Part shown: in pieces, positions 1 through 51,366 of the stretch
Layout: each line of letters starts with the position of its first letter
Numbering within the stretch: position 1 is the first letter of the stretch
Made by a program: the position numbers and the translations under genes
The notes under the pieces: model-generated
Database searches by the model: none
What the model was told of the DNA's origin: nothing
Seen by the model: the letters and a program-made list of their open reading frames with translations, nothing else
DNA from: an uncultured Gammaproteobacteria bacterium
GTDB lineage: Bacteria > Patescibacteriota > Patescibacteriia > Patescibacteriales > JAKAJF01
Length of the DNA: 51,366 nucleotides
Direction: 5' to 3'
Assembly: GCA_964360445.1 (NCBI GenBank)
Contig: CAYHWE010000003.1
Location: forward strand, 1-51,366

Positions 1-119
1 TACACGCAAAATGCTTGCCGACAAGAGGCCAAAGGACAAAGACCAATAATAGGACGGTAAGAGGAAATACAAGGAAAACAATGGGATCGGGCAGGAAAGA
101 AACCGGACAAAAGACCTAA
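1..119 (+). CDS. rpsM: 30S ribosomal protein S13, C-terminal fragment (5' end lies outside the window)
   Basis: Frame 3 reads ...LPTRGQRTKTNNRTVRGNTRKTMGSGRKETGQKT*, the basic S13 tail. It sits in the canonical position upstream of rpsK-rpsD-rpoA-rplQ. Confidence 0.75.
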   Translation, partial: HAKCLPTRGQRTKTNNRTVRGNTRKTMGSGRKETGQKT

Positions 120-120
120 G

Positions 121-193
121 ATAATATAATGCTAATTTGCGAATCAATGTTAATGACGCGAATTGCGAATTCTAAAATAAATTAGAAATATAT
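121..193 (+). repeat. Repeated leader element upstream of rpsK (TAATATAATGC ... AATGACGCGAATTGCGAATT), copy 1 of 2
   Basis: It shares its start (TAATATAATGC[T/C]AAT) and end (AATGACGCGAAT[T/C]GCGAATT[C/T]TAAA) with 2616-2686. Both copies lie between a stop codon and the next r-protein start, and both contain a TATAAT hexamer. Confidence 0.6.
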
Positions 194-730
194 ATGACTG
201 AGGATATCAAAAAGGACAATGAATTGGAGGATGAGTTGGAAACAGAAGAAGTTTCTTCTTTTGGCGCCGGCGAAGAAGCGGCATCAGCTCCTGAGGAGTT
301 GCCTGAAGAAGTAAAAAAGAAGCTTGAAGCTAAGACGGAAAAGAAACCGATGAAGGGCAAGAAAAAGAAGAAGAGCGATAAAAAGGTTGTAATCGGCAAG
401 GCTTATATCAAGGCTACCTACAACAATACGATCGTATCTTTGGCTGATACCAGCGGCAATACTATCTCATGGGCCAGCGCGGGTATGGCCGGATTCAAGG
501 GCGCTAAAAAATCCACTCCTTATGCGGCTCAAATCATCACAAGAATTGCGGTTGAAAGAGCGAAGGAAAGAGGATTGAAAGAAGTCATGGTATTTGTCAA
601 AGGAGTCGGTACCGGCCGCGAATCAGCAGTAAGAGCTTTAAATGCTAATGGTTTGATTGTTACTTCTATCAAAGATGTCACCCCTGTGCCGCATAACGGA
701 TGCAGAGCAAGAAAACCAAGAAGAGTGTAA
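194..730 (+). CDS. rpsK: 30S ribosomal protein S11 with an acidic N-terminal extension (alternative start at 350)
   Basis: [46 protein letters not shown] ... [17 protein letters not shown] matches S11 end to end. The first ~52 aa are an E/K-rich low-complexity stretch. Confidence 0.93.
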
Positions 731-749
731 ACTTTAAATTTATCAAATT

Positions 750-1379
750 ATGTCAAAAAATTTAGATCCAAAATGTAAGCAATGCAGAAGAGCAGGGGAA
801 AAATTATTCCTTAAGGGTGAACGTTGCACTACTCCTAAATGCGCTATCGTTAAAAGGAATTTTCCTCCCGGAATGCATGGCGTAAAAGGAAAGAGCAGAC
901 AGAGCGAATACGGCTTGCAATTGCAGGAAAAACAGAAAGTGAAAAGAGAATACGGCTTGCTTGAAAAACAATTCAAATTGACTTTTGAAAAAGGAAAGAC
1001 TCAGTCCGGTAAAGCCGGTGAAAACTTATTCAGATTGCTTGAAACAAGATTTGACAATACGGTCTATCGCTTAGGATTCGCAAGTTCAAGGACTCAGGCG
1101 AGACAGATGGTGGGCCATGGCCATTTCAATATAAACGGAAAGAAAGTGAATATCCCTTCTTACCAGGTTAAGATCGGCGATGTGATCACCATTAAGACCG
1201 GAAGCAAAAAGTCAAAATTATTTGCCGGATTGGAAGAGAAGCTGAAGAAAGCGCAAATTCCGGGTTGGCTGAACGTAGACGCCAAAGAATTGACAGCAAA
1301 GGTTCTGCATAAGCCGAATATCGAAGATATCCAGACGAACTTCAATGTCCAGATGATCGTAGAATTTTACTCTAAATAA
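750..1379 (+). CDS. rpsD: 30S ribosomal protein S4
   Basis: It has the N-terminal CKQCRR...C..PKC zinc-ribbon-like segment, [10 protein letters not shown], and an S4 RNA-binding domain ([42 protein letters not shown]). Confidence 0.95.
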   Translation: [209 protein letters not shown]

Positions 1380-1411
1380 TTTAAATAAAGGAGGAAAACT
1401 CCGTAAACTAT

Positions 1412-2194
1412 ATGCAACATATTGCTTTACCTAAGAAAATCGAATCAAAGAAAGGTGAAAATGCTAATCAGGGTTCAATCGTGATCGAGCCTTGCTATCC
1501 TAGCTATGGAACTACTTTAGGTAATTCATTAAGACGCGTTTTGCTTTCTTCTTTGCCGGGCGCTGCGGTAGTCGGAGTGAAAATCAAAGGGGCTGACCAT
1601 GAGTTTACTGATCTGCCTCATGTCAAAGAAGACATATTGGAAATAATATTGAATTTAAAACAGCTGAGATTGAAAGTTTTTACCGAAGAAATTGTTAAAT
1701 TGGAACTGGATGTCCATGGCGAAAAGGGAGTAAAGGCCGGCGATATCACGAAAAACAGCCAGGTTGAAATCATGAATCCGGATTTGGTTTTAGCCCATAT
1801 TACCGATATGGCGGGAAAGCTGAATATGGAGATTTTCGTTTCCCAGGGAAGAGGTTATGAAACGATTGAAAGCAGGGATTCGAAGAAGCAGGAAATCGGA
1901 TACATTGAAATGGACTCGATTTTTTCTCCGGTAATGCATGTCGGCGCAGACATAGAAAACGTCCGTGTCGGTAAGATGACTAATTGGGAAAAATTGATTT
2001 TAAATATCACAACCGACGGAACTATAACTCCGGAAGAAGCCTTTAGCCAGGCGGTTGAAATCTTGATCAGTCAATTTTCAAGCCTGACTGGCAAGGAAGT
2101 TGCTGAAGAAGCCAAAGAAGAGATAATAGAAGAAAAAGCTGAAGAGGTTGAGGTAGCGGAAAAACCTAAAAAAGGAAAAACAAAGAAAAGTTAA
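1412..2194 (+). CDS. rpoA: DNA-directed RNA polymerase alpha subunit, N-terminal domain only plus an E/K-rich tail
   Basis: An AAGGAGG SD lies at 1389-1395. GTTLGNSLRRVLLSSLPGAAV and the insert/dimerisation domain are present. The protein ends at 260 aa with KEVAEEAKEEIIEEKAEEVEVAEKPKKGKTKKS in place of an alpha-CTD. Confidence 0.9.
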   Translation: MQHIALPKKIESKKGENANQGSIVIEPCYPSYGTTLGNSLRRVLLSSLPGAAVVGVKIKGADHEFTDLPHVKEDILEIILNLKQLRLKVFTEEIVKLELDVHGEKGVKAGDITKNSQVEIMNPDLVLAHITDMAGKLNMEIFVSQGRGYETIESRDSKKQEIGYIEMDSIFSPVMHVGADIENVRVGKMTNWEKLILNITTDGTITPEEAFSQAVEILISQFSSLTGKEVAEEAKEEIIEEKAEEVEVAEKPKKGKTKKS

Positions 2195-2266
2195 TTAGGG
2201 ATTAGCGATCGGTTAATCAATTTAACTGAGCCACTGATTAACTGATTAACCAATTAACTAAATATT
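2190..2266 (+). repeat. Intercistronic element GTTAATTAGGGATTAG ... CTGATTAACTGATTAA, copy 1 of 2
   Basis: It starts on the rpoA stop codon and ends at the rplQ ATG. The same 5' box (16/16) and 3' box recur at 19152-19220. Confidence 0.7.
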
Positions 2267-2617
2267 ATGAGACACAGGGTAAAAGGAAAAATTCTAGACA
2301 GACAAAAAGCGCCAAGGGAAATGATGTTAAAAAATTTAGCATCTAGCGTTTTGATTTACGAAAAGGTTAAAACTACTGAAGCGAAAGCCAAGGTTGTAAG
2401 ATCTTTGGTTGAAAAAGCCATAACTGTCGCTAAAAAAGGCGATTTGAACAGCAGAAGAAAATTAGTTGAAACTTTGCCTCAAAAAATGGCGATAAAGAAA
2501 GCGATGGAAGTATTGGGTGACCGCTATAAAGGAAGAGATGGCGGTTATACAAGGATCGTAAAACTGGGCACAAGGCCTGGTGATGGAGCAAAAGTGGTTC
2601 AGATAGAATTAGTTTAA
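2267..2617 (+). CDS. rplQ: 50S ribosomal protein L17
   Basis: MRHRVKGKILDRQKAPREMMLKNLASSVLIYEKVKTTEAKAK ... GGYTRIVKLGTRPGDGA is typical of L17. Confidence 0.95.
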   Translation: MRHRVKGKILDRQKAPREMMLKNLASSVLIYEKVKTTEAKAKVVRSLVEKAITVAKKGDLNSRRKLVETLPQKMAIKKAMEVLGDRYKGRDGGYTRIVKLGTRPGDGAKVVQIELV

Positions 2618-2686
2618 TATAATGCCAATACGCTAATTCCATCGGCTGACGGATGCGAATGACGCGAATCGCGAATTTTAAATAAT
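2616..2686 (+). repeat. Repeated leader element upstream of rplM, copy 2 of 2
   Basis: TAATATAATGCCAAT ... GCGAATGACGCGAATCGCGAATTTTAAATAAT ends at the rplM ATG and is homologous to 121-193. Confidence 0.6.
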
Positions 2687-3034
2687 ATGGAAAGAAAAAT
2701 ACATAAAATTGACGCAAGCAATAAGGCTGCAGGCAGAATAGCATCTCAGATCGCTCTTATTTTGCGCGGCAAAAATAAACCGGAATACCAGCCTCATAAA
2801 GACGAAGGCGATATCGTAATCGTTGAAAATATCAAGGAATTGAAATTTACAGGTAAGAAGATCGAGCAGAAAAAATATTTCAGATATTCAGGTTATCCAG
2901 GCGGTATCAAGGAAACTAAGATCAAGGATTTATTCAAGAGCAATCCGGGCCAGATACTGAAGAATGCGGTTAAACAGATGTTGCCTGATAATAAATTGAG
3001 AGACGGGATGTTGAAGAGGTTAACAATCAAATAA
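2687..3034 (+). CDS. rplM: 50S ribosomal protein L13 (short form, 115 aa)
   Basis: IDASNKAAGRIASQIALILRGKNKPEYQPHKDEGDIVIVENI ... KKYFRYSGYPGG matches L13. The C-terminus is shorter than E. coli L13. Confidence 0.9.
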   Translation: MERKIHKIDASNKAAGRIASQIALILRGKNKPEYQPHKDEGDIVIVENIKELKFTGKKIEQKKYFRYSGYPGGIKETKIKDLFKSNPGQILKNAVKQMLPDNKLRDGMLKRLTIK

Positions 3035-3058
3035 CCGATAAAGCACTAAATAATTTAT

Positions 3059-3493
3059 ATGACAGAAAAAAAGAAAATCGAAAAAAACGAAGAGCATAAA
3101 TTCAAAGGAAAATTTATCGCAGCTACAGGCAAGAGAAAAACTGCTGCGGCTCAGGTTAGATTATACAAGAGCGGAAGCGGCATCATAGTCGTAAATGGTA
3201 TGAAAGCAAGCCAGTATTTTCCTGCAAATTTGGTTACCGTGCTCAACCAGCCGTTAAAAATCGCAGGTCTCTCTAAAGATTTGGATTTCTCAGTAGTTGT
3301 AAATGGCGGTGGAAAAAGCGGCCAGGCAGATGCAGTTAAGCTTGGTATTTCTAAGGCTTTACTTGAACATAACGAAGAATTAAGAGCAGCATTGAAAGCA
3401 AAAGATTTATTGACACGCGATTCAAGAGAAAAGGAAAGAAAGAAGCCAGGTTTGAGAAAAGCGAGAAAAGCTCCACAATGGTCAAAACGTTAA
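3059..3493 (+). CDS. rpsI: 30S ribosomal protein S9
   Basis: ATGKRKTAAAQVRLYKGSG.I.VNG ... GGGKSGQADAVKLGISKAL ... LTRDSREKERKKPGLRKARKAPQWSKR is typical of S9. Confidence 0.95.
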   Translation: MTEKKKIEKNEEHKFKGKFIAATGKRKTAAAQVRLYKSGSGIIVVNGMKASQYFPANLVTVLNQPLKIAGLSKDLDFSVVVNGGGKSGQADAVKLGISKALLEHNEELRAALKAKDLLTRDSREKERKKPGLRKARKAPQWSKR

Positions 3494-3508
3494 TCTCACA
3501 TATCAAAA

Positions 3509-3536
3509 ATACCAACCGAGCGGTTGGTATTTTTTT
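3509..3536 (+). terminator. Rho-independent terminator after rpsI
   Basis: The stem is ATACCAACC / GGTTGGTAT with loop GAGC, followed by TTTTTT. Confidence 0.8.
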
Positions 3537-3538
3537 GT

Positions 3539-3570
3539 AAAAAAACAGCGCTGGGGTTTATTCCAGCGCT
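3539..3570 (-). terminator. Rho-independent terminator of the minus-strand isomerase-like gene
   Basis: The stem is AGCGCTGG / CCAGCGCT and overlaps the stop codon. On the minus strand it is followed by a run of 7 U. Confidence 0.7.
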
Positions 3571-4352
3571 TTTTTGATAAATTGGAGGGATCTCTTTACG
3601 GCCTCCTCGCGTTTTGCTCTCCCGAATATCGGGCCGAGCTCTATTATTATGTAATGCTGTGCTTCCTTTTCTCTTTTTGCCTTTTCCGCGAATAACTTAA
3701 GTAATTCGCGGAGCGGCAGATTGCCATCTCCAGGGATAAGATGTTTTTGGGTCTGGCCCAGCATTGAATCCGAGAGATGGATGATTCTCGGTTTCATTGT
3801 CTTGTACGCAGCCAGAAACATTTCGGGGAGAATCATCTTTTCTCCGGCATGGGATGTATCGAATGTTGCGCCAACCGAATGCTCATCGGCTATTCTTTTG
3901 ACATCCGCAGGCGCGTATCCGTCCTCCATCGAGGTCGGATTCTCTACGAAACACCTCTTTTGGAGGCCATTCCTGTTATTCGGAAGAAAAAAAGAATTGG
4001 GGTGAAAATTTACATAACCCCCTAAATCTTCGGCCAATGTTAAGGCCGGACTTTTTCTTGCGGGCCCGAGTAATGGCGCCCATATCAGATTGAAGATGCT
4101 GCCGATTGTCGGCGGTCTTCTTAATGCGGCGGCCAGGAAATCCCTGTATCCATAACAAAACGGGGTATGGAATCCCAGGACTTTGACGCCTGGATATTTT
4201 TTTACCAGCCTGGTTACGGTATTATACTGCCACCTGAATGGCAGTATTTCTACGCCGATGCCGAACTTTTCCGCGAGGCGGAATATCTCCTCGAGATTGT
4301 GGAAAAAAATTGCCGAACTCAATCCGATCTTAATATTCTTCATATCCTTCAT
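3558..4352 (-). CDS. Sugar phosphate isomerase/epimerase (xylose-isomerase-like TIM barrel) family protein
   Basis: Metal-ligand-like motifs occur in the expected order (FHTPF, FDTSHA, IIHLSD, IIIELG). Length is 264 aa. Confidence 0.6.
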   Translation of the reverse strand: MKDMKNIKIGLSSAIFFHNLEEIFRLAEKFGIGVEILPFRWQYNTVTRLVKKYPGVKVLGFHTPFCYGYRDFLAAALRRPPTIGSIFNLIWAPLLGPARKSPALTLAEDLGGYVNFHPNSFFLPNNRNGLQKRCFVENPTSMEDGYAPADVKRIADEHSVGATFDTSHAGEKMILPEMFLAAYKTMKPRIIHLSDSMLGQTQKHLIPGDGNLPLRELLKLFAEKAKREKEAQHYIIIELGPIFGRAKREEAVKRSLQFIKKALE

Positions 4353-4368
4353 GGCAAGATCCCTTTCT

Positions 4369-4398
4369 TTTGTTTTAAAGTTCGATATTTGTTATAAT
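4369..4398 (+). promoter_or_regulatory. Candidate sigma70-type promoter of the glycan operon
   Basis: TTGTTT, an 18-nt spacer, then an extended -10 TGTTATAAT, about 60 nt upstream of the flippase ATG. Confidence 0.4.
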
Positions 4399-4458
4399 CT
4401 TATATATAAACAAATCATCCCATCATAACATATTTTTATTATTAAGTCAACTGGTTAC

Positions 4459-5919
4459 ATGTCAAAAATAGCTAATATTGCGAAAAATACATCATATTTC
4501 ACTTTTGCCTTGATTTTGCAAAAAGTGATATCGTTCACTTACTTTACGGTGCTGGCCAGGAATTTGGGGCCAGAGGATCTGGGCAGATATTATTTTGCCA
4601 TTTCTTTTACCACTATTTTTGCTATTTTTATCGACTTGGGCCTTTCCAATGTCTTAACCAGGGAAGTGGCGAAAGACGAAAAAAGGACGGTTGATCTGCT
4701 CGGCAATATCCTTGCTTTAAAAATTCCGCTATCGATTTTTTCATTTTTGCTGGTATTATTTTTTATAAATTCATCTGATTACCCGGAATTGACCCGCCAG
4801 CTTGTTTACATTTCATCCATATCGATGATACTTGACTCGTTTACTCTGACCTTTTTTGCCGTCATCCGCGGTTTCCATAATTTATTTTTTGAAAGCATCG
4901 CGTCAGTCATATTCCAGATCGTAATCCTATCTTCAGGAATAGTTTTTCTTCGTCTGAATATGGGATTAAGATGGCTTTTGGGCGCCTTGGCTTTCGCGAG
5001 CATCTTTAATTTTCTTTATTCATTGATTCTGGTCTGGAAAAAATGGGGGATAGGAATAAGGCCCAAGATAAACAAGGGCTTGTCAAAGCAGATTATCCGG
5101 ATCGCCATTCCTTTCGCCATGTTTGCGGTGTTCCAGAGATTTTATACCTATCTGGACTCTGTCATTTTGTCCGCATTGGCCGGAGACAGGTATCTGGGGC
5201 TGTATCAGGTCGCTTTCAAGATAATTTTCGCTTTGCAATTCTTGCCGCTTGCGTTTACCGCGACTTTGTATCCGGCTATGAGCTCATATTGGGTTTCCAA
5301 TAAAGAACAGCTGTCTATCACATTTGAACGAGCGATGAATTATCTGATCATAATCTCCATTCCTATCGCGTTCGGCATAATCGCCTTGGCCGATAAGATA
5401 GTCTTGATATTCAAATCCGGCTACGAGGAGGCCGTATTGCCATTGCAGATCACGATGGTCGCCTTGATTTTCATCTTCCTTAATTTTCCGATCGGCTCGC
5501 TTTTGAACGCTTGCGACCGCCAGAAACAGAACACGAAGAATATGGGCATCGTCTTGGCCGTAAGCGTAATCTTGAATATAGTCCTGATTCCGGCCAACAA
5601 AGCGATAGGGGCCAGCATTACCGTGGTCGCTACTAATTTTTTAATGCTTGTTTTGGGATTGGTTCTGGTGCCCGGCATCATAAAAGTAAGATATTGGAAA
5701 ATATTGAGAACATTTTTCATCTCTCTTGCCGGCGCGTTGGTAATGGCGGGATTTACGATTATCTTGAAATCATATATCAATATATTCTTATTGGTTTTAG
5801 TTTCTGCTATTATTTATTTCGCGGTCATTTACAGATTAGGCGGTTTCAAGAAAGAGGATGTGATCAGTATTTATAAGTCTTTTTCGCGAAAAATAATAAA
5901 AGAAGAAGGTAAAGCGTAA
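4459..5919 (+). CDS. Polysaccharide/oligosaccharide flippase, MOP superfamily (Wzx-like)
   Basis: 486 aa with about 12-14 hydrophobic segments. The N-terminus (FALILQKVISFTYFTVLARNLGPEDLGRY) is typical of polysaccharide biosynthesis (Wzx) proteins. Confidence 0.8.
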   Translation: MSKIANIAKNTSYFTFALILQKVISFTYFTVLARNLGPEDLGRYYFAISFTTIFAIFIDLGLSNVLTREVAKDEKRTVDLLGNILALKIPLSIFSFLLVLFFINSSDYPELTRQLVYISSISMILDSFTLTFFAVIRGFHNLFFESIASVIFQIVILSSGIVFLRLNMGLRWLLGALAFASIFNFLYSLILVWKKWGIGIRPKINKGLSKQIIRIAIPFAMFAVFQRFYTYLDSVILSALAGDRYLGLYQVAFKIIFALQFLPLAFTATLYPAMSSYWVSNKEQLSITFERAMNYLIIISIPIAFGIIALADKIVLIFKSGYEEAVLPLQITMVALIFIFLNFPIGSLLNACDRQKQNTKNMGIVLAVSVILNIVLIPANKAIGASITVVATNFLMLVLGLVLVPGIIKVRYWKILRTFFISLAGALVMAGFTIILKSYINIFLLVLVSAIIYFAVIYRLGGFKKEDVISIYKSFSRKIIKEEGKA

Positions 5920-5921
5920 CT

Positions 5922-6995
5922 ATGAAAATTCTTTTATTTACCCTTGAGTATCCGCCGTTTTGGGGCGGCGTGGCGAATTATTACGGGAATCTTGTTAAGA
6001 ATTGGCCCGAGAATATTTCTGTTCTGGATAATAATGACGGAAAGCTGATTGCCGGATGGCTGCCGTTTTTCAGGTGGCTGCCATTATTTTTTGCTCTAAG
6101 CAAAGCGGTTAAAAAGGAAAAAATAGGCCATATTTTAGTCGGCCACATCTTGCCGCTTGGCACGGTTGCTTATCTTTACTTTAAGCTGGCCAAAATTCCA
6201 TACTCAGTTTTTTTGCACGGAATGGATCTGAATTATGCTTTGAAGACAGGACGTAAAAAAAGGATTGCGAAAAAGATCTTGGATAATGCGGAACATATAA
6301 TTTGCGCCAATAGCTATGTGGCAAAAAACTCAGAAGTGATTATTGATGATAAAAATAAGATTACGATTGTTAATCCTGGAGTGGAGGGGCGCATAACGCA
6401 TAACGCGCAGCGCATAGCGCAAATCAAGGAAGAATATGACCTAAATAACAGGTTTATCCTGCTGAGCATGGGGCGCCTAGTTAAGAGAAAGGGGTTTGAC
6501 AAAGTAATTGAAAGCCTGCCGGAAGTTTTAAAGATTTTTCCCGATTCGGTTTATGTTATTGCCGGAAGCGGAGAAGATGATGCTTACTTGAAAGATATGG
6601 CCAAGAAGTTACCAAAAGATGCGGTTATTTTTTTGGGCAGTGTTTCTGAGGAAGAAAAATGGGCATGGTTGAATGCCTGCGACGCCTTTATTATGCCGGC
6701 AAGAAATATTGATGGAGATGCTGAGGGATTCGGGATCGTTTATCTTGAAGCGAATTTATGCGGAAAACCGGTTATTGCCGGAGATAGCGGCGGCGTGCGC
6801 GATGCGGTCCAGCACGAGTTAAATGGTTTATTGGTGGATCCGGAAAATGTTAAAGAGATTTCCGACGCCATCATGCGCTTATGGATAAATAAGAATTTCA
6901 GGATGAAATTGGGCAAGCATGGAAGAGAGAGGGTTTTGAAAGATTTCGGGTGGAGCGAGAAGGTGAATAAAATTTATAATTTGCTTAAAGAATAA
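5922..6995 (+). CDS. Glycosyltransferase family 4 (GT-B fold)
   Basis: The EX7E region EGFGIVYLEANLCGKPVIAGDSGGVRDAV is present. The gene starts 2 nt after the flippase stop. Confidence 0.85.
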   Translation: MKILLFTLEYPPFWGGVANYYGNLVKNWPENISVLDNNDGKLIAGWLPFFRWLPLFFALSKAVKKEKIGHILVGHILPLGTVAYLYFKLAKIPYSVFLHGMDLNYALKTGRKKRIAKKILDNAEHIICANSYVAKNSEVIIDDKNKITIVNPGVEGRITHNAQRIAQIKEEYDLNNRFILLSMGRLVKRKGFDKVIESLPEVLKIFPDSVYVIAGSGEDDAYLKDMAKKLPKDAVIFLGSVSEEEKWAWLNACDAFIMPARNIDGDAEGFGIVYLEANLCGKPVIAGDSGGVRDAVQHELNGLLVDPENVKEISDAIMRLWINKNFRMKLGKHGRERVLKDFGWSEKVNKIYNLLKE

Positions 6996-6998
6996 AAT

Positions 6999-7721
6999 AT
7001 GATTTCCATAATAATCCCAGTCTACAATCAAGCTGATAAAATATCCAAGTGTTTGGATAGCATTTTGAATCAAAGCTATAAAGACTTTGAGGTGATTGTT
7101 GTTAACGATGGGTCTAACGATAATTTAGAATCACGAATTAAGAATTACGAATTAAGAATCAGAAATTTCAAATACATTGTCCAGGATAATCAAGGCTCGA
7201 ATCCGGCGCGAAACAGGGGGGCACAAGAGGCGAAAGGGGAATATGTAATCTTTTGCGATGCGGATGTCGTGATGCAACCGGAAATGCTTGAAACAATGTT
7301 AAACACGCTTGAGGCTAATCCGGAAGCCAGCTTCGCTTATTCTGCTTTTTTCTGGGGCAAAAAACTTTTCCCGCTTTGGGCTTATGATGAGCGGAAACTA
7401 AGAGAGATGCCGTATATACATACGACTTCACTGATCAAGCGCGAGCATTTCCCGGGTTTTGATGATAATATCAGGCGCCTCCAAGATTGGGACTTATGGC
7501 TTACGATGCTTGAACAAGGGCATAAGGGTGTCTGGATCAGCAAGACTTTATTCAAGGTAGAAACGGGTGGAACAATCAGTAATTGGCTGCCGAAATGCGC
7601 TTATGAATTTTTGCCGTTTCTGCCGCAGGTTAAGAAGTATAATGAGGCGATGAGCATAATTAAAAAGAAACATAATTTGAGCCCCCTAGATAAAGGGGGT
7701 AAGGGGGGATTAAGGGTATGA
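6999..7721 (+). CDS. Glycosyltransferase family 2 (GT-A fold)
   Basis: ISIIIPVYNQADKISKCLDSILNQSYKDFEVIVVNDGSND ... YVIFCDADV (DxD). The stop overlaps the next start (ATGA). Confidence 0.85.
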   Translation: MISIIIPVYNQADKISKCLDSILNQSYKDFEVIVVNDGSNDNLESRIKNYELRIRNFKYIVQDNQGSNPARNRGAQEAKGEYVIFCDADVVMQPEMLETMLNTLEANPEASFAYSAFFWGKKLFPLWAYDERKLREMPYIHTTSLIKREHFPGFDDNIRRLQDWDLWLTMLEQGHKGVWISKTLFKVETGGTISNWLPKCAYEFLPFLPQVKKYNEAMSIIKKKHNLSPLDKGGKGGLRV

Positions 7722-8512
7722 AGAAATATCTAACAATATTTAAAATAAGCTGGGAAACGAGATTGGCATATAGATTCGATTTTTTGGTTGGAAGGTTCAG
7801 GAATGTGGTGGTCCTGATCATTCTCTATTACGTTTGGGATATTTTGAACCAAAATACAGACAAATTTGCCGGATATGAGAGAGGGGAATTGTTCGCTTAT
7901 GTCTTTGGCGCTATCATTTTAAAATCGATCATATTAGGATCGCAATCAAGGCAGATGGCAATGGAAATCAATGACGGGACCTTTTCAAGATATTTGGTGC
8001 AGCCAATAAATTATTTTTGGGTGGTATTTTGGCGTGAACTGGCTGAAAAATGCTTGAATCTTGTAAGCGCGGTTTTTGAAATAATAATTTTTGTGTTGCT
8101 TGTCGGTTCGCCATTCTTTTGGCAGACAGACTTATCGGTGCTTGCATTGTTTTTCATATCTGTTGTGTTGGCTTTTATTTTGTATTTTATTTTGAGTTAC
8201 TTGGTAAGCCTGATTGCTTTTTGGTCGCGAGAAGCTATGGGCCCGAAATTCCTTTTTGAATGGTTTTTGGAATTTTCTTCGGGCATTTTCTTTCCTCTAA
8301 GTATTCTGCCAAAATTATTTTTTATATCCTTAAGTATTTTGCCTTTTGCTTATCTGGTTTATTCCCCGTTAAGGATTTATTTAGGCAAGGCGGGTATCCA
8401 TGAGATTGTTAATGGATTTTTATTATCAATTTTCTGGATAATTGCAATTGGGTTGTTGACCAGATTAACTTGGATTAAAGGGTTGAAGAAGTATTCGGGG
8501 GAGGGGATGTGA
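7718..8512 (+). CDS. ABC-2 family transporter permease (paralog A1)
   Basis: 264 aa with about 6 TM segments. The N-terminus MKKYLTIFKISWETRLAYRFDF is paralogous to the 9569 gene. The C-terminal KKYSGEG motif is shared by all three permeases. Confidence 0.7.
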   Translation: MKKYLTIFKISWETRLAYRFDFLVGRFRNVVVLIILYYVWDILNQNTDKFAGYERGELFAYVFGAIILKSIILGSQSRQMAMEINDGTFSRYLVQPINYFWVVFWRELAEKCLNLVSAVFEIIIFVLLVGSPFFWQTDLSVLALFFISVVLAFILYFILSYLVSLIAFWSREAMGPKFLFEWFLEFSSGIFFPLSILPKLFFISLSILPFAYLVYSPLRIYLGKAGIHEIVNGFLLSIFWIIAIGLLTRLTWIKGLKKYSGEGM

Positions 8513-8541
8513 TTTCCGTTATTGCGATGAGCGAAGCTCCA

Positions 8542-8774
8542 CTGTCATCCTCGCGAAAGCGGGGATCCAGGGTTGATCAGTATGGAGATGAAAATTGCAA
8601 AATAAAATTAGAAAGCAATAAGTATAAATTTATATACCAAAGAAATTTAATAAAAAAATGGAAGATGATTGATTGAAAAAGAAAATCCAATCCGGGGGAT
8701 GTCTACAATGATTTACTTTAAATTAAACTTCGTTCCGACTTACCCTGGATCCCCGCTTTCGCGAGGATGACAGA
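8542..8774. mobile_element. MITE-like element with perfect 32-bp terminal inverted repeats
   Basis: CTGTCATCCTCGCGAAAGCGGGGATCCAGGGT (8542-8573) is the exact reverse complement of 8743-8774. About 170 bp of AT-rich non-coding filler lies between them. Each arm folds into a GAAA-loop hairpin. Confidence 0.65.
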
Positions 8775-8784
8775 GAAGAAAAGT

Positions 8785-9564
8785 ATGAAATATTTTCTGG
8801 TTTGGAAACAATTAGCGAATCTTGCGATCAGTTCTTATTTTTCGAACAGGATTGATACGTTTAGTTATTTTTTAGGAAAAATAATACGTTTTGTTTTTTT
8901 CTTAGTTTTTATTATTGCCATCTTTAATTACACAGATAGGTTTGCCGGATATGATAAGAATGAGATGATCTTGTTTTATTTGACCTTCAATCTTTTAGAC
9001 ACTTTAGCGCAGGCATTTTTTCGTGGCATTTATATCTTTAAGAATGATGTCAGGACTGGGAATTTTGATTTCCTGATTTCAAAGCCGATAAATTCGTTAT
9101 TTTATTCCTTATCAAGGATGGTGGATATTTTGGATATCGTTTTGATTGTGCCATTGGCTATCCTGATCGCTTATTATGCGGATCTTGCGCAAATCCTGAC
9201 TCTATCTAATCTGCTTTTTTATTTGATGTTTATTGTTTTAGGTCTTCTTGTGGCTATCGGGTTCCATATTATTTCTGCCAGTTTTGTAATATTATTTATT
9301 GAGAGCGAGTCTTTTATTTGGTTGTATCGGGATTTATTGGCAATCGGCCGTTTTCCGCCTGAAGCTTTTTCTTCTATCATTCAGGTCATATTTACATACG
9401 TTATTCCGATATTCATAATAACCGCTTTTCCCGCCAAAGCTTTGCTCGGGATGCTGGATTTCGAGACAGTTATTTTTACGCTAGTTTATGTCTTCGGATT
9501 CTTTACGCTATCAATCTTGATTTGGAATAAAAGTTTAAAACATTATTCAAGCGCGAGCAGTTAA
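8785..9564 (+). CDS. ABC-2 family transporter permease (type B)
   Basis: A multi-TM protein. The ORF opens at 8767 inside the inverted repeat, so the ATG at 8785 (MKYFLVWKQLANL) is preferred. The C-terminal end is LKHYSS. Confidence 0.7.
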   Translation: MKYFLVWKQLANLAISSYFSNRIDTFSYFLGKIIRFVFFLVFIIAIFNYTDRFAGYDKNEMILFYLTFNLLDTLAQAFFRGIYIFKNDVRTGNFDFLISKPINSLFYSLSRMVDILDIVLIVPLAILIAYYADLAQILTLSNLLFYLMFIVLGLLVAIGFHIISASFVILFIESESFIWLYRDLLAIGRFPPEAFSSIIQVIFTYVIPIFIITAFPAKALLGMLDFETVIFTLVYVFGFFTLSILIWNKSLKHYSSASS

Positions 9565-9568
9565 ATTT

Positions 9569-10366
9569 ATGCAAAAATATCTAACAATCATAAAAATTAC
9601 ATGGCAGAGGGCGCTGACTTATCGCTTCTCGGTTTTTTCATACAGGATGGGGGAGATGATAGAGAATCTGGTTTTGATCCTGATGTGGTCAGTCGTTTAT
9701 GCTAATGGCCAGCAGAGCATAAAAGGTTACGATTTTAATGAGATGATCACTTATGTGTTGATGGGTAATCTGATCAATGTGATTGTCAGGAATTGGCTTT
9801 ATAATGTTGTTGCTAATGATATTAAGAACGGCACATTGTCGCAATTCTTGGTCAAACCGATTGAATATTTCCGCTATATAATAGTAAGGGAGATCGGAAG
9901 GATTTCTTTTGCATTTGTCATTTCCGTAGCAACCAATTTAACCTTGATATTATTGTTCTATAAGATATTTTATCTTAATGATGATATCTTGGATTTGTTG
10001 GTGATATTTTTAATCATAATTTTTGCATTCATTTTTGAACTGCTGCTTTCCTATTTGATCGGCCTGATCGCTTTTTGGATCGATGAGGTGGATGGCGTTT
10101 TCTTGACGATAGATCGAATAAAGAAGTTTTTTTCCGGAGGTTATTTTCCGATCACTTTATTGCCGGTCGTTTTTGTGAAAATCAGCTTTCTTCTGCCATT
10201 CGCGTATTCCTATTTCATCCCTACGCAGATTTATTTGAAAAAAATGGATTTAATGACCGGTGTTAAGGGAATCGGTGTGCAGCTTGTCTGGATTATGTTA
10301 TTATATTTAATAATAAATATCGTTTGGAGAAGAGGAATGAAGAAATATGAAGGAGTGGGAATATAA
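9569..10366 (+). CDS. ABC-2 family transporter permease (paralog A2)
   Basis: MQKYLTIIKITWQRALTYRFSV ... MKKYEGVGI, collinear with the 7718 gene. Confidence 0.7.
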   Translation: MQKYLTIIKITWQRALTYRFSVFSYRMGEMIENLVLILMWSVVYANGQQSIKGYDFNEMITYVLMGNLINVIVRNWLYNVVANDIKNGTLSQFLVKPIEYFRYIIVREIGRISFAFVISVATNLTLILLFYKIFYLNDDILDLLVIFLIIIFAFIFELLLSYLIGLIAFWIDEVDGVFLTIDRIKKFFSGGYFPITLLPVVFVKISFLLPFAYSYFIPTQIYLKKMDLMTGVKGIGVQLVWIMLLYLIINIVWRRGMKKYEGVGI

Positions 10367-10400
10367 CGCTTCAAACAAAATTAAATAAATTCTATCTATT

Positions 10401-11375
10401 ATGTCTATCATCGAAGTAAAAAAGTTAAATAAGACTTACGAGTATTATAAAAAACAACCCGGGCTTTTAGCGTCCGTAAGGGGATTGTTTAAGCGGGAAA
10501 AGCTGTTTACTGAGGCTGTCAAGGATATTAGTTTTGATATCAAAGAAGGGGAGTTTGTCGGCTTTTTAGGCCCGAATGGCGCCGGAAAGACGACGACCTT
10601 GAAGATGCTTTCTGGTATCTTGCATCCTACGAGCGGAGAAGTTAAGGTTTTGGGCTATATTCCGCATAAGAGGCAAAAGGAATACCAGAAGCAGTTCGCT
10701 TTAGTCATGGGGCAGAAAAATCAGCTTTGGTGGGATTTGCCGGCTATGGAAAGTTTTATCCTGAATAAAGAAATTTATGAAATTCCGGATAAGGCATTCA
10801 AGGAGAATCTGGATGAACTGGTCGAACTCTTGGATATCAAAGACATTTTAGATGTGCAGGTCCGAAAATTATCTTTGGGTCAGAGGATGAAATGCGAATT
10901 GGTCGCGGCGCTCCTGCATAAGCCGAGAGTGTTATTCTTGGATGAGCCGACAATCGGTCTGGATGTCGTTGCCCAAAAGAATATCCGTGATTTCTTGAAG
11001 AAATATAATAAAGAGAAGAAGACGACCATAATCCTGACCTCGCATTATATGGATGATATCAGGGAATTATGCGAGAGGGTCATTATTATAGATCATGGCA
11101 ATATGGCTTATGACGGCGATCTGGATAGCTTGATCAAGAAACATGCTCCGCATAAAGTTTTAAATGTGACTTTTAATGATACCGTCCAAGAGGATGCTGT
11201 AAAAAAATTCGGCATTATCAAGAATTATAATCCGTACTCTGTTTCTTTTGAGGTTGACCGTGAAAAGGTGAAAGATGTCGCCAAGGATATCCTTTCGTCT
11301 GATTTGCCGGTTGATGACATCATGATTGATGAGGTTGATATTGATGATGTTATCAGGAAAATATTTAAAAGATAA
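10401..11375 (+). CDS. ABC transporter ATP-binding protein
   Basis: Walker A GPNGAGKTT, signature LSLGQRMK, Walker B VLFLDEPTIGLD and H-loop TSHYM are all present. Confidence 0.92.
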   Translation: MSIIEVKKLNKTYEYYKKQPGLLASVRGLFKREKLFTEAVKDISFDIKEGEFVGFLGPNGAGKTTTLKMLSGILHPTSGEVKVLGYIPHKRQKEYQKQFALVMGQKNQLWWDLPAMESFILNKEIYEIPDKAFKENLDELVELLDIKDILDVQVRKLSLGQRMKCELVAALLHKPRVLFLDEPTIGLDVVAQKNIRDFLKKYNKEKKTTIILTSHYMDDIRELCERVIIIDHGNMAYDGDLDSLIKKHAPHKVLNVTFNDTVQEDAVKKFGIIKNYNPYSVSFEVDREKVKDVAKDILSSDLPVDDIMIDEVDIDDVIRKIFKR

Positions 11376-11395
11376 GTTTTAGAAATTGGAAATTT

Positions 11396-12886
11396 ATGGC
11401 TAATTTATTCGAGAAACAATTTAAGATCGCTTTGTTGTCTATTTTCGTGGCAGAGGTTTTTTCTTTGCTTGGATATTTTTTCCCGGCCATAAATAAATTT
11501 GGATTTTTAGTCTTGATCTTAGCTGCCTTAATCCTGGCTATCCATAAATTAGAATACGGAATCTGGATCGTATTGGCGGAATTGTTTATCGGATCAAAGG
11601 GTTATTTGTTCTTTTTTGAACATGATATGTTTACAGTTTCTATCCGCATCGCCTTGTGGCTCATCATTATGCTGGTGTGGTCAGGAAAGAAGATCCTGCA
11701 TTTCCGGCAAAATAAAATTTCATTTTTCAACTCCCGATTTTTTCCTTATTTTTCGGTTTTATTTATTTTTATCGGCTGGGGACTGATCAATGGTTTTTTA
11801 AGCAAGAATTCATTGGGTAATATTTTTTTTGATTTTAACGGTTGGCTGTATTTTGCTTTGATTTTTCCGATTTATGATGTTTTTTTGAAAGAAAAAAGAG
11901 GACAGATATCGACCCTGATCCAGATTTTTACAGCTTCAGCGCTGTGGCTTTGCCTGAAGACCTTTGTTTTGCTTTATCTGTTTTCCCATAATATCGGATT
12001 ATTGGAAATTTACAGATGGATCCGGAATACCGGCATCGGAGAGATTACGCAGATGCAGGGCGGCTTTTATAGGATATTCATCCAGTCGCATTTGTTTGTT
12101 TTGATCCTATTTTTCCTATCTCTCACTTTGATTTTTAATAATTTGAAAGCCGGTGTTTTGAGAAATAAGGGAAATTTGCTTGTCTTATTTTTGTCACTTT
12201 TCAGTTTAACAACTATACTGATCGGCTTCTCAAGGACATTCTGGGTCGGGCTGGTCGTCGGGCTTTTAGGGCTTTATTCGTATTTCATTATCAATAAGGC
12301 TAAGTTGAAAGAGTTAGCCAGTTTCACGGGCGTCTTGTTGGGGGTGGCGGTCTTAAGCGTAGGACTTGTAGCACTATTGGTAAAATTTCCATATCCTGAT
12401 CCTTTGGGCGGATTCAATACTAGAGACCTGTTTTCAGAAAGAGCGAGCCAGTTCAGCGGAGAGGCTGGAGTTTCATCAAGATGGGCATTACTGCCAAGCC
12501 TGGCAAAAGAGATAAAGGCCGCGCCTGTCCTAGGCAAGGGGTTCGGCTCGACTGCGACATATAAATCAAGCGATCCAAGGGTTTTATCTGTTGACCCGAG
12601 CGGAGAATATACGACTTATGCTTTTGAATGGGGATGGTTTGATATCTGGTTGAAATTGGGCTTATTGGGATTTTTGACGTATGCATTCCTTATTTTCAGG
12701 ATATTTGCCGCCGGGCTGCAGCTGGATAATCTGCTTATAACCGGATTCATATTTGGACTTTTGGTCTTAAGCGCGGTTAATTTTTTCAGCCCATATTCCA
12801 ATCATCCCTTGGGTATAGGCTTTCTTATGATAATCAGCGTAATAATAGACAAAATAAAAACAGAGGCCGCTGCGCCTATTGCATAA
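11396..12886 (+). CDS. O-antigen ligase/polymerase-like (Wzy_C-type) integral membrane protein
   Basis: 496 aa with more than 10 TM segments. A FSRTFWVGLVVGLLGL block is followed by a large loop (GEAGVSSRWALLPSLAKEIKAAPVLGKGFGS), typical of the O-antigen ligase family. Confidence 0.6.
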   Translation: MANLFEKQFKIALLSIFVAEVFSLLGYFFPAINKFGFLVLILAALILAIHKLEYGIWIVLAELFIGSKGYLFFFEHDMFTVSIRIALWLIIMLVWSGKKILHFRQNKISFFNSRFFPYFSVLFIFIGWGLINGFLSKNSLGNIFFDFNGWLYFALIFPIYDVFLKEKRGQISTLIQIFTASALWLCLKTFVLLYLFSHNIGLLEIYRWIRNTGIGEITQMQGGFYRIFIQSHLFVLILFFLSLTLIFNNLKAGVLRNKGNLLVLFLSLFSLTTILIGFSRTFWVGLVVGLLGLYSYFIINKAKLKELASFTGVLLGVAVLSVGLVALLVKFPYPDPLGGFNTRDLFSERASQFSGEAGVSSRWALLPSLAKEIKAAPVLGKGFGSTATYKSSDPRVLSVDPSGEYTTYAFEWGWFDIWLKLGLLGFLTYAFLIFRIFAAGLQLDNLLITGFIFGLLVLSAVNFFSPYSNHPLGIGFLMIISVIIDKIKTEAAAPIA

Positions 12887-12965
12887 TTTTAGCATTTACT
12901 GTATATTAAAAACTATATTTATTACTTATATTAATTCAATGGGCTCATTTTGAGGCCCGTTTACA

Positions 12966-13125
12966 GGGATACCGCTGAATACCATATTCGGCCTAAATTA
13001 CCAAATTTTGGTAAATTTTTTTAAAAATTTTTTCAACAATATCTTTATATTTTCTCAAAAATTTTTAAGAAAATTTCCTCAAAATTATGGCAATTTATGC
13101 TCGAAAGAGCATTCAGTGGTATCCC
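12966..13125. repeat. 15-bp inverted repeat pair flanking the greA upstream region
   Basis: GGGATACCGCTGAAT (12966-12980) pairs with ATTCAGTGGTATCCC (13111-13125), complementary except for one G-T pair. Confidence 0.5.
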
Positions 13126-13134
13126 TTGCAAAAT

Positions 13135-13593
13135 ATGAACGATCAAATCATCTCCAAGGAAGGTTATGAAAAACTTAAAAAAGAGTTAGAACTTTTGACA
13201 ACAGTAAGAAGGAGAGAAATCGCCGATCGCATCCAGCGAGCCAAGGACATGGGGGACTTGAGCGAGAATGCCGAATATTCAGAGGCTAAAGACGCGCAGG
13301 CGTTTAACGAAGGCAGGGTTGCTGAATTATCCGCTCTGCTGAAAAATTTAACGGTTGTTGATAATGGCGGAGCGAAAGACAGGATCAGCCTTGGCTCGGA
13401 TGTTACAGTCGAAGTCAATGGAGAGGAGAAAATTTATAGTATCGTTAGTTTTAATGAAGCTGATCCATTGGCTGGAAAAATTTCAAACGAATCTCCGTTG
13501 GGCCGCTCTCTGCTTGATAAAAAGAAGGGCGACCAAGTCACGGTCACAACTCCTAAAGGTCAAAACACTTACAAGATCAAAGACATAAAATAG
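13135..13593 (+). CDS. greA: Transcription elongation factor GreA
   Basis: ISKEGYEKLKKELELLTTVRRREIADRIQRAKDMGDLSENAEYSEAKDAQ plus the C-terminal FKBP-like domain. The ATG at 13135 is preferred over the ORF start at 13087, which runs through the repeat. Confidence 0.9.
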   Translation: MNDQIISKEGYEKLKKELELLTTVRRREIADRIQRAKDMGDLSENAEYSEAKDAQAFNEGRVAELSALLKNLTVVDNGGAKDRISLGSDVTVEVNGEEKIYSIVSFNEADPLAGKISNESPLGRSLLDKKKGDQVTVTTPKGQNTYKIKDIK

Positions 13594-13597
13594 CCCA

Positions 13598-13704
13598 GAA
13601 ATTACAAATCTTAACGCAAATACACAAACAAGAAGCTTCTTTTACGAGAGGCTTTTCTTTTTTACCTAATATTTGTATATTTGTAGCCAATTTGTGATTT
13701 GTGG
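13598..13704. repeat. Inverted arrangement of ACAAAT/CACAAAT-type short repeats
   Basis: GAAATTACAAATCTTAACGCAAATACACAAACA faces AATATTTGTATATTTGTAGCCAATTTGTGATTTGTGG around the perfect palindrome AGAAGCTTCT. Confidence 0.5.
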
Positions 13705-13729
13705 AAGTTTTGACTTTAATCGAAAAATA

Positions 13730-13758
13730 GCTTAAAATAAATACATAATTTATTAGCC
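13730..13758 (+). promoter_or_regulatory. Candidate promoter for lysS
   Basis: TTGACT, a 17-nt spacer, then TAAAAT. Confidence 0.45.
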
Positions 13759-13830
13759 ATATTTAGAGGTAATATAGGCTAATTTTTCAGAATTTTAGAG
13801 CCAAAAAAGGCTGCTATTACAGTTAAATTT

Positions 13831-15300
13831 ATGGAGAATAAAAAAGTAAGTGAAAGGGATGAGCGTGTCAACAAGCTTAAAGAATTAAAAAATAAGGGGA
13901 TTAATCCATATCCTGCTAAGGTTAACAGGTCCCATGCGGTAAGTAACGCCTTGTTTGGATTTGATGAACTGCAAAAAAATGAAACCATAATCGATCTGGC
14001 TGGAAGATTAAGGAGCGTCCGCGAGCATGGCAATCTGACTTTTGCGCATTTGCAGGACGGCACAGGAATGATTCAGATCGCGATTTCCAAAAAAGAGATC
14101 GGTGTTGATGGTTATAAGGATTTTTTAAAGTTAATCGATACGGGAGATTTTATCGAAGTTAGAGGCGTTTGTTTTCTGACGCATAAAGGCGAAAAAAGCG
14201 TGATGGCGAAAGAGTGGAAAATCGCCGCGAAAACACTGAGGCCGTTACCGGATAAATGGCATGGCCTGCAGGATGAAGAAGATAAATTTAGAAAAAGGTA
14301 TCTGGATATTTTGTTTAATCCAGAGGTGCGTGAAATGTTTGAGAAAAGATCAAAGTTTTGGCGCGCCATCCGCGATTTTATGCTTGAGAAAGGATTTATG
14401 GAAGTCGAGACTCCGGTATTGGAGAATACGACGGGAGGAGCTGACGCAAGACCATTCGTAACCCATCACAATGCCTTGAATATTGATGTATATTTGCGCA
14501 TCTCTATGGGCGAATTATGGCAGAAGCGCTTGATGGTCGCCGGCTTTGAAAAGACTTTTGAAATCGGACGCCAATTCAGGAATGAAGGCATGAGCCCTGA
14601 GCATTTGCAGGATTATACCCAGATGGAATTTTATTGGGCTTATGCGAATTATGAAGACGGAATGAATTTGGTCAAGGATTTATACAGATACGTGGCGGAA
14701 AAAGCTTTCGGTACGCTTAAATTTACAATCGGTAAATTCGAGGTTGATCTTGGAAAAGAATGGGAAGTGTATGATTATACAGAAACTATCAGAAAGTTCA
14801 CTGGAATCGACATTGCAAATACTGATATCAAGAAAATTGAAAGCAAGTTAAATGAACTAGGGGTTGTCTATGATAAAAAGGGATTCAATATCACCCGCGC
14901 TATAGATAATTTATGGAAGTATTGCCGTAAGAATATCGGCGGTCCAGGATTCTTGATTAATGTACCGATCATAATGGAGCCATTGGCGAAGAGGATGGAC
15001 GATAACCCTGAATTAGTGCAGAGATTCCAGGTCATTTTGGCTGGCTCAGAAATGGGCAAGGGTTATAGTGAATTGAATGACCCAATTGATCAGGCTGAAA
15101 GATTTACCGGCCAGCAGGCTTTGCGTGAAGCTGGAGATGATGAAGCGCAGATGTTTGATCATGAATTCGTTGAAGCCCTGGAATATGGGATGCCGCCGAC
15201 ATGCGGTTTCGGAATGAGTGAACGCGTATTCAGCTTCTTGATGAATAAACCAGCCCGCGAATGCCAGATTTTCCCATTGATGAGGCCGAGAGGAGAATAG
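13831..15300 (+). CDS. lysS: Lysine--tRNA ligase, class II
   Basis: It has an OB anticodon-binding domain and class II motifs (FRNEG, ELNDP, GMPPTCGFGMSERV). Length is 489 aa. Confidence 0.95.
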   Translation: MENKKVSERDERVNKLKELKNKGINPYPAKVNRSHAVSNALFGFDELQKNETIIDLAGRLRSVREHGNLTFAHLQDGTGMIQIAISKKEIGVDGYKDFLKLIDTGDFIEVRGVCFLTHKGEKSVMAKEWKIAAKTLRPLPDKWHGLQDEEDKFRKRYLDILFNPEVREMFEKRSKFWRAIRDFMLEKGFMEVETPVLENTTGGADARPFVTHHNALNIDVYLRISMGELWQKRLMVAGFEKTFEIGRQFRNEGMSPEHLQDYTQMEFYWAYANYEDGMNLVKDLYRYVAEKAFGTLKFTIGKFEVDLGKEWEVYDYTETIRKFTGIDIANTDIKKIESKLNELGVVYDKKGFNITRAIDNLWKYCRKNIGGPGFLINVPIIMEPLAKRMDDNPELVQRFQVILAGSEMGKGYSELNDPIDQAERFTGQQALREAGDDEAQMFDHEFVEALEYGMPPTCGFGMSERVFSFLMNKPARECQIFPLMRPRGE

Positions 15301-15306
15301 CTTGAT

Positions 15307-15726
15307 ATGAAAGCGATGCTTTTTGGCACATTTGATTTACTGCACCCGGGCCATAAGAATTTATTCAGGCAAGCGAAAAAATATGCGGATCATGTAATCG
15401 TTGTTGTAGCTCGAGATAAAACCGTCCAGGAATTAAAAAAACGAAAACCGGCGCATGATGAAAAAAAACGGCTTGCGGCTGTAAAAGAATGCGGATTAGT
15501 TGATGAATTTCGTTTGGGGAGCTTGAATGATAAATATGCGGCGATAAAGAAATATAAGCCGGATCTGATTTTATTGGGGTATGACCAGAAATTTTTGATA
15601 GAAGGGCTGAGCGAAAAACTAAGAGAATTAGGATTGGGCAAGACGGGAATAATCAGATTAAAGCCGTATAAACCGAGTATTTATAAAAGTTCAAAAATAA
15701 GAAAAAATCGAATTCGTAATTTTTAA
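15307..15726 (+). CDS. Cytidylyltransferase-fold nucleotidyltransferase, RibL-like (archaeal-type FAD synthase family)
   Basis: GTFDLLHPGHKNLFRQAKKYADHVIVVVARDKTVQELKKRKP ... GSLNDK ... KPDLILLGYDQ parallels my recollection of M. jannaschii RibL block for block. Confidence 0.7.
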   Translation: MKAMLFGTFDLLHPGHKNLFRQAKKYADHVIVVVARDKTVQELKKRKPAHDEKKRLAAVKECGLVDEFRLGSLNDKYAAIKKYKPDLILLGYDQKFLIEGLSEKLRELGLGKTGIIRLKPYKPSIYKSSKIRKNRIRNF

Positions 15727-15742
15727 TTCGTAATTGATATAT

Positions 15743-17014
15743 ATGTTAGACCTAAAATTCCTCCGTGAAAATACAGAACTAATCAAACAAAACACGAAAA
15801 ACAGATTGTCAAGCGTGGATATCGATAAGCTATTGGAATTAGATAAAAAGAGAAGGGAAATGGAGGCAAAGATAGATGAATTGCGCGCTAAGAGAAACAC
15901 TTCCTCAAGGGTAAAGCCTACTTCTGAAATCATTGAGGAGATGAAAAAAATAGGAGACGAAATCAAACAAATCGAAGACGCAATCGTTCCTGTAAACACA
16001 GAGCTCAAACAATTATTGTTGGCTGTGCCTAATTTAACTCATCCGGAAGTTATCGTGAGTGACAATGAAGACGAGAATCCTGTTTTGGAAGTTTTTGGTG
16101 AACCGGCTAAATTCGATTTCGAGCCCAAAGATCATATCCAACTAGCTCAGGAATTGGATCTTATAGATTTCGATCGTGCCACAAAAGTGAGCGGCGCAAA
16201 ATTTTATTATTTGAAAAATGAATTGGCTTTGATGGAATTTGCTTTGATCCAGTACGCGTTAGAAACCGTTATGAAGCGCGGATTTACCCCGTTCATAACT
16301 CCGGACTTAGCAAAGAAAGATGTCTTGGAGTTGGTGGGATTCAATCCGAGGGGCGAATCGACTCAAGTTTATAATATTGAAAATTCTGATTTAAGCTTGA
16401 TCGGCACTGCGGAAATAACAATGGGCGGTTATTACATGGATGAAGTCTTGGATGAAGAGGATCTGCCAAAGAAATATGTAGCGGTTTCCCATTGTTTCAG
16501 GACAGAAGCGGGCTCTTATTCTAAATTTGCAAAAGGGATTTTCCGCGTCCATCAGTTTACAAAAATTGAAATGTTCCAATACGTGATGCCGGATAAAAGC
16601 GAAGAGGCGCACAAGGAGCTGCTAGATATTGAAAAAGAGGTCTTTAAGGGTTTAAATATCCCATTCAGGGTGGTTGATCATTGTACGGCTGATTTGGGCG
16701 CGCCATCATACAGGACATATGATTTAGAGGCGTGGATGCCGGGCAAACCAAGCAAGGAAGGCGGAATGGGCGATTGGGCGGAAATCACCTCTACTTCAAA
16801 TTGCATAGATTATCAATCAAGAGGCTTGAATATCAAATACAAGGCAAAGGATGGCAAGAAAGACTACTTGCATATGTTGAATGGCACCGCAATCGCCATT
16901 ACACGCGCCATGATCGCGATTTTGGAGAATAACCAGCAAGCAGACGGTTCAGTGATTATTCCGGAGGTTTTAAGGAAGTATATGGGTGGTAGGGAGAGAA
17001 TTAATAAAAAATAA
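15743..17014 (+). CDS. serS: Serine--tRNA ligase
   Basis: MLDLKFLREN plus a coiled-coil arm and class II core (FRTEAGS, GTAIAITRAMIAILENNQ). The ORF opens with TTG at 15734, so the ATG at 15743 is preferred. Confidence 0.95.
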   Translation: MLDLKFLRENTELIKQNTKNRLSSVDIDKLLELDKKRREMEAKIDELRAKRNTSSRVKPTSEIIEEMKKIGDEIKQIEDAIVPVNTELKQLLLAVPNLTHPEVIVSDNEDENPVLEVFGEPAKFDFEPKDHIQLAQELDLIDFDRATKVSGAKFYYLKNELALMEFALIQYALETVMKRGFTPFITPDLAKKDVLELVGFNPRGESTQVYNIENSDLSLIGTAEITMGGYYMDEVLDEEDLPKKYVAVSHCFRTEAGSYSKFAKGIFRVHQFTKIEMFQYVMPDKSEEAHKELLDIEKEVFKGLNIPFRVVDHCTADLGAPSYRTYDLEAWMPGKPSKEGGMGDWAEITSTSNCIDYQSRGLNIKYKAKDGKKDYLHMLNGTAIAITRAMIAILENNQQADGSVIIPEVLRKYMGGRERINKK

Positions 17015-17096
17015 TGTCATTTCGAATGAGCGAACGCGAGTGAGAAATCTCGGTAAGCGCGTCGGATGAGATCTCTCGCATCCGCTCGAGATGACA
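17015..17096. repeat. 82-bp palindromic TGTCAT...ATGACA element, copy 1
   Basis: TGTCATTTCGAATGAGCG ... GAGATCTCTCGCATCCGCTCGAGATGACA is about 85 percent identical to 20442-20522. It folds into a long imperfect hairpin. Confidence 0.8.
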
Positions 17097-17104
17097 AAAA
17101 AACT

Positions 17105-17413
17105 ATGGATTTCAAAGATCTAGAAAAGGCTAATTTAGAGAGATGTAATAAATCGTTTTTCGGGATAAACGAATGGTCGCCGACTGATTGGGCGACTGCT
17201 TTGGCCGGCGAGTGCGGGGAGGCATGCAACCTGATCAAGAAGATGAGAAGAGGGGAGAATATCGATATCAATGAAATCGGCAAAGAATTGGCAGATGTTG
17301 TCGGTTATGCTGATTTGCTCGCGACCAGATTGGGATTATCTTTGAGTGAATGCGTCAAAGATAAATTCAACGAAGTTTCTGATCGTGTTAAGAGTGATAT
17401 AAGACTTAGTTAG
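17105..17413 (+). CDS. MazG-like nucleotide pyrophosphohydrolase family protein
   Basis: WSPTDWATALAGECGEACNLIKK ... ELADVVGYADLLATRLGLSL ... KFNEVSDR fits a four-helix MazG-like layout. The ORF start at 17066 lies inside the repeat, so the ATG at 17105 is preferred. Confidence 0.65.
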   Translation: MDFKDLEKANLERCNKSFFGINEWSPTDWATALAGECGEACNLIKKMRRGENIDINEIGKELADVVGYADLLATRLGLSLSECVKDKFNEVSDRVKSDIRLS

Positions 17414-17478
17414 TCCGCCTTTGCTACGCCGAAGCTCGTCATGCGAGCGTAGGCGAGTTGCGGAATAAATAAAAAAAT

Positions 17479-17715
17479 ATGGAACAACTAATTCAAAATC
17501 CGTGGATCATTGTTGCTTTGGCTCTTTGGACTCTGCCTTGGAAAGGCTGGGCGTTATGGATTGCAGCCAGGAAAACCAATAAGGCTTGGTTCATCGCCTT
17601 GTTAGCCTTGAACACTTTGGCGATTTTAGAAATTTTGTATATTTTCGTTTTCAGCAAGGAGAAAAAAGTTGAAGAAAAAACTCCTGAAAATAACACAAAC
17701 CAGGAAATAAAATAA
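17479..17715 (+). CDS. Small two-TM membrane protein (DUF5652-like, from memory)
   Basis: WTLPWKGWALWIAARKTNKAWFIALLALNTLAILEILYIF resembles a small protein family common in Patescibacteria. Confidence 0.6.
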   Translation: MEQLIQNPWIIVALALWTLPWKGWALWIAARKTNKAWFIALLALNTLAILEILYIFVFSKEKKVEEKTPENNTNQEIK

Positions 17716-17721
17716 ATTTTC

Positions 17722-17877
17722 ATGAAAGGCTCATCGAGGACTAAAACCGGTTCAAGGAAAGGCAATCCTGCCTACAGGACGCCGTCTGTATTCAAGTATA
17801 AAAAATCCCTAGGAACTCAAAAAAATAAACTCCGAACCCCGACCCCGAAAAAGCGCAAAAGCGCTCTCGGGGTATAA
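17722..17877 (+). CDS. Candidate small, very basic protein (51 aa), below the ORF-track cutoff
   Basis: MKGSSRTKTGSRKGNPAYRTPSVFKYKKSLGTQKNKLRTPTPKKRKSALGV fills the 170-nt gap before murF. I see no clear SD and recognise no family. Confidence 0.3.
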   Translation: MKGSSRTKTGSRKGNPAYRTPSVFKYKKSLGTQKNKLRTPTPKKRKSALGV

Positions 17878-17885
17878 GTCAAAAA

Positions 17886-19151
17886 ATGAACAAAATCATT
17901 AAGTTAAAATTAAAACTATTAGCCAAGCTCATTATTTTCAGGCATAAGCCTAAAATAATAGGCATTACCGGCAGTGTCGGAAAAACAAGCACTAAGGAAT
18001 TCGTTTATCAGGTTCTTTCAAGGAAATTTAGGGTCAGGAAGAACATAAAAAATTATAATAATGAAATCGGTTTGCCTTTGACTATTATCGGCATGGAGTC
18101 GCCAGGCAGATCCATTTCGGGTTGGATCAAGTTATTTTTCAAATCTCTTGAGGTTTTATTAAAAAAAGATTACCCGGAAATCCTGGTATTGGAGATGGGC
18201 ATCGATAAGCCTGGTGATATGGCTTATCTTTTAAGCATTGCTAAATGTGATATTGGTATTTTAACCAAAGTCGGTTATTCTCATTTAGAGTATTTCAAGA
18301 CTATAGATAAAGTCAGGGAAGAAAAAGGCTTATTGATAAGAAGTTTGGGCGAAACGGATTGGGCTGTTTTGAATTATGATGATGAGAAAGTGCGCAGCTT
18401 GGCTAAAGAAACGAAGGCGAATGTTTTGACTTATGGCAGTGATAATCAGGCAATGGTAAAAGCGCAAAATATCCAGTTCAGCAAGGCTGGAGAAGATATT
18501 AAATCTGATTTTGATATAGTGTACAAAAATATTATTCACATCGGATTGGCTGGACTTGTCGGTCAACCTGTTGTCGAGGCGAGTTTGGCTGCGGCTTGCG
18601 TCGGAATGATTTTTGAAATCGATCCAGAAGAAATAATCTCTGCTTTAAAAGAAATAAAACCGATTGCAGGCAGGATGAATTTTATTGCTGGACAAAAGGG
18701 CTCGATCATAATTGATGATACTTATAATGCCTCTCCGCAATCAACAATCGCCGCCTTGAATACGGTAAAGGAAATCAGTGCGGAGGGAAGAAGGATTGCT
18801 GTTTTAAGCGATATGTTTGAACTCGGAAATAAAACTGAAGAAGGGCATAGGGATGTGGGAAGGCGGGCTGCAGAACTAGGGTTTGATATTTTGATCGCGG
18901 TCGGCAAGGATTCATATTTTACCGCGCTCAGCGCAAAGATTGCGGGCATGGATCCAAACAATGTATTTTATTTCAAGGATCGCGATGAGGCCGCAGTATT
19001 CCTGCTGAATTCAATACAGCAGAGCGACCTGATTTTAGTAAAAGGATCGCAGGGAATGAGAATGGAAAGAATAATTAAAAAAATAATGGCAAAACCAGAA
19101 AGAGCAGGGGAGTTGTTGGTAAGGCAGGATGAAGAATGGTTAAAAAAATAA
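17886..19151 (+). CDS. murF: UDP-N-acetylmuramoyl-tripeptide--D-alanyl-D-alanine ligase
   Basis: P-loop ITGSVGKTSTKE, NYNNEIGLPLT, DDTYNASPQS and a C-terminal Mur ligase domain are present. Length is 421 aa. Confidence 0.85.
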   Translation: MNKIIKLKLKLLAKLIIFRHKPKIIGITGSVGKTSTKEFVYQVLSRKFRVRKNIKNYNNEIGLPLTIIGMESPGRSISGWIKLFFKSLEVLLKKDYPEILVLEMGIDKPGDMAYLLSIAKCDIGILTKVGYSHLEYFKTIDKVREEKGLLIRSLGETDWAVLNYDDEKVRSLAKETKANVLTYGSDNQAMVKAQNIQFSKAGEDIKSDFDIVYKNIIHIGLAGLVGQPVVEASLAAACVGMIFEIDPEEIISALKEIKPIAGRMNFIAGQKGSIIIDDTYNASPQSTIAALNTVKEISAEGRRIAVLSDMFELGNKTEEGHRDVGRRAAELGFDILIAVGKDSYFTALSAKIAGMDPNNVFYFKDRDEAAVFLLNSIQQSDLILVKGSQGMRMERIIKKIMAKPERAGELLVRQDEEWLKK

Positions 19152-19220
19152 GTTAATTAGGGATTAGTTGATTAGTAGTTAGGTTTTTCCTGATTAACTG
19201 ATTAATTGATTAACTATCCA
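19152..19220 (+). repeat. Intercistronic element GTTAATTAGGGATTAG ... CTGATTAACTGATTAA, copy 2 of 2
   Basis: It starts right after the murF stop and ends at the ATG of the aminotransferase. It is homologous to 2190-2266. Confidence 0.7.
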
Positions 19221-20399
19221 ATGTTCAACAGGACAAAAGATTTAAAGCTTTCCATAATCAAGCAAATAGAATTAAAGGCTTCAAAATATGCTGATGTCGT
19301 GTCTTTGGCGCAAGGCATTCCTAATTTTGATACGCCGCAAAGCATAAAAGGGCGGGTGGAAAATGCCTTAAGAAGGGGCGCTGTCGCAAAATATTCCCTA
19401 AGTCCCGGGTTGCCTGAATTACGGGAGCAAATCGAGATTTCTTTGGCGCGCGGAAATATGTTTTATGATTGGGAAAAAGAGATTCTGATCACGGCGGGAT
19501 CGATTGAGGGAATAACAGCGACGATTTTGGCTATTACTGAGCCGGGTGATGAGATTGTCATCCCCGAACCGACATATACCAGTTATCGCGAAGTCATTAT
19601 TTTAGCGGGATGTAATCCTGTTTTCGTTCCTTTGGATGAGGAGGGGGGATGGGCTTTTGATCTGGAAAAATATGAGAAAGCGATCACCCCAAAAACAAAA
19701 GCGATTTTTTACTGTAATCCCAATAATCCGACCGGGACTATTTATTCGAAAGAACAGCTTCTTGGATTAGCTGAATTGGCCAAAAAGCATGATTTATTTT
19801 TGATTTCTGATGAGGTGTATAAAGATTTTATCTACACAGAAAATAAGAATAAGCTTTTTTCTTTGGCTGAAATCCCAGAATTAAGGAGAAAAGTCATCAG
19901 GATTTTTTCTTTTTCAAAGGCTTACGCCTTGACCGGATGGCGTGTCGGTTATGTTCATAGCGATGAATCTATTATCAAAGAGATAGTAAAGGTCCATGAT
20001 TGCCTTGTTACCTGCGCGCCGACAATTTCGCAATATGCCGCTTTGGGCGCCCTAGAGATGGGTGATAGCGATCTGGAATATTTTATCAAAGAATTCAAAA
20101 AACGACGCGATCTGATCTGCGATAGATTGGATGATCTGAAACATATCTTCAGTTATGTAAGGCCGAATAGCGCTTATTATGTATTTCCTGAAATAAACGC
20201 CAGATACTTAGAAGGTAAGAAAGACCCGTCTTGGGATTTTGCATTGGAAATATTAGACAAAGCTCAGGTTGCGGTTGTTCCCGGATTTGCTTTCGGGCCG
20301 AATGGCGAAGGCCATTTAAGGATCAGTTTTGGCAGGAGCGAGGATGATATCAATAAGGCTTTTGACCGATTGGACAGACATTTTAAATTAAAAATGTAA
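19221..20399 (+). CDS. Pyridoxal-phosphate-dependent aminotransferase, class I/II fold
   Basis: NPNNPTG, SDEVY and SFSKAYALTGWRVGY (PLP lysine) are present. The ORF opens with TTG at 19206, so the ATG at 19221 is preferred. Confidence 0.85.
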   Translation: MFNRTKDLKLSIIKQIELKASKYADVVSLAQGIPNFDTPQSIKGRVENALRRGAVAKYSLSPGLPELREQIEISLARGNMFYDWEKEILITAGSIEGITATILAITEPGDEIVIPEPTYTSYREVIILAGCNPVFVPLDEEGGWAFDLEKYEKAITPKTKAIFYCNPNNPTGTIYSKEQLLGLAELAKKHDLFLISDEVYKDFIYTENKNKLFSLAEIPELRRKVIRIFSFSKAYALTGWRVGYVHSDESIIKEIVKVHDCLVTCAPTISQYAALGALEMGDSDLEYFIKEFKKRRDLICDRLDDLKHIFSYVRPNSAYYVFPEINARYLEGKKDPSWDFALEILDKAQVAVVPGFAFGPNGEGHLRISFGRSEDDINKAFDRLDRHFKLKM

Positions 20400-20441
20400 A
20401 TATCAAAATGCAAAATGATAATGTAAAAATTCAAAATATAT
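20400..20441. repeat. AAAATG-type low-complexity repeat (ATATCAAAATGCAAAATGATAATGTAAAAATTCAAAAT)
   Basis: It shares the box ATATCAAAATG[C/T]AAAAT with 49801-49820. Confidence 0.55.
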
Positions 20442-20522
20442 TGTCATTTCGAATGAGCGGAGTGAGTGAGAGATCTCTGTAAGCGCATCGGATTAGATCT
20501 CTCGCATCCGCTCGAGATGACA
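20442..20522. repeat. 81-bp palindromic TGTCAT...ATGACA element, copy 2
   Basis: TGTCATTTCGAATGAGCGGAGTGAGTGAGAGATCTCTGTAAGCGCATCGGATTAGATCTCTCGCATCCGCTCGAGATGACA. Confidence 0.8.
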
Positions 20523-20532
20523 AAGTGAATGT

Positions 20533-21273
20533 ATGAAATTTATCTTCAAAAAAATATTACAACAATATTTAAAATATCTTGCAAAAATAACTTTATTAAT
20601 CCATCGGCCGCAAATCATTGCTGTTGCCGGAAGTATCAATAAGACATTTACCAAAGATGAGGTTTGTCGCGTCCTGAATGAGGTTGGACTAAGCGCTAGG
20701 TCAAATCCAAGAGCGTTTAATACTGAAATAGGATTATCATTATCTATTTTGGATCTTTCCAGCGGATATGGTTCTTATGCAAAATGGTTACCGGTAATTT
20801 TGCGCGCGCCATTAAATATTTTCCAGAAAAATTTTCCCCGATTCCTGATATTGGAGTTCGGAATTTCCGATCCCGGAGATATGAAATTCCTTTTATCTGT
20901 TGTTAAGCCGCATATAGCCATAATTACGGATATCACGCAAAGATATATTGAAGGGTTTGATAACGTGGAGGAACTGATCGGCGAGTATGAATATTTGGCG
21001 GCACATTTGGACAAAAAAGGATTGCTGATTCTGAATTATGATAATATGAGAGTGAGAGCATTGGCAAAAATTTCCCGGGCCAGAGCAACATCCTTTGGCC
21101 TGGAAAATGGCGCGGACTGGAAAGGGGAGCTGGGCGGGGATAATGTCTGCCAAGCAGTTAAAATACAGGGCAAAAACAAGGAATTCAAGCTTATCCGCCA
21201 TGGGATGCACCATGTTTATTCAGCACTTATTGGTCAAATAATAGCTTATGTTAGCCAAAAAAATAAGGTTTAA
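20533..21273 (+). CDS. Truncated MurF-like Mur ligase paralog (N-terminal and central domains only, altered P-loop)
   Basis: It is collinear with MurF residues about 1-235 (IIAVAGSINKTFTKDE vs IIGITGSVGKTSTKEF; AFNTEIGLSLS vs NYNNEIGLPLT; ILEFGISDPGDM vs VLEMGIDKPGDM). It ends at 246 aa without the C-terminal domain. Confidence 0.7.
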   Translation: MKFIFKKILQQYLKYLAKITLLIHRPQIIAVAGSINKTFTKDEVCRVLNEVGLSARSNPRAFNTEIGLSLSILDLSSGYGSYAKWLPVILRAPLNIFQKNFPRFLILEFGISDPGDMKFLLSVVKPHIAIITDITQRYIEGFDNVEELIGEYEYLAAHLDKKGLLILNYDNMRVRALAKISRARATSFGLENGADWKGELGGDNVCQAVKIQGKNKEFKLIRHGMHHVYSALIGQIIAYVSQKNKV

Positions 21274-22084
21274 TTATCGACAAAAACAATATTCAAATCC
21301 ATTTTTTTCCCGCAATAACAGGGGGGCGCGACCTGGGAAAAAATGGCTTAAAAGGGTCATGTTTTTATTGATCTTAGCGGCCGTTTTAACCTTGGTTTGG
21401 TTTATTTATTTTTCTCCATACTTTAAGATAAAAAGTTTTAAAATCAACGGTTTGAATAGGATCTCCAGCGCTGAAATTGAAAATTCATTCTGGAGCCAGG
21501 CTGATAAAAGAAAATTATTTTTCAGTTCACAAAAAAATTTATTCCTATTCGATGAAGACGAATTTATTTCATCAATAAATGATAGATATAATTTTATTTC
21601 CGTAGAGCTTAAGAACGACCTGCCTGACGCTTTTATCCTGGATTTGAAGGAAAGGGAACCTATCGCGATATGGAATGAGGATGGAAATAATTTCCTGATT
21701 GATAATGAGGGGTATATCATAGTTCCGGCTTCACAGGCTGATTTTGATCAAAAAATGCCGATGATTGAAAACCATAGCGGCAATAAGGTTTCCGATAAAA
21801 AGATAGGCATCAGCCAGAAAAAAAATGATTTTATTTTAAACATCTTTACTGATTTCAAGGACAGCAAAATCGATTATCAAATTGAAAAAGTTTTCATTGA
21901 AAACGATGTCGACACCATAAAAGTCTTATTATCAAATGGCCCCTTTATTTTATTGAATTCAAGAGGGGACTCAGATAAGCAGATCGAGAAAATCTCGTCC
22001 CTTTATAGGGATATGCATAAGGATGAATTCGCTAAAAATGAGTATTATGACTTAAGATATGGCGACCGGGTTTATTATAAATAA
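21248..22084 (+). CDS. ftsQ: Cell division protein FtsQ/DivIB-like (POTRA domain)
   Basis: It has a basic N-terminus, one TM (VMFLLILAAVLTLVWFIYF), a POTRA-like FKIKSFKINGLNRISSAEIE, and dcw-type context. Confidence 0.75.
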   Translation: MLAKKIRFNYRQKQYSNPFFSRNNRGARPGKKWLKRVMFLLILAAVLTLVWFIYFSPYFKIKSFKINGLNRISSAEIENSFWSQADKRKLFFSSQKNLFLFDEDEFISSINDRYNFISVELKNDLPDAFILDLKEREPIAIWNEDGNNFLIDNEGYIIVPASQADFDQKMPMIENHSGNKVSDKKIGISQKKNDFILNIFTDFKDSKIDYQIEKVFIENDVDTIKVLLSNGPFILLNSRGDSDKQIEKISSLYRDMHKDEFAKNEYYDLRYGDRVYYK

Positions 22085-22104
22085 TCAACAGCTAGGCCGG
22101 CAGA

Positions 22105-22134
22105 TTGACAAAAGTGCGTTTAATGTGGTAATAT
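22105..22134 (+). promoter_or_regulatory. Near-consensus sigma70-type promoter
   Basis: TTGACA, an 18-nt spacer, then TAATAT, followed by a CCGCGG...CCGCGG hairpin and the small ORF at 22190. Confidence 0.45.
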
Positions 22135-22189
22135 ATATGGATTTGCTCCGCGGGCAGTTCCGCGGAATTTAATTATTTTTTAAAAAAAT

Positions 22190-22348
22190 ATGGGTTTCAT
22201 AGATCCAGAGACAGCTTTTAAAATCGTGTTTTTTATAGCCATTGTAATTTTCTGCTTGGTTACGATCGGATTCTTTTTATTGGCTATGAAAATTTTATTG
22301 TTATTCATACCAGAGATAACCCTGATGGGCATAAATTTCAGCCATTAG
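22190..22348 (+). CDS. Candidate small membrane protein (52 aa), below the ORF-track cutoff
   Basis: MGFIDPETAFKIVFFIAIVIFCLVTIGFFLLAMKILLLFIPEITLMGINFSH has one or two hydrophobic helices and sits downstream of a good promoter. Confidence 0.35.
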   Translation: MGFIDPETAFKIVFFIAIVIFCLVTIGFFLLAMKILLLFIPEITLMGINFSH

Positions 22349-22459
22349 GCCAAGTTATTGGCATTCTTATCTTATTGATGCTATACTTGGATTAATCTAC
22401 ATTATGCGAAGTGATATATATAATAAGACTATTTAAGCTTTAATCATTCCCCATGCATT

Positions 22460-23413
22460 ATGGCTACTAAAATAATAATCGATCATCTGACTGATTTTCT
22501 TGATTATATTGAAATTGAAAAAGGTCTTTCCTCCAAAACTCAGGAAAATTATTCCCGTTTCTTGAATAAGTTTTTTAAATGGCTGAAAGATAATAAACTT
22601 GATAAGCTTACTCCGGACAGGCTGGACGCTGATCATGTCTGGAGATATAAAGTTTTCCTATCAAGACATATCGATCCGCGCACCAAACTGCCGTTAAAAA
22701 AGACTACCCAGAATTGTTATCTGATAGCCTTAAGGAGTCTATTGGATTTTTTTGTTGAGAAAAATATATCTTCCCTGCCGCCGAATAAAATAAAATTAGC
22801 CAGGGACAAGAATGATAAGGAAATCAAATTTTTGAAATTGGAACAGGTTGAAAGACTGCTCTCCTCCCCTAGCCCCAAAAGCATTATCGGTCTGCGCGAC
22901 AGAGCGATTTTAGAAACATTGTTTTCCACCGGACTCCGAGTTTCAGAATTGGTCAGTCTGGATCGGGATCAGGTAAGGATAAGAAGTGGTGTGGATGATC
23001 TGGAGATTGTTATAACCGGTAAGGGCGGCAAGGTGCGCACGGTTTATTTTTCAGGACGCGCGATAAGAGCGATAAGGGATTATTTTGACAGGCGCATGGA
23101 TACTGATGAGGCATTATTCATAAATTACAGTTCGGGAGGAAAAGAATCAACAGAGTCGCGCAGATTGAGTGTTAAAAGCATTGAGGATGTGGTCAAGAAA
23201 TATATTAAGCTGGCGGGCTTGCCTGTTATGGCTACCCCACACACCCTGCGCCACTCTTTCGCTACCGACCTACTGTCTAATGGCGTCGATCTCCGCTTGG
23301 TGCAGGAATTTCTAGGCCATAAGAATATTTCCACCACCCAGATCTATACCCATGTCACAAGCAAGCAGTTAAGGGATATCCACAGAAAAATACATAGCAA
23401 AAGAAGGATATAA
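22460..23413 (+). CDS. Tyrosine site-specific recombinase, XerC/XerD family
   Basis: It has an N-terminal SAM-like domain plus the catalytic set (R in GLRVSEL, HTLRHSFAT, LGHKNISTTQIYTHV). Confidence 0.85.
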   Translation: MATKIIIDHLTDFLDYIEIEKGLSSKTQENYSRFLNKFFKWLKDNKLDKLTPDRLDADHVWRYKVFLSRHIDPRTKLPLKKTTQNCYLIALRSLLDFFVEKNISSLPPNKIKLARDKNDKEIKFLKLEQVERLLSSPSPKSIIGLRDRAILETLFSTGLRVSELVSLDRDQVRIRSGVDDLEIVITGKGGKVRTVYFSGRAIRAIRDYFDRRMDTDEALFINYSSGGKESTESRRLSVKSIEDVVKKYIKLAGLPVMATPHTLRHSFATDLLSNGVDLRLVQEFLGHKNISTTQIYTHVTSKQLRDIHRKIHSKRRI

Positions 23414-23425
23414 AAATTACGCTTG

Positions 23426-23481
23426 ACACTTAAAAAATAATACCCCTTCTTCAAACGGAAAGGGTATTATTTTTTAAGTGT
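23426..23481. terminator. Bidirectional terminator: perfect 20-bp inverted repeat with a 16-nt loop
   Basis: ACACTTAAAAAATAATACCC ... GGGTATTATTTTTTAAGTGT lies between the convergent recombinase and M23 peptidase genes. Confidence 0.7.
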
Positions 23482-23482
23482 T

Positions 23483-24709
23483 TTACGGCAAGTATTCAAG
23501 CGGATTAACCGGTATCCCATTCGAACGGACTTCGAAGTGGAGATGCGATCCGGTTGTCATCCTGCCGGCGCCGGGAGTGCCCGGGAGGCCGCCTGAGAGC
23601 CCTATTGTCTGGCCTTGGACGACATACTCATCTTCTTTTACATAAATCTTAGAAACATGGCCGTATACGGTCGACAATCCGTCGCCATGGACGACCATGA
23701 TATAACTATACCCTTTTCCGGCGTCTTTCGCCTTTGCCACATATCCGGAGGCCGCTGCTTTCAACGGAGTTCCCTGCCCGGCTCTTATGTCTATGGCAGG
23801 GTGCTCAAAGACATATTTAAACGGATATTCAGGATCATGGAAATATGCCGTTATTTTATTTTTAGGGACAGGCCAGATCAATCCGCTATCATTAAATTCT
23901 AATTTCTTTTCGGACATCTGGGCCATCTTTTCGCGGACAGCCTTTTCCAGCCCGGAAATCTCATTTGCCGCCTGCAACTGTTCTTGCTTGGCCGCCGCCA
24001 ATAATCTTTGGAATTCTTTTTCCGACTGCTTGGTCTGGTCAAGGATGAAAGATTTATTTTCTTTTTCATCTTCCAGGGTTTTTTTATCTTCTTCCAGTTT
24101 TATTTTCAGTTGAGCCAATTCTTTCTGTTTTTCAGCAAGGGATAGTTTATTTTCTTCCAATTCTTCCCTGTGAGCCTTCAGACTGTCAAGACTTAATCCT
24201 ATTTCCATGTTCAGATCTTCAAGATATTTTATCTGGTTCATGAATTCGGAGAATGAATTGTTCAGCAATATTATTTCCAATGTGCTTGCCAGATCCTGCT
24301 TGTTTATGAGCTTCAGGGCGGCTGCGATCTGGTCCTTTTCCTTCTCTATCTCCCTGTTCTTTTCGTCTATTTCAATGTCATTTTTCCTTATTTCAAGATT
24401 AGCTCTGTCTATTTCCGTTTCCGTGCTTTCAATATCCAATCCGAACTTGGCCAAGCGGTTTTCAAGGATGGACAGCTGATTGTTAAGACTGGCTTTTTCT
24501 TCCTGCTTTTGCCGGATCGCTTTAGCGTATAACTCCTGTTTTGACTGGATTTTTTTCGTCTGATCTTTCTTTGTCTGGATTTCTTTATTCAATTCCTTTA
24601 TTTCATTATTCTCATCAATGGCAATCAGGTTTTTCAGATGAAAAAACTTAGGCGCAAAAACAAAGCCTAATATGAATAAAAATATGAGCGCATAGGTGAT
24701 TTTTCTCAT
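23483..24709 (-). CDS. Coiled-coil M23 family metallopeptidase (EnvC/PcsB-like murein hydrolase activator or endopeptidase)
   Basis: It has a signal/TM (ITYALIFLFILGFVFAP), about 250 aa of heptad-rich E/K/Q/L sequence, and a C-terminal M23 domain (HPAIDI ... HGDGLSTVYGHVS ... GSHLHFEV). The ATG at 24709 is preferred over the ORF start at 24763. Confidence 0.85.
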   Translation of the reverse strand: MRKITYALIFLFILGFVFAPKFFHLKNLIAIDENNEIKELNKEIQTKKDQTKKIQSKQELYAKAIRQKQEEKASLNNQLSILENRLAKFGLDIESTETEIDRANLEIRKNDIEIDEKNREIEKEKDQIAAALKLINKQDLASTLEIILLNNSFSEFMNQIKYLEDLNMEIGLSLDSLKAHREELEENKLSLAEKQKELAQLKIKLEEDKKTLEDEKENKSFILDQTKQSEKEFQRLLAAAKQEQLQAANEISGLEKAVREKMAQMSEKKLEFNDSGLIWPVPKNKITAYFHDPEYPFKYVFEHPAIDIRAGQGTPLKAAASGYVAKAKDAGKGYSYIMVVHGDGLSTVYGHVSKIYVKEDEYVVQGQTIGLSGGLPGTPGAGRMTTGSHLHFEVRSNGIPVNPLEYLP

Positions 24710-24763
24710 ATGTTTATTATAACATAAAAAAAACCTACATTCAAAATGAATATAGGTTTTCAT

Positions 24764-24783
24764 TTTGTCATTGCAATGACAAA
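24764..24783. repeat. Perfect 20-bp palindrome TTTGTCATTGCAATGACAAA
   Basis: It lies between gltX and the M23 gene and shares the TGTCAT/ATGACA core with the elements at 8542, 17015, 20442 and 34505. Confidence 0.7.
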
Positions 24784-24790
24784 GAAGATA

Positions 24791-26245
24791 TTATAATTTA
24801 TTGATTGCATTTTTCATTCTCTCCAAACTTTCTTTCTTTCCTAGCACATCCGCGATTTCAAATGGTCCGGGAGAAGCTTTGCGTCCAGTCAAGGAAACGC
24901 GCATCGGCCATAAATAATCCCCTACTTTCAAATCCTTTGCCTTAAGATATGCCATTACCCTCTCTTCTATTGATGTTTTTATCCAATTTCCTTCCTGAAT
25001 TTCATTAAGCAGTTCGGCCATTTTTTCAAGATTGTTTTTCACTTCTTCTTTTGTTAATTTTTTCCAAATCAAAAGCTCGGATTCATATTCAATTTCCGAA
25101 AAGAAAAATTCAGTCCCCTCTTTGATATCTGACAGCTTTTTCATCCTTTCCTGTTCAAGCGCGACAACTTTTTTCAAAAAATCATCCCGTTTTTTCCTCT
25201 CCTCTGACGTTTTGGAAATATTTTCCGCCAGATAAGGCTTGCATAACGCAACCAATTCTTCCAGCGGCTTTTGTCTTATATAATACCCGTTAAAATAATC
25301 CAACTTTTCAACATCAAAAACAGCCGGGCTGATTCCGATATCCTCAATCCTGAATTTTTCTTGCATATCGGCCAATGACAAAATTTCGTTATCGTCTTTC
25401 GGATGCCAGCCCATCAGAACGCAAAAATTCAACAAACTTTCAGGCAGATATCCCTTGGCGCGATAATCCTCGACTGCGACATCACCCTGGCGTTTGCTCA
25501 ATTTTCCGCCTTCTTTGTTCAAGATAAGAGATAGGTGGGCGAATTTTGGCGCTTCCCAGCCAAAGGACTTATAAAGCAAGATATTTTTCGGAAATGAAGC
25601 GATCCATTCATCGCCTCGTAATACATGGGTTATTTCCATGAGATGGTCATCGACTACATTCGCGAATTGATATGTCGGGATGCCGTTTGATTTTATCAGG
25701 ACATGATCTTCCATGTCCGCGCATTTGAATGTGATATCTCCGCGCAATTCATCATGGACGACAATTTCTCCGTCCAATGGCATCTTTTGCCTGATCACAT
25801 ACCTTTCTCCGCCGCTAAGTCTTCCCAATACTTCTTCTTTGCTTAAATTACGGCAAATCCGGTCATATCTTGGCGCCTGTTTCTTTTCTTGCTGTTCTTT
25901 GCGCATGCTATCCAATCTTTCCGGCGTACAAAAACAATGATAAGCCTCATCCTTATCCAGTAACTCCTGGATGTATTTATTATAAATTTCGACTCTTTGG
26001 CTTTGTGTGTATGGACCGAAGCCGCCATCAATATGAGGACCTTCGTCAAAATTTATGCCTATCCAATCCAGTATTTTTATCAGATTTTCCACTGCTCCGG
26101 AAACTTCGCGTGATTGATCCGTATCTTCGATACGCAAGATGAATTTACCGTCCATGCTTTTTGCGGCTAAATATACGAATAAAGCGGTTCTTAGGCTGCC
26201 GATATGCAAATACCCTGTCGGAGATGGCGCAAAACGAGTTCTCAT
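24791..26245 (-). CDS. gltX: Glutamate--tRNA ligase
   Basis: MRTRFAPSPTGYLHIGSLRTALF (HIGH) and KLSKRQG (KMSKS) are present. The ORF opens with GTG at 26254, so the ATG at 26245 is preferred. Confidence 0.95.
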   Translation of the reverse strand: MRTRFAPSPTGYLHIGSLRTALFVYLAAKSMDGKFILRIEDTDQSREVSGAVENLIKILDWIGINFDEGPHIDGGFGPYTQSQRVEIYNKYIQELLDKDEAYHCFCTPERLDSMRKEQQEKKQAPRYDRICRNLSKEEVLGRLSGGERYVIRQKMPLDGEIVVHDELRGDITFKCADMEDHVLIKSNGIPTYQFANVVDDHLMEITHVLRGDEWIASFPKNILLYKSFGWEAPKFAHLSLILNKEGGKLSKRQGDVAVEDYRAKGYLPESLLNFCVLMGWHPKDDNEILSLADMQEKFRIEDIGISPAVFDVEKLDYFNGYYIRQKPLEELVALCKPYLAENISKTSEERKKRDDFLKKVVALEQERMKKLSDIKEGTEFFFSEIEYESELLIWKKLTKEEVKNNLEKMAELLNEIQEGNWIKTSIEERVMAYLKAKDLKVGDYLWPMRVSLTGRKASPGPFEIADVLGKKESLERMKNAINKL

Positions 26246-26285
26246 ATTTTCCACAAATTACAAATCTTTCCACAAATATACAAAT

Positions 26286-26465
26286 TTATGAGAAATAGAT
26301 TAATAAATATAAATTCAATAATAAAGACAATATCAAGCTAATACTAGCAATAATCAGGATAATTTTCAACTTTTTATTCCTTGCCTCTAAATCAACCCTT
26401 TCTTTGCTTAAGATGGCGTTGGTCAGGTCGTTTAATAGATAGATGTATTTTTTGAATTTGAGCAT
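26286..26465 (-). CDS. Candidate small membrane protein (59 aa), below the ORF-track cutoff
   Basis: MLKFKKYIYLLNDLTNAILSKERVDLEARNKKLKIILIIASISLILSLLLNLYLLIYFS has a C-terminal TM helix. I see no clear SD. Confidence 0.3.
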   Translation of the reverse strand: MLKFKKYIYLLNDLTNAILSKERVDLEARNKKLKIILIIASISLILSLLLNLYLLIYFS

Positions 26466-26486
26466 AATAAAAAATTTGTCATTAAA

Positions 26487-26951
26487 CTATTTTATCACTT
26501 CCTTAAATTTTTCTAAAAACACCTTAGTCGATTCGCGTCTGACAAAATGTATTTCTTCGAGCAGTCTTTCGCTATCGACCCATTTCCAGTCTTCATGGTC
26601 CCAGAATTTTATCTTGATATCATCGTTGTCGCCAAGGAATTCAGCTATGAATAACCCCTGTTTCTGTCCTTTGAACCCTGAGTATCTTTTGATCTGCGTT
26701 TTTATCATCTTGCCGAATTCATATCTGTGCATGTTTTTGAAGCTGGCAATCGTCTTGAATTTATCTGTTCCCAGCTCTTCTCTCAGCTCTCTCGCCCCCG
26801 CTTTTTCCAGTCCTTCTCATTCAGTGCCGCCCTGAGGTAGCTGCCAGTGCTCATATATATCTTTTATTTTTACAAGCAGGATCTTATATCCGCTGTCTTC
26901 CTTTTTATAAAGCATGCAGGCGACATTCGGTCTGTAAAAATGCGGCAGAAC
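26487..26951 (-). pseudogene. RppH-like Nudix hydrolase module fused in frame to the upstream GT26 gene and interrupted by one in-frame TGA (26817-26819)
   Basis: Read through, the sequence is FYRPNVACMLYKKEDSGYKILLVK...WQLPQGGTE[TGA]EGLEKAGARELREELGTDKF...GQKQGLFIAEF...WKWV. This parallels E. coli RppH (YRPNVGIV...[27 protein letters not shown]). The stop falls inside the Nudix box. Confidence 0.6.
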
Positions 26952-27710
26952 ATATTTCCATTTAAAAAATTTCCATGGGAAAATAATGACCGCATCCGCC
27001 ATCCTTCTCCATCGCCATGGCTCTAAAATCAATCTCCAGAGCCATTCCATCTTTATCGCTCTTATGAATCCTGGCGCTCTTTTCACTTTGCCGCTTATAA
27101 AATCAAGACTGCCTCCGACGCCCATTGCGATTTTTACTGACGGCATATTTTTCAGATTATGGTATATCCATTTTTCCTGTTTCGGATGTCCGAATGCCAC
27201 AAAAATTATATCCGGCTCAGCTTTATTTATGTCTCCTATTAACAGTTTATTTTTTTCTTCTCCGCGCAGCCACCCCCCCTCTTCCAATCCCCACTCCCCC
27301 TTTTTAAATCCCTCTTCGGCGCCGGCAATGATCAGATCGGGAAATATTTTTTTCAGATTAGCCGCGGCCGATTTTGCGACGCCATCTTCCCCTCCCAATA
27401 AATAAACTGATTTTTTTTCTTCTTCCGCGATCCGGCAGATATCATAAATAAGGTCTGATCCATGGATTACATCCACCCTGCCTCCAAGGATAATACTTGC
27501 TAAAGCCAGTCCGAAACCGTCGGCTATGGCCAGGCTGGAATTGTTCAGGATATAAAAAAACTCTTCGTCTTTTAACGCCCTGACAACGAATTCAGGATTC
27601 GGGGTGGTTATCTGATTCTGTCCGGAAGACAGGAAAAATCTTATTTTTTTAAAAATTTCCTCTTTCGGCAAAGTTGATATGTTTATTCCGGCTATATTTA
27701 TTTTATTCAT
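26817..27710 (-). CDS. WecB/TagA/CpsF family (GT26) glycosyltransferase; the ORF as called carries the first 44 aa of a Nudix domain at its C-terminus
   Basis: INIAGINIST...QITTPNPEFVV...LAIADGFGLALA...IIFVAFGHPKQEKWI...MGVGGSLDFISGKVKRAP...MEWLWRLILEPWRWRR is typical of GT26. Confidence 0.8.
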   Translation of the reverse strand: MNKINIAGINISTLPKEEIFKKIRFFLSSGQNQITTPNPEFVVRALKDEEFFYILNNSSLAIADGFGLALASIILGGRVDVIHGSDLIYDICRIAEEEKKSVYLLGGEDGVAKSAAANLKKIFPDLIIAGAEEGFKKGEWGLEEGGWLRGEEKNKLLIGDINKAEPDIIFVAFGHPKQEKWIYHNLKNMPSVKIAMGVGGSLDFISGKVKRAPGFIRAIKMEWLWRLILEPWRWRRMADAVIIFPWKFFKWKYVLPHFYRPNVACMLYKKEDSGYKILLVKIKDIYEHWQLPQGGTE

Positions 27711-27847
27711 TTATTTTACGCTGTTTTTTCTTATTTTTACGATTAATGCACATGATTTCCCCAGTTTAATCACTGTATTTTTGCAAATATAAGGTAAAAA
27801 TAGGCTGATATTGTTTTTTACGGATATTTAAATGATACTATAAAGCC

Positions 27848-27876
27848 TTGACCTTGGCAAACGAGTATGCTAAGTT
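27848..27876 (+). promoter_or_regulatory. Candidate promoter of the orphan gene at 27993
   Basis: TTGACC, a 17-nt spacer, then an extended -10 TGCTAAGTT. Confidence 0.35.
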
Positions 27877-27992
27877 TTGGTATCAAATAAAATTTAATTC
27901 AAGGAGGAAAAAATAGGGAGGAAAAATAAACGGATTGCTTATGCAATCTTTTGATTAAAAATAAAAAAATTTGATATAAGGGGGGCTTTTCT

Positions 27993-28526
27993 ATGTATGC
28001 ATCAACGGCGACAGCGATGGCAGTAGAAAATGAACGCTCAATAAATATAAAAAAGGGGCCGTTTTCGGACCTGGAAAAGCTCTTAGGGCTCGAGCGCGAC
28101 GATCTTGAATACAACTTTGATTCCGGAAGAGAGATGTCCATAAGGTATATATTGCCCTATGGGAAGAATATTAAGGGCAATCTTAAGACGATCCGCATCA
28201 TAGAGGTGGTCGGGTATATGGCCAGCAAGATCGTTTCCCAGCTCGGCGAGACTCTTTATCAGACACATGATGTATCAAAGATAAGGGGCGGATACAAGGG
28301 CATGATTCCCGACGGAAGCGTGCTTGAAATATCCGTCACTCTTCGAAAGAGCCTGGGGAAAAAAAACGGCAAGGCACCGCATATTTTTCGCTGCAAGGTG
28401 AAAAAGGCGGGTAATGAGGAGGTGTTTGCCGCTGTTTTTCAGCTTGATTGCTGGGTCAACATCAGTAATAAGCTGTTAAAAGCTGTAAACAAAAAAATAC
28501 AGAAACATCGGCGCTCTCTCATGTGA
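27993..28526 (+). CDS. Hypothetical protein (177 aa), no recognisable domain
   Basis: A GGGGGG SD-like run lies 7 nt upstream. The gene has its own promoter and terminator and a basic C-terminus. I could not assign a family. Confidence 0.6.
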   Translation: MYASTATAMAVENERSINIKKGPFSDLEKLLGLERDDLEYNFDSGREMSIRYILPYGKNIKGNLKTIRIIEVVGYMASKIVSQLGETLYQTHDVSKIRGGYKGMIPDGSVLEISVTLRKSLGKKNGKAPHIFRCKVKKAGNEEVFAAVFQLDCWVNISNKLLKAVNKKIQKHRRSLM

Positions 28527-28538
28527 GAGCGCCTTTTT
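28510..28538 (+). terminator. Rho-independent terminator
   Basis: The stem GGCGCTCTC / GAGAGCGCC spans the stop codon and is followed by TTTTT. Confidence 0.8.
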
Positions 28539-28576
28539 ATTAGCTTAAAAATCACATCATATGAACAAATTATCGC

Positions 28577-28605
28577 TTGACACCTATTTCCAGTTATACT
28601 ATCAT
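28577..28605 (+). promoter_or_regulatory. clpB promoter
   Basis: TTGACA, a 17-nt spacer, then TATCAT, immediately upstream of the CIRCE operator. Confidence 0.6.
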
Positions 28606-28609
28606 TTAG

Positions 28610-28636
28610 TTAGCACTCTCCTATTTAGAGTGCTAA
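28610..28636 (+). promoter_or_regulatory. CIRCE operator (HrcA binding site)
   Basis: TTAGCACTC-N9-GAGTGCTAA is a perfect match to the CIRCE consensus, 18 nt upstream of the clpB ATG. Confidence 0.9.
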
Positions 28637-28653
28637 GAAATAATTTATAAAAT

Positions 28654-31296
28654 ATGTTTGATAAATTTACCCATAAATCACAAGAAGCGATAATAAATGC
28701 CCAGGTCATAGCGCAGGATAATGGTCAGCAGCACATAGAAGCCGTCCACCTGCTCGCCGCATTGCTTGAGCAGCCGGAAAGCCTGGTTAAGCCGGTTTTG
28801 GAAAAAATGAACATATCCATCGCATCTTTGGAAAAAACGGTCTGGAATAAAATTGAAAAACTTCCGAAGGAAACTGCTTCTTCCGGCTCTAATATCGGGA
28901 TGGTGCAAGGAACCGCGGAAGTCGCTATGATTTTGGAACGCGCGAAAAAAGAAGCGGAAAAAATCGGAGATGAATTCATTTCCACCGAGCATCTTTTTTT
29001 ATCTTTAATCGGAGTAAAATCAAAAGCCCAGGAAATTTTATTGAACTTAAAAGTTGAATATGACGCTGTTTTAAAAATTTTAGCCGAACTGAGAGGATCG
29101 CAAAATATTACCGATCCTGATCCGGAATCAAAATTCAGAAGTTTGGAAAAATATACTTTAAATCTGACTGAGCTTGCGAGACAGAAAAAGATCGATCCTG
29201 TCATCGGCAGAGATGAAGAAATCAGGCGCATCATGCAAGTTTTAACAAGACGCACAAAAAATAATCCTGTTTTGATCGGTGAAGCCGGAACCGGCAAGAC
29301 CGCGATCGTTGAAGGTCTTGCGCAAAGAATCATCGCCGGCGATGTTCCGGAAACTTTAAAAAATAAAGAACTAGTCAGTCTTGACCTTGGCGCTATGCTT
29401 GCCGGAGCAAAATTCAGAGGCGAATTCGAAGACCGGCTAAAAGCGGTTTTGAAAGAAATAAAAGCGCACAGCGGGAACATAATCCTTTTCATCGACGAAC
29501 TGCATACTTTAGTCGGCGCCGGAGCGTCTGAAGGATCCATGGATGCTTCCAATATGCTAAAGCCTGCTCTGGCCCGAGGCGAATTAAGGACGATCGGCGC
29601 AACCACCACCCGCGAATACCAGAAATATATTGAAAAAGACCCCGCTCTGGAAAGACGCTTCCAGCCTATTTATGTTTCCGAGCCGAGCATCGAAGATACG
29701 ATCTCGATCCTGCGCGGAATCAAGGAAAGATATGAAGTCCATCACGGCGTCCGCATCACTGACGATGCTGTCATTGCGGCCGCAAAGTTATCAGCCCGCT
29801 ATATAACCGACAGATTCCTGCCGGATAAAGCGGTCGATCTAATCGATGAAGCGACTTCGTCTTTAAGGATGGAAATCGAATCAAGCCCGGCTGATCTGGA
29901 TAATTTAAAAAGAGAAATCAAAAGGATGGAAATAGAAAAAGCCGGATTGCTTCAGGATGTAAAAGAAAAAGGCGGACAGAAATTAAGAAATATCAACAAA
30001 GGATTGGGCGAGCTGAAAGAAAAAGCGAATCAATTAGAGCTGCATTGGAAAAATGAAAAAGAAGTCATCGCTAAGATCAGGAATTCAAAAAAGAAAATCG
30101 ATGAATTGAAAGCCCAGGCGGAAATAATCGAACGCAAGGGCGATGATCTGACCCGTGTCGCCGAGATCCGTTATGCCGAAATCCCGAATCTTGAAAAGGA
30201 CGTGAAAAAGGGAGAGGCTCAATTGGCTAAAATCCAGCGCGGCGGCCAGCGGATATTAAAAGAAGAAGTCGATGAAGAAGATATTGCTAAAGTCGTTTCA
30301 AAATGGACCGGCATTCCTGTTTCCAAGATGCTTGAAAGCGAAATCAAGAAACTGGCGAAGATAGAAGAAGAACTGAAAAAACGCGTTGTCGGCCAGGATG
30401 ACGCGATAAAAAGCATCGCCAACGCCCTAAGGAGATCCCGCGCCGGAATCAGCGAAGAAAAGAAACCGATCGGCTCCTTCCTCTTTGTCGGGCCTACCGG
30501 CGTCGGCAAGACGGAGCTGGCGAAGGCATTGACCGAGTTCATGTTTAATGACGAAGCGGCGTTGGTCAGGCTGGATATGAGCGAATTCATGGAAAAACAC
30601 AGCGTAGCCAAAATCATCGGCTCTCCTCCGGGATATGTCGGCTATGACGAAGGCGGTCAATTGACTGAACGAGTAAGGCGCAGACCGTATAGCGTCATAC
30701 TGTTCGATGAAGTCGAAAAAGCGCACCCGGAAGTATTCAATGTCTTATTGCAGATTTTAGACGACGGACGGCTGACAGATTCAAAGGGTCGTGTCGTGAA
30801 CTTTAAAAATACGATCATCATCATGACCTCCAATCTTGGCAATGAAGTCATCAAGGAGTACTCTATCGGATTTGCCGATCATGGCGATACAGAAAAAGAT
30901 GAAAAGAAAATGCGCGACGACGAGATGAAAGAAAAGATCGACCGCATCTTGCGCGAACACTTCAAATTAGAATTCCTGAATCGTATCGATGAAATCGTGA
31001 TATTCAAGAGCCTGACCAAGGACGCTCTGACGATGATCGTAAATTATGAAATCGCCAAAGTAGAAAAGAGGCTGAAGAATAAAGATATTACGGTAAAGAT
31101 CGCGAACAAGGTAAAGGCGATGCTTGCCGAAAAAGGATATGATGTAACATTCGGCGCTCGCCCATTGAAGCGGATAATCCAGAACATAATCCTGGATGAA
31201 TTGGCTCTCATGATCATCGAAGGATCGGTCAAGAATGGAGATACGGTAAATATAGACTTGGGGCTCAAAGATAAGATCCAGATGACGGTAAAATAG
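28654..31296 (+). CDS. clpB: ATP-dependent chaperone ClpB
   Basis: It has a Clp N domain, two AAA+ modules (GEAGTGKTA, GPTGVGKTE) and a long middle coiled-coil. Length is 880 aa. Confidence 0.95.
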   Translation: MFDKFTHKSQEAIINAQVIAQDNGQQHIEAVHLLAALLEQPESLVKPVLEKMNISIASLEKTVWNKIEKLPKETASSGSNIGMVQGTAEVAMILERAKKEAEKIGDEFISTEHLFLSLIGVKSKAQEILLNLKVEYDAVLKILAELRGSQNITDPDPESKFRSLEKYTLNLTELARQKKIDPVIGRDEEIRRIMQVLTRRTKNNPVLIGEAGTGKTAIVEGLAQRIIAGDVPETLKNKELVSLDLGAMLAGAKFRGEFEDRLKAVLKEIKAHSGNIILFIDELHTLVGAGASEGSMDASNMLKPALARGELRTIGATTTREYQKYIEKDPALERRFQPIYVSEPSIEDTISILRGIKERYEVHHGVRITDDAVIAAAKLSARYITDRFLPDKAVDLIDEATSSLRMEIESSPADLDNLKREIKRMEIEKAGLLQDVKEKGGQKLRNINKGLGELKEKANQLELHWKNEKEVIAKIRNSKKKIDELKAQAEIIERKGDDLTRVAEIRYAEIPNLEKDVKKGEAQLAKIQRGGQRILKEEVDEEDIAKVVSKWTGIPVSKMLESEIKKLAKIEEELKKRVVGQDDAIKSIANALRRSRAGISEEKKPIGSFLFVGPTGVGKTELAKALTEFMFNDEAALVRLDMSEFMEKHSVAKIIGSPPGYVGYDEGGQLTERVRRRPYSVILFDEVEKAHPEVFNVLLQILDDGRLTDSKGRVVNFKNTIIIMTSNLGNEVIKEYSIGFADHGDTEKDEKKMRDDEMKEKIDRILREHFKLEFLNRIDEIVIFKSLTKDALTMIVNYEIAKVEKRLKNKDITVKIANKVKAMLAEKGYDVTFGARPLKRIIQNIILDELALMIIEGSVKNGDTVNIDLGLKDKIQMTVK

Positions 31297-31300
31297 GTAA

Positions 31301-31324
31301 AAAGCCGGGGCATCCCCGGCTTTT
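31301..31324 (+). terminator. Rho-independent terminator after clpB
   Basis: AAAGCCGGGG CAT CCCCGGCTTTT. Confidence 0.85.
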
Positions 31325-31419
31325 CTTAATGTAAGCCAAAAAATAATCCCACCCAACCCCCGTTGTCAGGGAGATTTTTTTATTTGTCCAACTTCCTTAT
31401 TTATATTATAATTATAGAT

Positions 31420-32868
31420 ATGAAAAAAATCAGCAAGAAACTTTTTATAATAACATTCTGCGCGGCCGTCATCTTTTCATCGATGCCGAGGGGAGTATTG
31501 GCGGAAGGCTTTAATCCGAATTATATAATAAGCGACAATGAGATCCTTGATTACAATTCGATGAACCTTGAGAATATACAGGAATTACTTAAAAGCAATA
31601 ATAGCTATCTGGATTCCTATTCGACCCAGAATCCTGATGGCAAGACGATGACAGCGGCGGAAATAATTTACGATCGCGCGACTGTAAATAAAGTGAATCC
31701 TAAATTCATCCTGGTTTTATTGCAAAAAGAACAGAGCTTGATAGAAGAATCTTCTCCGAAACAAAGCCAGCTTGACTGGGCGGCCGGCTATGGATGCCCG
31801 GACGGAGATTCATGCAATACCCGTTGGAAAGGCTTCTGGAAGCAGGTTAACAGCGCTTCTCTCCAGTTCCGTGATTACATGGATAACCCGCATCTCTACA
31901 CCTATAAATCAGGCGGAACATACACATTCACCAATCCCTACTCGACAACCGTCAAAGATTCCGTTGTCGTTACGCCGGTAAATCAGGCGACAGCTTCTCT
32001 TTATAATTATACCCCGCATGTTTATAACGGCAATTTTAATTTTTATAAGATATGGCAGCGTTATTTCACGAAAAATTATCCGGACGGCTCTTTGATCCAG
32101 GCTCAGGGAGAGGCGGGAGTGTGGCTTATCCAAGACGGGAAGAAAAGGCCGTTCACAAGCAAGGGCGCTCTTACTTCAAGATTTGATATGAATAAGATCC
32201 TGTCCGTCAACAAGACTGATCTGGATAAATATGAAAAAGGAACACCGATAAAATTCGCCCAATACTCATTAGTGCGTTCTCCGAGAGGGACGATATATCT
32301 TCTGGCGGATGACAAGAAATATGGCATAGCGAGCCAGGATGCGTTCAAAAAAATCGGATTCAACAGGGATGAAGTCGTAACCGCAAGCTGGGAAGATATA
32401 GATTCCTATGCCGAAGGCGCGCCTATCACGGCTACGTCCACTTATCCGACAGGGGCGTTGCTGCAGAATAAGATGACCGGCGGCGTTTATTGGGTCATAG
32501 AAGGGAAAAAAGCCCCGATATGGGACAAGGCGTTCCTGAACACGAAATTCAAGAATAAAAAAATAATAAGAGTCGCTCAGACTGAACTCGATACTTATCC
32601 GACGACGGATCCAGTCTTATATGGCGATGGCGAACTATTGAAAGCGCCCTTATCGGCCGCTGTATATGTCATAACAGGCGGACAAAAGAAGCTGATCGCT
32701 TCCGGCAAGGTATTTGAAGATCTCGGCTATAAATGGTCCAATGTGATAACGGTAAACACTAAAGTGCTGCACCTCTATCCAGACGGAGAACCGATTACGA
32801 CGACAGAATCGTCATCTTCCTCATCAACAAGTTATACTCAGAATAATTCCCAGATTTCTCAAAGATAA
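31420..32868 (+). CDS. Secreted protein: N-terminal cell-wall-associated-like domain, four ~55-aa tandem repeats and a Ser-rich tail
   Basis: The signal peptide is MKKISKKLFIITFCAAVIFSSMPRGVLA. The NPKFILVLLQKEQSLIE block resembles domains seen in wall hydrolase-like proteins (from memory). The repeats are described in the findings. The ORF opens with TTG at 31363, so the ATG at 31420 is preferred. Confidence 0.65.
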   Translation: MKKISKKLFIITFCAAVIFSSMPRGVLAEGFNPNYIISDNEILDYNSMNLENIQELLKSNNSYLDSYSTQNPDGKTMTAAEIIYDRATVNKVNPKFILVLLQKEQSLIEESSPKQSQLDWAAGYGCPDGDSCNTRWKGFWKQVNSASLQFRDYMDNPHLYTYKSGGTYTFTNPYSTTVKDSVVVTPVNQATASLYNYTPHVYNGNFNFYKIWQRYFTKNYPDGSLIQAQGEAGVWLIQDGKKRPFTSKGALTSRFDMNKILSVNKTDLDKYEKGTPIKFAQYSLVRSPRGTIYLLADDKKYGIASQDAFKKIGFNRDEVVTASWEDIDSYAEGAPITATSTYPTGALLQNKMTGGVYWVIEGKKAPIWDKAFLNTKFKNKKIIRVAQTELDTYPTTDPVLYGDGELLKAPLSAAVYVITGGQKKLIASGKVFEDLGYKWSNVITVNTKVLHLYPDGEPITTTESSSSSSTSYTQNNSQISQR

Positions 32869-32912
32869 TGCTGAATTTTTTTATTTTTTATCTCTAATCT
32901 TGATCACCCTGT

Positions 32913-33701
32913 ATGTCTATCGTATTCTCAGCCATCGTTCCGCATTCCCCTCTTTTTATCCCTTCAATCGGCAAGGATAATTTGAAGCGGCTGAAAAGCA
33001 CGATCAAGGCGCTCGGCAAACTTGAAGAAGAGCTGTATGCGAGCCAGCCTGATACGATCCTGATTATCTCTCCGCATGGCGTCATCCAGCCGCATTCTTT
33101 CGGCATGAATCTGAGCCCTGAATATGATTGCGGTTTTGAGCAATTCGGCGATTTCAGCACGAAAATGCGATTTGCCGGCGATGTCGGACTAGCTTATAAA
33201 ATAAGGGAAAGGATGGAAACAAGAGCGCCGCTGCAGCTTATGAGCGAGACGGATCTTGACCACGGCTGCTCAGTGCCTCTATTCATGCTGGCATCGCATA
33301 TGCCGAATGTAAAAATAATCCCCATTTATTACTCCGGGCTTGATCTGGAGGCGCATTTTAAATTCGGCCAGCTTCTGCGCCGGGAATTGCTTGTGAATAA
33401 AACACGCGTCGCGGTAATCGCATCCGGAGATCTTTCACACAGCCTGACAAAAGAAGCCCCGGCAGGATATTCGCCGAAGGCTAAAAAATTCGACAAGAAA
33501 ATAATTGAGCTTTTATCGGAATGGAAGACTGCCGACCTTTTGAGTATTGATAAAAAAATATTGCGCGAGGTCAGCGAATGCGGCCTGAAATCAATCGTTA
33601 CCCTGACTGGCATACTGGACGGGCACAAGCACGAACCGCAGATACTTTCTTATGAGTTCCCTTTCGGCGTCGGTTATCTCACTATGGATTTTCGTCTTTA
33701 G
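32913..33701 (+). CDS. Class III extradiol dioxygenase (LigB) family protein
   Basis: SAIVPHSPLFIPSIG ... ILIISPHG ... DHGCSVPL ... IASGDLSH follows the LigB-type His/Asp pattern. Length is 262 aa. Confidence 0.65.
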   Translation: MSIVFSAIVPHSPLFIPSIGKDNLKRLKSTIKALGKLEEELYASQPDTILIISPHGVIQPHSFGMNLSPEYDCGFEQFGDFSTKMRFAGDVGLAYKIRERMETRAPLQLMSETDLDHGCSVPLFMLASHMPNVKIIPIYYSGLDLEAHFKFGQLLRRELLVNKTRVAVIASGDLSHSLTKEAPAGYSPKAKKFDKKIIELLSEWKTADLLSIDKKILREVSECGLKSIVTLTGILDGHKHEPQILSYEFPFGVGYLTMDFRL

Positions 33702-33969
33702 CCGGTTTTTTAGACGAGGCTACTTTAAAAAAATATTTCCATCTCTCCCCTGTCTTGCATAATTCCTTCGTGTCGTTCAGGCACATCTCGACAAAGCTTT
33801 TCGGATTTTCTTTGCAAATCTTAAAAACAGAATTTCTCTTGAAATTAGGTATGCCCAGTTCCTTTATGATCCTTAAAGCCAGATCCTGCCATTCATAAGC
33901 AGGCGGTTTTTTTTGTTGCCGCGCCTTGAATAAACTAGCTAAATCTTGGAACCCGTCATTTATTTGCAT
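33682..33969 (-). CDS. Hypothetical small protein (95 aa; start uncertain, alternative ATG at 34014)
   Basis: Only the 3' third of the 223-aa ORF is free of overlap with def. The sequence is MQINDGFQDLASLFKARQQKKPPAYEWQDLALRIIKELGIPNFKRNSVFKICKENPKSFVEMCLNDTKELCKTGERWKYFFKV... Confidence 0.45.
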   Translation of the reverse strand: MQINDGFQDLASLFKARQQKKPPAYEWQDLALRIIKELGIPNFKRNSVFKICKENPKSFVEMCLNDTKELCKTGERWKYFFKVASSKKPAKDENP

Positions 33970-34042
33970 ATTCTTATTGTAATTTTTCCATAAATAGCCT
34001 AAAATGTAAACCATCACCTGGATTAACGATAACTCCAATAAT

Positions 34043-34504
34043 ATGACGAGGATATTAAAAATAACCATAAATCCGAATCCGATACTCCGGAAAGTCTCGG
34101 AAGAGATAAGTCCGGAAGAAATAGGCTCAAAAAAAATAAATGAGCTCTGTTTGAATATGGCTGAAACGATGGTTAAAAAAGACGGCGTCGGGCTTGCCGC
34201 TCCGCAGGTCGGGAAAAATATAAGAGCGGTTGTGGTCAACACCAAAGATGGGCCGGTATTCATGGTCAATCCGAAAATCAAGAATAAATCGCTGACAAAA
34301 GAATGGGGCGAAGAAGGATGCCTGTCAGTGCCGGGCGTTTTTGGCCAAGTCAAAAGGCATAAAAGCCTGATCTGTGTTTTTTATGATATCAAGGGCAAAA
34401 AGAATCAGATGAAAGCAAAAGGCCTTCTTGCTCGTGTGATCCAGCATGAAATAGATCATCTTGATGGCATCTTGTTCATCGATAAAGCGAAGGATATAAA
34501 ATAA
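34043..34504 (+). CDS. def: Peptide deformylase
   Basis: GVGLAAPQVG, EGCLSVPG and HEIDHLDG motifs are present. Confidence 0.95.
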   Translation: MTRILKITINPNPILRKVSEEISPEEIGSKKINELCLNMAETMVKKDGVGLAAPQVGKNIRAVVVNTKDGPVFMVNPKIKNKSLTKEWGEEGCLSVPGVFGQVKRHKSLICVFYDIKGKKNQMKAKGLLARVIQHEIDHLDGILFIDKAKDIK

Positions 34505-34520
34505 TGTCATTGCGATGACA
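34505..34520. repeat. Short TGTCAT-TGCG-ATGACA palindrome between def and fmt
   Basis: It has the same core as the other TGTCAT...ATGACA elements. Confidence 0.55.
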
Positions 34521-34526
34521 ATTGTT

Positions 34527-35453
34527 ATGAAAATTAAAACGATTTTTATCGGGACTCCCGATTTCGCGCTCCCCTCCTTAAAATCATTGCTTCAGGATGA
34601 TTTTTTTGATATTGTCGGAGTTATTACCCAGCCGGATAAAAAAGTAGGCAGGAAACAAATTTTAACACCTCCTCCCGTCAAAGAATTAGCTCTGAAAAAT
34701 AACATTCCTGTCTGGCAGCCGGAGTCAATTAAGAATTATCAATTACCGATTACGGATTTGGATCTGATTGTTGTTGCCGCTTATGCAAAAATTATTCCTG
34801 AATCTATTTTAAATTATCCTAAATACGGCTGTATCAATGTGCACGGGTCGCTACTTCCCAAACATAGGGGCGCTTCATGCGTGCAGGCCGCGATTTTGAA
34901 TGGCGACAAAGAAACGGGTATTACGATAATGAAAATGGATAAAGGATTAGATACTGGCCCGATAATCTATCAGGAATCGGTTGCAATCGAACCGAAGGAT
35001 ACAGCCGGTTCGCTATACTACAAATTATCAGACCTAGGCGGAAAAATACTTCCAGAGACTGTAAGGAAATATATAAACGGAGAATTGGCAGCTGTTCCGC
35101 AAGATGATGCCAATGCGAACTATGTTGGCATGCTCAAAAAAGAAGATGGCAAAATCGATTGGTCCAAAGATGCGGAATTCAATGAGAGATTTATCCGCGC
35201 AATGCAACCATGGCCAGGAGCTTTTTCTTCCGTAGACGAACTAGGCATGAAAATTACGGAAGTCGAACATAAACCAGTTAAAGCAGATAAATATCAGCAA
35301 GGTGAGTTATTTTTGTATGAAAATAAATTAGCCATCCAATGCGGCAAAGATGCTCTGCTGATCAGCAGACTTCAGCTCGAAGGCAAGAAAGAATGCGGTT
35401 CAGACGAGTTTTTGCGAGGCTATAATGGCTATATAGGAAAGATATTGAAATAA
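34527..35453 (+). CDS. fmt: Methionyl-tRNA formyltransferase
   Basis: IFIGTPDFALPSL ... INVHGSLLPKHRGASCVQAAILNGD plus the C-terminal domain. The ATG at 34527 is preferred over 34515, which lies in the palindrome. Confidence 0.9.
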   Translation: MKIKTIFIGTPDFALPSLKSLLQDDFFDIVGVITQPDKKVGRKQILTPPPVKELALKNNIPVWQPESIKNYQLPITDLDLIVVAAYAKIIPESILNYPKYGCINVHGSLLPKHRGASCVQAAILNGDKETGITIMKMDKGLDTGPIIYQESVAIEPKDTAGSLYYKLSDLGGKILPETVRKYINGELAAVPQDDANANYVGMLKKEDGKIDWSKDAEFNERFIRAMQPWPGAFSSVDELGMKITEVEHKPVKADKYQQGELFLYENKLAIQCGKDALLISRLQLEGKKECGSDEFLRGYNGYIGKILK

Positions 35454-35674
35454 TCTATAATTTTCCCTATAATACAAAAATAAAGCACCCGCATCATGCC
35501 GTTGGCAGATACGGATACTTTAATCCCCATGCCCCGACAAATTTATAGACTAGAATGGAATAATATCTATTTTTTGTCGGTGTAGCGCCATTCTATAGCA
35601 ATCACATCATAAGTCAAGGCTGAAATGGTAGATAAATTGTGATTTTGCTGTGGATTTTTTATTTCCAATAATAT

Positions 35675-35746
35675 GCCGCCATCGTCTAACGGCTAGGACG
35701 CCAGGTTCTCATCCTGGTAATCGGGGTTCGATTCCCCGTGGCGGTA
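35675..35746 (+). tRNA. tRNA-Glu (anticodon CTC), CCA not encoded
   Basis: A cloverleaf drawn by hand gives acceptor GCCGCCA/TGGCGGT (G1-U72), anticodon stem CCAGG/CCTGG with loop TTCTCAT, and T arm CGGGG-TTCGATT-CCCCG. Confidence 0.85.
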
Positions 35747-35784
35747 CATAATATGAAAAACAGACATTTTATACGTGTCTGTTT

Positions 35785-36159
35785 TTAGTTATTTGCGCTC
35801 GCCTTTCTCGCCCCTTTCTCACCTGACCCGAAATGGTGCGCGATTTCATGCTTAAGAGTATTATCAATTTTTGCCTTAACCTCCTCTTCAGTAGAGCAAT
35901 ACCTTAAAATCGCTTTTCTGAAAATCGTAATCTTATCCGGCAAAACAGCTCCAAAATTCAACCTTTTTGATTGCGCAAAGCCTTCGAATAATCCGAATAA
36001 AGAATCGCCCATATTCAATCCTAATTTACTTATCTGTTCTTCAGTCGGACAGTCTTCAACTACAATGGCAACATTATGCATCTTTTCCCTTGTTGGCTCC
36101 GGAAGGCTGGCAAAAGCCTCGTCCACGTAATCATCAAATTGTTCATTAATCATTTCCAT
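35785..36159 (-). CDS. Zincin-like metallopeptidase family protein (Zincin_1/DUF1025-like)
   Basis: NVAIVVEDCPTEEQ ... LFGLFEG ... LPDKITIFRKAI ... HEIAHHFG. Confidence 0.75.
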   Translation of the reverse strand: MEMINEQFDDYVDEAFASLPEPTREKMHNVAIVVEDCPTEEQISKLGLNMGDSLFGLFEGFAQSKRLNFGAVLPDKITIFRKAILRYCSTEEEVKAKIDNTLKHEIAHHFGSGEKGARKASANN

Positions 36160-36206
36160 AAGACTAAATTTAGCCTAATTAAATGGTTTTGGCAATAAAA
36201 TATCCT

Positions 36207-36235
36207 TTGACAGCAACCTGTTTATATATTATTAT
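36207..36235 (+). promoter_or_regulatory. Candidate promoter for tRNA-Gln
   Basis: TTGACA, a 17-nt spacer, then TATTAT, about 40 nt upstream of the tRNA. Confidence 0.5.
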
Positions 36236-36274
36236 AAAAGCATAAATAACTGCCACCTGGTAGTTTTTTATTAT

Positions 36275-36345
36275 TCGGGGATCGTCTAACGGTAGGACTC
36301 CAGGTTTTGGTCCTGGCTATTGGGGTTCGAATCCCTATCCCCGAG
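36275..36345 (+). tRNA. tRNA-Gln (anticodon TTG), CCA not encoded
   Basis: The acceptor is TCGGGGA/TCCCCGA (U1-A72, as in bacterial tRNA-Gln). The anticodon loop is TTTTGGT and the T loop is TTCGAAT. Confidence 0.85.
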
Positions 36346-36455
36346 CCGCGAAAAGCGGCTGCGCCGCCTCGCGGCAAGGCCGATTTGAGCGAGCCCCGAA
36401 GGTGAATAACCATTAACCTTGCCACATAGCATAAATACGCTTCAAAACAAAATTA

Positions 36456-36483
36456 AACCCGCGACAGGATTCCTTCGCGGGTT
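36456..36483. terminator. Bidirectional hairpin terminator
   Basis: AACCCGCGA ... TCGCGGGTT is flanked by an A-run and a T-run. It abuts the stop of the minus-strand gene at 36484. Confidence 0.6.
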
Positions 36484-36843
36484 TTATGTTTTTTTGAGTC
36501 TTTCGCAATCCCTAAGGACCTGCTCGTAAAAATTTAAAAAGGACCAGACTCCTGCCACTAATTCTTTGTTTTTTATCATAAGCAGAAATACTACGCTATC
36601 CCCTCTTTTCGGCTCCGGAAGATTATTTATGACGCTCAGTTCAAACATGGGGATATATAGTCCATCAACCATGCGGGGCCTCATTTCTCTTCCGCAATTG
36701 AAATCAAAAGGAAAAGTGTTATTGCCTCCGCCTATCAATCCATGGCAATGTCCATCTTCCTTGAGGAATATTTCCACTATACCCTCGAAAATGGTCACGA
36801 CCCGGCCTCCTTTGTTTTCATCTATATATCGATAAGCTATCAT
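36484..36843 (-). CDS. Hypothetical protein (119 aa)
   Basis: A strong SD, AAGGAGG, lies 5 nt upstream of the ATG at 36843 (the ORF track starts at a GTG at 36849). I recognise no domain. Confidence 0.55.
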   Translation of the reverse strand: MIAYRYIDENKGGRVVTIFEGIVEIFLKEDGHCHGLIGGGNNTFPFDFNCGREMRPRMVDGLYIPMFELSVINNLPEPKRGDSVVFLLMIKNKELVAGVWSFLNFYEQVLRDCERLKKT

Positions 36844-36979
36844 ACTCACCTCCTTGTATTTTTTTAACCATATTAGCAGATTTTATTATTTTTACAATAC
36901 CGCCGTGACGTACGTCCCATTATTTACAAATCCGCGAAATCATGCTACACTCTCCGCCTATTCAAACAAGCAAGCTGAT

Positions 36980-37435
36980 ATGGAAATAAAAAAAATTAAA
37001 AATCAGGCGAGGCGGATCAAGAAAAAAAATAGCCGTGTCTGGCTATTTTTTAATCCGAAAAAAATAACAGCAGCAATCACAGCGTTATTTTTCGTCGCAT
37101 ATGCAAAAGCAATATGCGCCGCCAATGCCGATCAATTACTTTGGGGCGGACGCGAGGACGAAGTCCGGATCATAACAGGTCTTGGCAGCAGGGATCCTCT
37201 ATTTATCATCGCCGGGCTGATACGAGTCATATTAAGTTTCCTCGGCATCCTGGCGCTGGCAATAATAATGCTGGCAGGATTCAAATGGATGGTTTCCGGC
37301 GGCAATGAAGAAAAATCCGATGAAGCGAGAAGGATGCTGTTCAGCGGGATAATAGGACTGATCATAATCCTGGCCTCTTTCGCTCTGGCAAGTTATCTGA
37401 TAAACAATTTGGCTGATATAATCGGTATCTTGTAA
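36980..37435 (+). CDS. TrbC/VirB2-like type IV secretion system pilin family protein
   Basis: It has a long basic signal peptide ending AICA, then two hydrophobic helices (LFIIAGLIRVILSFLGILALAIIMLAGFKWMV and LFSGIIGLIIILASFALASYLI) separated by the charged loop SGGNEEKSDEARRM. The ATG at 36980 is preferred over the TTG at 36854. Confidence 0.65.
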   Translation: MEIKKIKNQARRIKKKNSRVWLFFNPKKITAAITALFFVAYAKAICAANADQLLWGGREDEVRIITGLGSRDPLFIIAGLIRVILSFLGILALAIIMLAGFKWMVSGGNEEKSDEARRMLFSGIIGLIIILASFALASYLINNLADIIGIL

Positions 37436-37469
37436 GAAAAGCAGCCTGGTCCAGCCAAGCTGCTTTTCT
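37435..37469. terminator. Bidirectional terminator between the pilin gene and ftsX
   Basis: An 11-bp stem, AGAAAAGCAGC / GCTGCTTTTCT, with a 13-nt loop. Confidence 0.7.
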
Positions 37470-37488
37470 CTTCCTGTTTCCAATTATT

Positions 37489-38403
37489 TTAAATCTTAGA
37501 ATATTTGCCTACCGCTATCAGGCTAGCCAGTATATTTATCACTACGGCGCCAAGGAATTGGAGTCCGAAAATCTGGATAAAGTTGCTTTTGAAATAAGAT
37601 ATGATGTTGATACTGTAATCCACGAAGAAAGCCTCTATGTAAGGCTGTAAAAGGCCTAGAAACGGGTAAAATAATGCTATCACCACTAAACAGCCCAGAA
37701 GAGCGTAAATAATGCCTGAAACCAGATAAGGGGCCTTTATAAACCAATTGGAAGCCCCTACAAGCCTCATAATGCCTATTTCCTTGCGATGTGTGTAAAT
37801 TGCCACTCTGATAGAGTTGTAAACCACCAAAAGCGTGATAAAGATGAAAATTGAACTTAAGATTATGCCGACCTGGTTTATTTTATGGGAAATCGTATTT
37901 ATCTTATTCAGAAGCGATTTATGATCTTCAAAATTCCTGGATTCGATTATGTCGCTGTCTATCTTGTTCAACGACTCGATAAGGCTGTTATACTGATCCG
38001 TGTTTTTCGGCTGGATGACCAGGATCGGGGTCAATGGATTTTTTCCGAGTTCGCGCAAGCCGTCTAAAATTTCCGGATTATTCTTATGCTTGACTTTAAA
38101 ACTTTCGAGCGCCTCCGCCTTTGACACATATTTCACATCTTTAACATCTTCAAGGCCGCCCACTTTCGCTTTCAGGGCAAGTATCTGCATTTCCTCGGCA
38201 TCCGTCTTGATGAACAGATTCACGTCTATCTTATCTTTTATTGAAGTTACCGCCGCCTTGGTTATTATATTTACCGTCAGGAGCATATTTACGGTAAAAA
38301 GAGCGAGGACTATTATCATGACCGTAACCAAAGACAGCCAGATATTGCGGAAAATATCCTGGAAACTGAATTTTATGACTCTGAAGAAAGAGATAAGAAG
38401 CAT
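37489..38403 (-). CDS. ftsX: Cell division permease-like protein FtsX
   Basis: The topology is TM1, a large extracytoplasmic loop, then three C-terminal TMs. It carries the MRLVGASNWFIKAPYL motif. Confidence 0.85.
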   Translation of the reverse strand: MLLISFFRVIKFSFQDIFRNIWLSLVTVMIIVLALFTVNMLLTVNIITKAAVTSIKDKIDVNLFIKTDAEEMQILALKAKVGGLEDVKDVKYVSKAEALESFKVKHKNNPEILDGLRELGKNPLTPILVIQPKNTDQYNSLIESLNKIDSDIIESRNFEDHKSLLNKINTISHKINQVGIILSSIFIFITLLVVYNSIRVAIYTHRKEIGIMRLVGASNWFIKAPYLVSGIIYALLGCLVVIALFYPFLGLLQPYIEAFFVDYSINIISYFKSNFIQIFGLQFLGAVVINILASLIAVGKYSKI

Positions 38404-38417
38404 GGATTTTTAAAATA

Positions 38418-38473
38418 TTTTGTTTAAATTTTACAGCCAAGAACCGCAAGCTCGCTGTAAAATTTAAACAAAA
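38418..38473 (-). promoter_or_regulatory. Perfect 20-bp inverted repeat (16-nt loop) in the ftsE-ftsX spacer
   Basis: TTTTGTTTAAATTTTACAGC ... GCTGTAAAATTTAAACAAAA. On the transcribed strand it is followed by UAUUUU and then the ftsX ATG. Confidence 0.6.
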
Positions 38474-38495
38474 TGCAGTATATTTTTTAAAGATG

Positions 38496-39176
38496 TTAAA
38501 GAATATATTTTCCGACCGCCTGATCGCTGACGATCCTTCCCGCCTCAAATGTGATCACCCTTTTCTTGAGGCCGTTCACAACTTCTCGGTTATGCGTCAC
38601 CAATACTACTGTCGTTCCGAATTTATTTATTTTCAGAAGCAGATCGATGATCTCATTGGTATTTATCGAATCAAGATTTCCAGTCGGCTCATCCGCCAAT
38701 AATATTTTCGGCCTATGCACAAGACTTCTCGCTATGACAGTCCTCTGCTGTTCACCGCCGGAAACTTCCTGGGGATAACGATGCATTTTTTCTTCCAATC
38801 CGACTATTTTCATCACCTGAGGCACGATGCTTTTTATTTTTTGCGGCGCGTGTCCGCAGACCTGCAAGGCGAAAGCGACATTCTCGAACAGGGTTTTTCT
38901 CGGAAGCAATTTGAAGTCCTGGAAAACAACTCCGATCTGGCGGCGCAAAGTCGGGATTTCCGACTGCTTCAGGTCAGTGATGTCCCATCCGCCTATAATG
39001 ATCCTTCCGTCATTTATTTTTTCCTCACCGATCAGAGTCTTGACCATCGTTGTTTTTCCCGTTCCGGACTGTCCGACCACTGAAACGAACTCTCCTGGCT
39101 TAATATGGAGATTGAGCTGATTCAGTGCTTTCAGGCTCGGGTCGTATATTTTTGTTACATTTTGAAAAATTATCAT
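38496..39176 (-). CDS. ftsE: Cell division ATP-binding protein FtsE
   Basis: Walker A GQSGTGKTT, signature VSGGEQQR and Walker B ILLADEPTGNLD are present. Length is 226 aa. Confidence 0.9.
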   Translation of the reverse strand: MIIFQNVTKIYDPSLKALNQLNLHIKPGEFVSVVGQSGTGKTTMVKTLIGEEKINDGRIIIGGWDITDLKQSEIPTLRRQIGVVFQDFKLLPRKTLFENVAFALQVCGHAPQKIKSIVPQVMKIVGLEEKMHRYPQEVSGGEQQRTVIARSLVHRPKILLADEPTGNLDSINTNEIIDLLLKINKFGTTVVLVTHNREVVNGLKKRVITFEAGRIVSDQAVGKYIL

Positions 39177-39178
39177 AT

Positions 39179-40765
39179 TTATTGCGTTTCGCCGGCTGAC
39201 GAAGATTTTTTAAAACCATAGTTCAAAAGGTCTTTCGTTTCCATGATGCTGTTTGTTTTCGTGCTCTCGCCCATCGTTACGACGATTATATCTTCATTGT
39301 TCTTGTTTTTCGCCCTTGTCATCAGGCAATATCCAGCCTCATCAAGATAACCGGTCTTCGAGCCTGTTATTTTCAAAGTAAAATCATTGACCAAGCTGTT
39401 CGTATTCCTGATCCTATGCGGTTCTTTCGTATTCCTGGTCGTGAATGAATATTCGCTCATCGTGCTCGCATTCTGGATCGTCTGCTCCTTGAATACTTCT
39501 TTAGTTATTATAGCATAATCAAAGGCAGTGGTTATGTTTTCCGGAGACAGTCCTGTCGGTTCGATGAACTTTGTCGATGTCGCGCCCCAGCCTGAGACAG
39601 AATTATTCATCTGTCCTATGAATTCATCTCTTGCCAGGCCGGAAACGCGGACCAATGATTCAATCGCATTATTCGCGGAGCCGACAAGCGCGGAATAAAT
39701 CAGGTCTTCGATGCTCAACGTGTCGCCGTCATCCACTTTCAAGCGCGCCGATTCCCATTTATTATCCACATACTTATAATTATATTCCTCATCCTGCAGG
39801 CTGTAAGAAACGATCTTGCTCAAAGTCGGCTGGGTATCGAGGAATATTTTGACTGCAATCAATTTTGTCAGGCTGGCCAATGACAGCTGCGTTGTCGGAT
39901 TCTTGTCGTAAATTATTTCCCCGGTATTTTCGTTCATGACGACAGACGCTTTTCCGGAAAAATCCGGATCAGAGCCGACACCAGAAGAAGGAATCCCTGC
40001 GATCCTGCCGTTTTCGGAAATTACCGACAGCGGCTCAATCCTGACATCCGCGATTCCTGATCCAAGGGAAGCGATCTTGGCAAACGCGTTTTTTTCAAGA
40101 TCAATGACCCTGTCCGGATGGATCCTCCTATCCGGGCCATAATCATTTATGGTAACATCGACAAATTTCCCGTTATCAGCGTTATAAACGCGTATCTTCG
40201 AGCCTTTCGGAAAATCCGGCGAAGCGGCGTAATTTCCCGATTTGTACTTGTACCAACTCGCTTTTCCGACAGCAAGCGCGTTCGGATTTTCAAAAACAGC
40301 GATTCTCGCGTAAGGCAGATGAATCAGCGAGCGCACGAATTTTTTATCCGGAAAATCGGTTGTCGGCAAAGGCCGCCAGGAATTGAAGTTCTTGTCAAAA
40401 TAAAAAACCTGTTTATAATAGCCAGAGGATGTCGCATAGCTGAACTGGATATAAAAAGGCTTATGATTATCATAAGCGGCCTTGTTCCTGAATTCGAATT
40501 GATAAACATCGCTTAATTTTTCAAGCTGCCATGGCATATCCATTTTTTCATTCAATTCAACCACATCCACTCCCGTTGATTCATTCAGGATTCCCGGCAC
40601 TAACGATAATTTCAGCGAATCGTCGAAAGCGCTGACCGTATAACCCTTCGCGATCGTATTCTTATCCAGACTTATGTAATAATTCCTGTTTTCTTCTCCT
40701 TCGGCGTTAGTCGCAAAAGAAAAAAGAAGCAAGAATAGCGAACAAAATAATATTTTTTTAAACAT
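39179..40765 (-). CDS. Secreted fusion protein: unknown N-terminal domain, RlpA-like double-psi beta-barrel, and S11 D-alanyl-D-alanine carboxypeptidase
   Basis: It has a signal peptide and a DPBB block (GKASWYKYKSGNYAASPDFPKGSKIRVYNADNGKFVDVTINDYGPD). The PBP5-type motifs are SLASLTKL (SxxK), GSANNA (SxN) and GSKTGY (KTG). Confidence 0.8.
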   Translation of the reverse strand: MFKKILFCSLFLLLFSFATNAEGEENRNYYISLDKNTIAKGYTVSAFDDSLKLSLVPGILNESTGVDVVELNEKMDMPWQLEKLSDVYQFEFRNKAAYDNHKPFYIQFSYATSSGYYKQVFYFDKNFNSWRPLPTTDFPDKKFVRSLIHLPYARIAVFENPNALAVGKASWYKYKSGNYAASPDFPKGSKIRVYNADNGKFVDVTINDYGPDRRIHPDRVIDLEKNAFAKIASLGSGIADVRIEPLSVISENGRIAGIPSSGVGSDPDFSGKASVVMNENTGEIIYDKNPTTQLSLASLTKLIAVKIFLDTQPTLSKIVSYSLQDEEYNYKYVDNKWESARLKVDDGDTLSIEDLIYSALVGSANNAIESLVRVSGLARDEFIGQMNNSVSGWGATSTKFIEPTGLSPENITTAFDYAIITKEVFKEQTIQNASTMSEYSFTTRNTKEPHRIRNTNSLVNDFTLKITGSKTGYLDEAGYCLMTRAKNKNNEDIIVVTMGESTKTNSIMETKDLLNYGFKKSSSAGETQ

Positions 40766-40774
40766 CTATTTGAG

Positions 40775-40803
40775 TTGACTTCAATTTTTTAAAACAATAT
40801 AAT
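40775..40803 (+). promoter_or_regulatory. Consensus-like promoter for the tRNA-Gly/tRNA-Thr pair
   Basis: TTGACT, a 17-nt spacer, then TATAAT. Confidence 0.55.
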
Positions 40804-40863
40804 TATAACATGAATCAAAGTCAAAAGGCAAAATTATAATCTAAAATTTTAAAATCAAATTCA

Positions 40864-40934
40864 GCGGGATTAGTATAATGGCAGTACGCTTGCTTCCCAA
40901 GCAAGAAGCACGAGTTCGATTCTCGTATCCCGCT
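40864..40934 (+). tRNA. tRNA-Gly (anticodon CCC), CCA not encoded
   Basis: The acceptor is GCGGGAT/ATCCCGC, the anticodon loop is TTCCCAA, the T arm is ACGAG-TTCGATT-CTCGT, and the discriminator is T. Confidence 0.85.
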
Positions 40935-40973
40935 CAAAATAAAAAACGACCATATAGCCGTTTTTATTGCATG

Positions 40974-41044
40974 CCCTTTTAGTTCAGTGGCAGAACAACG
41001 GTATCGTAAACCGTGAACGTCAGTCCGATTCTGACAAAGGGCTC
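40974..41044 (+). tRNA. tRNA-Thr (anticodon CGT), CCA not encoded, atypical T loop
   Basis: The acceptor is GCCCTTT/AAAGGGC and the anticodon loop is ATCGTAA. The T arm is GTCAG-TCCGATT-CTGAC, with C where U55 is expected. Confidence 0.75.
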
Positions 41045-41047
41045 AGA

Positions 41048-41497
41048 CTATGATTCCTGATTATTCTTCTTCTCGAAAAAATAATAATACCATCTGCCGG
41101 GATTATTATTTTTTTTGTCTGAAAAATCTTTCAAGCCGGGAATGTTGAACAGGACATCGTCCGACTTTGTCGGCTCCCCTTTTTTGATCTCAGAATTATT
41201 TTTTATGACCGCCACTTCTTCCCCGTCTTTCTTCAGCCCGAAATTAAGGCGGGCCTGCTCTTCCAGGAATTGGTCCGACTCCAGATAGTCCAGCATTTTC
41301 TTCAGATCGCTGTTTTTTCCTTCTATTTTTTTTATATCGCCTTCAATCTCCCTTATCTCATTTTCAATCGTCTTCCTTTGCTTGTAATTCTTGCTTAATG
41401 GGACGGCGATCAGGATCAGGATAATGACGCTGAGCGCGGCAACGATCCTTTGGTTCGCGAAAATATTTTTTTTATATTTTTTTTCTCTGGGCAGCAT
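41048..41497 (-). CDS. Septum formation initiator family protein (FtsB/DivIC-like)
   Basis: It has a single TM (IVAALSVIILILIAVPL), a coiled coil, and the DQFLEEQARLNFGLKKDGEEV motif. Confidence 0.7.
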   Translation of the reverse strand: MLPREKKYKKNIFANQRIVAALSVIILILIAVPLSKNYKQRKTIENEIREIEGDIKKIEGKNSDLKKMLDYLESDQFLEEQARLNFGLKKDGEEVAVIKNNSEIKKGEPTKSDDVLFNIPGLKDFSDKKNNNPGRWYYYFFEKKNNQES

Positions 41498-41512
41498 AAG
41501 ATTATTATAGCG

Positions 41513-43060
41513 CTATCTTGCTTTCGGCGTCACCCAAAATCCCATATATCTGCCCAACATAAGCCTTGTCTGGGCTTCAAGACCAGGGAATGACCCGAAA
41601 AATATGATACTCAAGGGAAGGATCAGCCATTGGGCTATCATTACGATATTTTTTCCTATGCCATAATTTTTCGGCCGTTTCGGCAGCAAGAGATTGGAAA
41701 CTATGGCTGATAATACTAGTCCGCCCATAGCGATGGTCATAAGAGTCCTTGAAACTACCGGAAGATTGCCGGAAAGGACGGTCGTATTGAAAGCATCGCC
41801 GCCTAAAAGCATGGGCAGCCATCCGATCACGCCTATGATCAGGGCGTTAGTCGCCCAAGAATGGAATCCGTAAAGCTGGTTGAAAATCTTGCTCAGCATA
41901 TCTCTCTTCGGGATCCTGTCCCAATTTTTCATAGTGTTGAAAATAAGATACGGCACATTTTCCACGCCCCAGCCCCATCTTCTCTGCTGCTTATAAAGGT
42001 TCCTCATTGTTTTTTTTATGCTCTCATCCATGCACACATCCATCGATACGGAAAAATACAGAGGCTCGACGCGGTAATCTCCGTTGTAATGGAGATAGCA
42101 GTGCCAAAAAATCCTTGAGTCCTCGCTGACCATTTTTGTCGACCAAAATCCGATATCGACAAGCGCTTTCCAGCTCATAGAATGAGAAGAGTAAGTCGCC
42201 AATTTCTCGACTCTGATCTGTTGCATCATCTGCCAGAAGGTATTTGAAGACGCGGCCACTCTCGCGAAAAAAGGCGCTTCCCAGATATTATTATGATAGA
42301 CAGGAATCGGCTGATAGCTTGCCTGGTGCGGCTTTTCCACGGTCAGAAATCTGTGCGTCAGGCAATAAAAATAGCCGCGGTTGATGATCGTATCGATATC
42401 AAAAACGCTGACAATAATCTTATCATAATCAATTCCTTCTTTGTCGATGATTTTTTCTTTTACCTCCCGGGCCGCCCAGGCCTGGTTCGCGCCCTTGCCC
42501 TTTATCTCTCCTTCAATGCCGTCAGGATGGATTGTAATCAAAAAATTGCGGAAATACTTTCCGAATTCCTGTTCTATCGTTTTCGCCCGCTCCATAGCTT
42601 CATGTCCGCCCCGCTCTTCGATCGCAAGCACCATGATCATATTCTTCGTCGGATAACCATCATTGACAACAGCCCGGAAGCTCGGCCTTATAACATCCAG
42701 ACTTTCATTGTATGTCGGAAAAATGATCAGATGCGCAAGTTCATCGATGCTCTCCAGTCTAAGACCGGCCTTTGACAAGTCAAGACCTCTGCATTTTTCT
42801 TCCCAATCGATCCTCATATTCTGTTTTAATTTCTTATAGCTGACAACAAGATGGATGCCTAGATAAGCGACAAGCAAAAGCCAGTAAACATCGAACGCGA
42901 CTATGAAATAAGCGACCCAGATCGGTTTAAGATAAGAAAGCGCGACCAAGATTATCAGAGTAGCCCATGACAAAAAAGCCGGGAGCATCTCGAGCCCCCT
43001 GTAAATCTTATAATCCCTGCCAGACAAATCACCCGCTTTTCCAATTTTTAGATAATCCAT
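41513..43060 (-). CDS. Membrane-embedded processive family 2 glycosyltransferase (D,D,D,QxxRW type)
   Basis: It has N-terminal TMs, FPTYNES, DIDT, SED and QQRRWGWG (QxxRW), plus about 4 C-terminal TMs. The start may instead be 42988 (MLPAF), which would remove the 32-nt overlap with the PHP gene. Confidence 0.75.
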   Translation of the reverse strand: MDYLKIGKAGDLSGRDYKIYRGLEMLPAFLSWATLIILVALSYLKPIWVAYFIVAFDVYWLLLVAYLGIHLVVSYKKLKQNMRIDWEEKCRGLDLSKAGLRLESIDELAHLIIFPTYNESLDVIRPSFRAVVNDGYPTKNMIMVLAIEERGGHEAMERAKTIEQEFGKYFRNFLITIHPDGIEGEIKGKGANQAWAAREVKEKIIDKEGIDYDKIIVSVFDIDTIINRGYFYCLTHRFLTVEKPHQASYQPIPVYHNNIWEAPFFARVAASSNTFWQMMQQIRVEKLATYSSHSMSWKALVDIGFWSTKMVSEDSRIFWHCYLHYNGDYRVEPLYFSVSMDVCMDESIKKTMRNLYKQQRRWGWGVENVPYLIFNTMKNWDRIPKRDMLSKIFNQLYGFHSWATNALIIGVIGWLPMLLGGDAFNTTVLSGNLPVVSRTLMTIAMGGLVLSAIVSNLLLPKRPKNYGIGKNIVMIAQWLILPLSIIFFGSFPGLEAQTRLMLGRYMGFWVTPKAR

Positions 43061-43805
43061 ATATTTTGAATAAGAAATTTTTTATCGGATTTTCCAGATA
43101 CCCCATCATCATCCTTGAATTCGTAACCAGAAGATATCTGAACAGATCAGCCGTTTTTTGCGCCCTTGTCACATTAGCGAATTTCATCTCCCTGATGGCC
43201 CTGAATACGCTCTCCGTCGACAACTCATCGGCTTCGATCATTGCATATCCCATTCCTAAATTTTTCAGGATATGTGTATCCGAAGTCGCTATGAATGGCT
43301 TCCCGAATTCTTTGGCCACCCTTTCTCCGCCCTTATTAAGATTGAATATCTTCGAATAAAACCAGGAATATTCGATCGCGTCGAACAGGTTTATATATTT
43401 TCTGAGATTTTTCAAGCCGACAGAATAAACAGCCCCGAAATCAGGATGTGGCGCTATGACAAAAATCTCCGGATGGTCTTTTTTGTATCGCTCCAGTTCC
43501 TTGATAGTAGTTATCTTCTCGACACTCTTATCACAATTCAGGATAAGAACGTGCTTTGAAAATAAAAAATCCCTAAGCTCGGTTTCTATTCCCGGTATCA
43601 ACAATATCCCTTTTGATTTCGCATAATCGCCGTATTCTTCCTTGTAAACGAATTTCTGATGCGATGTGAAGGCCAGGACATTGAAATCAAGCGCGCGCGC
43701 GTAATCTATCAGTTCATACACGCTGTAAGAAACGATTTTCTTCCAATTTTCTCCGTCCAAAGGATCTTCTTTCGTATGTAAGTGCAGATTGGTTTTTAAT
43801 TTCAT
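43029..43805 (-). CDS. PHP domain (polymerase/histidinol phosphatase-like) phosphoesterase
   Basis: NLHLHTKEDPLDG at the N-terminus is followed by FTSH, IAPHP and ATSDTH metal-ligand-like motifs. Confidence 0.65.
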   Translation of the reverse strand: MKLKTNLHLHTKEDPLDGENWKKIVSYSVYELIDYARALDFNVLAFTSHQKFVYKEEYGDYAKSKGILLIPGIETELRDFLFSKHVLILNCDKSVEKITTIKELERYKKDHPEIFVIAPHPDFGAVYSVGLKNLRKYINLFDAIEYSWFYSKIFNLNKGGERVAKEFGKPFIATSDTHILKNLGMGYAMIEADELSTESVFRAIREMKFANVTRAQKTADLFRYLLVTNSRMMMGYLENPIKNFLFKIYGLSKNWKSG

Positions 43806-43874
43806 GGGATTGCCACAAATCTAGCTGCAAATATTACAAATATTTGCGCCGTCTTTATTAAAATTTGCAGATTA

Positions 43875-45791
43875 TTACATTTCTATGTCTTCGAGTCTGA
43901 CATCCTTGCCCTCTTCAAGTTCGCCCTCTTTGATAAGATTATTGTCGTTGTTTTTATGGATCGCGGGATGATTATTGGCTGACGGCCTCTGTTCCGGTTC
44001 TTTTATATCCTGTTTTTTCGGAGCCGGATCAGGCATCCTTTCTTTGCCTTTGAAATCGACAATCTTCTTTCTTGTCAGATCGCTCAGGGAAAGCTCTTCG
44101 CCCCTATCTCCGCCGCCTTCAGCCCTGCCATCATGACGGCTGTCCGGCTTTTGGATATTATCTCTCCTGTCTATTTTTTGCAATTCCTGTTCTTTTGCTT
44201 TCATCCTGAATTCAGTATCTCTCCTTTTTTCATTTTTAGCCGTGCTCAGACAGTCTTTGCAGAAAATAGGGCGTATTCCGTCCGGCACAAAAGAAATTTT
44301 GGTTTCCTTCCCGCAACGCGAACAGATCGCGCTATTCTTCGGAGGTTCATTCCTTGTGTCCGGCTGCCATGCCCGAGAACTTTTCTCTATTTCCCGTTCC
44401 CGCCTTTCCGGTTCTCTTCTGAATGCCGGCTCTTCTCTTTTAGGCTCCCTGAATTCCTTAAATTCCTTTTTTTTGGGAACTTCGCTGGTTCTTTCTTCAT
44501 CGATACTTTCATGCCAACGGGAAATCTTCTCTTCGACTTCCCCCCTGCCTCTTGCGTATCTTTCTCTTGAGACATTGATCACTTTTTCAACATTTCCGGT
44601 TTTTTCTTCCTCTGTCAATGGCGCCAAACCTCTTGCCGAAAACGGATCGGAGGCGATACCATCGATCATCAGTTTCAGATAAAATTCATACTTAGGCAGA
44701 TTCACTATATCCTCTTCTAAAAATGTCGGCGTAAATTCCTTCACTAATTCTTCCGCGTCAGCGGCGCCTACCCTGAAAACGATCAGAGTTCCGACATTGC
44801 CGAAAACAGCCGGCTTTACTTTTTCTCCCAACTGTTCGATATATTGATGGGCCATGATCAGGTTAAGGCGGTATTTTCTCGCCTCTGAAAGGATATTCGC
44901 AAAACTGTCTGTGGCAAAATTCTGGAATTCATCGACATAGAGATAAAAATCCCTTCTTTCGTTTTCCGGAATATCAACGCGGCTCATGGCAGCGAGCTGG
45001 ATTTTCGTAATCATCATCGAACCGAGCAATGCCGAATTATCTTCTCCGATCCTACCCTTGCTCAAATTCATGATCAAAATTTTCCCCTCGTCCATAATCT
45101 CTCTTACATCGATAGAAGATTTGACCTGGCCGACTATGTTACGGATCAGGGAGCTTGATAAGAATTGTCCGACTTTATTCTGGATCGGAGATACGGCTTC
45201 GGACGCGAATTTATCCGCGTATCCGGCGAATTCATTGACCCAGAAAGATTTCACTACCGGATCCTGGATCTTTTCAACCACCTTTTTCCTGAAAGCCTTA
45301 TCGGAAAGCATCCTTGTAACCGCCAGGAGGGTCGAGCCAGGGTAATCCAAAACAGCCAGGATCGCATTGCGCAGGATATATTCCAGGCGAGGCCCCCAGG
45401 AGTCGGCCCATAATTTTTGGAACACGCCTAAAAGGCCGGAGGCGACAAGATGCCTCAGGTGCGGCTCAACGTGTTCGACAACGTTAAAAGCGATGGGGAA
45501 TTCCATATCCGACGGATTGAAATAAACCACGTCATTGATCCTGTGCGCGGGGATATATTGGATGACTTTCTCCGCAAGATCGCCGTGCGGATCGACGATC
45601 GCGACGCCCTTGCCCGCCCTTATATCTTCAATGATCATATTCTCAAGAATGGTTGATTTTCCCATTCCGGTTTTTCCGATCAGATACATATGGCGTCTCC
45701 TGTCATCAGCTTTTATGCCGAATCGCCTGTGCTGATTGCGGAATGTCGTTTCCGCAAAAATTGTGATTGGATTATCTTTATTATTGTTCAT
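43875..45791 (-). CDS. VirD4/TraD (TrwB)-like type IV secretion coupling-protein-type ATPase, soluble, with a charged C-terminal tail and a CxxC-x17-CxxC zinc ribbon
   Basis: HMYLIGKTGMGKSTILENMIIEDIRAGKGVAIVDPHGDL (Walker A), FYLYVDEFQNFAT (Walker B), ARKYRLNLIMAHQYIEQL, and CSRCGKETKISFVPDGIRPIFCKDC in the tail. Confidence 0.75.
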   Translation of the reverse strand: MNNNKDNPITIFAETTFRNQHRRFGIKADDRRRHMYLIGKTGMGKSTILENMIIEDIRAGKGVAIVDPHGDLAEKVIQYIPAHRINDVVYFNPSDMEFPIAFNVVEHVEPHLRHLVASGLLGVFQKLWADSWGPRLEYILRNAILAVLDYPGSTLLAVTRMLSDKAFRKKVVEKIQDPVVKSFWVNEFAGYADKFASEAVSPIQNKVGQFLSSSLIRNIVGQVKSSIDVREIMDEGKILIMNLSKGRIGEDNSALLGSMMITKIQLAAMSRVDIPENERRDFYLYVDEFQNFATDSFANILSEARKYRLNLIMAHQYIEQLGEKVKPAVFGNVGTLIVFRVGAADAEELVKEFTPTFLEEDIVNLPKYEFYLKLMIDGIASDPFSARGLAPLTEEEKTGNVEKVINVSRERYARGRGEVEEKISRWHESIDEERTSEVPKKKEFKEFREPKREEPAFRREPERREREIEKSSRAWQPDTRNEPPKNSAICSRCGKETKISFVPDGIRPIFCKDCLSTAKNEKRRDTEFRMKAKEQELQKIDRRDNIQKPDSRHDGRAEGGGDRGEELSLSDLTRKKIVDFKGKERMPDPAPKKQDIKEPEQRPSANNHPAIHKNNDNNLIKEGELEEGKDVRLEDIEM

Positions 45792-45799
45792 AAATATTT

Positions 45800-47293
45800 T
45801 TAAGCGAATGGTAAATTAGCAGGTGGCGTTCCTTTTTCTATTTCGTCCTTTTTACTTTCTTTTTTCTCCTGTCTTATTTGTTCTTGCGGAGCGATGAATT
45901 CTGCCGGCGCCGGCTCTTCTTCAAAAATAGACTCCAACGGCTCCAGCAGGTCTTCACTGACGGTTTCCGCGCCGACCGGGAGGCTTGATGGCGGTTCAGC
46001 TTTTCTTCCCGGAGCCTTTTGAATCAAAGGAGCTTTTACCACGCTCTCGATCGGGAAATGCCAGATTGTCGCCAGTTCTTCCGTATTCAGAATGCCTGGC
46101 AATCTGCCGGCAAAACCATCCCTGTTCATATAATTCCTTACGATGCTTGATTTCTTCTTATTCAGCCTTGATTCCTTGAAAAAATAAGCGGTAGAAGTCA
46201 TTGTTTTTTTAGTGTCTGGCTTGAAGCTGTTTAAATCTAGGGCGGTAAACTGTTTCATATATCCGACAAAGCCATTGGCCACCTTCGGCTTGTTCATAAC
46301 ATCTTTTTTAGCTATATATACGAATCTTAGCTTGCACTCAAAACCGATCTTGGAAATCTTATTATGCGCCGCTTCAACCTGTTTTTTCTCTTTTGGCTTC
46401 AGATTCATCATCTTCAGCGCGTCTTCTTTTTTCTCTTCTTTCGGCGCTTCCGTAATGCCGGACCACATACTGTAAACTACTTCGCTGAAAAATCCCATTA
46501 CGCCCAAAACGCCATCGATAGCATTGTCGATTATATTTTTTGCCGGAGCCATTTCTTCTTTCAATATCTTTTTTACCGCAACATCGCCGATAGTCGTCCA
46601 TGCATTCATATCTATCGGTTTTACTATTATCTGGTACCAAAGCTGTTCTCCTCTCCTCAAGCTGCTGCACAGATCCATCAACGTCGCCATCGGATCCCTG
46701 AATGTCGTCTCTGGTTTTCCGAATTGATGCTCAAACTCCTGATAGACCTTTATCGGAAAAGCCTGATCGCCTGTCTGGATAAATTCCGCGCCCCAAACAT
46801 CGTAATCGTCATCCGGATATTTTCTCGGCATTCCTTCGGTGTAGTCGCCGACTTCGGTAATTTCCGCGTCCGGATATTGGGAGTAAATAGCAGTTTCAAC
46901 AAGATTCCTGAACGGAATCGGCGTCCTGATTAAAAATTGCGTATATCCGTCAATACTGACTATTTCAAAGCTGAAAGACAACTGGAATTTTCCATCCCAA
47001 TAAATGTCCAGCAGATTCAAGCTGCCATGCGTGCCGGCCAGATAGGCGAACATATTTTCCACCGCCATCGGAGACTGCTCGTTGCCTCTTGGTATGTCGA
47101 TTGCCAATAAGGTAAATTTCTGGGTCGCCACCCATTTGTTCTGTATATACTCCATCCAGATATCCTTGAACCCGATAAGCAAAGCGATTCCCAACGGAAT
47201 CCATCCGACGGTCCAAAAGATATTCATCATCATGATATCAGCCGGTTGGCTAATAAAGGCCAAAATAGAGGTTAAATCAATTTCTATGCTCAT
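45800..47293 (-). CDS. Uncharacterised membrane-anchored protein, probable partner of the coupling-type ATPase
   Basis: The N-terminal hydrophobic segment is MMMNIFWTVGWIPLGIALLIGF. It is followed by about 400 aa of soluble domain and a P/E-rich tail. The gene ends 8 nt before the ATPase start. Confidence 0.6.
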   Translation of the reverse strand: MSIEIDLTSILAFISQPADIMMMNIFWTVGWIPLGIALLIGFKDIWMEYIQNKWVATQKFTLLAIDIPRGNEQSPMAVENMFAYLAGTHGSLNLLDIYWDGKFQLSFSFEIVSIDGYTQFLIRTPIPFRNLVETAIYSQYPDAEITEVGDYTEGMPRKYPDDDYDVWGAEFIQTGDQAFPIKVYQEFEHQFGKPETTFRDPMATLMDLCSSLRRGEQLWYQIIVKPIDMNAWTTIGDVAVKKILKEEMAPAKNIIDNAIDGVLGVMGFFSEVVYSMWSGITEAPKEEKKEDALKMMNLKPKEKKQVEAAHNKISKIGFECKLRFVYIAKKDVMNKPKVANGFVGYMKQFTALDLNSFKPDTKKTMTSTAYFFKESRLNKKKSSIVRNYMNRDGFAGRLPGILNTEELATIWHFPIESVVKAPLIQKAPGRKAEPPSSLPVGAETVSEDLLEPLESIFEEEPAPAEFIAPQEQIRQEKKESKKDEIEKGTPPANLPFA

Positions 47294-47299
47294 AGATAT

Positions 47300-47328
47300 A
47301 TTTTAACATATTTTTACTGTTTCCACAA
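47300..47328 (-). promoter_or_regulatory. Candidate promoter abutting the start codon of the 45800-47293 gene (leaderless-type)
   Basis: On the minus strand: TTGTGG, a 17-nt spacer, an extended -10 TGTTAAAAT, then only 6 nt (ATATCT) before the ATG. There is no SD. Confidence 0.35.
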
Positions 47329-47379
47329 ATCACGAATTTACCCGTTTTTATTAAAACAAGAGAGTAAATCCATAGATCG

Positions 47380-47406
47380 CAAAAGACCCCCTTTCGGAGG
47401 TCCTTT
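47380..47406 (-). terminator. Rho-independent terminator of the sigma-like gene
   Basis: On the minus strand: GGACCTCC GAAA GGGGGTC followed by TTTTG. Confidence 0.75.
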
Positions 47407-47419
47407 TATCGTTTATCGC

Positions 47420-48628
47420 TTATTTCAGCTTATACTTGTTATTCTCTGTTTTTTCGAATTTATCCCTATTCATCAAAGCCAGGATTATTGTCGCCCTTTT
47501 CACCAGACGTTGCTTTAACACCTCCTCTATTATCTCATCCCTGGTCAAGCCTGCTGGATTATTTTTCAATATCTCTACGACAACATCGGCGACCGTCCCC
47601 GTCTTATACCCCCATTCCTTAAGGCTGTATAATCCTCTGCCGACTAAAATATATTTATTATCAAGAATAAGTTCGTTATGGACAGTGGCCGCATTAGCTT
47701 TTTTCGCGTCAAAACTGATTTCATTTATTTTTTCCGTGATCCCGACAAAGTGCATCGGTTTTCCGTTATTTTTCAAAACCAGGTAAATCTTATCATTAAT
47801 CGTCTTCGGCTTTACTTCCCTCCATTCATCAACGCCCCAATGCCCGAACTTGTTCTGTTCGATTTTTTTCAGGGCCTGGATCGCAGAATACAAAGTCTTA
47901 TGCTGATTGATGAATCCGGAATCTTCGTCAAACGGCTTTAATTTCAGGACACCCGAGATGTCGATATTGCTTCCTGACTGGAATTTATCGATATTAGCCT
48001 TGAATGTCTCAAGCTCTTTCAGGAAATTGATCAGATCGACGGTGGTAAAGACCTTTTTTGTCTGCTCGATCTTATTGATGAATTCTTTCGCCAATTCCTC
48101 CATATGATCCAATACCAGATATTTGAATTTGAACAGATCTTTGAACAGATTCGAATCGATAACTTCCTCGAATTCATTATGAAGCAATCTTGAAATCAGG
48201 AAATCAAGATGGTTCTTATGCAGATTTTCGCTTTTCTTCAATCCGCTTCCGTCAACAGAAAAAGCGACCAGGCTGTCCAATAGATAATTTTTTTCCATAA
48301 AACCGCCATGCTCTTCCAATAACTGGGTGATGACCTTTTTCAATCCCTTGATATGCTCATTCAGGCTTTCAAGTTGGCGCAATTTTTTTACCCCGGTAGT
48401 TTCTATCTGCCTGATACGTTCCCTCGTCAGATTATGGATCTTGCCGATATTTTCCAAAGTCTCTTTTTCTTCGCCATGCAAGCCGAAACGGCGGCTCAGG
48501 ATATCGCGGTCTCTCTCATTCAATTCATTCAGAAGATTATTTATAATCTCAACACTGTTAAGATTAGCGATTTCTTCCGCCTTTTGATTGGTTAGAATTT
48601 GATCAAGGATGGATTTGTTATCTTCCAT
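47420..48628 (-). CDS. Sigma-70 region 4-like HTH protein with C-terminal HARE-HTH/winged-helix domains (no region 2)
   Basis: The region 4 block is LNERDRDILSRRFGLHGEEKETLENIGKIHNLTRERIRQIETTGVKKLR. The HARE-HTH-like block is IYLVLKNNGKPMHFVGITEKI...HNELILDNKYILVGRGLYSLKEWG. Confidence 0.65.
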   Translation of the reverse strand: MEDNKSILDQILTNQKAEEIANLNSVEIINNLLNELNERDRDILSRRFGLHGEEKETLENIGKIHNLTRERIRQIETTGVKKLRQLESLNEHIKGLKKVITQLLEEHGGFMEKNYLLDSLVAFSVDGSGLKKSENLHKNHLDFLISRLLHNEFEEVIDSNLFKDLFKFKYLVLDHMEELAKEFINKIEQTKKVFTTVDLINFLKELETFKANIDKFQSGSNIDISGVLKLKPFDEDSGFINQHKTLYSAIQALKKIEQNKFGHWGVDEWREVKPKTINDKIYLVLKNNGKPMHFVGITEKINEISFDAKKANAATVHNELILDNKYILVGRGLYSLKEWGYKTGTVADVVVEILKNNPAGLTRDEIIEEVLKQRLVKRATIILALMNRDKFEKTENNKYKLK

Positions 48629-48679
48629 ATTTAGGTTAGAAGCCAGGGGAGTCTTCAGTAAATAAGTTTATTTGCCCAT

Positions 48680-48708
48680 AATATAACATAAATTTTTTAA
48701 TTAGTCAA
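48680..48708 (-). promoter_or_regulatory. Candidate promoter of the sigma-like gene
   Basis: On the minus strand: TTGACT, a 17-nt spacer, then an extended -10 TGTTATATT. Confidence 0.45.
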
Positions 48709-48725
48709 GAGTATTTGGGAATAAT

Positions 48726-48751
48726 AAAAAAACACAAGGTTTTCCTTATGT
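48726..48751 (-). terminator. Rho-independent terminator after murB
   Basis: On the minus strand: ACATAAGG AAAA CCTTGTGT followed by TTTTTTT. Confidence 0.65.
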
Positions 48752-48774
48752 TTTTGCTAATTTTAAATTTATTT

Positions 48775-49716
48775 TTAGATTCCGAAATATTGGATTTCCT
48801 CATGCAATTGCACCTTGAATCTGTCCCTGACTTGCTGTTTTATATAGCTTATCAGCATAATAACATCCTCGGATGTCGCTTTTCCCGTATTGACGATAAA
48901 ATTAGCATGTTCAAGGCTGATCTTCGCTCCGCCGATCGCCTTGCCTTTTAAATCAAGAAGTTCGATGATCCATCCGGCGCCGACCATCCCGCCCTTCACC
49001 TTGCCGGAACTTTCCGCGAGCCCGGCAAGTTTCTCATTCGCGCTGCGCAGGCTTTCAAGAGAAAAATTCTTGAATATGCATCCGGCGCTGGGAAGACGCG
49101 GCTGCGATCCAGTCCTTTTTTTTATATGCTCATCAATCTTATCCTTCATTTCTCCCTGCTCGCCATTTTCCAATTTAAGGATAACATTCCAGATCAGAAG
49201 ATTAGGATCATATTTGAAGATGCTGTCACGGTATCCGAATCTGCAGTCTTTCTTGCTGAATTGCTCGAAATGATTTTTATTGAAATTGAACACTTCGACG
49301 GTTTCCGCGGAATCGCCGATATTAAAGCCATAAGCGCCGGCATTTCCCCTGATTGCTCCGCCGACTGTTCCCGGAATGCCGACCGACAACTCCAATCCGG
49401 AAAGGCCGCTTCCGTTCGCCATGATATTTACGCGCGATAATAAAGCGCCTGCGCCTGCATGCACCCTTTCTCCTTTTATATCCGCCTGATTATTATTTAT
49501 CTTAACGACAAACCCATCAACGCCTTTATCGCCGATCAGGATATTGCTCCCCCCGCCTAAAATAAAAATCTTCTCCCCTTTTTCCTTCGCCCACCGGACC
49601 GCTCCGATCAGGTCTTCTTTCGTTCCGATTTCAATGAAAAACTTAGCCGGACCGCCGATCTTGAAGGTAGTTAGCGGAGCTAACGGGATGTTATTTTGTA
49701 TTTTGGTTTCGATCAT
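48775..49716 (-). CDS. murB: UDP-N-acetylenolpyruvoylglucosamine reductase
   Basis: PLAPLTTFKIGGPAKFF, ILGGGSNIL and SAGCIFKN are present. The ATG at 49716 is preferred over 49734. Confidence 0.9.
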   Translation of the reverse strand: MIETKIQNNIPLAPLTTFKIGGPAKFFIEIGTKEDLIGAVRWAKEKGEKIFILGGGSNILIGDKGVDGFVVKINNNQADIKGERVHAGAGALLSRVNIMANGSGLSGLELSVGIPGTVGGAIRGNAGAYGFNIGDSAETVEVFNFNKNHFEQFSKKDCRFGYRDSIFKYDPNLLIWNVILKLENGEQGEMKDKIDEHIKKRTGSQPRLPSAGCIFKNFSLESLRSANEKLAGLAESSGKVKGGMVGAGWIIELLDLKGKAIGGAKISLEHANFIVNTGKATSEDVIMLISYIKQQVRDRFKVQLHEEIQYFGI

Positions 49717-49800
49717 AAATAATTTAAAATGCACCCGTCTCGACTCGCGTTATCTATTTAGCTCTAATCAACTGCAAGAACGAGTCGACGCGAGGCGGGA

Positions 49801-49888
49801 ATATCAAAATGTAAAATTACAATGCAAAATTTAAAATTAATAATCATTTTGACATTTTTAATTGTCATTTTGCATTTTGATTTTTAAT
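49801..49888. repeat. AAAATG-type repeats in inverted arrangement between murC and murB
   Basis: ATCAAAATGTAAAATTACAAT (49802-49822) faces ATTGTCATTTTGCATTTTGAT (49861-49881), complementary at 19 of 21 positions. It shares a box with 20400-20441. Confidence 0.6.
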
Positions 49889-49890
49889 CT

Positions 49891-51276
49891 TTACATTTTT
49901 ACAAGTCTCTCCCCGACCCTGAACACATCCCCCGCACCCATCAACAAAATCACATCATTCCTTTCAATATGTTCTCTTAAATATTTCTCAACTTCATCCA
50001 GGGTCGGGACGTATTTTACTTCTTGACCCTTTATTTTATCAATCAAATCTTTGCTGTGCACCCCTCCTTGCGCTTCCCTGGCTGAGCCGTAAATATCCAA
50101 AATAACAATCTCATCGGCATCTTTGAAACTCTGCGCAAAGTCATCCAATAGTGTTTTTGTGCGGGTGAAAGTGTGGGGATGAAAAACGGCAATAATCTTT
50201 TTTCCTCCGTAAAGCTGGCGCGCGCCAGATAGAGTCGCTTTAATTTCAGTCGGATGATGGGCGTAATCGTCAACTACCGTTGCGCCTCTGAATTCGCCCA
50301 TAACCTGCATTCGTCTGGCCGTACCGGCAAATTCGCCTAAAGCGCCCCTTATATCTTTCAATTCGACGCCAAGTTCGATTGAGGCGGCGATTACCGCCAA
50401 AGCATTATAGATATTATGCAAGCCCGACAATTTAATCTTGAACTCACCTAACTCACTATATCCCTCATCATCTTTTAATTTCACTTTAAAAAATTGTGAT
50501 CCGGTTTCATGCCGCAGATCATAAGCCAGGATATCCGCATCTTTATTTTCTATGCTATACCCGATAACCCTGCCCTTACAGTTGACTCTTGCGAATTTGA
50601 CAATTATCGGATCATCAAAATTCGCCACCAAAAATCCCTTTTTGGTTATTTTTTGGATAAACTGGATAAAGACATCCTCATAATCTTCCGGGGTCTTAAA
50701 AAAATCCGGATGATCATAATCGATATTATTCAACAATACTGCTTTCGGACTGAAACTTTTTAATTTATTCTGATATTCATCCGCCTCGATGACAAGATAA
50801 TCAGATTTCCCGATAAGACTGGCGCCTTTGAATTGCGGCACATACGAACCGACCATCACGCTCGGATCCTCGCCTGCTTCGCTTAGGACATAGCCCAGCC
50901 AAGCTGTGGTTGTTGTCTTTCCGTGGGATCCGCAAACGGCTATGCCGAATTTCTGGTTAAATACTTCACCCATAGCTTCCGCGTAAGTCAGGGTCCTGAT
51001 CTTCCCGGTTAATGCCTTAGCCACTTCGATATTACGTTCAGCATTGTAAGCAGTCGAATAAACGATCAAATCAGCATCACGCGCTATATTATTTTCATCA
51101 AAATGCTCAAAAACCTTGATGCCGAGAGAATCTAAAACCTTATCGGTCATGAACTTCTCTTCGATATCGCTGCCCATCACCTCGATTCCTTGGCCGCAAA
51201 AATACTGCGCAAGCATTGTCATGCCTACGCCTTTTATTCCGATCATGTAAATTTTTTTAACTTTTGATAAATCCAT
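49891..51276 (-). CDS. murC: UDP-N-acetylmuramate--L-alanine ligase
   Basis: YMIGIKGVGMTMLAQYF, the P-loop VCGSHGKTTTTAW and DDYAHHPTEI are present. Length is 461 aa. Confidence 0.95.
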   Translation of the reverse strand: MDLSKVKKIYMIGIKGVGMTMLAQYFCGQGIEVMGSDIEEKFMTDKVLDSLGIKVFEHFDENNIARDADLIVYSTAYNAERNIEVAKALTGKIRTLTYAEAMGEVFNQKFGIAVCGSHGKTTTTAWLGYVLSEAGEDPSVMVGSYVPQFKGASLIGKSDYLVIEADEYQNKLKSFSPKAVLLNNIDYDHPDFFKTPEDYEDVFIQFIQKITKKGFLVANFDDPIIVKFARVNCKGRVIGYSIENKDADILAYDLRHETGSQFFKVKLKDDEGYSELGEFKIKLSGLHNIYNALAVIAASIELGVELKDIRGALGEFAGTARRMQVMGEFRGATVVDDYAHHPTEIKATLSGARQLYGGKKIIAVFHPHTFTRTKTLLDDFAQSFKDADEIVILDIYGSAREAQGGVHSKDLIDKIKGQEVKYVPTLDEVEKYLREHIERNDVILLMGAGDVFRVGERLVKM

Positions 51277-51366
51277 ATGAATATATCTTATATTAGATAT
51301 TTATTATAGTAAACCCCGTGTATCAGTCCACAACATATTGGACAAGTGGCCGTTAGTTATTAAAAA

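Follow-up and report, generated by a model that had tools for sequence, protein, structure and literature searches.

The window, a stretch of 51,366 nucleotides from an uncultured member of the Patescibacteria, carries on its minus strand a glycosyltransferase gene of family GT26 that continues in frame into an RppH-like Nudix hydrolase and is interrupted by a TGA within the Nudix box. Does this TGA mark the loss of the hydrolase, a codon that is still translated, a wrong base in the assembly, or simply the border between two genes? A sequence-only reading of the locus had considered recent pseudogenisation, a sequencing or assembly error, and local readthrough or recoding. The first of these is favoured here, in a more exact form: with a probability of roughly two in three, the TGA is a real, recent and polymorphic GGA to TGA nonsense allele, which removes the only RppH-like Nudix domain of the genome.

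Layout of the interrupted gene

The following features were assigned.

26487..27710, minus strand: whole interrupted GT26-Nudix fusion gene, 407 codons on read-through of the TGA, terminal TAG at 26489-26487
26817..27710, minus strand: open reading frame as terminated under table 11, 297 aa, with the complete GT26 domain, the C-terminal helix and the first ~40 Nudix residues
27000..27536, minus strand: GT26 (WecG/TagA/CpsF) domain, residues 59-237 (PF03808, 177.5 bits against a cut-off of 27.4, E 2.6e-52)
26940..27020, minus strand: long C-terminal GT26 helix, residues 231-257, containing FPWKFFKWKY; in the AlphaFold2 model it leads straight into the first Nudix strand (259-271)
26532..26936, minus strand: RppH/Ap4A-hydrolase-like Nudix domain, residues 259-393, fold extending to 406 (PF00293, 47.4 bits against 21.1, E 2.5e-12)
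26766..26831, minus strand: Nudix box, residues 294-315, GG-T-E-[TGA]-E-x7-RE-L-x-EE-x-G-T
26817..26819, minus strand: in-frame TGA, codon 298, at the Gly codon just ahead of the first Nudix-box Glu
26487..26732, minus strand: remnant open reading frame of 81 aa from the first ATG past the stop (ORF listing)
26286..26465, minus strand: small hydrophobic open reading frame of 59 aa directly downstream of the fusion gene, its position conserved in relative L029
24791..26254, minus strand: gltX (glutamyl-tRNA synthetase), the downstream neighbour, also found next to the gene in L010 (PF00749) and L029

The 297-aa frame (27710..26817) closes with '...HWQLPQGGTE' ahead of the TGA at 26819-26817, and the frame past it is open for another 109 codons ('EGLEKAGARELREELG...') up to the TAG at 26489-26487. 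The single in-frame TGA and the 81-aa reading frame with 84 nt upstream of its ATG had thus been placed exactly by the sequence-only reading. Its architecture, GT26 followed in frame by an RppH-like Nudix domain, was likewise confirmed: PF03808 covered residues 59-237, PF00293 residues 259-393, and the NCBIfam RppH models aligned over residues 258-406 of the read-through protein. For the 59-aa hydrophobic frame downstream, no Pfam family was matched.

A genuine two-gene layout, in which the GT26 gene stops at the TGA and a small independent Nudix gene follows, would agree with the gene callers, which give exactly the 297-aa product recorded for this contig (P0125), and with the 81-aa frame that can be called downstream. 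Against it, the first start codon past the TGA, the ATG of that frame, lies 28 codons on, beyond the whole Nudix box, the upstream frame extends 40 residues into the Nudix fold, the PF00293 match on the read-through translation crosses the stop, and relatives with both domains have a single open frame. The anatomy, namely the arrangement of the reading frames and the Pfam match across the stop, already refutes the two-gene layout, whose probability is negligible. Judged by its sequence, the 81-aa remnant is no stand-alone hydrolase, because it lacks the Nudix box. The joining of both frames is more than chance, since a domain model and hundreds of homologues cross the stop.

The transferase half

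The read-through protein of 407 aa was modelled with AlphaFold2 (model m87f5e3e16d6e) as two domains, with a mean pLDDT of 92.2 and a pTM of 0.82. The GT26 domain scored 142.5 bits against TIGR00696 (cut-off 69) and is thereby a member of that family; the TarA equivalog NF041710 (UDP-ManNAc:GlcNAc-PP-undecaprenol transferase) reached 133.7 bits, below its cut-off of 350. Residues 1-237 matched TagA/TarA of Thermoanaerobacter italicus by profile (E 1.6e-58), and the model superposed on its structures 5wb4, 7mpk, 7n41 and 5wfg with TM 0.91-0.93 by target and an rmsd of 1.8-2.6 A (Foldseek) at an identity of 36-38 %. Both this protein and full-length TagA carry a helical appendage after the core, which presumably binds the membrane, as we take from the TagA literature; in contrast to T. 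italicus TagA/TarA, the fusion protein has an insert at about residues 133-160 and a whole Nudix domain added after the C-terminal helix. T36, N38, E40, D64, G65, Q178, R226, R233 and R236 were invariant across 113 aligned sequences. The genome, which is 95% complete, showed no UDP-GlcNAc 2-epimerase (PF02350), and the donor sugar may therefore be another one than that of TagA/TarA. It has two genes with PF00953 and one for an LCP ligase.

The hydrolase half

The Nudix half aligned end to end with residues 8-155 of E. coli RppH (PDB 4s2w, 4s2y, 6vck and others) and with residues 10-145 of the lupin Ap4A hydrolase (PDB 1f3y), with TM 0.70-0.78 by target (Foldseek; 0.73-0.78 for E. coli RppH) and an identity of 25-31 %. 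Shared with these enzymes are the N-terminal YRPNV, the WQ-x-PQGG and the GQ-x-Q motifs; unlike them, the domain is fused to a putative membrane-associated transferase and cut by a stop. The RppH equivalogs (NCBIfam PRK00714) scored 80.7 bits at best against a cut-off of 118, and 76.4 against 116, which leaves the domain below equivalog level. It is still by far the most RppH-like of the six Nudix genes of the genome, the other five scoring at most 27.5 bits.

The canonical Nudix box reads G-x5-E-x7-RE-U-x-EE-x-G-U. Here E-x7-RE-L-x-EE-x-G is present, but the spacing from Gly to Glu is x4. The sequence-only reading had remarked on the missing residue, and compared with E. coli RppH and the lupin enzyme the Nudix half indeed lacks one residue in the stretch from GG to the first box Glu (HMMER alignments); as a sign of damage the observation did not hold, since all 112 aligned homologues, thus all 113 sequences with the query, share the spacing. 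Within the box E308, E311 and E312 were invariant in 113 sequences, and E299 was Glu in 94 of the 112 homologues (95 of 113 with the query). What sets this copy apart is the Nudix frame interrupted by the TGA (26819-26817).

The RppH-DapF complex of E. coli (PDB 6d13, 6d1q, 5ygu, 6vck) also couples, according to the entry titles, an RppH-type Nudix protein to an enzyme of cell-envelope biosynthesis and may be a functional parallel by analogy. There the association is non-covalent and the partner a peptidoglycan-precursor epimerase, whereas here the hydrolase is covalently fused to a GT26 transferase. A role of the Nudix domain as undecaprenyl-PP phosphatase was considered and discarded as not needed, as BacA and PAP2 are both encoded.

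Distribution of the fusion

With the Nudix half as query, at least 282 database proteins were retrieved at E<=0.001 (458 candidates of 223-713 aa), and all 120 proteins among the matches listed carried both Pfam domains. The fusion gene was matched in 39 of 41 related genomes. A single uninterrupted match from residue 4 or earlier to residue 402 or later was present in 31 of 40 relatives, and in three further ones both domains were matched inside one open frame. The earlier view of the fusion as unusual was therefore abandoned: by these matches it is widespread in the Patescibacteria (CPR), and the intact form is common in related ultra-small groundwater bacteria. A published description of a GT26-Nudix fusion was not found in the literature searched. 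Outside the order, most matches are confined to residues ~1-250, the open frames being 245-290 aa long; judged by these frames, a stand-alone GT26 protein of about 250 aa is the rule elsewhere in the phylum. Among the 41 genomes compared, only this genome (G000) has a stop in the fusion gene.

Ancestral codon and alleles

The position of codon 298 is occupied by Gly in 93 of 112 homologues, in agreement with the earlier assignment of the TGA to the conserved Gly before the catalytic Glu, one base away from GGA. The remaining 19 homologues have K, N, C, H, R, A or S; with such tolerance a read-through product could be active. A comparison with orthologues had been proposed as a check. It revealed GGA at codon 298 in the closest DNA relative, L029 (83 % identity of the protein, 80 % of the DNA), besides the fusion itself in the relatives. 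Separate intact genes in orthologues together with additional lesions at this locus would have spoken for another history; the orthologues have one open frame and the locus has no further lesions, the Nudix frame past the stop included. In comparison with L029, dN/dS (NG86) amounted to 0.096 in the GT part; in the Nudix part it was 0.081 over residues 256-297 and 0.062 over residues 299-407.

Evidence from other sequencing runs on codon 298 consists of low-depth contigs (3-5x). A contig of run X3, from a different study, covers 26564-26894 at a depth of 4.92 with 2 differences in 331 bases to the window, one of them a plus-strand A>C at 26819, hence GGA instead of TGA. A contig of run X1 (26818-27047) has the T allele of the window; in this contig the site is just 2 bases away from the end, and X1 may be the source sample. 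Runs X8 and X10 had no coverage of the TGA site. Two proteins called on a 3149-nt contig of another assembly (P0127 and P0128) also end with '...QGGTE', while P0126, a fragment from another assembly, differs by one residue. Because a second assembly ends at the same residues, an assembler slip is unlikely as the cause of the TGA. The T allele in two assemblies is possibly persistent, which is not what one would expect of a strongly deleterious knock-out.

The T might nevertheless be no biological base at all: a sequencing or consensus error, e.g., oxidative G>T damage fixed by very low coverage, would conceal a true GGA codon. G>T changes are the classic signature of library damage. The organism depth of about 3-6x, the GGA in a contig that otherwise hardly differs from the window (2 of 331 bases) and the requirement of G>T changes at both TGA-interrupted genes of the genome (see below) are consistent with such an error, as is another assembly that breaks 15 codons before the TGA of the second gene (P0124). 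Its probability is low, since the T was seen in the window, in the independently built contig of X1 and in the gene calls on the 3149-nt contig of another assembly, and since a model of G>T/C>A changes only predicts GAA>TAA twice as often as GGA>TGA (expected shares 0.374 and 0.178), with P about 0.03 for two GGA out of two.

In-frame stops in the genome

The genome-wide search for in-frame TGA codons, also suggested beforehand, yielded only two conserved genes interrupted by TGA. The second gene encodes a LysM protein (C1:29799-31619) and has its TGA, at C1:31416, where the two closest homologues have Gly. In both of the genes found, the closest homologues thus carry Gly in place of the TGA. 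In total 27 in-frame stop junctions were examined, and GT26-Nudix alone has a Pfam domain that reaches over the stop; 25 further junctions (10 TGA, 14 TAA, 1 TAG) were Pfam-scanned without a domain across any of them, many having no Pfam hit at all. A gene interrupted by TAA or TAG was not found among the 27 junctions. A strict codon-usage screen gave 7 junctions, the GT26-Nudix locus not among them, and gave way to a best-frame screen; the adjacent-ORF screen also failed to pick up this locus, the 81-aa remnant having lost out to an antisense ORF. Under a uniform model of single-base nonsense changes GGA>TGA constitutes 5.5 % of the events, so that two out of two have a P of about 0.003; given that both stops are TGA, two GGA>TGA changes have a P of about 0.07 by codon counts. 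Both values are post hoc with n=2; the second gene nevertheless counts against a plain nonsense allele.

TGA usage and the genetic code

TGA is an ordinary stop in this genome. It terminates 86 of 626 long ORFs, and past these stops the frame stays open for a median of 7 codons; the release factor RF2 (prfB) is present with 499 bits (cut-off 370) in an open frame of 364 aa. A tRNA with the anticodon UCA was not found among 34 tRNAs detected by ARAGORN, whether at its default or at an 85 % threshold, nor among 33 detected by Infernal; at a threshold of 75 % ARAGORN reported 1151 hits, which were noise. The set of 34 tRNAs is incomplete, and a suppressor tRNA may therefore have been missed. According to PMC8629427, UGA is known as a glycine codon only in the Absconditabacteria and Gracilibacteria of the same radiation, and a tRNA-UCA-Gly together with the absence of RF2 identifies this code 25. 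The present genome resembles these organisms in its in-frame TGAs at conserved Gly positions; it differs in having two such sites only, in the retention of RF2, in the tRNA(UCA) that was not found and in TGA as terminator genome-wide. On stop usage, RF2 and the tRNAs, code 25 or code 4 for the genome as a whole was rejected.

Other routes past the TGA were examined. Selenocysteine insertion was rejected, as the best SelB match remained below the cut-off (TIGR00475, 185 bits against 242) and ARAGORN found no tRNA-Sec. An Rfam match was not obtained around the locus (26000-28300) at E<=1, and the RNA downstream folds with -14.4 and -16.9 kcal/mol, values that by themselves look unremarkable. In PMC13092985, read-through of UGA is linked to a tRNA-Trp with an anticodon stem of 4 bp; the stem of tRNA-Trp(CCA) is fully paired here, which dismissed this tRNA as read-through agent.

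Substantial leaky read-through, or an occasional translation of UGA as glycine, would still produce the full-length fusion and leave no pseudogene. Such decoding would be in keeping with the Gly in the closest homologues of both TGA-interrupted conserved genes, with the lack of TAA- or TAG-interrupted genes among the 27 junctions, with the intact frame beyond the stop (dN/dS 0.06), with the recurrence of the T allele in a second assembly and with the existence of UGA=Gly in the same radiation. We regard it as unlikely in view of the stop usage, the intact RF2, the tRNA results with the fully paired tRNA-Trp stem, the relatives without any stop in the fusion gene and the mere two sites in about 870 ORFs; neither of the two hallmarks of code 25 given in PMC8629427 applies. 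More specifically, a lineage outside the two code-25 classes that translates UGA as Gly, or reads through it efficiently, at a few sites and terminates there elsewhere, an ambiguous intermediate toward UGA=Gly, would be a very improbable finding; its basis would be the two TGAs at Gly positions in genes that look otherwise intact and under selection.

A probable recent nonsense allele of the hydrolase half

The preferred reading, a segregating nonsense allele, starts from one gene conserved in the Patescibacteria, in which the long C-terminal helix of a TagA/WecG-type GT26 transferase connects this enzyme with a Nudix domain of the RppH/Ap4A-hydrolase type. In the population that yielded this assembly, codon 298 would have changed from GGA to TGA by a G>T exchange. 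Because the genome reads TGA as stop, translation would end after 297 residues, with the whole transferase and its C-terminal helix retained and the Nudix catalytic helix and all residues beyond it lost. For the hydrolase half, the TGA version would therefore be a loss-of-function allele of very recent origin. It would segregate beside the intact GGA allele of another sample. The transferase half would be spared and is probably still active, as suggested by the stand-alone GT26 proteins elsewhere in the phylum. Some full-length protein may arise from ordinary UGA leakiness. For the intact protein we tentatively propose that the transferase adds the second sugar onto a lipid carrier of the C55-PP-GlcNAc type, while the tethered Nudix domain cleaves a terminal pyrophosphate, either at RNA 5' ends or in Np4N nucleotides.

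By itself, a nonsense polymorphism in a genome assembled from a metagenome is routine. Its consequence for annotation is that a conserved 407-aa gene is broken up into a 'glycosyltransferase' of 297 aa and an orphan piece, by which the only RppH-like domain of the genome is hidden. Two stops at Gly positions in one genome, within the radiation that invented UGA=Gly, present a cheap lead. The pair of GGA and TGA alleles in near-identical populations offers a natural test for the role of the Nudix domain in a widespread, unstudied fusion protein of the CPR.

Structure of the interrupted gene

The window is one entire contig (C3, 51,366 bases) of an assembly of 901 kb (G000; 52 contigs, 42 % GC, rated 95 % complete). 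ORF calls and Pfam searches bore out everything that the sequence-only reading had described for the fusion gene, a GT26 glycosyltransferase running in frame into an RppH-like Nudix domain that is cut by a single TGA:

27710 to 26819-26817, minus strand: upstream ORF, 297 aa, from ATG to TGA
to 26489-26487, minus strand: continuation past the TGA in the same frame, 109 codons, ending in TAG
residues 59-237 of the 407-residue read-through product: PF03808 (GT26, WecG/TagA/CpsF), E 2.6e-52
residues 259-393 of the read-through product: PF00293 (Nudix), E 2.5e-12, match crossing the stop

The closest named relatives in the protein search belonged to Parcubacteria, Falkowbacteria and the Patescibacteria group. 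In NCBIfam the C-terminal half was nearest to RppH equivalogs, with 80.7 and 76.4 bits, missing both cut-offs (118 and 116). Upstream lies a divergent ORF of 177 aa (27993-28526, plus strand) without a Pfam family.

The stop does occupy a conserved glycine codon: in an alignment of 113 sequences its column was Gly in 93 of 112 homologues (the other 19 including K 4, N 4, C 3, H 3, R 2, A 1 and S 1), within the motif HWQLPQGGT[D/E]G-E. GGA stands at this codon in L029, the nearest relative with DNA sequence to compare; the two loci are 83 % identical in protein and 80 % in nucleotides and share their downstream neighbours. The spacing from GG to the first box Glu is indeed one residue shorter, a deletion relative to lupin Ap4A hydrolase and E. 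coli RppH, but it is shared by all aligned sequences and is a family trait, not damage.

Distribution of the fusion

The fusion itself had been regarded as unusual, a view that did not hold. A search with residues 250-407 alone, among candidates limited to 223-713 aa, returned 282 proteins of 458 candidates at E<=0.001; all 120 matches listed carried both Pfam domains, with lengths mostly of 390-440 aa. Among 41 genomes (G000 and 40 relatives), 39 had a match to the fusion gene and two had none. The match was single and unbroken, from residue <=4 to >=402, in 31 of the 40 relatives, consisted of two pieces inside one open frame in three (G015, G028, G030) and covered the GT part alone in three others (G012, G024, G036). 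An internal stop was present in G000 only. In G027 the gene is divided between contig ends (C1:1-846 and C31:3499-3822) at query residues 295/299, a break coinciding with the TGA position of G000; it may stem from a branch of the assembly graph in the Nudix-box DNA, which is highly conserved. Phylum-wide, 252 of 301 genomes had a match, a tally that counts one unpublished genome (G194) on which no other result depends. Outside the order of the window most matches comprised the GT part only (about residues 1-250, open frames of 245-290 aa), and about 13 of the 150 rows listed covered both domains. Judged from sequence, the GT26-Nudix fusion is a conserved family with at least 120 two-domain proteins, widespread but unstudied; our literature search found no published account of it.

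Age and polymorphism of the TGA allele

Contigs of four public sequencing runs were compared with window positions 26000-28200. A 230-base contig (26818-27047) from run X1, the best-matching run and perhaps the source sample itself, had no differences from the window and therefore carries the T, though only two bases from the contig end. Run X3, from a different study, yielded a 331-base contig over 26564-26894 (depth 4.92) with two differences, one of them a plus-strand A>C at 26819 that gives GGA. The contigs of X8 and X10 did not cover the site. An exact look-up retrieved P0127 (61 aa) and P0128 (77 aa), gene calls of another assembly that lie on a contig of 3149 bases and terminate in '...QGGTE'; at 61-77 aa neither can extend across a contig of 3 kb to touch its two ends, and a stop is therefore inferred at this point as well. 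P0126, a fragment on yet another contig, departs from the window at residue 44, hence these assemblies are not all one consensus. That the T at 26819 is an artefact, as the GGA of X3 might suggest, is improbable beside these independent occurrences of the stop. The TGA change is recent and polymorphic. Against L029, NG86 dN/dS was 0.096 for residues 1-255, 0.081 for residues 256-297 and 0.062 for residues 299-407; the low value after the stop therefore indicates purifying selection there for essentially the whole history. Separate intact genes in orthologs, together with further lesions here, would have spoken for a different history; most relatives carry the fusion, and the gene is clean apart from the TGA.

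TGA as a stop codon

Among 626 non-overlapping ORFs of >=150 aa (79 % of the genome), 430 ended in TAA, 110 in TAG and 86 in TGA, with a median of 7 open codons after TGA and 10 after TAA or TAG. RF2 is intact (499 bits, cut-off 370), and RF1 was also found. The prfB gene of many bacteria has a programmed +1 frameshift site; here prfB (C14:2727-3785) is one open frame of 364 aa, with neither an internal stop nor that site. ARAGORN detected 34 tRNAs and Infernal 33; the set is incomplete, lacking among others Gly-UCC, Asp and Phe, and an anticodon UCA was found neither by ARAGORN (default and 85 % threshold) nor by Infernal. ARAGORN also reported a tRNA-Ile with anticodon UAU (C37:2347-2420) and an unusually long tRNA-Met of 94 nt (C26:1621-1714), its sole tRNA missing from the Infernal list. 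A tRNA-Trp(CCA) with a 4-bp anticodon stem promotes UGA read-through (PMC13092985); the stem in G000 is paired throughout and not of this form. No SelB scored above cut-off in G000, and no Rfam element was found near the stop. A genome-wide UGA=Gly code, for which PMC8629427 gives RF2 loss and a tRNA-UCA(Gly) as the supporting signs, was rejected with RF2 present and that tRNA not found. TGA is an ordinary stop in G000.

The genome was further screened for in-frame stops flanked on both sides by coding-like sequence. The in-frame TGA count proposed earlier produced one more TGA-cut gene, and no Pfam domain lay across the stop in any of the 25 junctions (Pfam scan with X at the stop); TAA- or TAG-interrupted genes were not detected in this screen.

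C1:29799-31619: gene of a secreted LysM-domain protein (L026), TGA at 31416-31418, homology continuing past the stop

The relatives G005 and G011 align across this TGA unbroken. Gly occupies the position in the two database homologues nearest to the protein (68 % and 64 % identity) and in G011, Ala in G005 and Thr in G001; the copy of another assembly (P0124) ends 15 codons ahead of the site. Both interrupted genes thus have the TGA at a Gly-aligned position. From the codon usage of G000, GGA>TGA makes up 5.5 % of all single-base nonsense paths, 17.8 % of G>T/C>A paths and, by our arithmetic from the same counts, ~27 % of paths to TGA, so that two of two has P ~0.003, ~0.03 and ~0.07 under the three models (post hoc, n=2). 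A mutational bias towards G>T, combined with a higher tolerance for the leakiest of the stop codons, could account for the two cases. That the TGA is functionally decoded is unlikely given its ordinary use as a stop; the Gly-aligned pair is the basis for the narrower view that UGA is decoded at a few sites, which we consider very improbable. Elsewhere, the Pfam match of a tRNA-guanine transglycosylase (C26:10793-13687, L085) starts 14 codons past the TAA of the upstream gene, and its first in-frame ATG/GTG/TTG lies 31 codons past that TAA; the gene may begin at a non-canonical start codon or be joined to its upstream neighbour by read-through.

Predicted function and fate of the locus

The N-terminal half matches TagA/TarA in sequence (7mpk, E 1.6e-58) and fold (TM 0.91-0.93), and the C-terminal half can be aligned along its whole length with lupin Ap4A hydrolase and with E. 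coli RppH. In the model (pLDDT 92.2, pTM 0.82) a long helix of residues 231-257, holding FPWKFFKWKY, runs directly into the first Nudix strand. G000 also encodes two PF00953 genes (MraY/TagO-WecA type), one LCP ligase, BacA and a PAP2 phosphatase, which makes a lipid-linked glycan pathway plausible. A UDP-GlcNAc 2-epimerase (PF02350) was not found in the 95 % complete genome, so the donor sugar of the GT26 domain may differ from that of TagA. A C55-PP phosphatase role of the Nudix half was dismissed as unnecessary because BacA and PAP2 are present. Among the six Nudix genes of G000 the fusion gene is the only RppH-like one. A 286-aa ORF at C2:53953-54810 (L015:1459-2316, plus strand) with an N-terminal Nudix (71.8 bits) and a C-terminal GrpE domain is a further putative unusual Nudix fusion of this genome. 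Five of ten relatives' loci (L002, L007, L008, L009, L011) have a LigT/2H phosphoesterase gene, from a family of RNA-end enzymes, immediately upstream of the fusion; the two are separated by an IS200-like transposase in L011. No LigT match (PF02834) was obtained in G000, including window 27711-27992, or upstream in L029. Tentatively, and at somewhat less than even odds, the Nudix half may act on terminal pyrophosphates of RNA 5' ends or on Np4N while tethered to the envelope machinery, an arrangement that would recall the E. coli RppH-DapF complex as titled in PDB entries.

The evidence at the site comes from low-depth contigs, and artefact and TGA decoding each retain a small share. We put at roughly two in three the probability that the GGA>TGA change is genuine, a nonsense allele of very recent origin that removes the hydrolase half. 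Such an allele would leave a TagA-like protein built like the natural stand-alone ones, with a stub of 40 residues, and the locus is a broken member of a widespread, unstudied fusion family.

What the first reader, a model, noticed from the sequence alone, without database searches (positions are those of the whole stretch)
43875..47293. Minimal T4SS-like pair: a soluble VirD4/TraD-type ATPase plus a membrane-anchored partner, with no other T4SS core genes nearby
Seen in sequence: the 638-aa protein has Walker A GKTGMGKST, a DPHGD block, Walker B YLYVDEFQNF and an AHQY..QL block, laid out as in TrwB/VirD4 coupling proteins. It lacks the N-terminal TM segments those proteins normally have.

The gene 8 nt upstream encodes a 497-aa protein with one N-terminal hydrophobic hairpin. 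I could place no recognisable domain in it.

No VirB4, VirB6, VirB8-10, relaxase or oriT-like genes occur anywhere in the 51 kb.

Inference: the membrane anchor has been split into a separate subunit. The pair may be a reduced, uncharacterised translocation machine in a CPR-like cell, possibly for DNA or protein transfer or host interaction. Together with the pilin gene 6.4 kb away, this is the best candidate here for an undescribed system.
Basis: partly seen in the sequence, partly recalled or inferred. Interest (0 to 1): 0.7.

Follow-up and report, generated by a model that had tools for sequence, protein, structure and literature searches.

The report
Split coupling-type ATPase of Patescibacteria
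The two genes are real and together form a split version of a membrane-anchored, conjugation-type motor ATPase that most ultra-small Patescibacteria carry as one protein; here it lies among cell-wall and cell-division genes, and its job is still unknown.

Summary
Both ORFs exist as described: 497 aa at 45800-47293(-) and 638 aa at 43875-45791(-), 8 nt apart.

The ATPase is a soluble FtsK/HerA-superfamily P-loop protein. It scores best as a type IV coupling protein (T4CP): Pfam TrwB_AAD_bind 45 bits, best PDB sequence match TrwB.

The partner is Pfam DUF8128. It has one N-terminal TM helix, a roughly 355-residue domain whose predicted fold matches only VirB4/TrwK in the PDB, and an invariant C-terminal PPxNLPF tail.

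Key result: the pair is a gene fission. In many Patescibacteria and in Bacillus phages (phage G gp156, phrog_5156), DUF8128 and this ATPase form one chain. Fused P0419 aligns colinearly to both window genes, with the break at the gene boundary.

The pair is adjacent in 45 of 82 informative related loci. There it lies in a conserved murC-murB-...-GT2-divIC-ftsEX block, and no T4SS genes were seen near it in the loci examined. The ATPase is the best-conserved gene of that block.

"Minimal T4SS" is not shown.

The function is open. I favour a housekeeping, envelope- or division-linked nucleic-acid motor (0.4) over a distal T4SS coupling role (0.3). It is a new variant of a known kind.

The parts
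45800..47293 (-). Membrane-anchored partner, 497 aa, Pfam PF26449 DUF8128. It corresponds to the N-terminal half of the fused TM-DUF8128-ATPase proteins.
   Evidence: ORF. PF26449. Colinear with residues 40-390 of fused P0419 (31.5% identity, E 8e-45) and residues 78-393 of P0429. phrog_5156 positions 76-290.
47165..47236 (-). Single TM helix of the partner, residues ~20-43. Predicted N-out, with the globular domain in the cytoplasm.
   Evidence: Kyte-Doolittle 19-residue maximum 1.77. Flank charges are -3 on the N side and +1 on the C side. AF2 helix at 18-57. The topology is inferred from the positive-inside rule.
46049..47116 (-). Globular alpha/beta DUF8128 domain, residues ~60-415, with a VirB4-N-terminal-domain-like predicted fold.
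   Evidence: AF2 core pLDDT is mostly 80-95. The top 13 Foldseek PDB hits are all TrwK/VirB4 (E 8e-5 to 3e-3, prob 0.94-1.0, TM ~0.3). In the viral library it matches phage G Gp156 (1e-16), phage Slash (TM 0.48) and the VirB4-like Gp155 (5e-6). No sequence-profile link to VirB4 or TrsD was found.
45977..45997 (-). Junction motif E433-PPSSLP-439. In fused relatives this motif directly precedes the ATPase domain.
   Evidence: Invariant P435 and P439. Alignments to fused P0429 and P0485 run through this motif into the ATPase N-terminus.
45803..45826 (-). Extreme C-terminal short linear motif PPANLPFA (residues 490-497), after a ~50-residue disordered acidic linker. Candidate docking peptide.
   Evidence: P491, N493, L494 and P495 are invariant in 46 sequences. 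The motif is kept in nearly all of the 85 loci of both synteny classes. pLDDT is below 50 for residues 420-491. The docking role is inferred.
43875..45791 (-). Soluble T4CP-like FtsK/HerA-superfamily ATPase, 638 aa. It corresponds to the C-terminal half of the fused proteins, plus a zinc-finger tail.
   Evidence: Pfam TrwB_AAD_bind 45.3 bits, DUF87 32.7, TraG-D_C 25.4. TrwB is the best PDB sequence hit. 60% identical to residues 390-837 of fused P0419. phrog_5156 positions 408-817, 231 bits.
44502..45710 (-). ATPase core, residues 28-430. It includes Walker A (45651-45677), DPHGD, a helical insertion at residues ~110-235, Walker B (44916-44945) and AHQY..QL.
   Evidence: The motifs are invariant in 44 homologues. 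AF2 shows helices 110-235 between the P-loop strands, on a low-confidence model. The core is 84-92% identical within the split clade.
44238..44333 (-). Treble-clef CxxC-x17-CxxC zinc finger, residues 487-518 (C490, C493, C511, C514), flanked by K/R/E-rich disordered segments.
   Evidence: Pfam zf_Tbcl_2 42.9 bits and TIGR04272 42 bits, both above cut-off. The cysteines are invariant. Tail composition. Zinc binding by this domain type was shown in M. mazei small proteins (PMC12704099).
47294..47419 (-). Intergenic region upstream of the pair. It holds a terminator-like hairpin (GGACCTCC-GAAA-GGGGGTC followed by TTTT) after the Sigma70_r4 gene, then an A/T-rich stretch ending in TAAAAT-like hexamers. 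This suggests the pair is its own transcription unit.
   Evidence: Sequence read. The consensus scanner did not call it, so this is a reading of the sequence, not a tool call.
47420..48628 (-). Context gene: 402-aa Sigma70_r4 + HARE-HTH (RNAP-delta-like) protein. It is the most conserved neighbour of DUF8128.
   Evidence: Pfam and NCBIfam hits. It lies directly upstream in 71 of 85 loci, in both synteny classes.
41513..43060 (-). Context gene: 515-aa membrane GT2 (Glyco_trans_2_3, weakly PgaC/IcaA-like). It is the conserved downstream neighbour in genomes that have the adjacent pair.
   Evidence: Present downstream in 31 of 43 class-1 loci at a median 68% identity.

Best explanation
SHOWN. The two genes are the two halves of a protein that most Patescibacteria, and some Bacillus phages, make as one chain: N-terminal TM helix, then DUF8128 domain, then T4CP-like P-loop ATPase. 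In this lineage the gene was split exactly at the inter-domain linker. The ATPase half also gained a C-terminal zinc finger embedded in charged disordered segments. The catalytic motifs are intact and invariant. The pair is chromosomal and single-copy in the window. It lies in a conserved murC-murB-(Sigma70_r4/HARE-HTH)-DUF8128-ATPase-GT2-divIC-PBP-ftsEX block. The ATPase is the most conserved gene of that block.

INFERRED MECHANISM.
- DUF8128 sits in the membrane with its globular, VirB4-N-domain-like part in the cytoplasm.
- It holds the soluble ATPase at the membrane through the surface that is an intramolecular interface in fused relatives, possibly helped by its PPxNLPF tail.
- The ATPase forms a ring, as TrwB, HerA and FtsK do, and uses ATP to move or hand over a polymer.
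- The zinc-finger/charged tail points to nucleic acid as that polymer.

INFERRED ROLE (my commitment, about 0.4). It is a housekeeping motor tied to envelope growth or division, for example DNA handling at the septum. It is not part of plasmid conjugation and does not need a T4SS encoded next to it.
For: Fission:
- One PHROG family (phrog_5156, 824 positions) is hit by DUF8128 at positions 76-290 and by the ATPase at 408-817.
- Phage G gp156 (825 aa) aligns to the DUF8128 profile at residues 18-168 (prob 87%) and to the ATPase profile at residues 373-788 (prob 99.9%).
- About 90 listed proteins of 725-1142 aa, those with source names being Patescibacteria, carry PF26449 together with one or more of PF10412, PF01935, PF02534 and PF12696.
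- Fused P0419 residues 40-390 match window DUF8128 and residues 390-837 match the window ATPase (60% identity).
- In a rough NJ tree the split zinc-finger ATPases nest inside the fused Patescibacteria clade.
- 63 of the 120 listed relatives have an N-terminal TM.

Family: TrwB_AAD_bind is the best Pfam hit and TrwB the best PDB sequence hit.

Fold of the partner: only VirB4/TrwK chains score significantly in the PDB.

Housekeeping and envelope context:
- The same gene order recurs in L003, L004, L086, L087 and 43 class-1 loci.
- No T4SS Pfam families occur within 8-10 kb in five relatives.
- Median identity is 70.5% for the ATPase, against 63.6% for MurC and 53.4% for MurB.
- In genomes where the ATPase is not adjacent, DUF8128 still sits between ftsI/mur genes and glycosyltransferases.

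Literature:
- 5,713 T4CP homologues were found in 2,918 of 3,035 Patescibacteria genomes, and only 148 are near virB4.
- The S. epibionticum homologue is dispensable although the T4SS is essential.
- The authors raise exaptation (PMC12102498).
Against: - The role rests on gene neighbourhood only.
- Fused paralogues sit in other contexts. One, P0485, lies right beside a T4SS cluster. This fits a coupling role for the family.
- Adjacency of the two genes holds in only 45 of 82 informative loci.
- A 54%-identical zinc-finger ATPase (P0493) has an unrelated upstream gene.
- No physical interaction was modelled. No hetero-complex prediction was available.
- The ATPase model is poor (pLDDT 62). Foldseek ranks HerA, TrwB, DotL and VirB4-CTD about equally.
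- The VirB4-like fold of DUF8128 has low TM-scores (~0.3) and no sequence-profile support.
- FtsK presence or absence in this genome is unknown. At least the saccharibacterium TM7x is reported with ftsK (listed).
- Nucleic-acid binding by the zinc finger is untested.
Confidence: 0.4

Rival explanations
1. Genuine type IV coupling protein in two pieces. DUF8128 anchors the ATPase at the membrane. The ATPase recruits substrates, nucleic acid or proteins, and delivers them to the chromosomal, near-universal Patescibacteria T4SS (VirB4/VirB6/VirB3/VirB8/TrsD plus VirB2-like pilins), which is encoded elsewhere in the genome.
For: - Best profile and PDB sequence matches are T4CPs.
- A close fused relative, P0485 (55% identity in the ATPase domain), lies divergently next to PrgI-like and VirB4 (AAA_10/P-loop_TraG) genes.
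- 148 T4CP homologues are near virB4 in the 2025 survey. T4CP genes far from virB4 are not unusual (PMC12102498).
- The essential S. epibionticum T4SS cluster lacks a recognisable coupling protein of its own (PMC10633639).
- The survey's counts (VirB4 in 80% of genomes, at least one T4CP in 96%, about two per genome) would fit one VirB4 and two T4CPs in every genome at about 80% completeness. This is my own arithmetic on the numbers seen.
- A borderline VirB2-like gene lies 6.4 kb away.
Against: - No T4SS gene is in the window or within 8-10 kb of the pair in five relatives.
- The ML1 T4CP homologue is dispensable while the T4SS is essential (PMC12102498).
- The pair has a fixed position in a cell-wall/division block, and the ATPase is more conserved than MurC or MurB.
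- No relaxase is present.
- The pilin-like hit is below cut-off and has no counterpart in the held loci.
Confidence: 0.3
2. VirB4-like rather than VirD4-like machine. TM + DUF8128 (VirB4 N-domain-like) plus the ATPase together mimic VirB3-VirB4. They act as an assembly or extraction ATPase for envelope proteins or pilins, in the way VirB4 dislocates pilin, possibly with the neighbouring glycosyltransferases. Nucleic acid is not the substrate.
For: - The DUF8128 model matches only TrwK/VirB4 in the PDB, and also the VirB4-like phage G Gp155.
- The total length of the fused forms (~730-940 aa) and their N-domain + ATPase order equal VirB4.
- hhalign of the ATPase profile scores pGO1 VirB4 (TrsE, E 1.8e-5) better than pGO1 T4CP (TrsK, E 1.2e-3).
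- pGO1 itself encodes the VirB4-N-like TrsD as a separate gene just upstream of VirB4 (PMC12102498).
- Glycosyltransferases follow DUF8128 in both synteny classes.
Against: - Pfam and NCBIfam VirB4 models are not matched above noise (TIGR00929 18.6 bits against a cut-off of 643).
- TrwB_AAD_bind covers the whole core.
- No sequence-level link exists between DUF8128 and VirB4 N-domains or TrsD.
- Foldseek TM-scores are only ~0.3.
- The zinc-finger/charged tail suggests nucleic acid.
Confidence: 0.12
3. Remnant or cargo of a mobile element, phage or defence system (HerA-type), unrelated to core cell biology.
For: - Homologues occur in Bacillus phages, in a proposed 'DNA translocation operon' with a relaxase-like gene (PMC3357382).
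- There are weak PADLOC hits to mad8 and HerA.
- There is a weak P-loop-only hit to a terminase PHROG.
Against: - The chromosomal position is fixed across dozens of genomes, between mur and fts genes.
- GC content is only slightly above the window background (0.46 against about 0.41).
- No integrase, relaxase or defence partner is adjacent.
- Purifying selection is extreme.
- The PADLOC and terminase hits are generic superfamily or P-loop matches.
Confidence: 0.03

Closest known systems
Fused TM-DUF8128-T4CP-like ATPases of Patescibacteria (counted as 'T4CP homologues' in PMC12102498) and their phage relatives: Bacillus phage G gp156, SPO1 gp27.4 and 0305phi8-36 orf201 (phrog_5156)
   Same: Same two domains in the same order, colinear along their full length. 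The ATPase is 43-64% identical to the Patescibacteria fused forms and ~30% identical to phage G. DUF8128 is 26-32% identical. Roughly half of the listed relatives have the same N-terminal TM helix.
   Different: Here the chain is cut into two genes at the linker. The DUF8128 half gained a disordered linker plus a PPxNLPF tail. The ATPase half gained a zinc finger and charged tails, which were not found in the fused proteins whose sequences were checked. The genomic context is a cell-wall/division block rather than dnaX, gyrBA, a T4SS or a phage relaxase.
Type IV coupling proteins VirD4 / TrwB / TraD / DotL
   Same: FtsK/HerA-superfamily NBD with Walker A, Walker B and the AHQ block. A helical insertion lies where the all-alpha domain sits. 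TrwB_AAD_bind and TraG-D_C are above Pfam cut-offs. TrwB is the best PDB sequence match.
   Different: There are no N-terminal TM helices on the ATPase chain. The anchor is a ~355-residue DUF8128 domain with one TM, absent from classical T4CPs. No relaxase or T4SS is nearby. Scores are far below every NCBIfam TraD/VirD4 equivalog cut-off. The zinc-finger tail is an addition.
VirB4 / TrwK, and the split TrsD + TrsE (VirB4) arrangement of pGO1-type monoderm T4SS
   Same: Bipartite organisation: a non-ATPase N-domain followed by a HerA/FtsK-type ATPase. The DUF8128 fold prediction matches TrwK chains only. pGO1 gives a precedent for a VirB4-N-like protein encoded as a separate gene immediately upstream of the ATPase.
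   Different: No sequence-profile similarity to VirB4 N-domains or TrsD. VirB4 family models are not matched. No VirB3, VirB6 or VirB8 neighbours.
FtsK / SpoIIIE septal DNA translocases
   Same: Same ATPase superfamily. Membrane-tethered motor. The genomic neighbourhood here is cell division, and a XerC/D-like recombinase is in the window.
   Different: Pfam FtsK_SpoIIIE scores 14 bits, below its 24-bit cut-off, and the match covers only residues 7-54 around the Walker A motif. No gamma/KOPS domain. No 4-TM N-domain. No tblastn similarity to the E. coli FtsK motor.
HerA (HerA-NurA, and defence HerA systems)
   Same: The DUF87/HerA central domain is above cut-off (32.7 bits). The top Foldseek hit of the mediocre ATPase model is Sulfolobus HerA.
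   Different: No HAS-barrel-sized N-domain, only ~30 residues before Walker A. No NurA, Sir2 or DUF4297 partner. T4CP profiles score higher.

Membership tests
T4CP (VirD4/TrwB/TraD) | FtsK/HerA-type nucleotide-binding domain with intact Walker A and B, matching T4CP profiles | tested here: met
   TrwB_AAD_bind 45.3 bits (cut-off 20.5) over residues 28-349. T4SS-DNA_transf 24.1 (cut-off 20.1). TraG-D_C 25.4 (cut-off 22). TrwB E 5.7e-6 in the PDB. Motifs invariant.
T4CP (VirD4/TrwB/TraD) | All-alpha domain inserted in the NBD | tested here: inconclusive
   The AF2 model shows an all-helical insertion at residues ~110-235 between the P-loop strands, but confidence there is low (pLDDT ~55-75). The Pfam alignment spans this region.
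T4CP (VirD4/TrwB/TraD) | N-terminal transmembrane domain on the same polypeptide | tested here: not met
   No hydrophobic window above 1.29 in the ATPase. The anchor is supplied in trans by DUF8128 and in cis in fused relatives.
T4CP (VirD4/TrwB/TraD) | Genomic or functional linkage to a relaxase and a T4SS channel (VirB4, VirB6 and others) | tested here: not met
   None among the scanned window ORFs or within 8-10 kb in L002-L004, L086 and L087. Genome-wide presence is not testable here.
T4CP (VirD4/TrwB/TraD) | Reaches a curated equivalog or subfamily score (NCBIfam TraD, VirD4-like CD1115) | tested here: not met
   Best scores are 50.3 bits against a cut-off of 366 (SXT_TraD) and 38.7 against 250 (CD1115).
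VirB4 | N-terminal domain of VirB4 type preceding the ATPase domain | tested here: inconclusive
   Foldseek: the 13 best PDB hits of the DUF8128 model are all TrwK/VirB4 (prob 0.94-1.0) but TM is ~0.3. hhalign and hmmsearch against TrsD, TrsE, gp155 and the PDB found nothing.
VirB4 | Matches VirB4 family models | tested here: not met
   TIGR00929 18.6 bits against a cut-off of 643. No CagE_TrbE_VirB, AAA_10 or P-loop_TraG Pfam hit.
FtsK/SpoIIIE | FtsK_SpoIIIE motor-domain match, gamma domain, multi-TM N-domain | tested here: not met
   PF01580 scores 14.0 bits, below its 24-bit cut-off, and the match covers only residues 7-54 around the Walker A motif. No tblastn hit with the E. coli FtsK motor. 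No TM.
HerA | HerA central domain plus N-terminal HAS barrel and a NurA-type partner | tested here: not met
   The DUF87 domain is matched (32.7 bits) and HerA is the top Foldseek hit. However, only ~30 residues precede Walker A, and no nuclease partner is adjacent.
DUF8128-T4CP-like family (Patescibacteria fused proteins / phrog_5156) | DUF8128 domain followed colinearly by this ATPase clade | tested here: met
   phrog_5156 is hit by both genes at non-overlapping positions in the right order. Colinear BLAST to P0419, P0429 and P0485. The split clade nests inside the fused clade. The only difference is that it is two genes.
DUF8128 (PF26449) | Match to the Pfam model | tested here: met
   Precomputed PF26449 on the window protein and nearly all homologues. 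The model is absent from the local Pfam copy.
CxxC-x17-CxxC / zf_Tbcl_2 zinc finger | Four cysteines at the family spacing and a score above cut-off | tested here: met
   PF23477 42.9 bits (cut-off 27). TIGR04272 42 bits (cut-off 36). C490, C493, C511 and C514 are invariant. Metal binding is not testable here.

The most novel reading that the evidence does not exclude
A T4CP/VirB4-related motor lineage has been taken over for an essential, non-conjugative cell function in Patescibacteria. The split DUF8128 + zinc-finger ATPase would be a membrane-tethered nucleic-acid pump of the divisome or envelope. One version has it segregating or clearing chromosomal DNA at the septum, an FtsK-like job done by a coupling-protein relative. 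Another has it as the inward motor that takes up host-derived RNA or DNA on which these nucleotide-auxotrophic epibionts depend (compare the 2026 preprint 10.64898/2026.06.21.733656 on feeding on host RNA).
Probability: 0.25. Interest if true: 0.85.

Novelty: new variant of a known kind. Interest (0 to 1): 0.58.

Why it matters
Patescibacteria are a large share of bacterial diversity, and the way they exchange macromolecules with hosts is a central open question. Their T4SS is essential, yet it lacks a recognised coupling protein in its own cluster. Meanwhile about two orphan "T4CP homologues" per genome have no assigned role.

This analysis adds several things:
- It gives those orphans an anatomy: TM helix, a DUF8128 domain with a VirB4-N-like fold, then the ATPase.
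- It shows that one paralogue was split into two genes and gained a zinc finger.
- It shows that this paralogue is more conserved than the neighbouring Mur enzymes and is fixed in the cell-wall/division block.

This makes a concrete, testable candidate for either the missing coupling ATPase or a new division- or uptake-linked nucleic-acid motor. It also assigns a context to Pfam DUF8128. The architecture sits between VirB4 and VirD4, so it bears on how those two T4SS ATPases diverged.

Tried and rejected
- Sequence-level homology of DUF8128 to VirB4 N-domains or TrsD. Tried: hhalign of A1 and A3 against pGO1 TrsD, TrsE and phage G gp155, and hmmsearch of A1 and A3 against the PDB. Nothing was found. 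The VirB4 link therefore stays fold-level only.\n- Discriminating TrwB from HerA from VirB4 by structure. The ATPase model was poor because the alignment was too uniform (pLDDT 62), and Foldseek ranked them all about equally.\n- FtsK identity. Rejected: Pfam below cut-off and no BLAST similarity.\n- Defence-system or terminase identity. Only generic P-loop or superfamily hits.\n- Literature search for DUF8128 returned no papers. A search for CPR + FtsK + divisome also returned none.\n- Whether genomes with DUF8128 but no adjacent ATPase ('class 2') encode the ATPase elsewhere, and whether this genome has FtsK, a T4SS or a fused paralogue. They showed no obvious similarity to one another and were dropped.\n- A hetero-complex structure prediction was not possible with the tools.

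Full report
OBSERVATION

The window has two co-directional ORFs on the minus strand. One is 45800-47293 (497 aa). The other is 43875-45791 (638 aa). They are separated by 8 nt.

The 638-aa protein carries these motifs:
- G39-KTGMGKS-T47
- VDPHGD (residues 66-71)
- Y283-LYVDEFQNF-292
- A314-HQYIEQL-321

All are invariant or nearly so in 44 homologues. The protein has no hydrophobic segment; the best 19-residue Kyte-Doolittle window is 1.29.

The 497-aa protein has a single hydrophobic stretch at residues ~20-43 (1.77). The structure model shows it as one long helix at 18-57. It is therefore one TM helix, not a hairpin. The flank charges (-3 on the N side, +1 on the C side) suggest that the bulk of the protein is cytoplasmic. 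That topology is an inference.

Both are real genes. Homologues number in the thousands and are 50-85% identical.

WHAT THE TWO PROTEINS ARE

ATPase. The Pfam hits are:

| Family | Bits | Cut-off | Region |
|---|---|---|---|
| TrwB_AAD_bind | 45.3 | 20.5 | residues 28-349 |
| DUF87/HerA | 32.7 | 23.2 | |
| TraG-D_C | 25.4 | 22 | |
| T4SS-DNA_transf | 24.1 | 20.1 | |
| FtsK_SpoIIIE | 14 | 24 (below) | |

- The best PDB sequence match is TrwB (E 5.7e-6), followed by DotL.
- No NCBIfam TraD, VirD4 or VirB4 equivalog cut-off is approached.
It scores 42.9 bits on PF23477 and 42 bits on TIGR04272, with all four cysteines invariant. It sits between K/R/E-rich disordered segments.
- This zinc-finger type binds zinc in M. 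mazei small proteins. Its function is unknown (PMC12704099).
- The AlphaFold model of the ATPase is mediocre (pLDDT 62), probably because the alignment is so uniform. Foldseek then ranks HerA, TrwB, DotL, DndH-C, Cag-beta and VirB4-CTD about equally.
- In short, sequence profiles favour a T4CP. Structure cannot discriminate.

Partner.
- It is Pfam PF26449, DUF8128.
- No paper in the library mentions DUF8128.
- The family has 2,347 clusters at 50% identity with E <= 1e-3.
- The AlphaFold model (pLDDT 74.5, core mostly 80-95) shows a TM helix, an alpha/beta domain at residues 60-415, then a disordered linker.
- Against the PDB, the 13 best Foldseek hits are all TrwK/VirB4 of R388 (E 8e-5 to 3e-3, prob 0.94-1.0), with TM-scores of only ~0.3.
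- None of the listed hits is an ATPase-domain-only structure. I therefore infer that the match is to the VirB4 N-terminal domain.
- Against viral models, it matches phage G Gp156 (1e-16), phage Slash (TM 0.48), phage JL and the VirB4-like phage G Gp155 (5e-6).
- Profile comparisons with pGO1 TrsD, pGO1 TrsE and phage G gp155, and profile searches of the PDB, found nothing.
- The VirB4 resemblance is therefore fold-level only.
- The extreme C-terminus carries an invariant PPxNLPF(A) motif after a disordered acidic linker.
- This tail resembles the internal EPPxxLP motif (residues 433-439).

KEY RESULT: A GENE FISSION

- A PHROG scan gave one family, phrog_5156 (824 positions). DUF8128 hits positions 76-290 (48 bits). 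The ATPase hits positions 408-817 (231 bits).
- Bacillus phage G gp156 (825 aa) aligns to the DUF8128 profile at residues 18-168 (prob 87%). It aligns to the ATPase profile at residues 373-788 (prob 99.9%, E 7e-33).
- Searching with gp156 returned about 90 proteins of 725-1142 aa. Those with source names are Patescibacteria (Berkelbacteria, Falkowbacteria, Saccharibacteria, Gottesmanbacteria).
- These proteins carry PF26449 together with one or more of PF10412, PF01935, PF02534 and PF12696 in one chain.
- Roughly half of the listed relatives begin with a TM helix.
- Fused P0419 (927 aa) matches window DUF8128 over residues 40-390 (31.5% identity, E 8e-45). It matches the window ATPase over residues 390-837 (60% identity, E 1e-172). 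The break falls at the gene boundary.
- P0429 and P0485 behave in the same way.
- In fused proteins the EPPxxLP motif leads straight into the strand that is the N-terminus of the window ATPase.
- A rough NJ tree of ATPase domains places the split zinc-finger clade inside the fused Patescibacteria family, nearest to P0419, P0422 and P0423. The phage proteins fall outside.

The added point is that the 'anchor' is a whole ~355-residue domain, not just TM helices.

CONTEXT

Read on the minus strand, the window runs in this order:
1. MurC
2. MurB
3. a 402-aa Sigma70_r4 + HARE-HTH protein
4. DUF8128
5. ATPase
6. PHP
7. a 515-aa membrane GT2
8. DivIC
9. tRNAs
10. PBP/DPBB
11. FtsE
12. FtsX

Elsewhere the window holds polysaccharide genes, tRNA synthetases, ClpB, an FtsQ-like gene and a XerC/D-like recombinase. 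Among the ORFs scanned there is no VirB4, VirB6, VirB8 or relaxase.

The same order recurs in relatives with 8-10 kb flanks, and no T4SS families appear there.

In 85 loci:
- The ATPase follows DUF8128 on the same strand in 45, with gaps from -41 to +587 nt.
- In 37 loci with at least 2.5 kb downstream there is no ATPase.
- Three loci are too short to judge.

In two of the 37 loci that were inspected, L022 and L038, DUF8128 is followed by a GT4 and a DUF4012 protein, and in L022 by a TerC-like gene first. It is preceded by PBP/Mur genes in L022 and by a glycosyltransferase in L038.

The Sigma70_r4/HARE-HTH gene is directly upstream in 71 of 85 loci. The PPxNLPF tail is kept in both classes.

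Within the block the ATPase is the best-conserved gene. Its median identity is 70.5%, against 68% for GT2, 63.6% for MurC and 53.4% for MurB. Its 400-residue core is 84-92% identical within the split clade.

A hairpin followed by T's lies between the Sigma70_r4 gene and DUF8128. The scanner did not call it.

Fused paralogues sit elsewhere:
- next to dnaX (L091)
- near gyrBA (L092, a saccharibacterium)
- as two tandem paralogues (L096)
- in L093, divergently beside a PrgI-like gene and VirB4, close to dnaA/dnaN

In SPO1 the fused homologue gp27.4 lies between a Replic_Relax protein and an actin-like protein. Pathria et al. called the equivalent genes of phage 0305phi8-36 a non-essential 'DNA translocation operon'. 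They noted a non-TM N-domain on the 'coupling ATPase' (PMC3357382).

LITERATURE

Quinonero-Coronel et al. 2025 (PMC12102498) reported the following:
- 5,713 VirD4-type T4CP homologues in 2,918 of 3,035 Patescibacteria genomes.
- Only 148 of them lie near virB4.
- The S. epibionticum homologue is dispensable although the T4SS is essential.
- Exaptation 'cannot be ruled out'.
- TrsD is described as a remote homologue of the VirB4 N-terminal part, often next to virB4.

pGO1 indeed encodes trsD immediately upstream of its VirB4.

Wang et al. 2023 found no recognisable coupling protein in the essential T4SS cluster (PMC10633639).

In the passages I read, I found no description of the DUF8128 domain, the fission, the zinc finger or the division-cluster position.

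HOW IT MOST LIKELY WORKS

Shown:
- It is a two-gene version of a TM-DUF8128-ATPase protein.
- The catalytic motifs are intact.
- It is chromosomal, core and under strong constraint.

Inferred:
- DUF8128 tethers the ATPase ring to the cytoplasmic face of the membrane.
- It does so through what is an intramolecular interface in fused relatives, perhaps aided by the tail peptide.
- The motor acts on nucleic acid, as the zinc finger and charged tails suggest.

| Reading of the cellular role | Weight |
|---|---|
| Housekeeping motor tied to envelope growth or division | about 0.4 |
| Two-piece coupling protein serving the T4SS encoded elsewhere | about 0.3 |
| VirB4-like assembly ATPase | about 0.12 |
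| Mobile-element or defence remnant | about 0.03 |

- The second rests on family membership, P0485 lying beside a T4SS, and the T4SS cluster lacking its own T4CP.

The neighbourhood evidence is guilt by association. I could not test FtsK or T4SS presence genome-wide. No E. coli FtsK-motor match exists in the 1.2 Mb of loci I held, which says little.

VERDICT

The split anchor and the T4CP-like ATPase hold. A 'minimal T4SS with the pilin' does not.
- This is a new variant of a known kind. It is a T4CP/VirB4-related ATPase family with a distinctive N-domain, here fissioned, zinc-finger-tailed and embedded in the division/cell-wall cluster.
- Interest is moderate to high for CPR and T4SS specialists.

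Noticed in passing
window 47420-48628 (-): A 402-aa protein has Sigma70 region 4 at its N-terminus (residues 32-85) and a HARE-HTH / RNAP-delta-like domain near its C-terminus (residues 277-339). It has no region 2. It is the most conserved neighbour of DUF8128: directly upstream in 71 of 85 loci, including those that lack the adjacent ATPase. Its function is unknown, and it may belong to the same module.
   Followed up: partly
L018, L020, L022, L027, L033, L035, L037, L038 and 29 other loci (DUF8128 near 6001-7500): 'Class 2' synteny. DUF8128 keeps its PPxNLPF tail and the upstream Sigma70_r4/HARE-HTH gene, but no ATPase lies within at least 2.5 kb downstream. In the two loci inspected (L022, L038) it is followed by GT4 + DUF4012, with a TerC-like gene first in L022. 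Whether the ATPase is elsewhere in these genomes could not be tested.
   Followed up: partly
window 45803-45826 and 45977-45997 (-): The C-terminal PPANLPFA tail of DUF8128 looks like a second copy of the internal EPPSSLP junction motif, which precedes the ATPase in fused relatives. This suggests the tail docks in trans where the covalent linker used to be.
   Followed up: no
window 36854-37435 (+): A VirB2/T4SS-pilin-like 193-aa protein. T4SS_pilin scores 26.1 bits, just below the 26.6 cut-off. NCBIfam Mbov_0395 pilin-like scores 24.3 bits against a cut-off of 40. It lies on the opposite strand beyond ftsEX. No counterpart was found in the held related loci.
   Followed up: partly
window 41513-43060 (-): A 515-aa membrane GT2 (Glyco_trans_2_3, weakly PgaC/IcaA-like) follows the ATPase in 31 of 43 class-1 loci, either directly or after a variable PHP or DUF1361 gene. 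It is nearly as conserved as the ATPase (median 68% identity).
   Followed up: partly
L096 6899-9394 and 10001-12784: Two fused DUF8128-ATPase paralogues (831 aa and 927 aa) lie in tandem in one Patescibacteria contig, separated by a 178-aa ORF. This fits the published figure of about two T4CP homologues per genome. The 927-aa type is the closest fused relative of the window pair.
   Followed up: partly
L093 4963-12187: Fused P0485 (no TM, 728 aa) lies divergently next to a PrgI-like gene and a VirB4 that is called as two ORFs (possibly a frameshift), about 7 kb from dnaA/dnaN. It is the only case seen here of the family beside a T4SS.
   Followed up: no
L089 1196-5338 (phage G) and L090 774-6284 (SPO1): Phage G encodes a VirB4-like ATPase (gp155: P-loop_TraG, AAA_10) immediately upstream of the fused gp156. 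In SPO1 the fused gp27.4 is flanked by a Replic_Relax protein (gp27.3) and an actin-like protein (gp27.9).
   Followed up: partly
L094 / L095 (P0493 and its upstream gene): A zinc-finger ATPase 54% identical to the window protein is preceded, 40 nt upstream, by a 520-551-aa protein with no detectable similarity to DUF8128 and no Pfam hit. This may be a different partner in another lineage.
   Followed up: partly
window 31363-32868 (+) and 33682-34353 (-): ORFs of 501 aa and 223 aa have no Pfam or NCBIfam match at E <= 0.001.
   Followed up: no
window 21248-23413 (+): An FtsQ/DivIB-like gene is followed by a XerC/XerD-like tyrosine recombinase (226 bits to XerD and XerC models, below the equivalog cut-offs). 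Xer systems usually depend on an FtsK-type translocase, which is not present in the window.
   Followed up: no
window 43806-43874: A perfect 9-bp inverted repeat, GCAAATATT-TGT-AATATTTGC, lies between the ATPase stop and the PHP gene start. It is not followed by a T-run, and its role is unknown.
   Followed up: no
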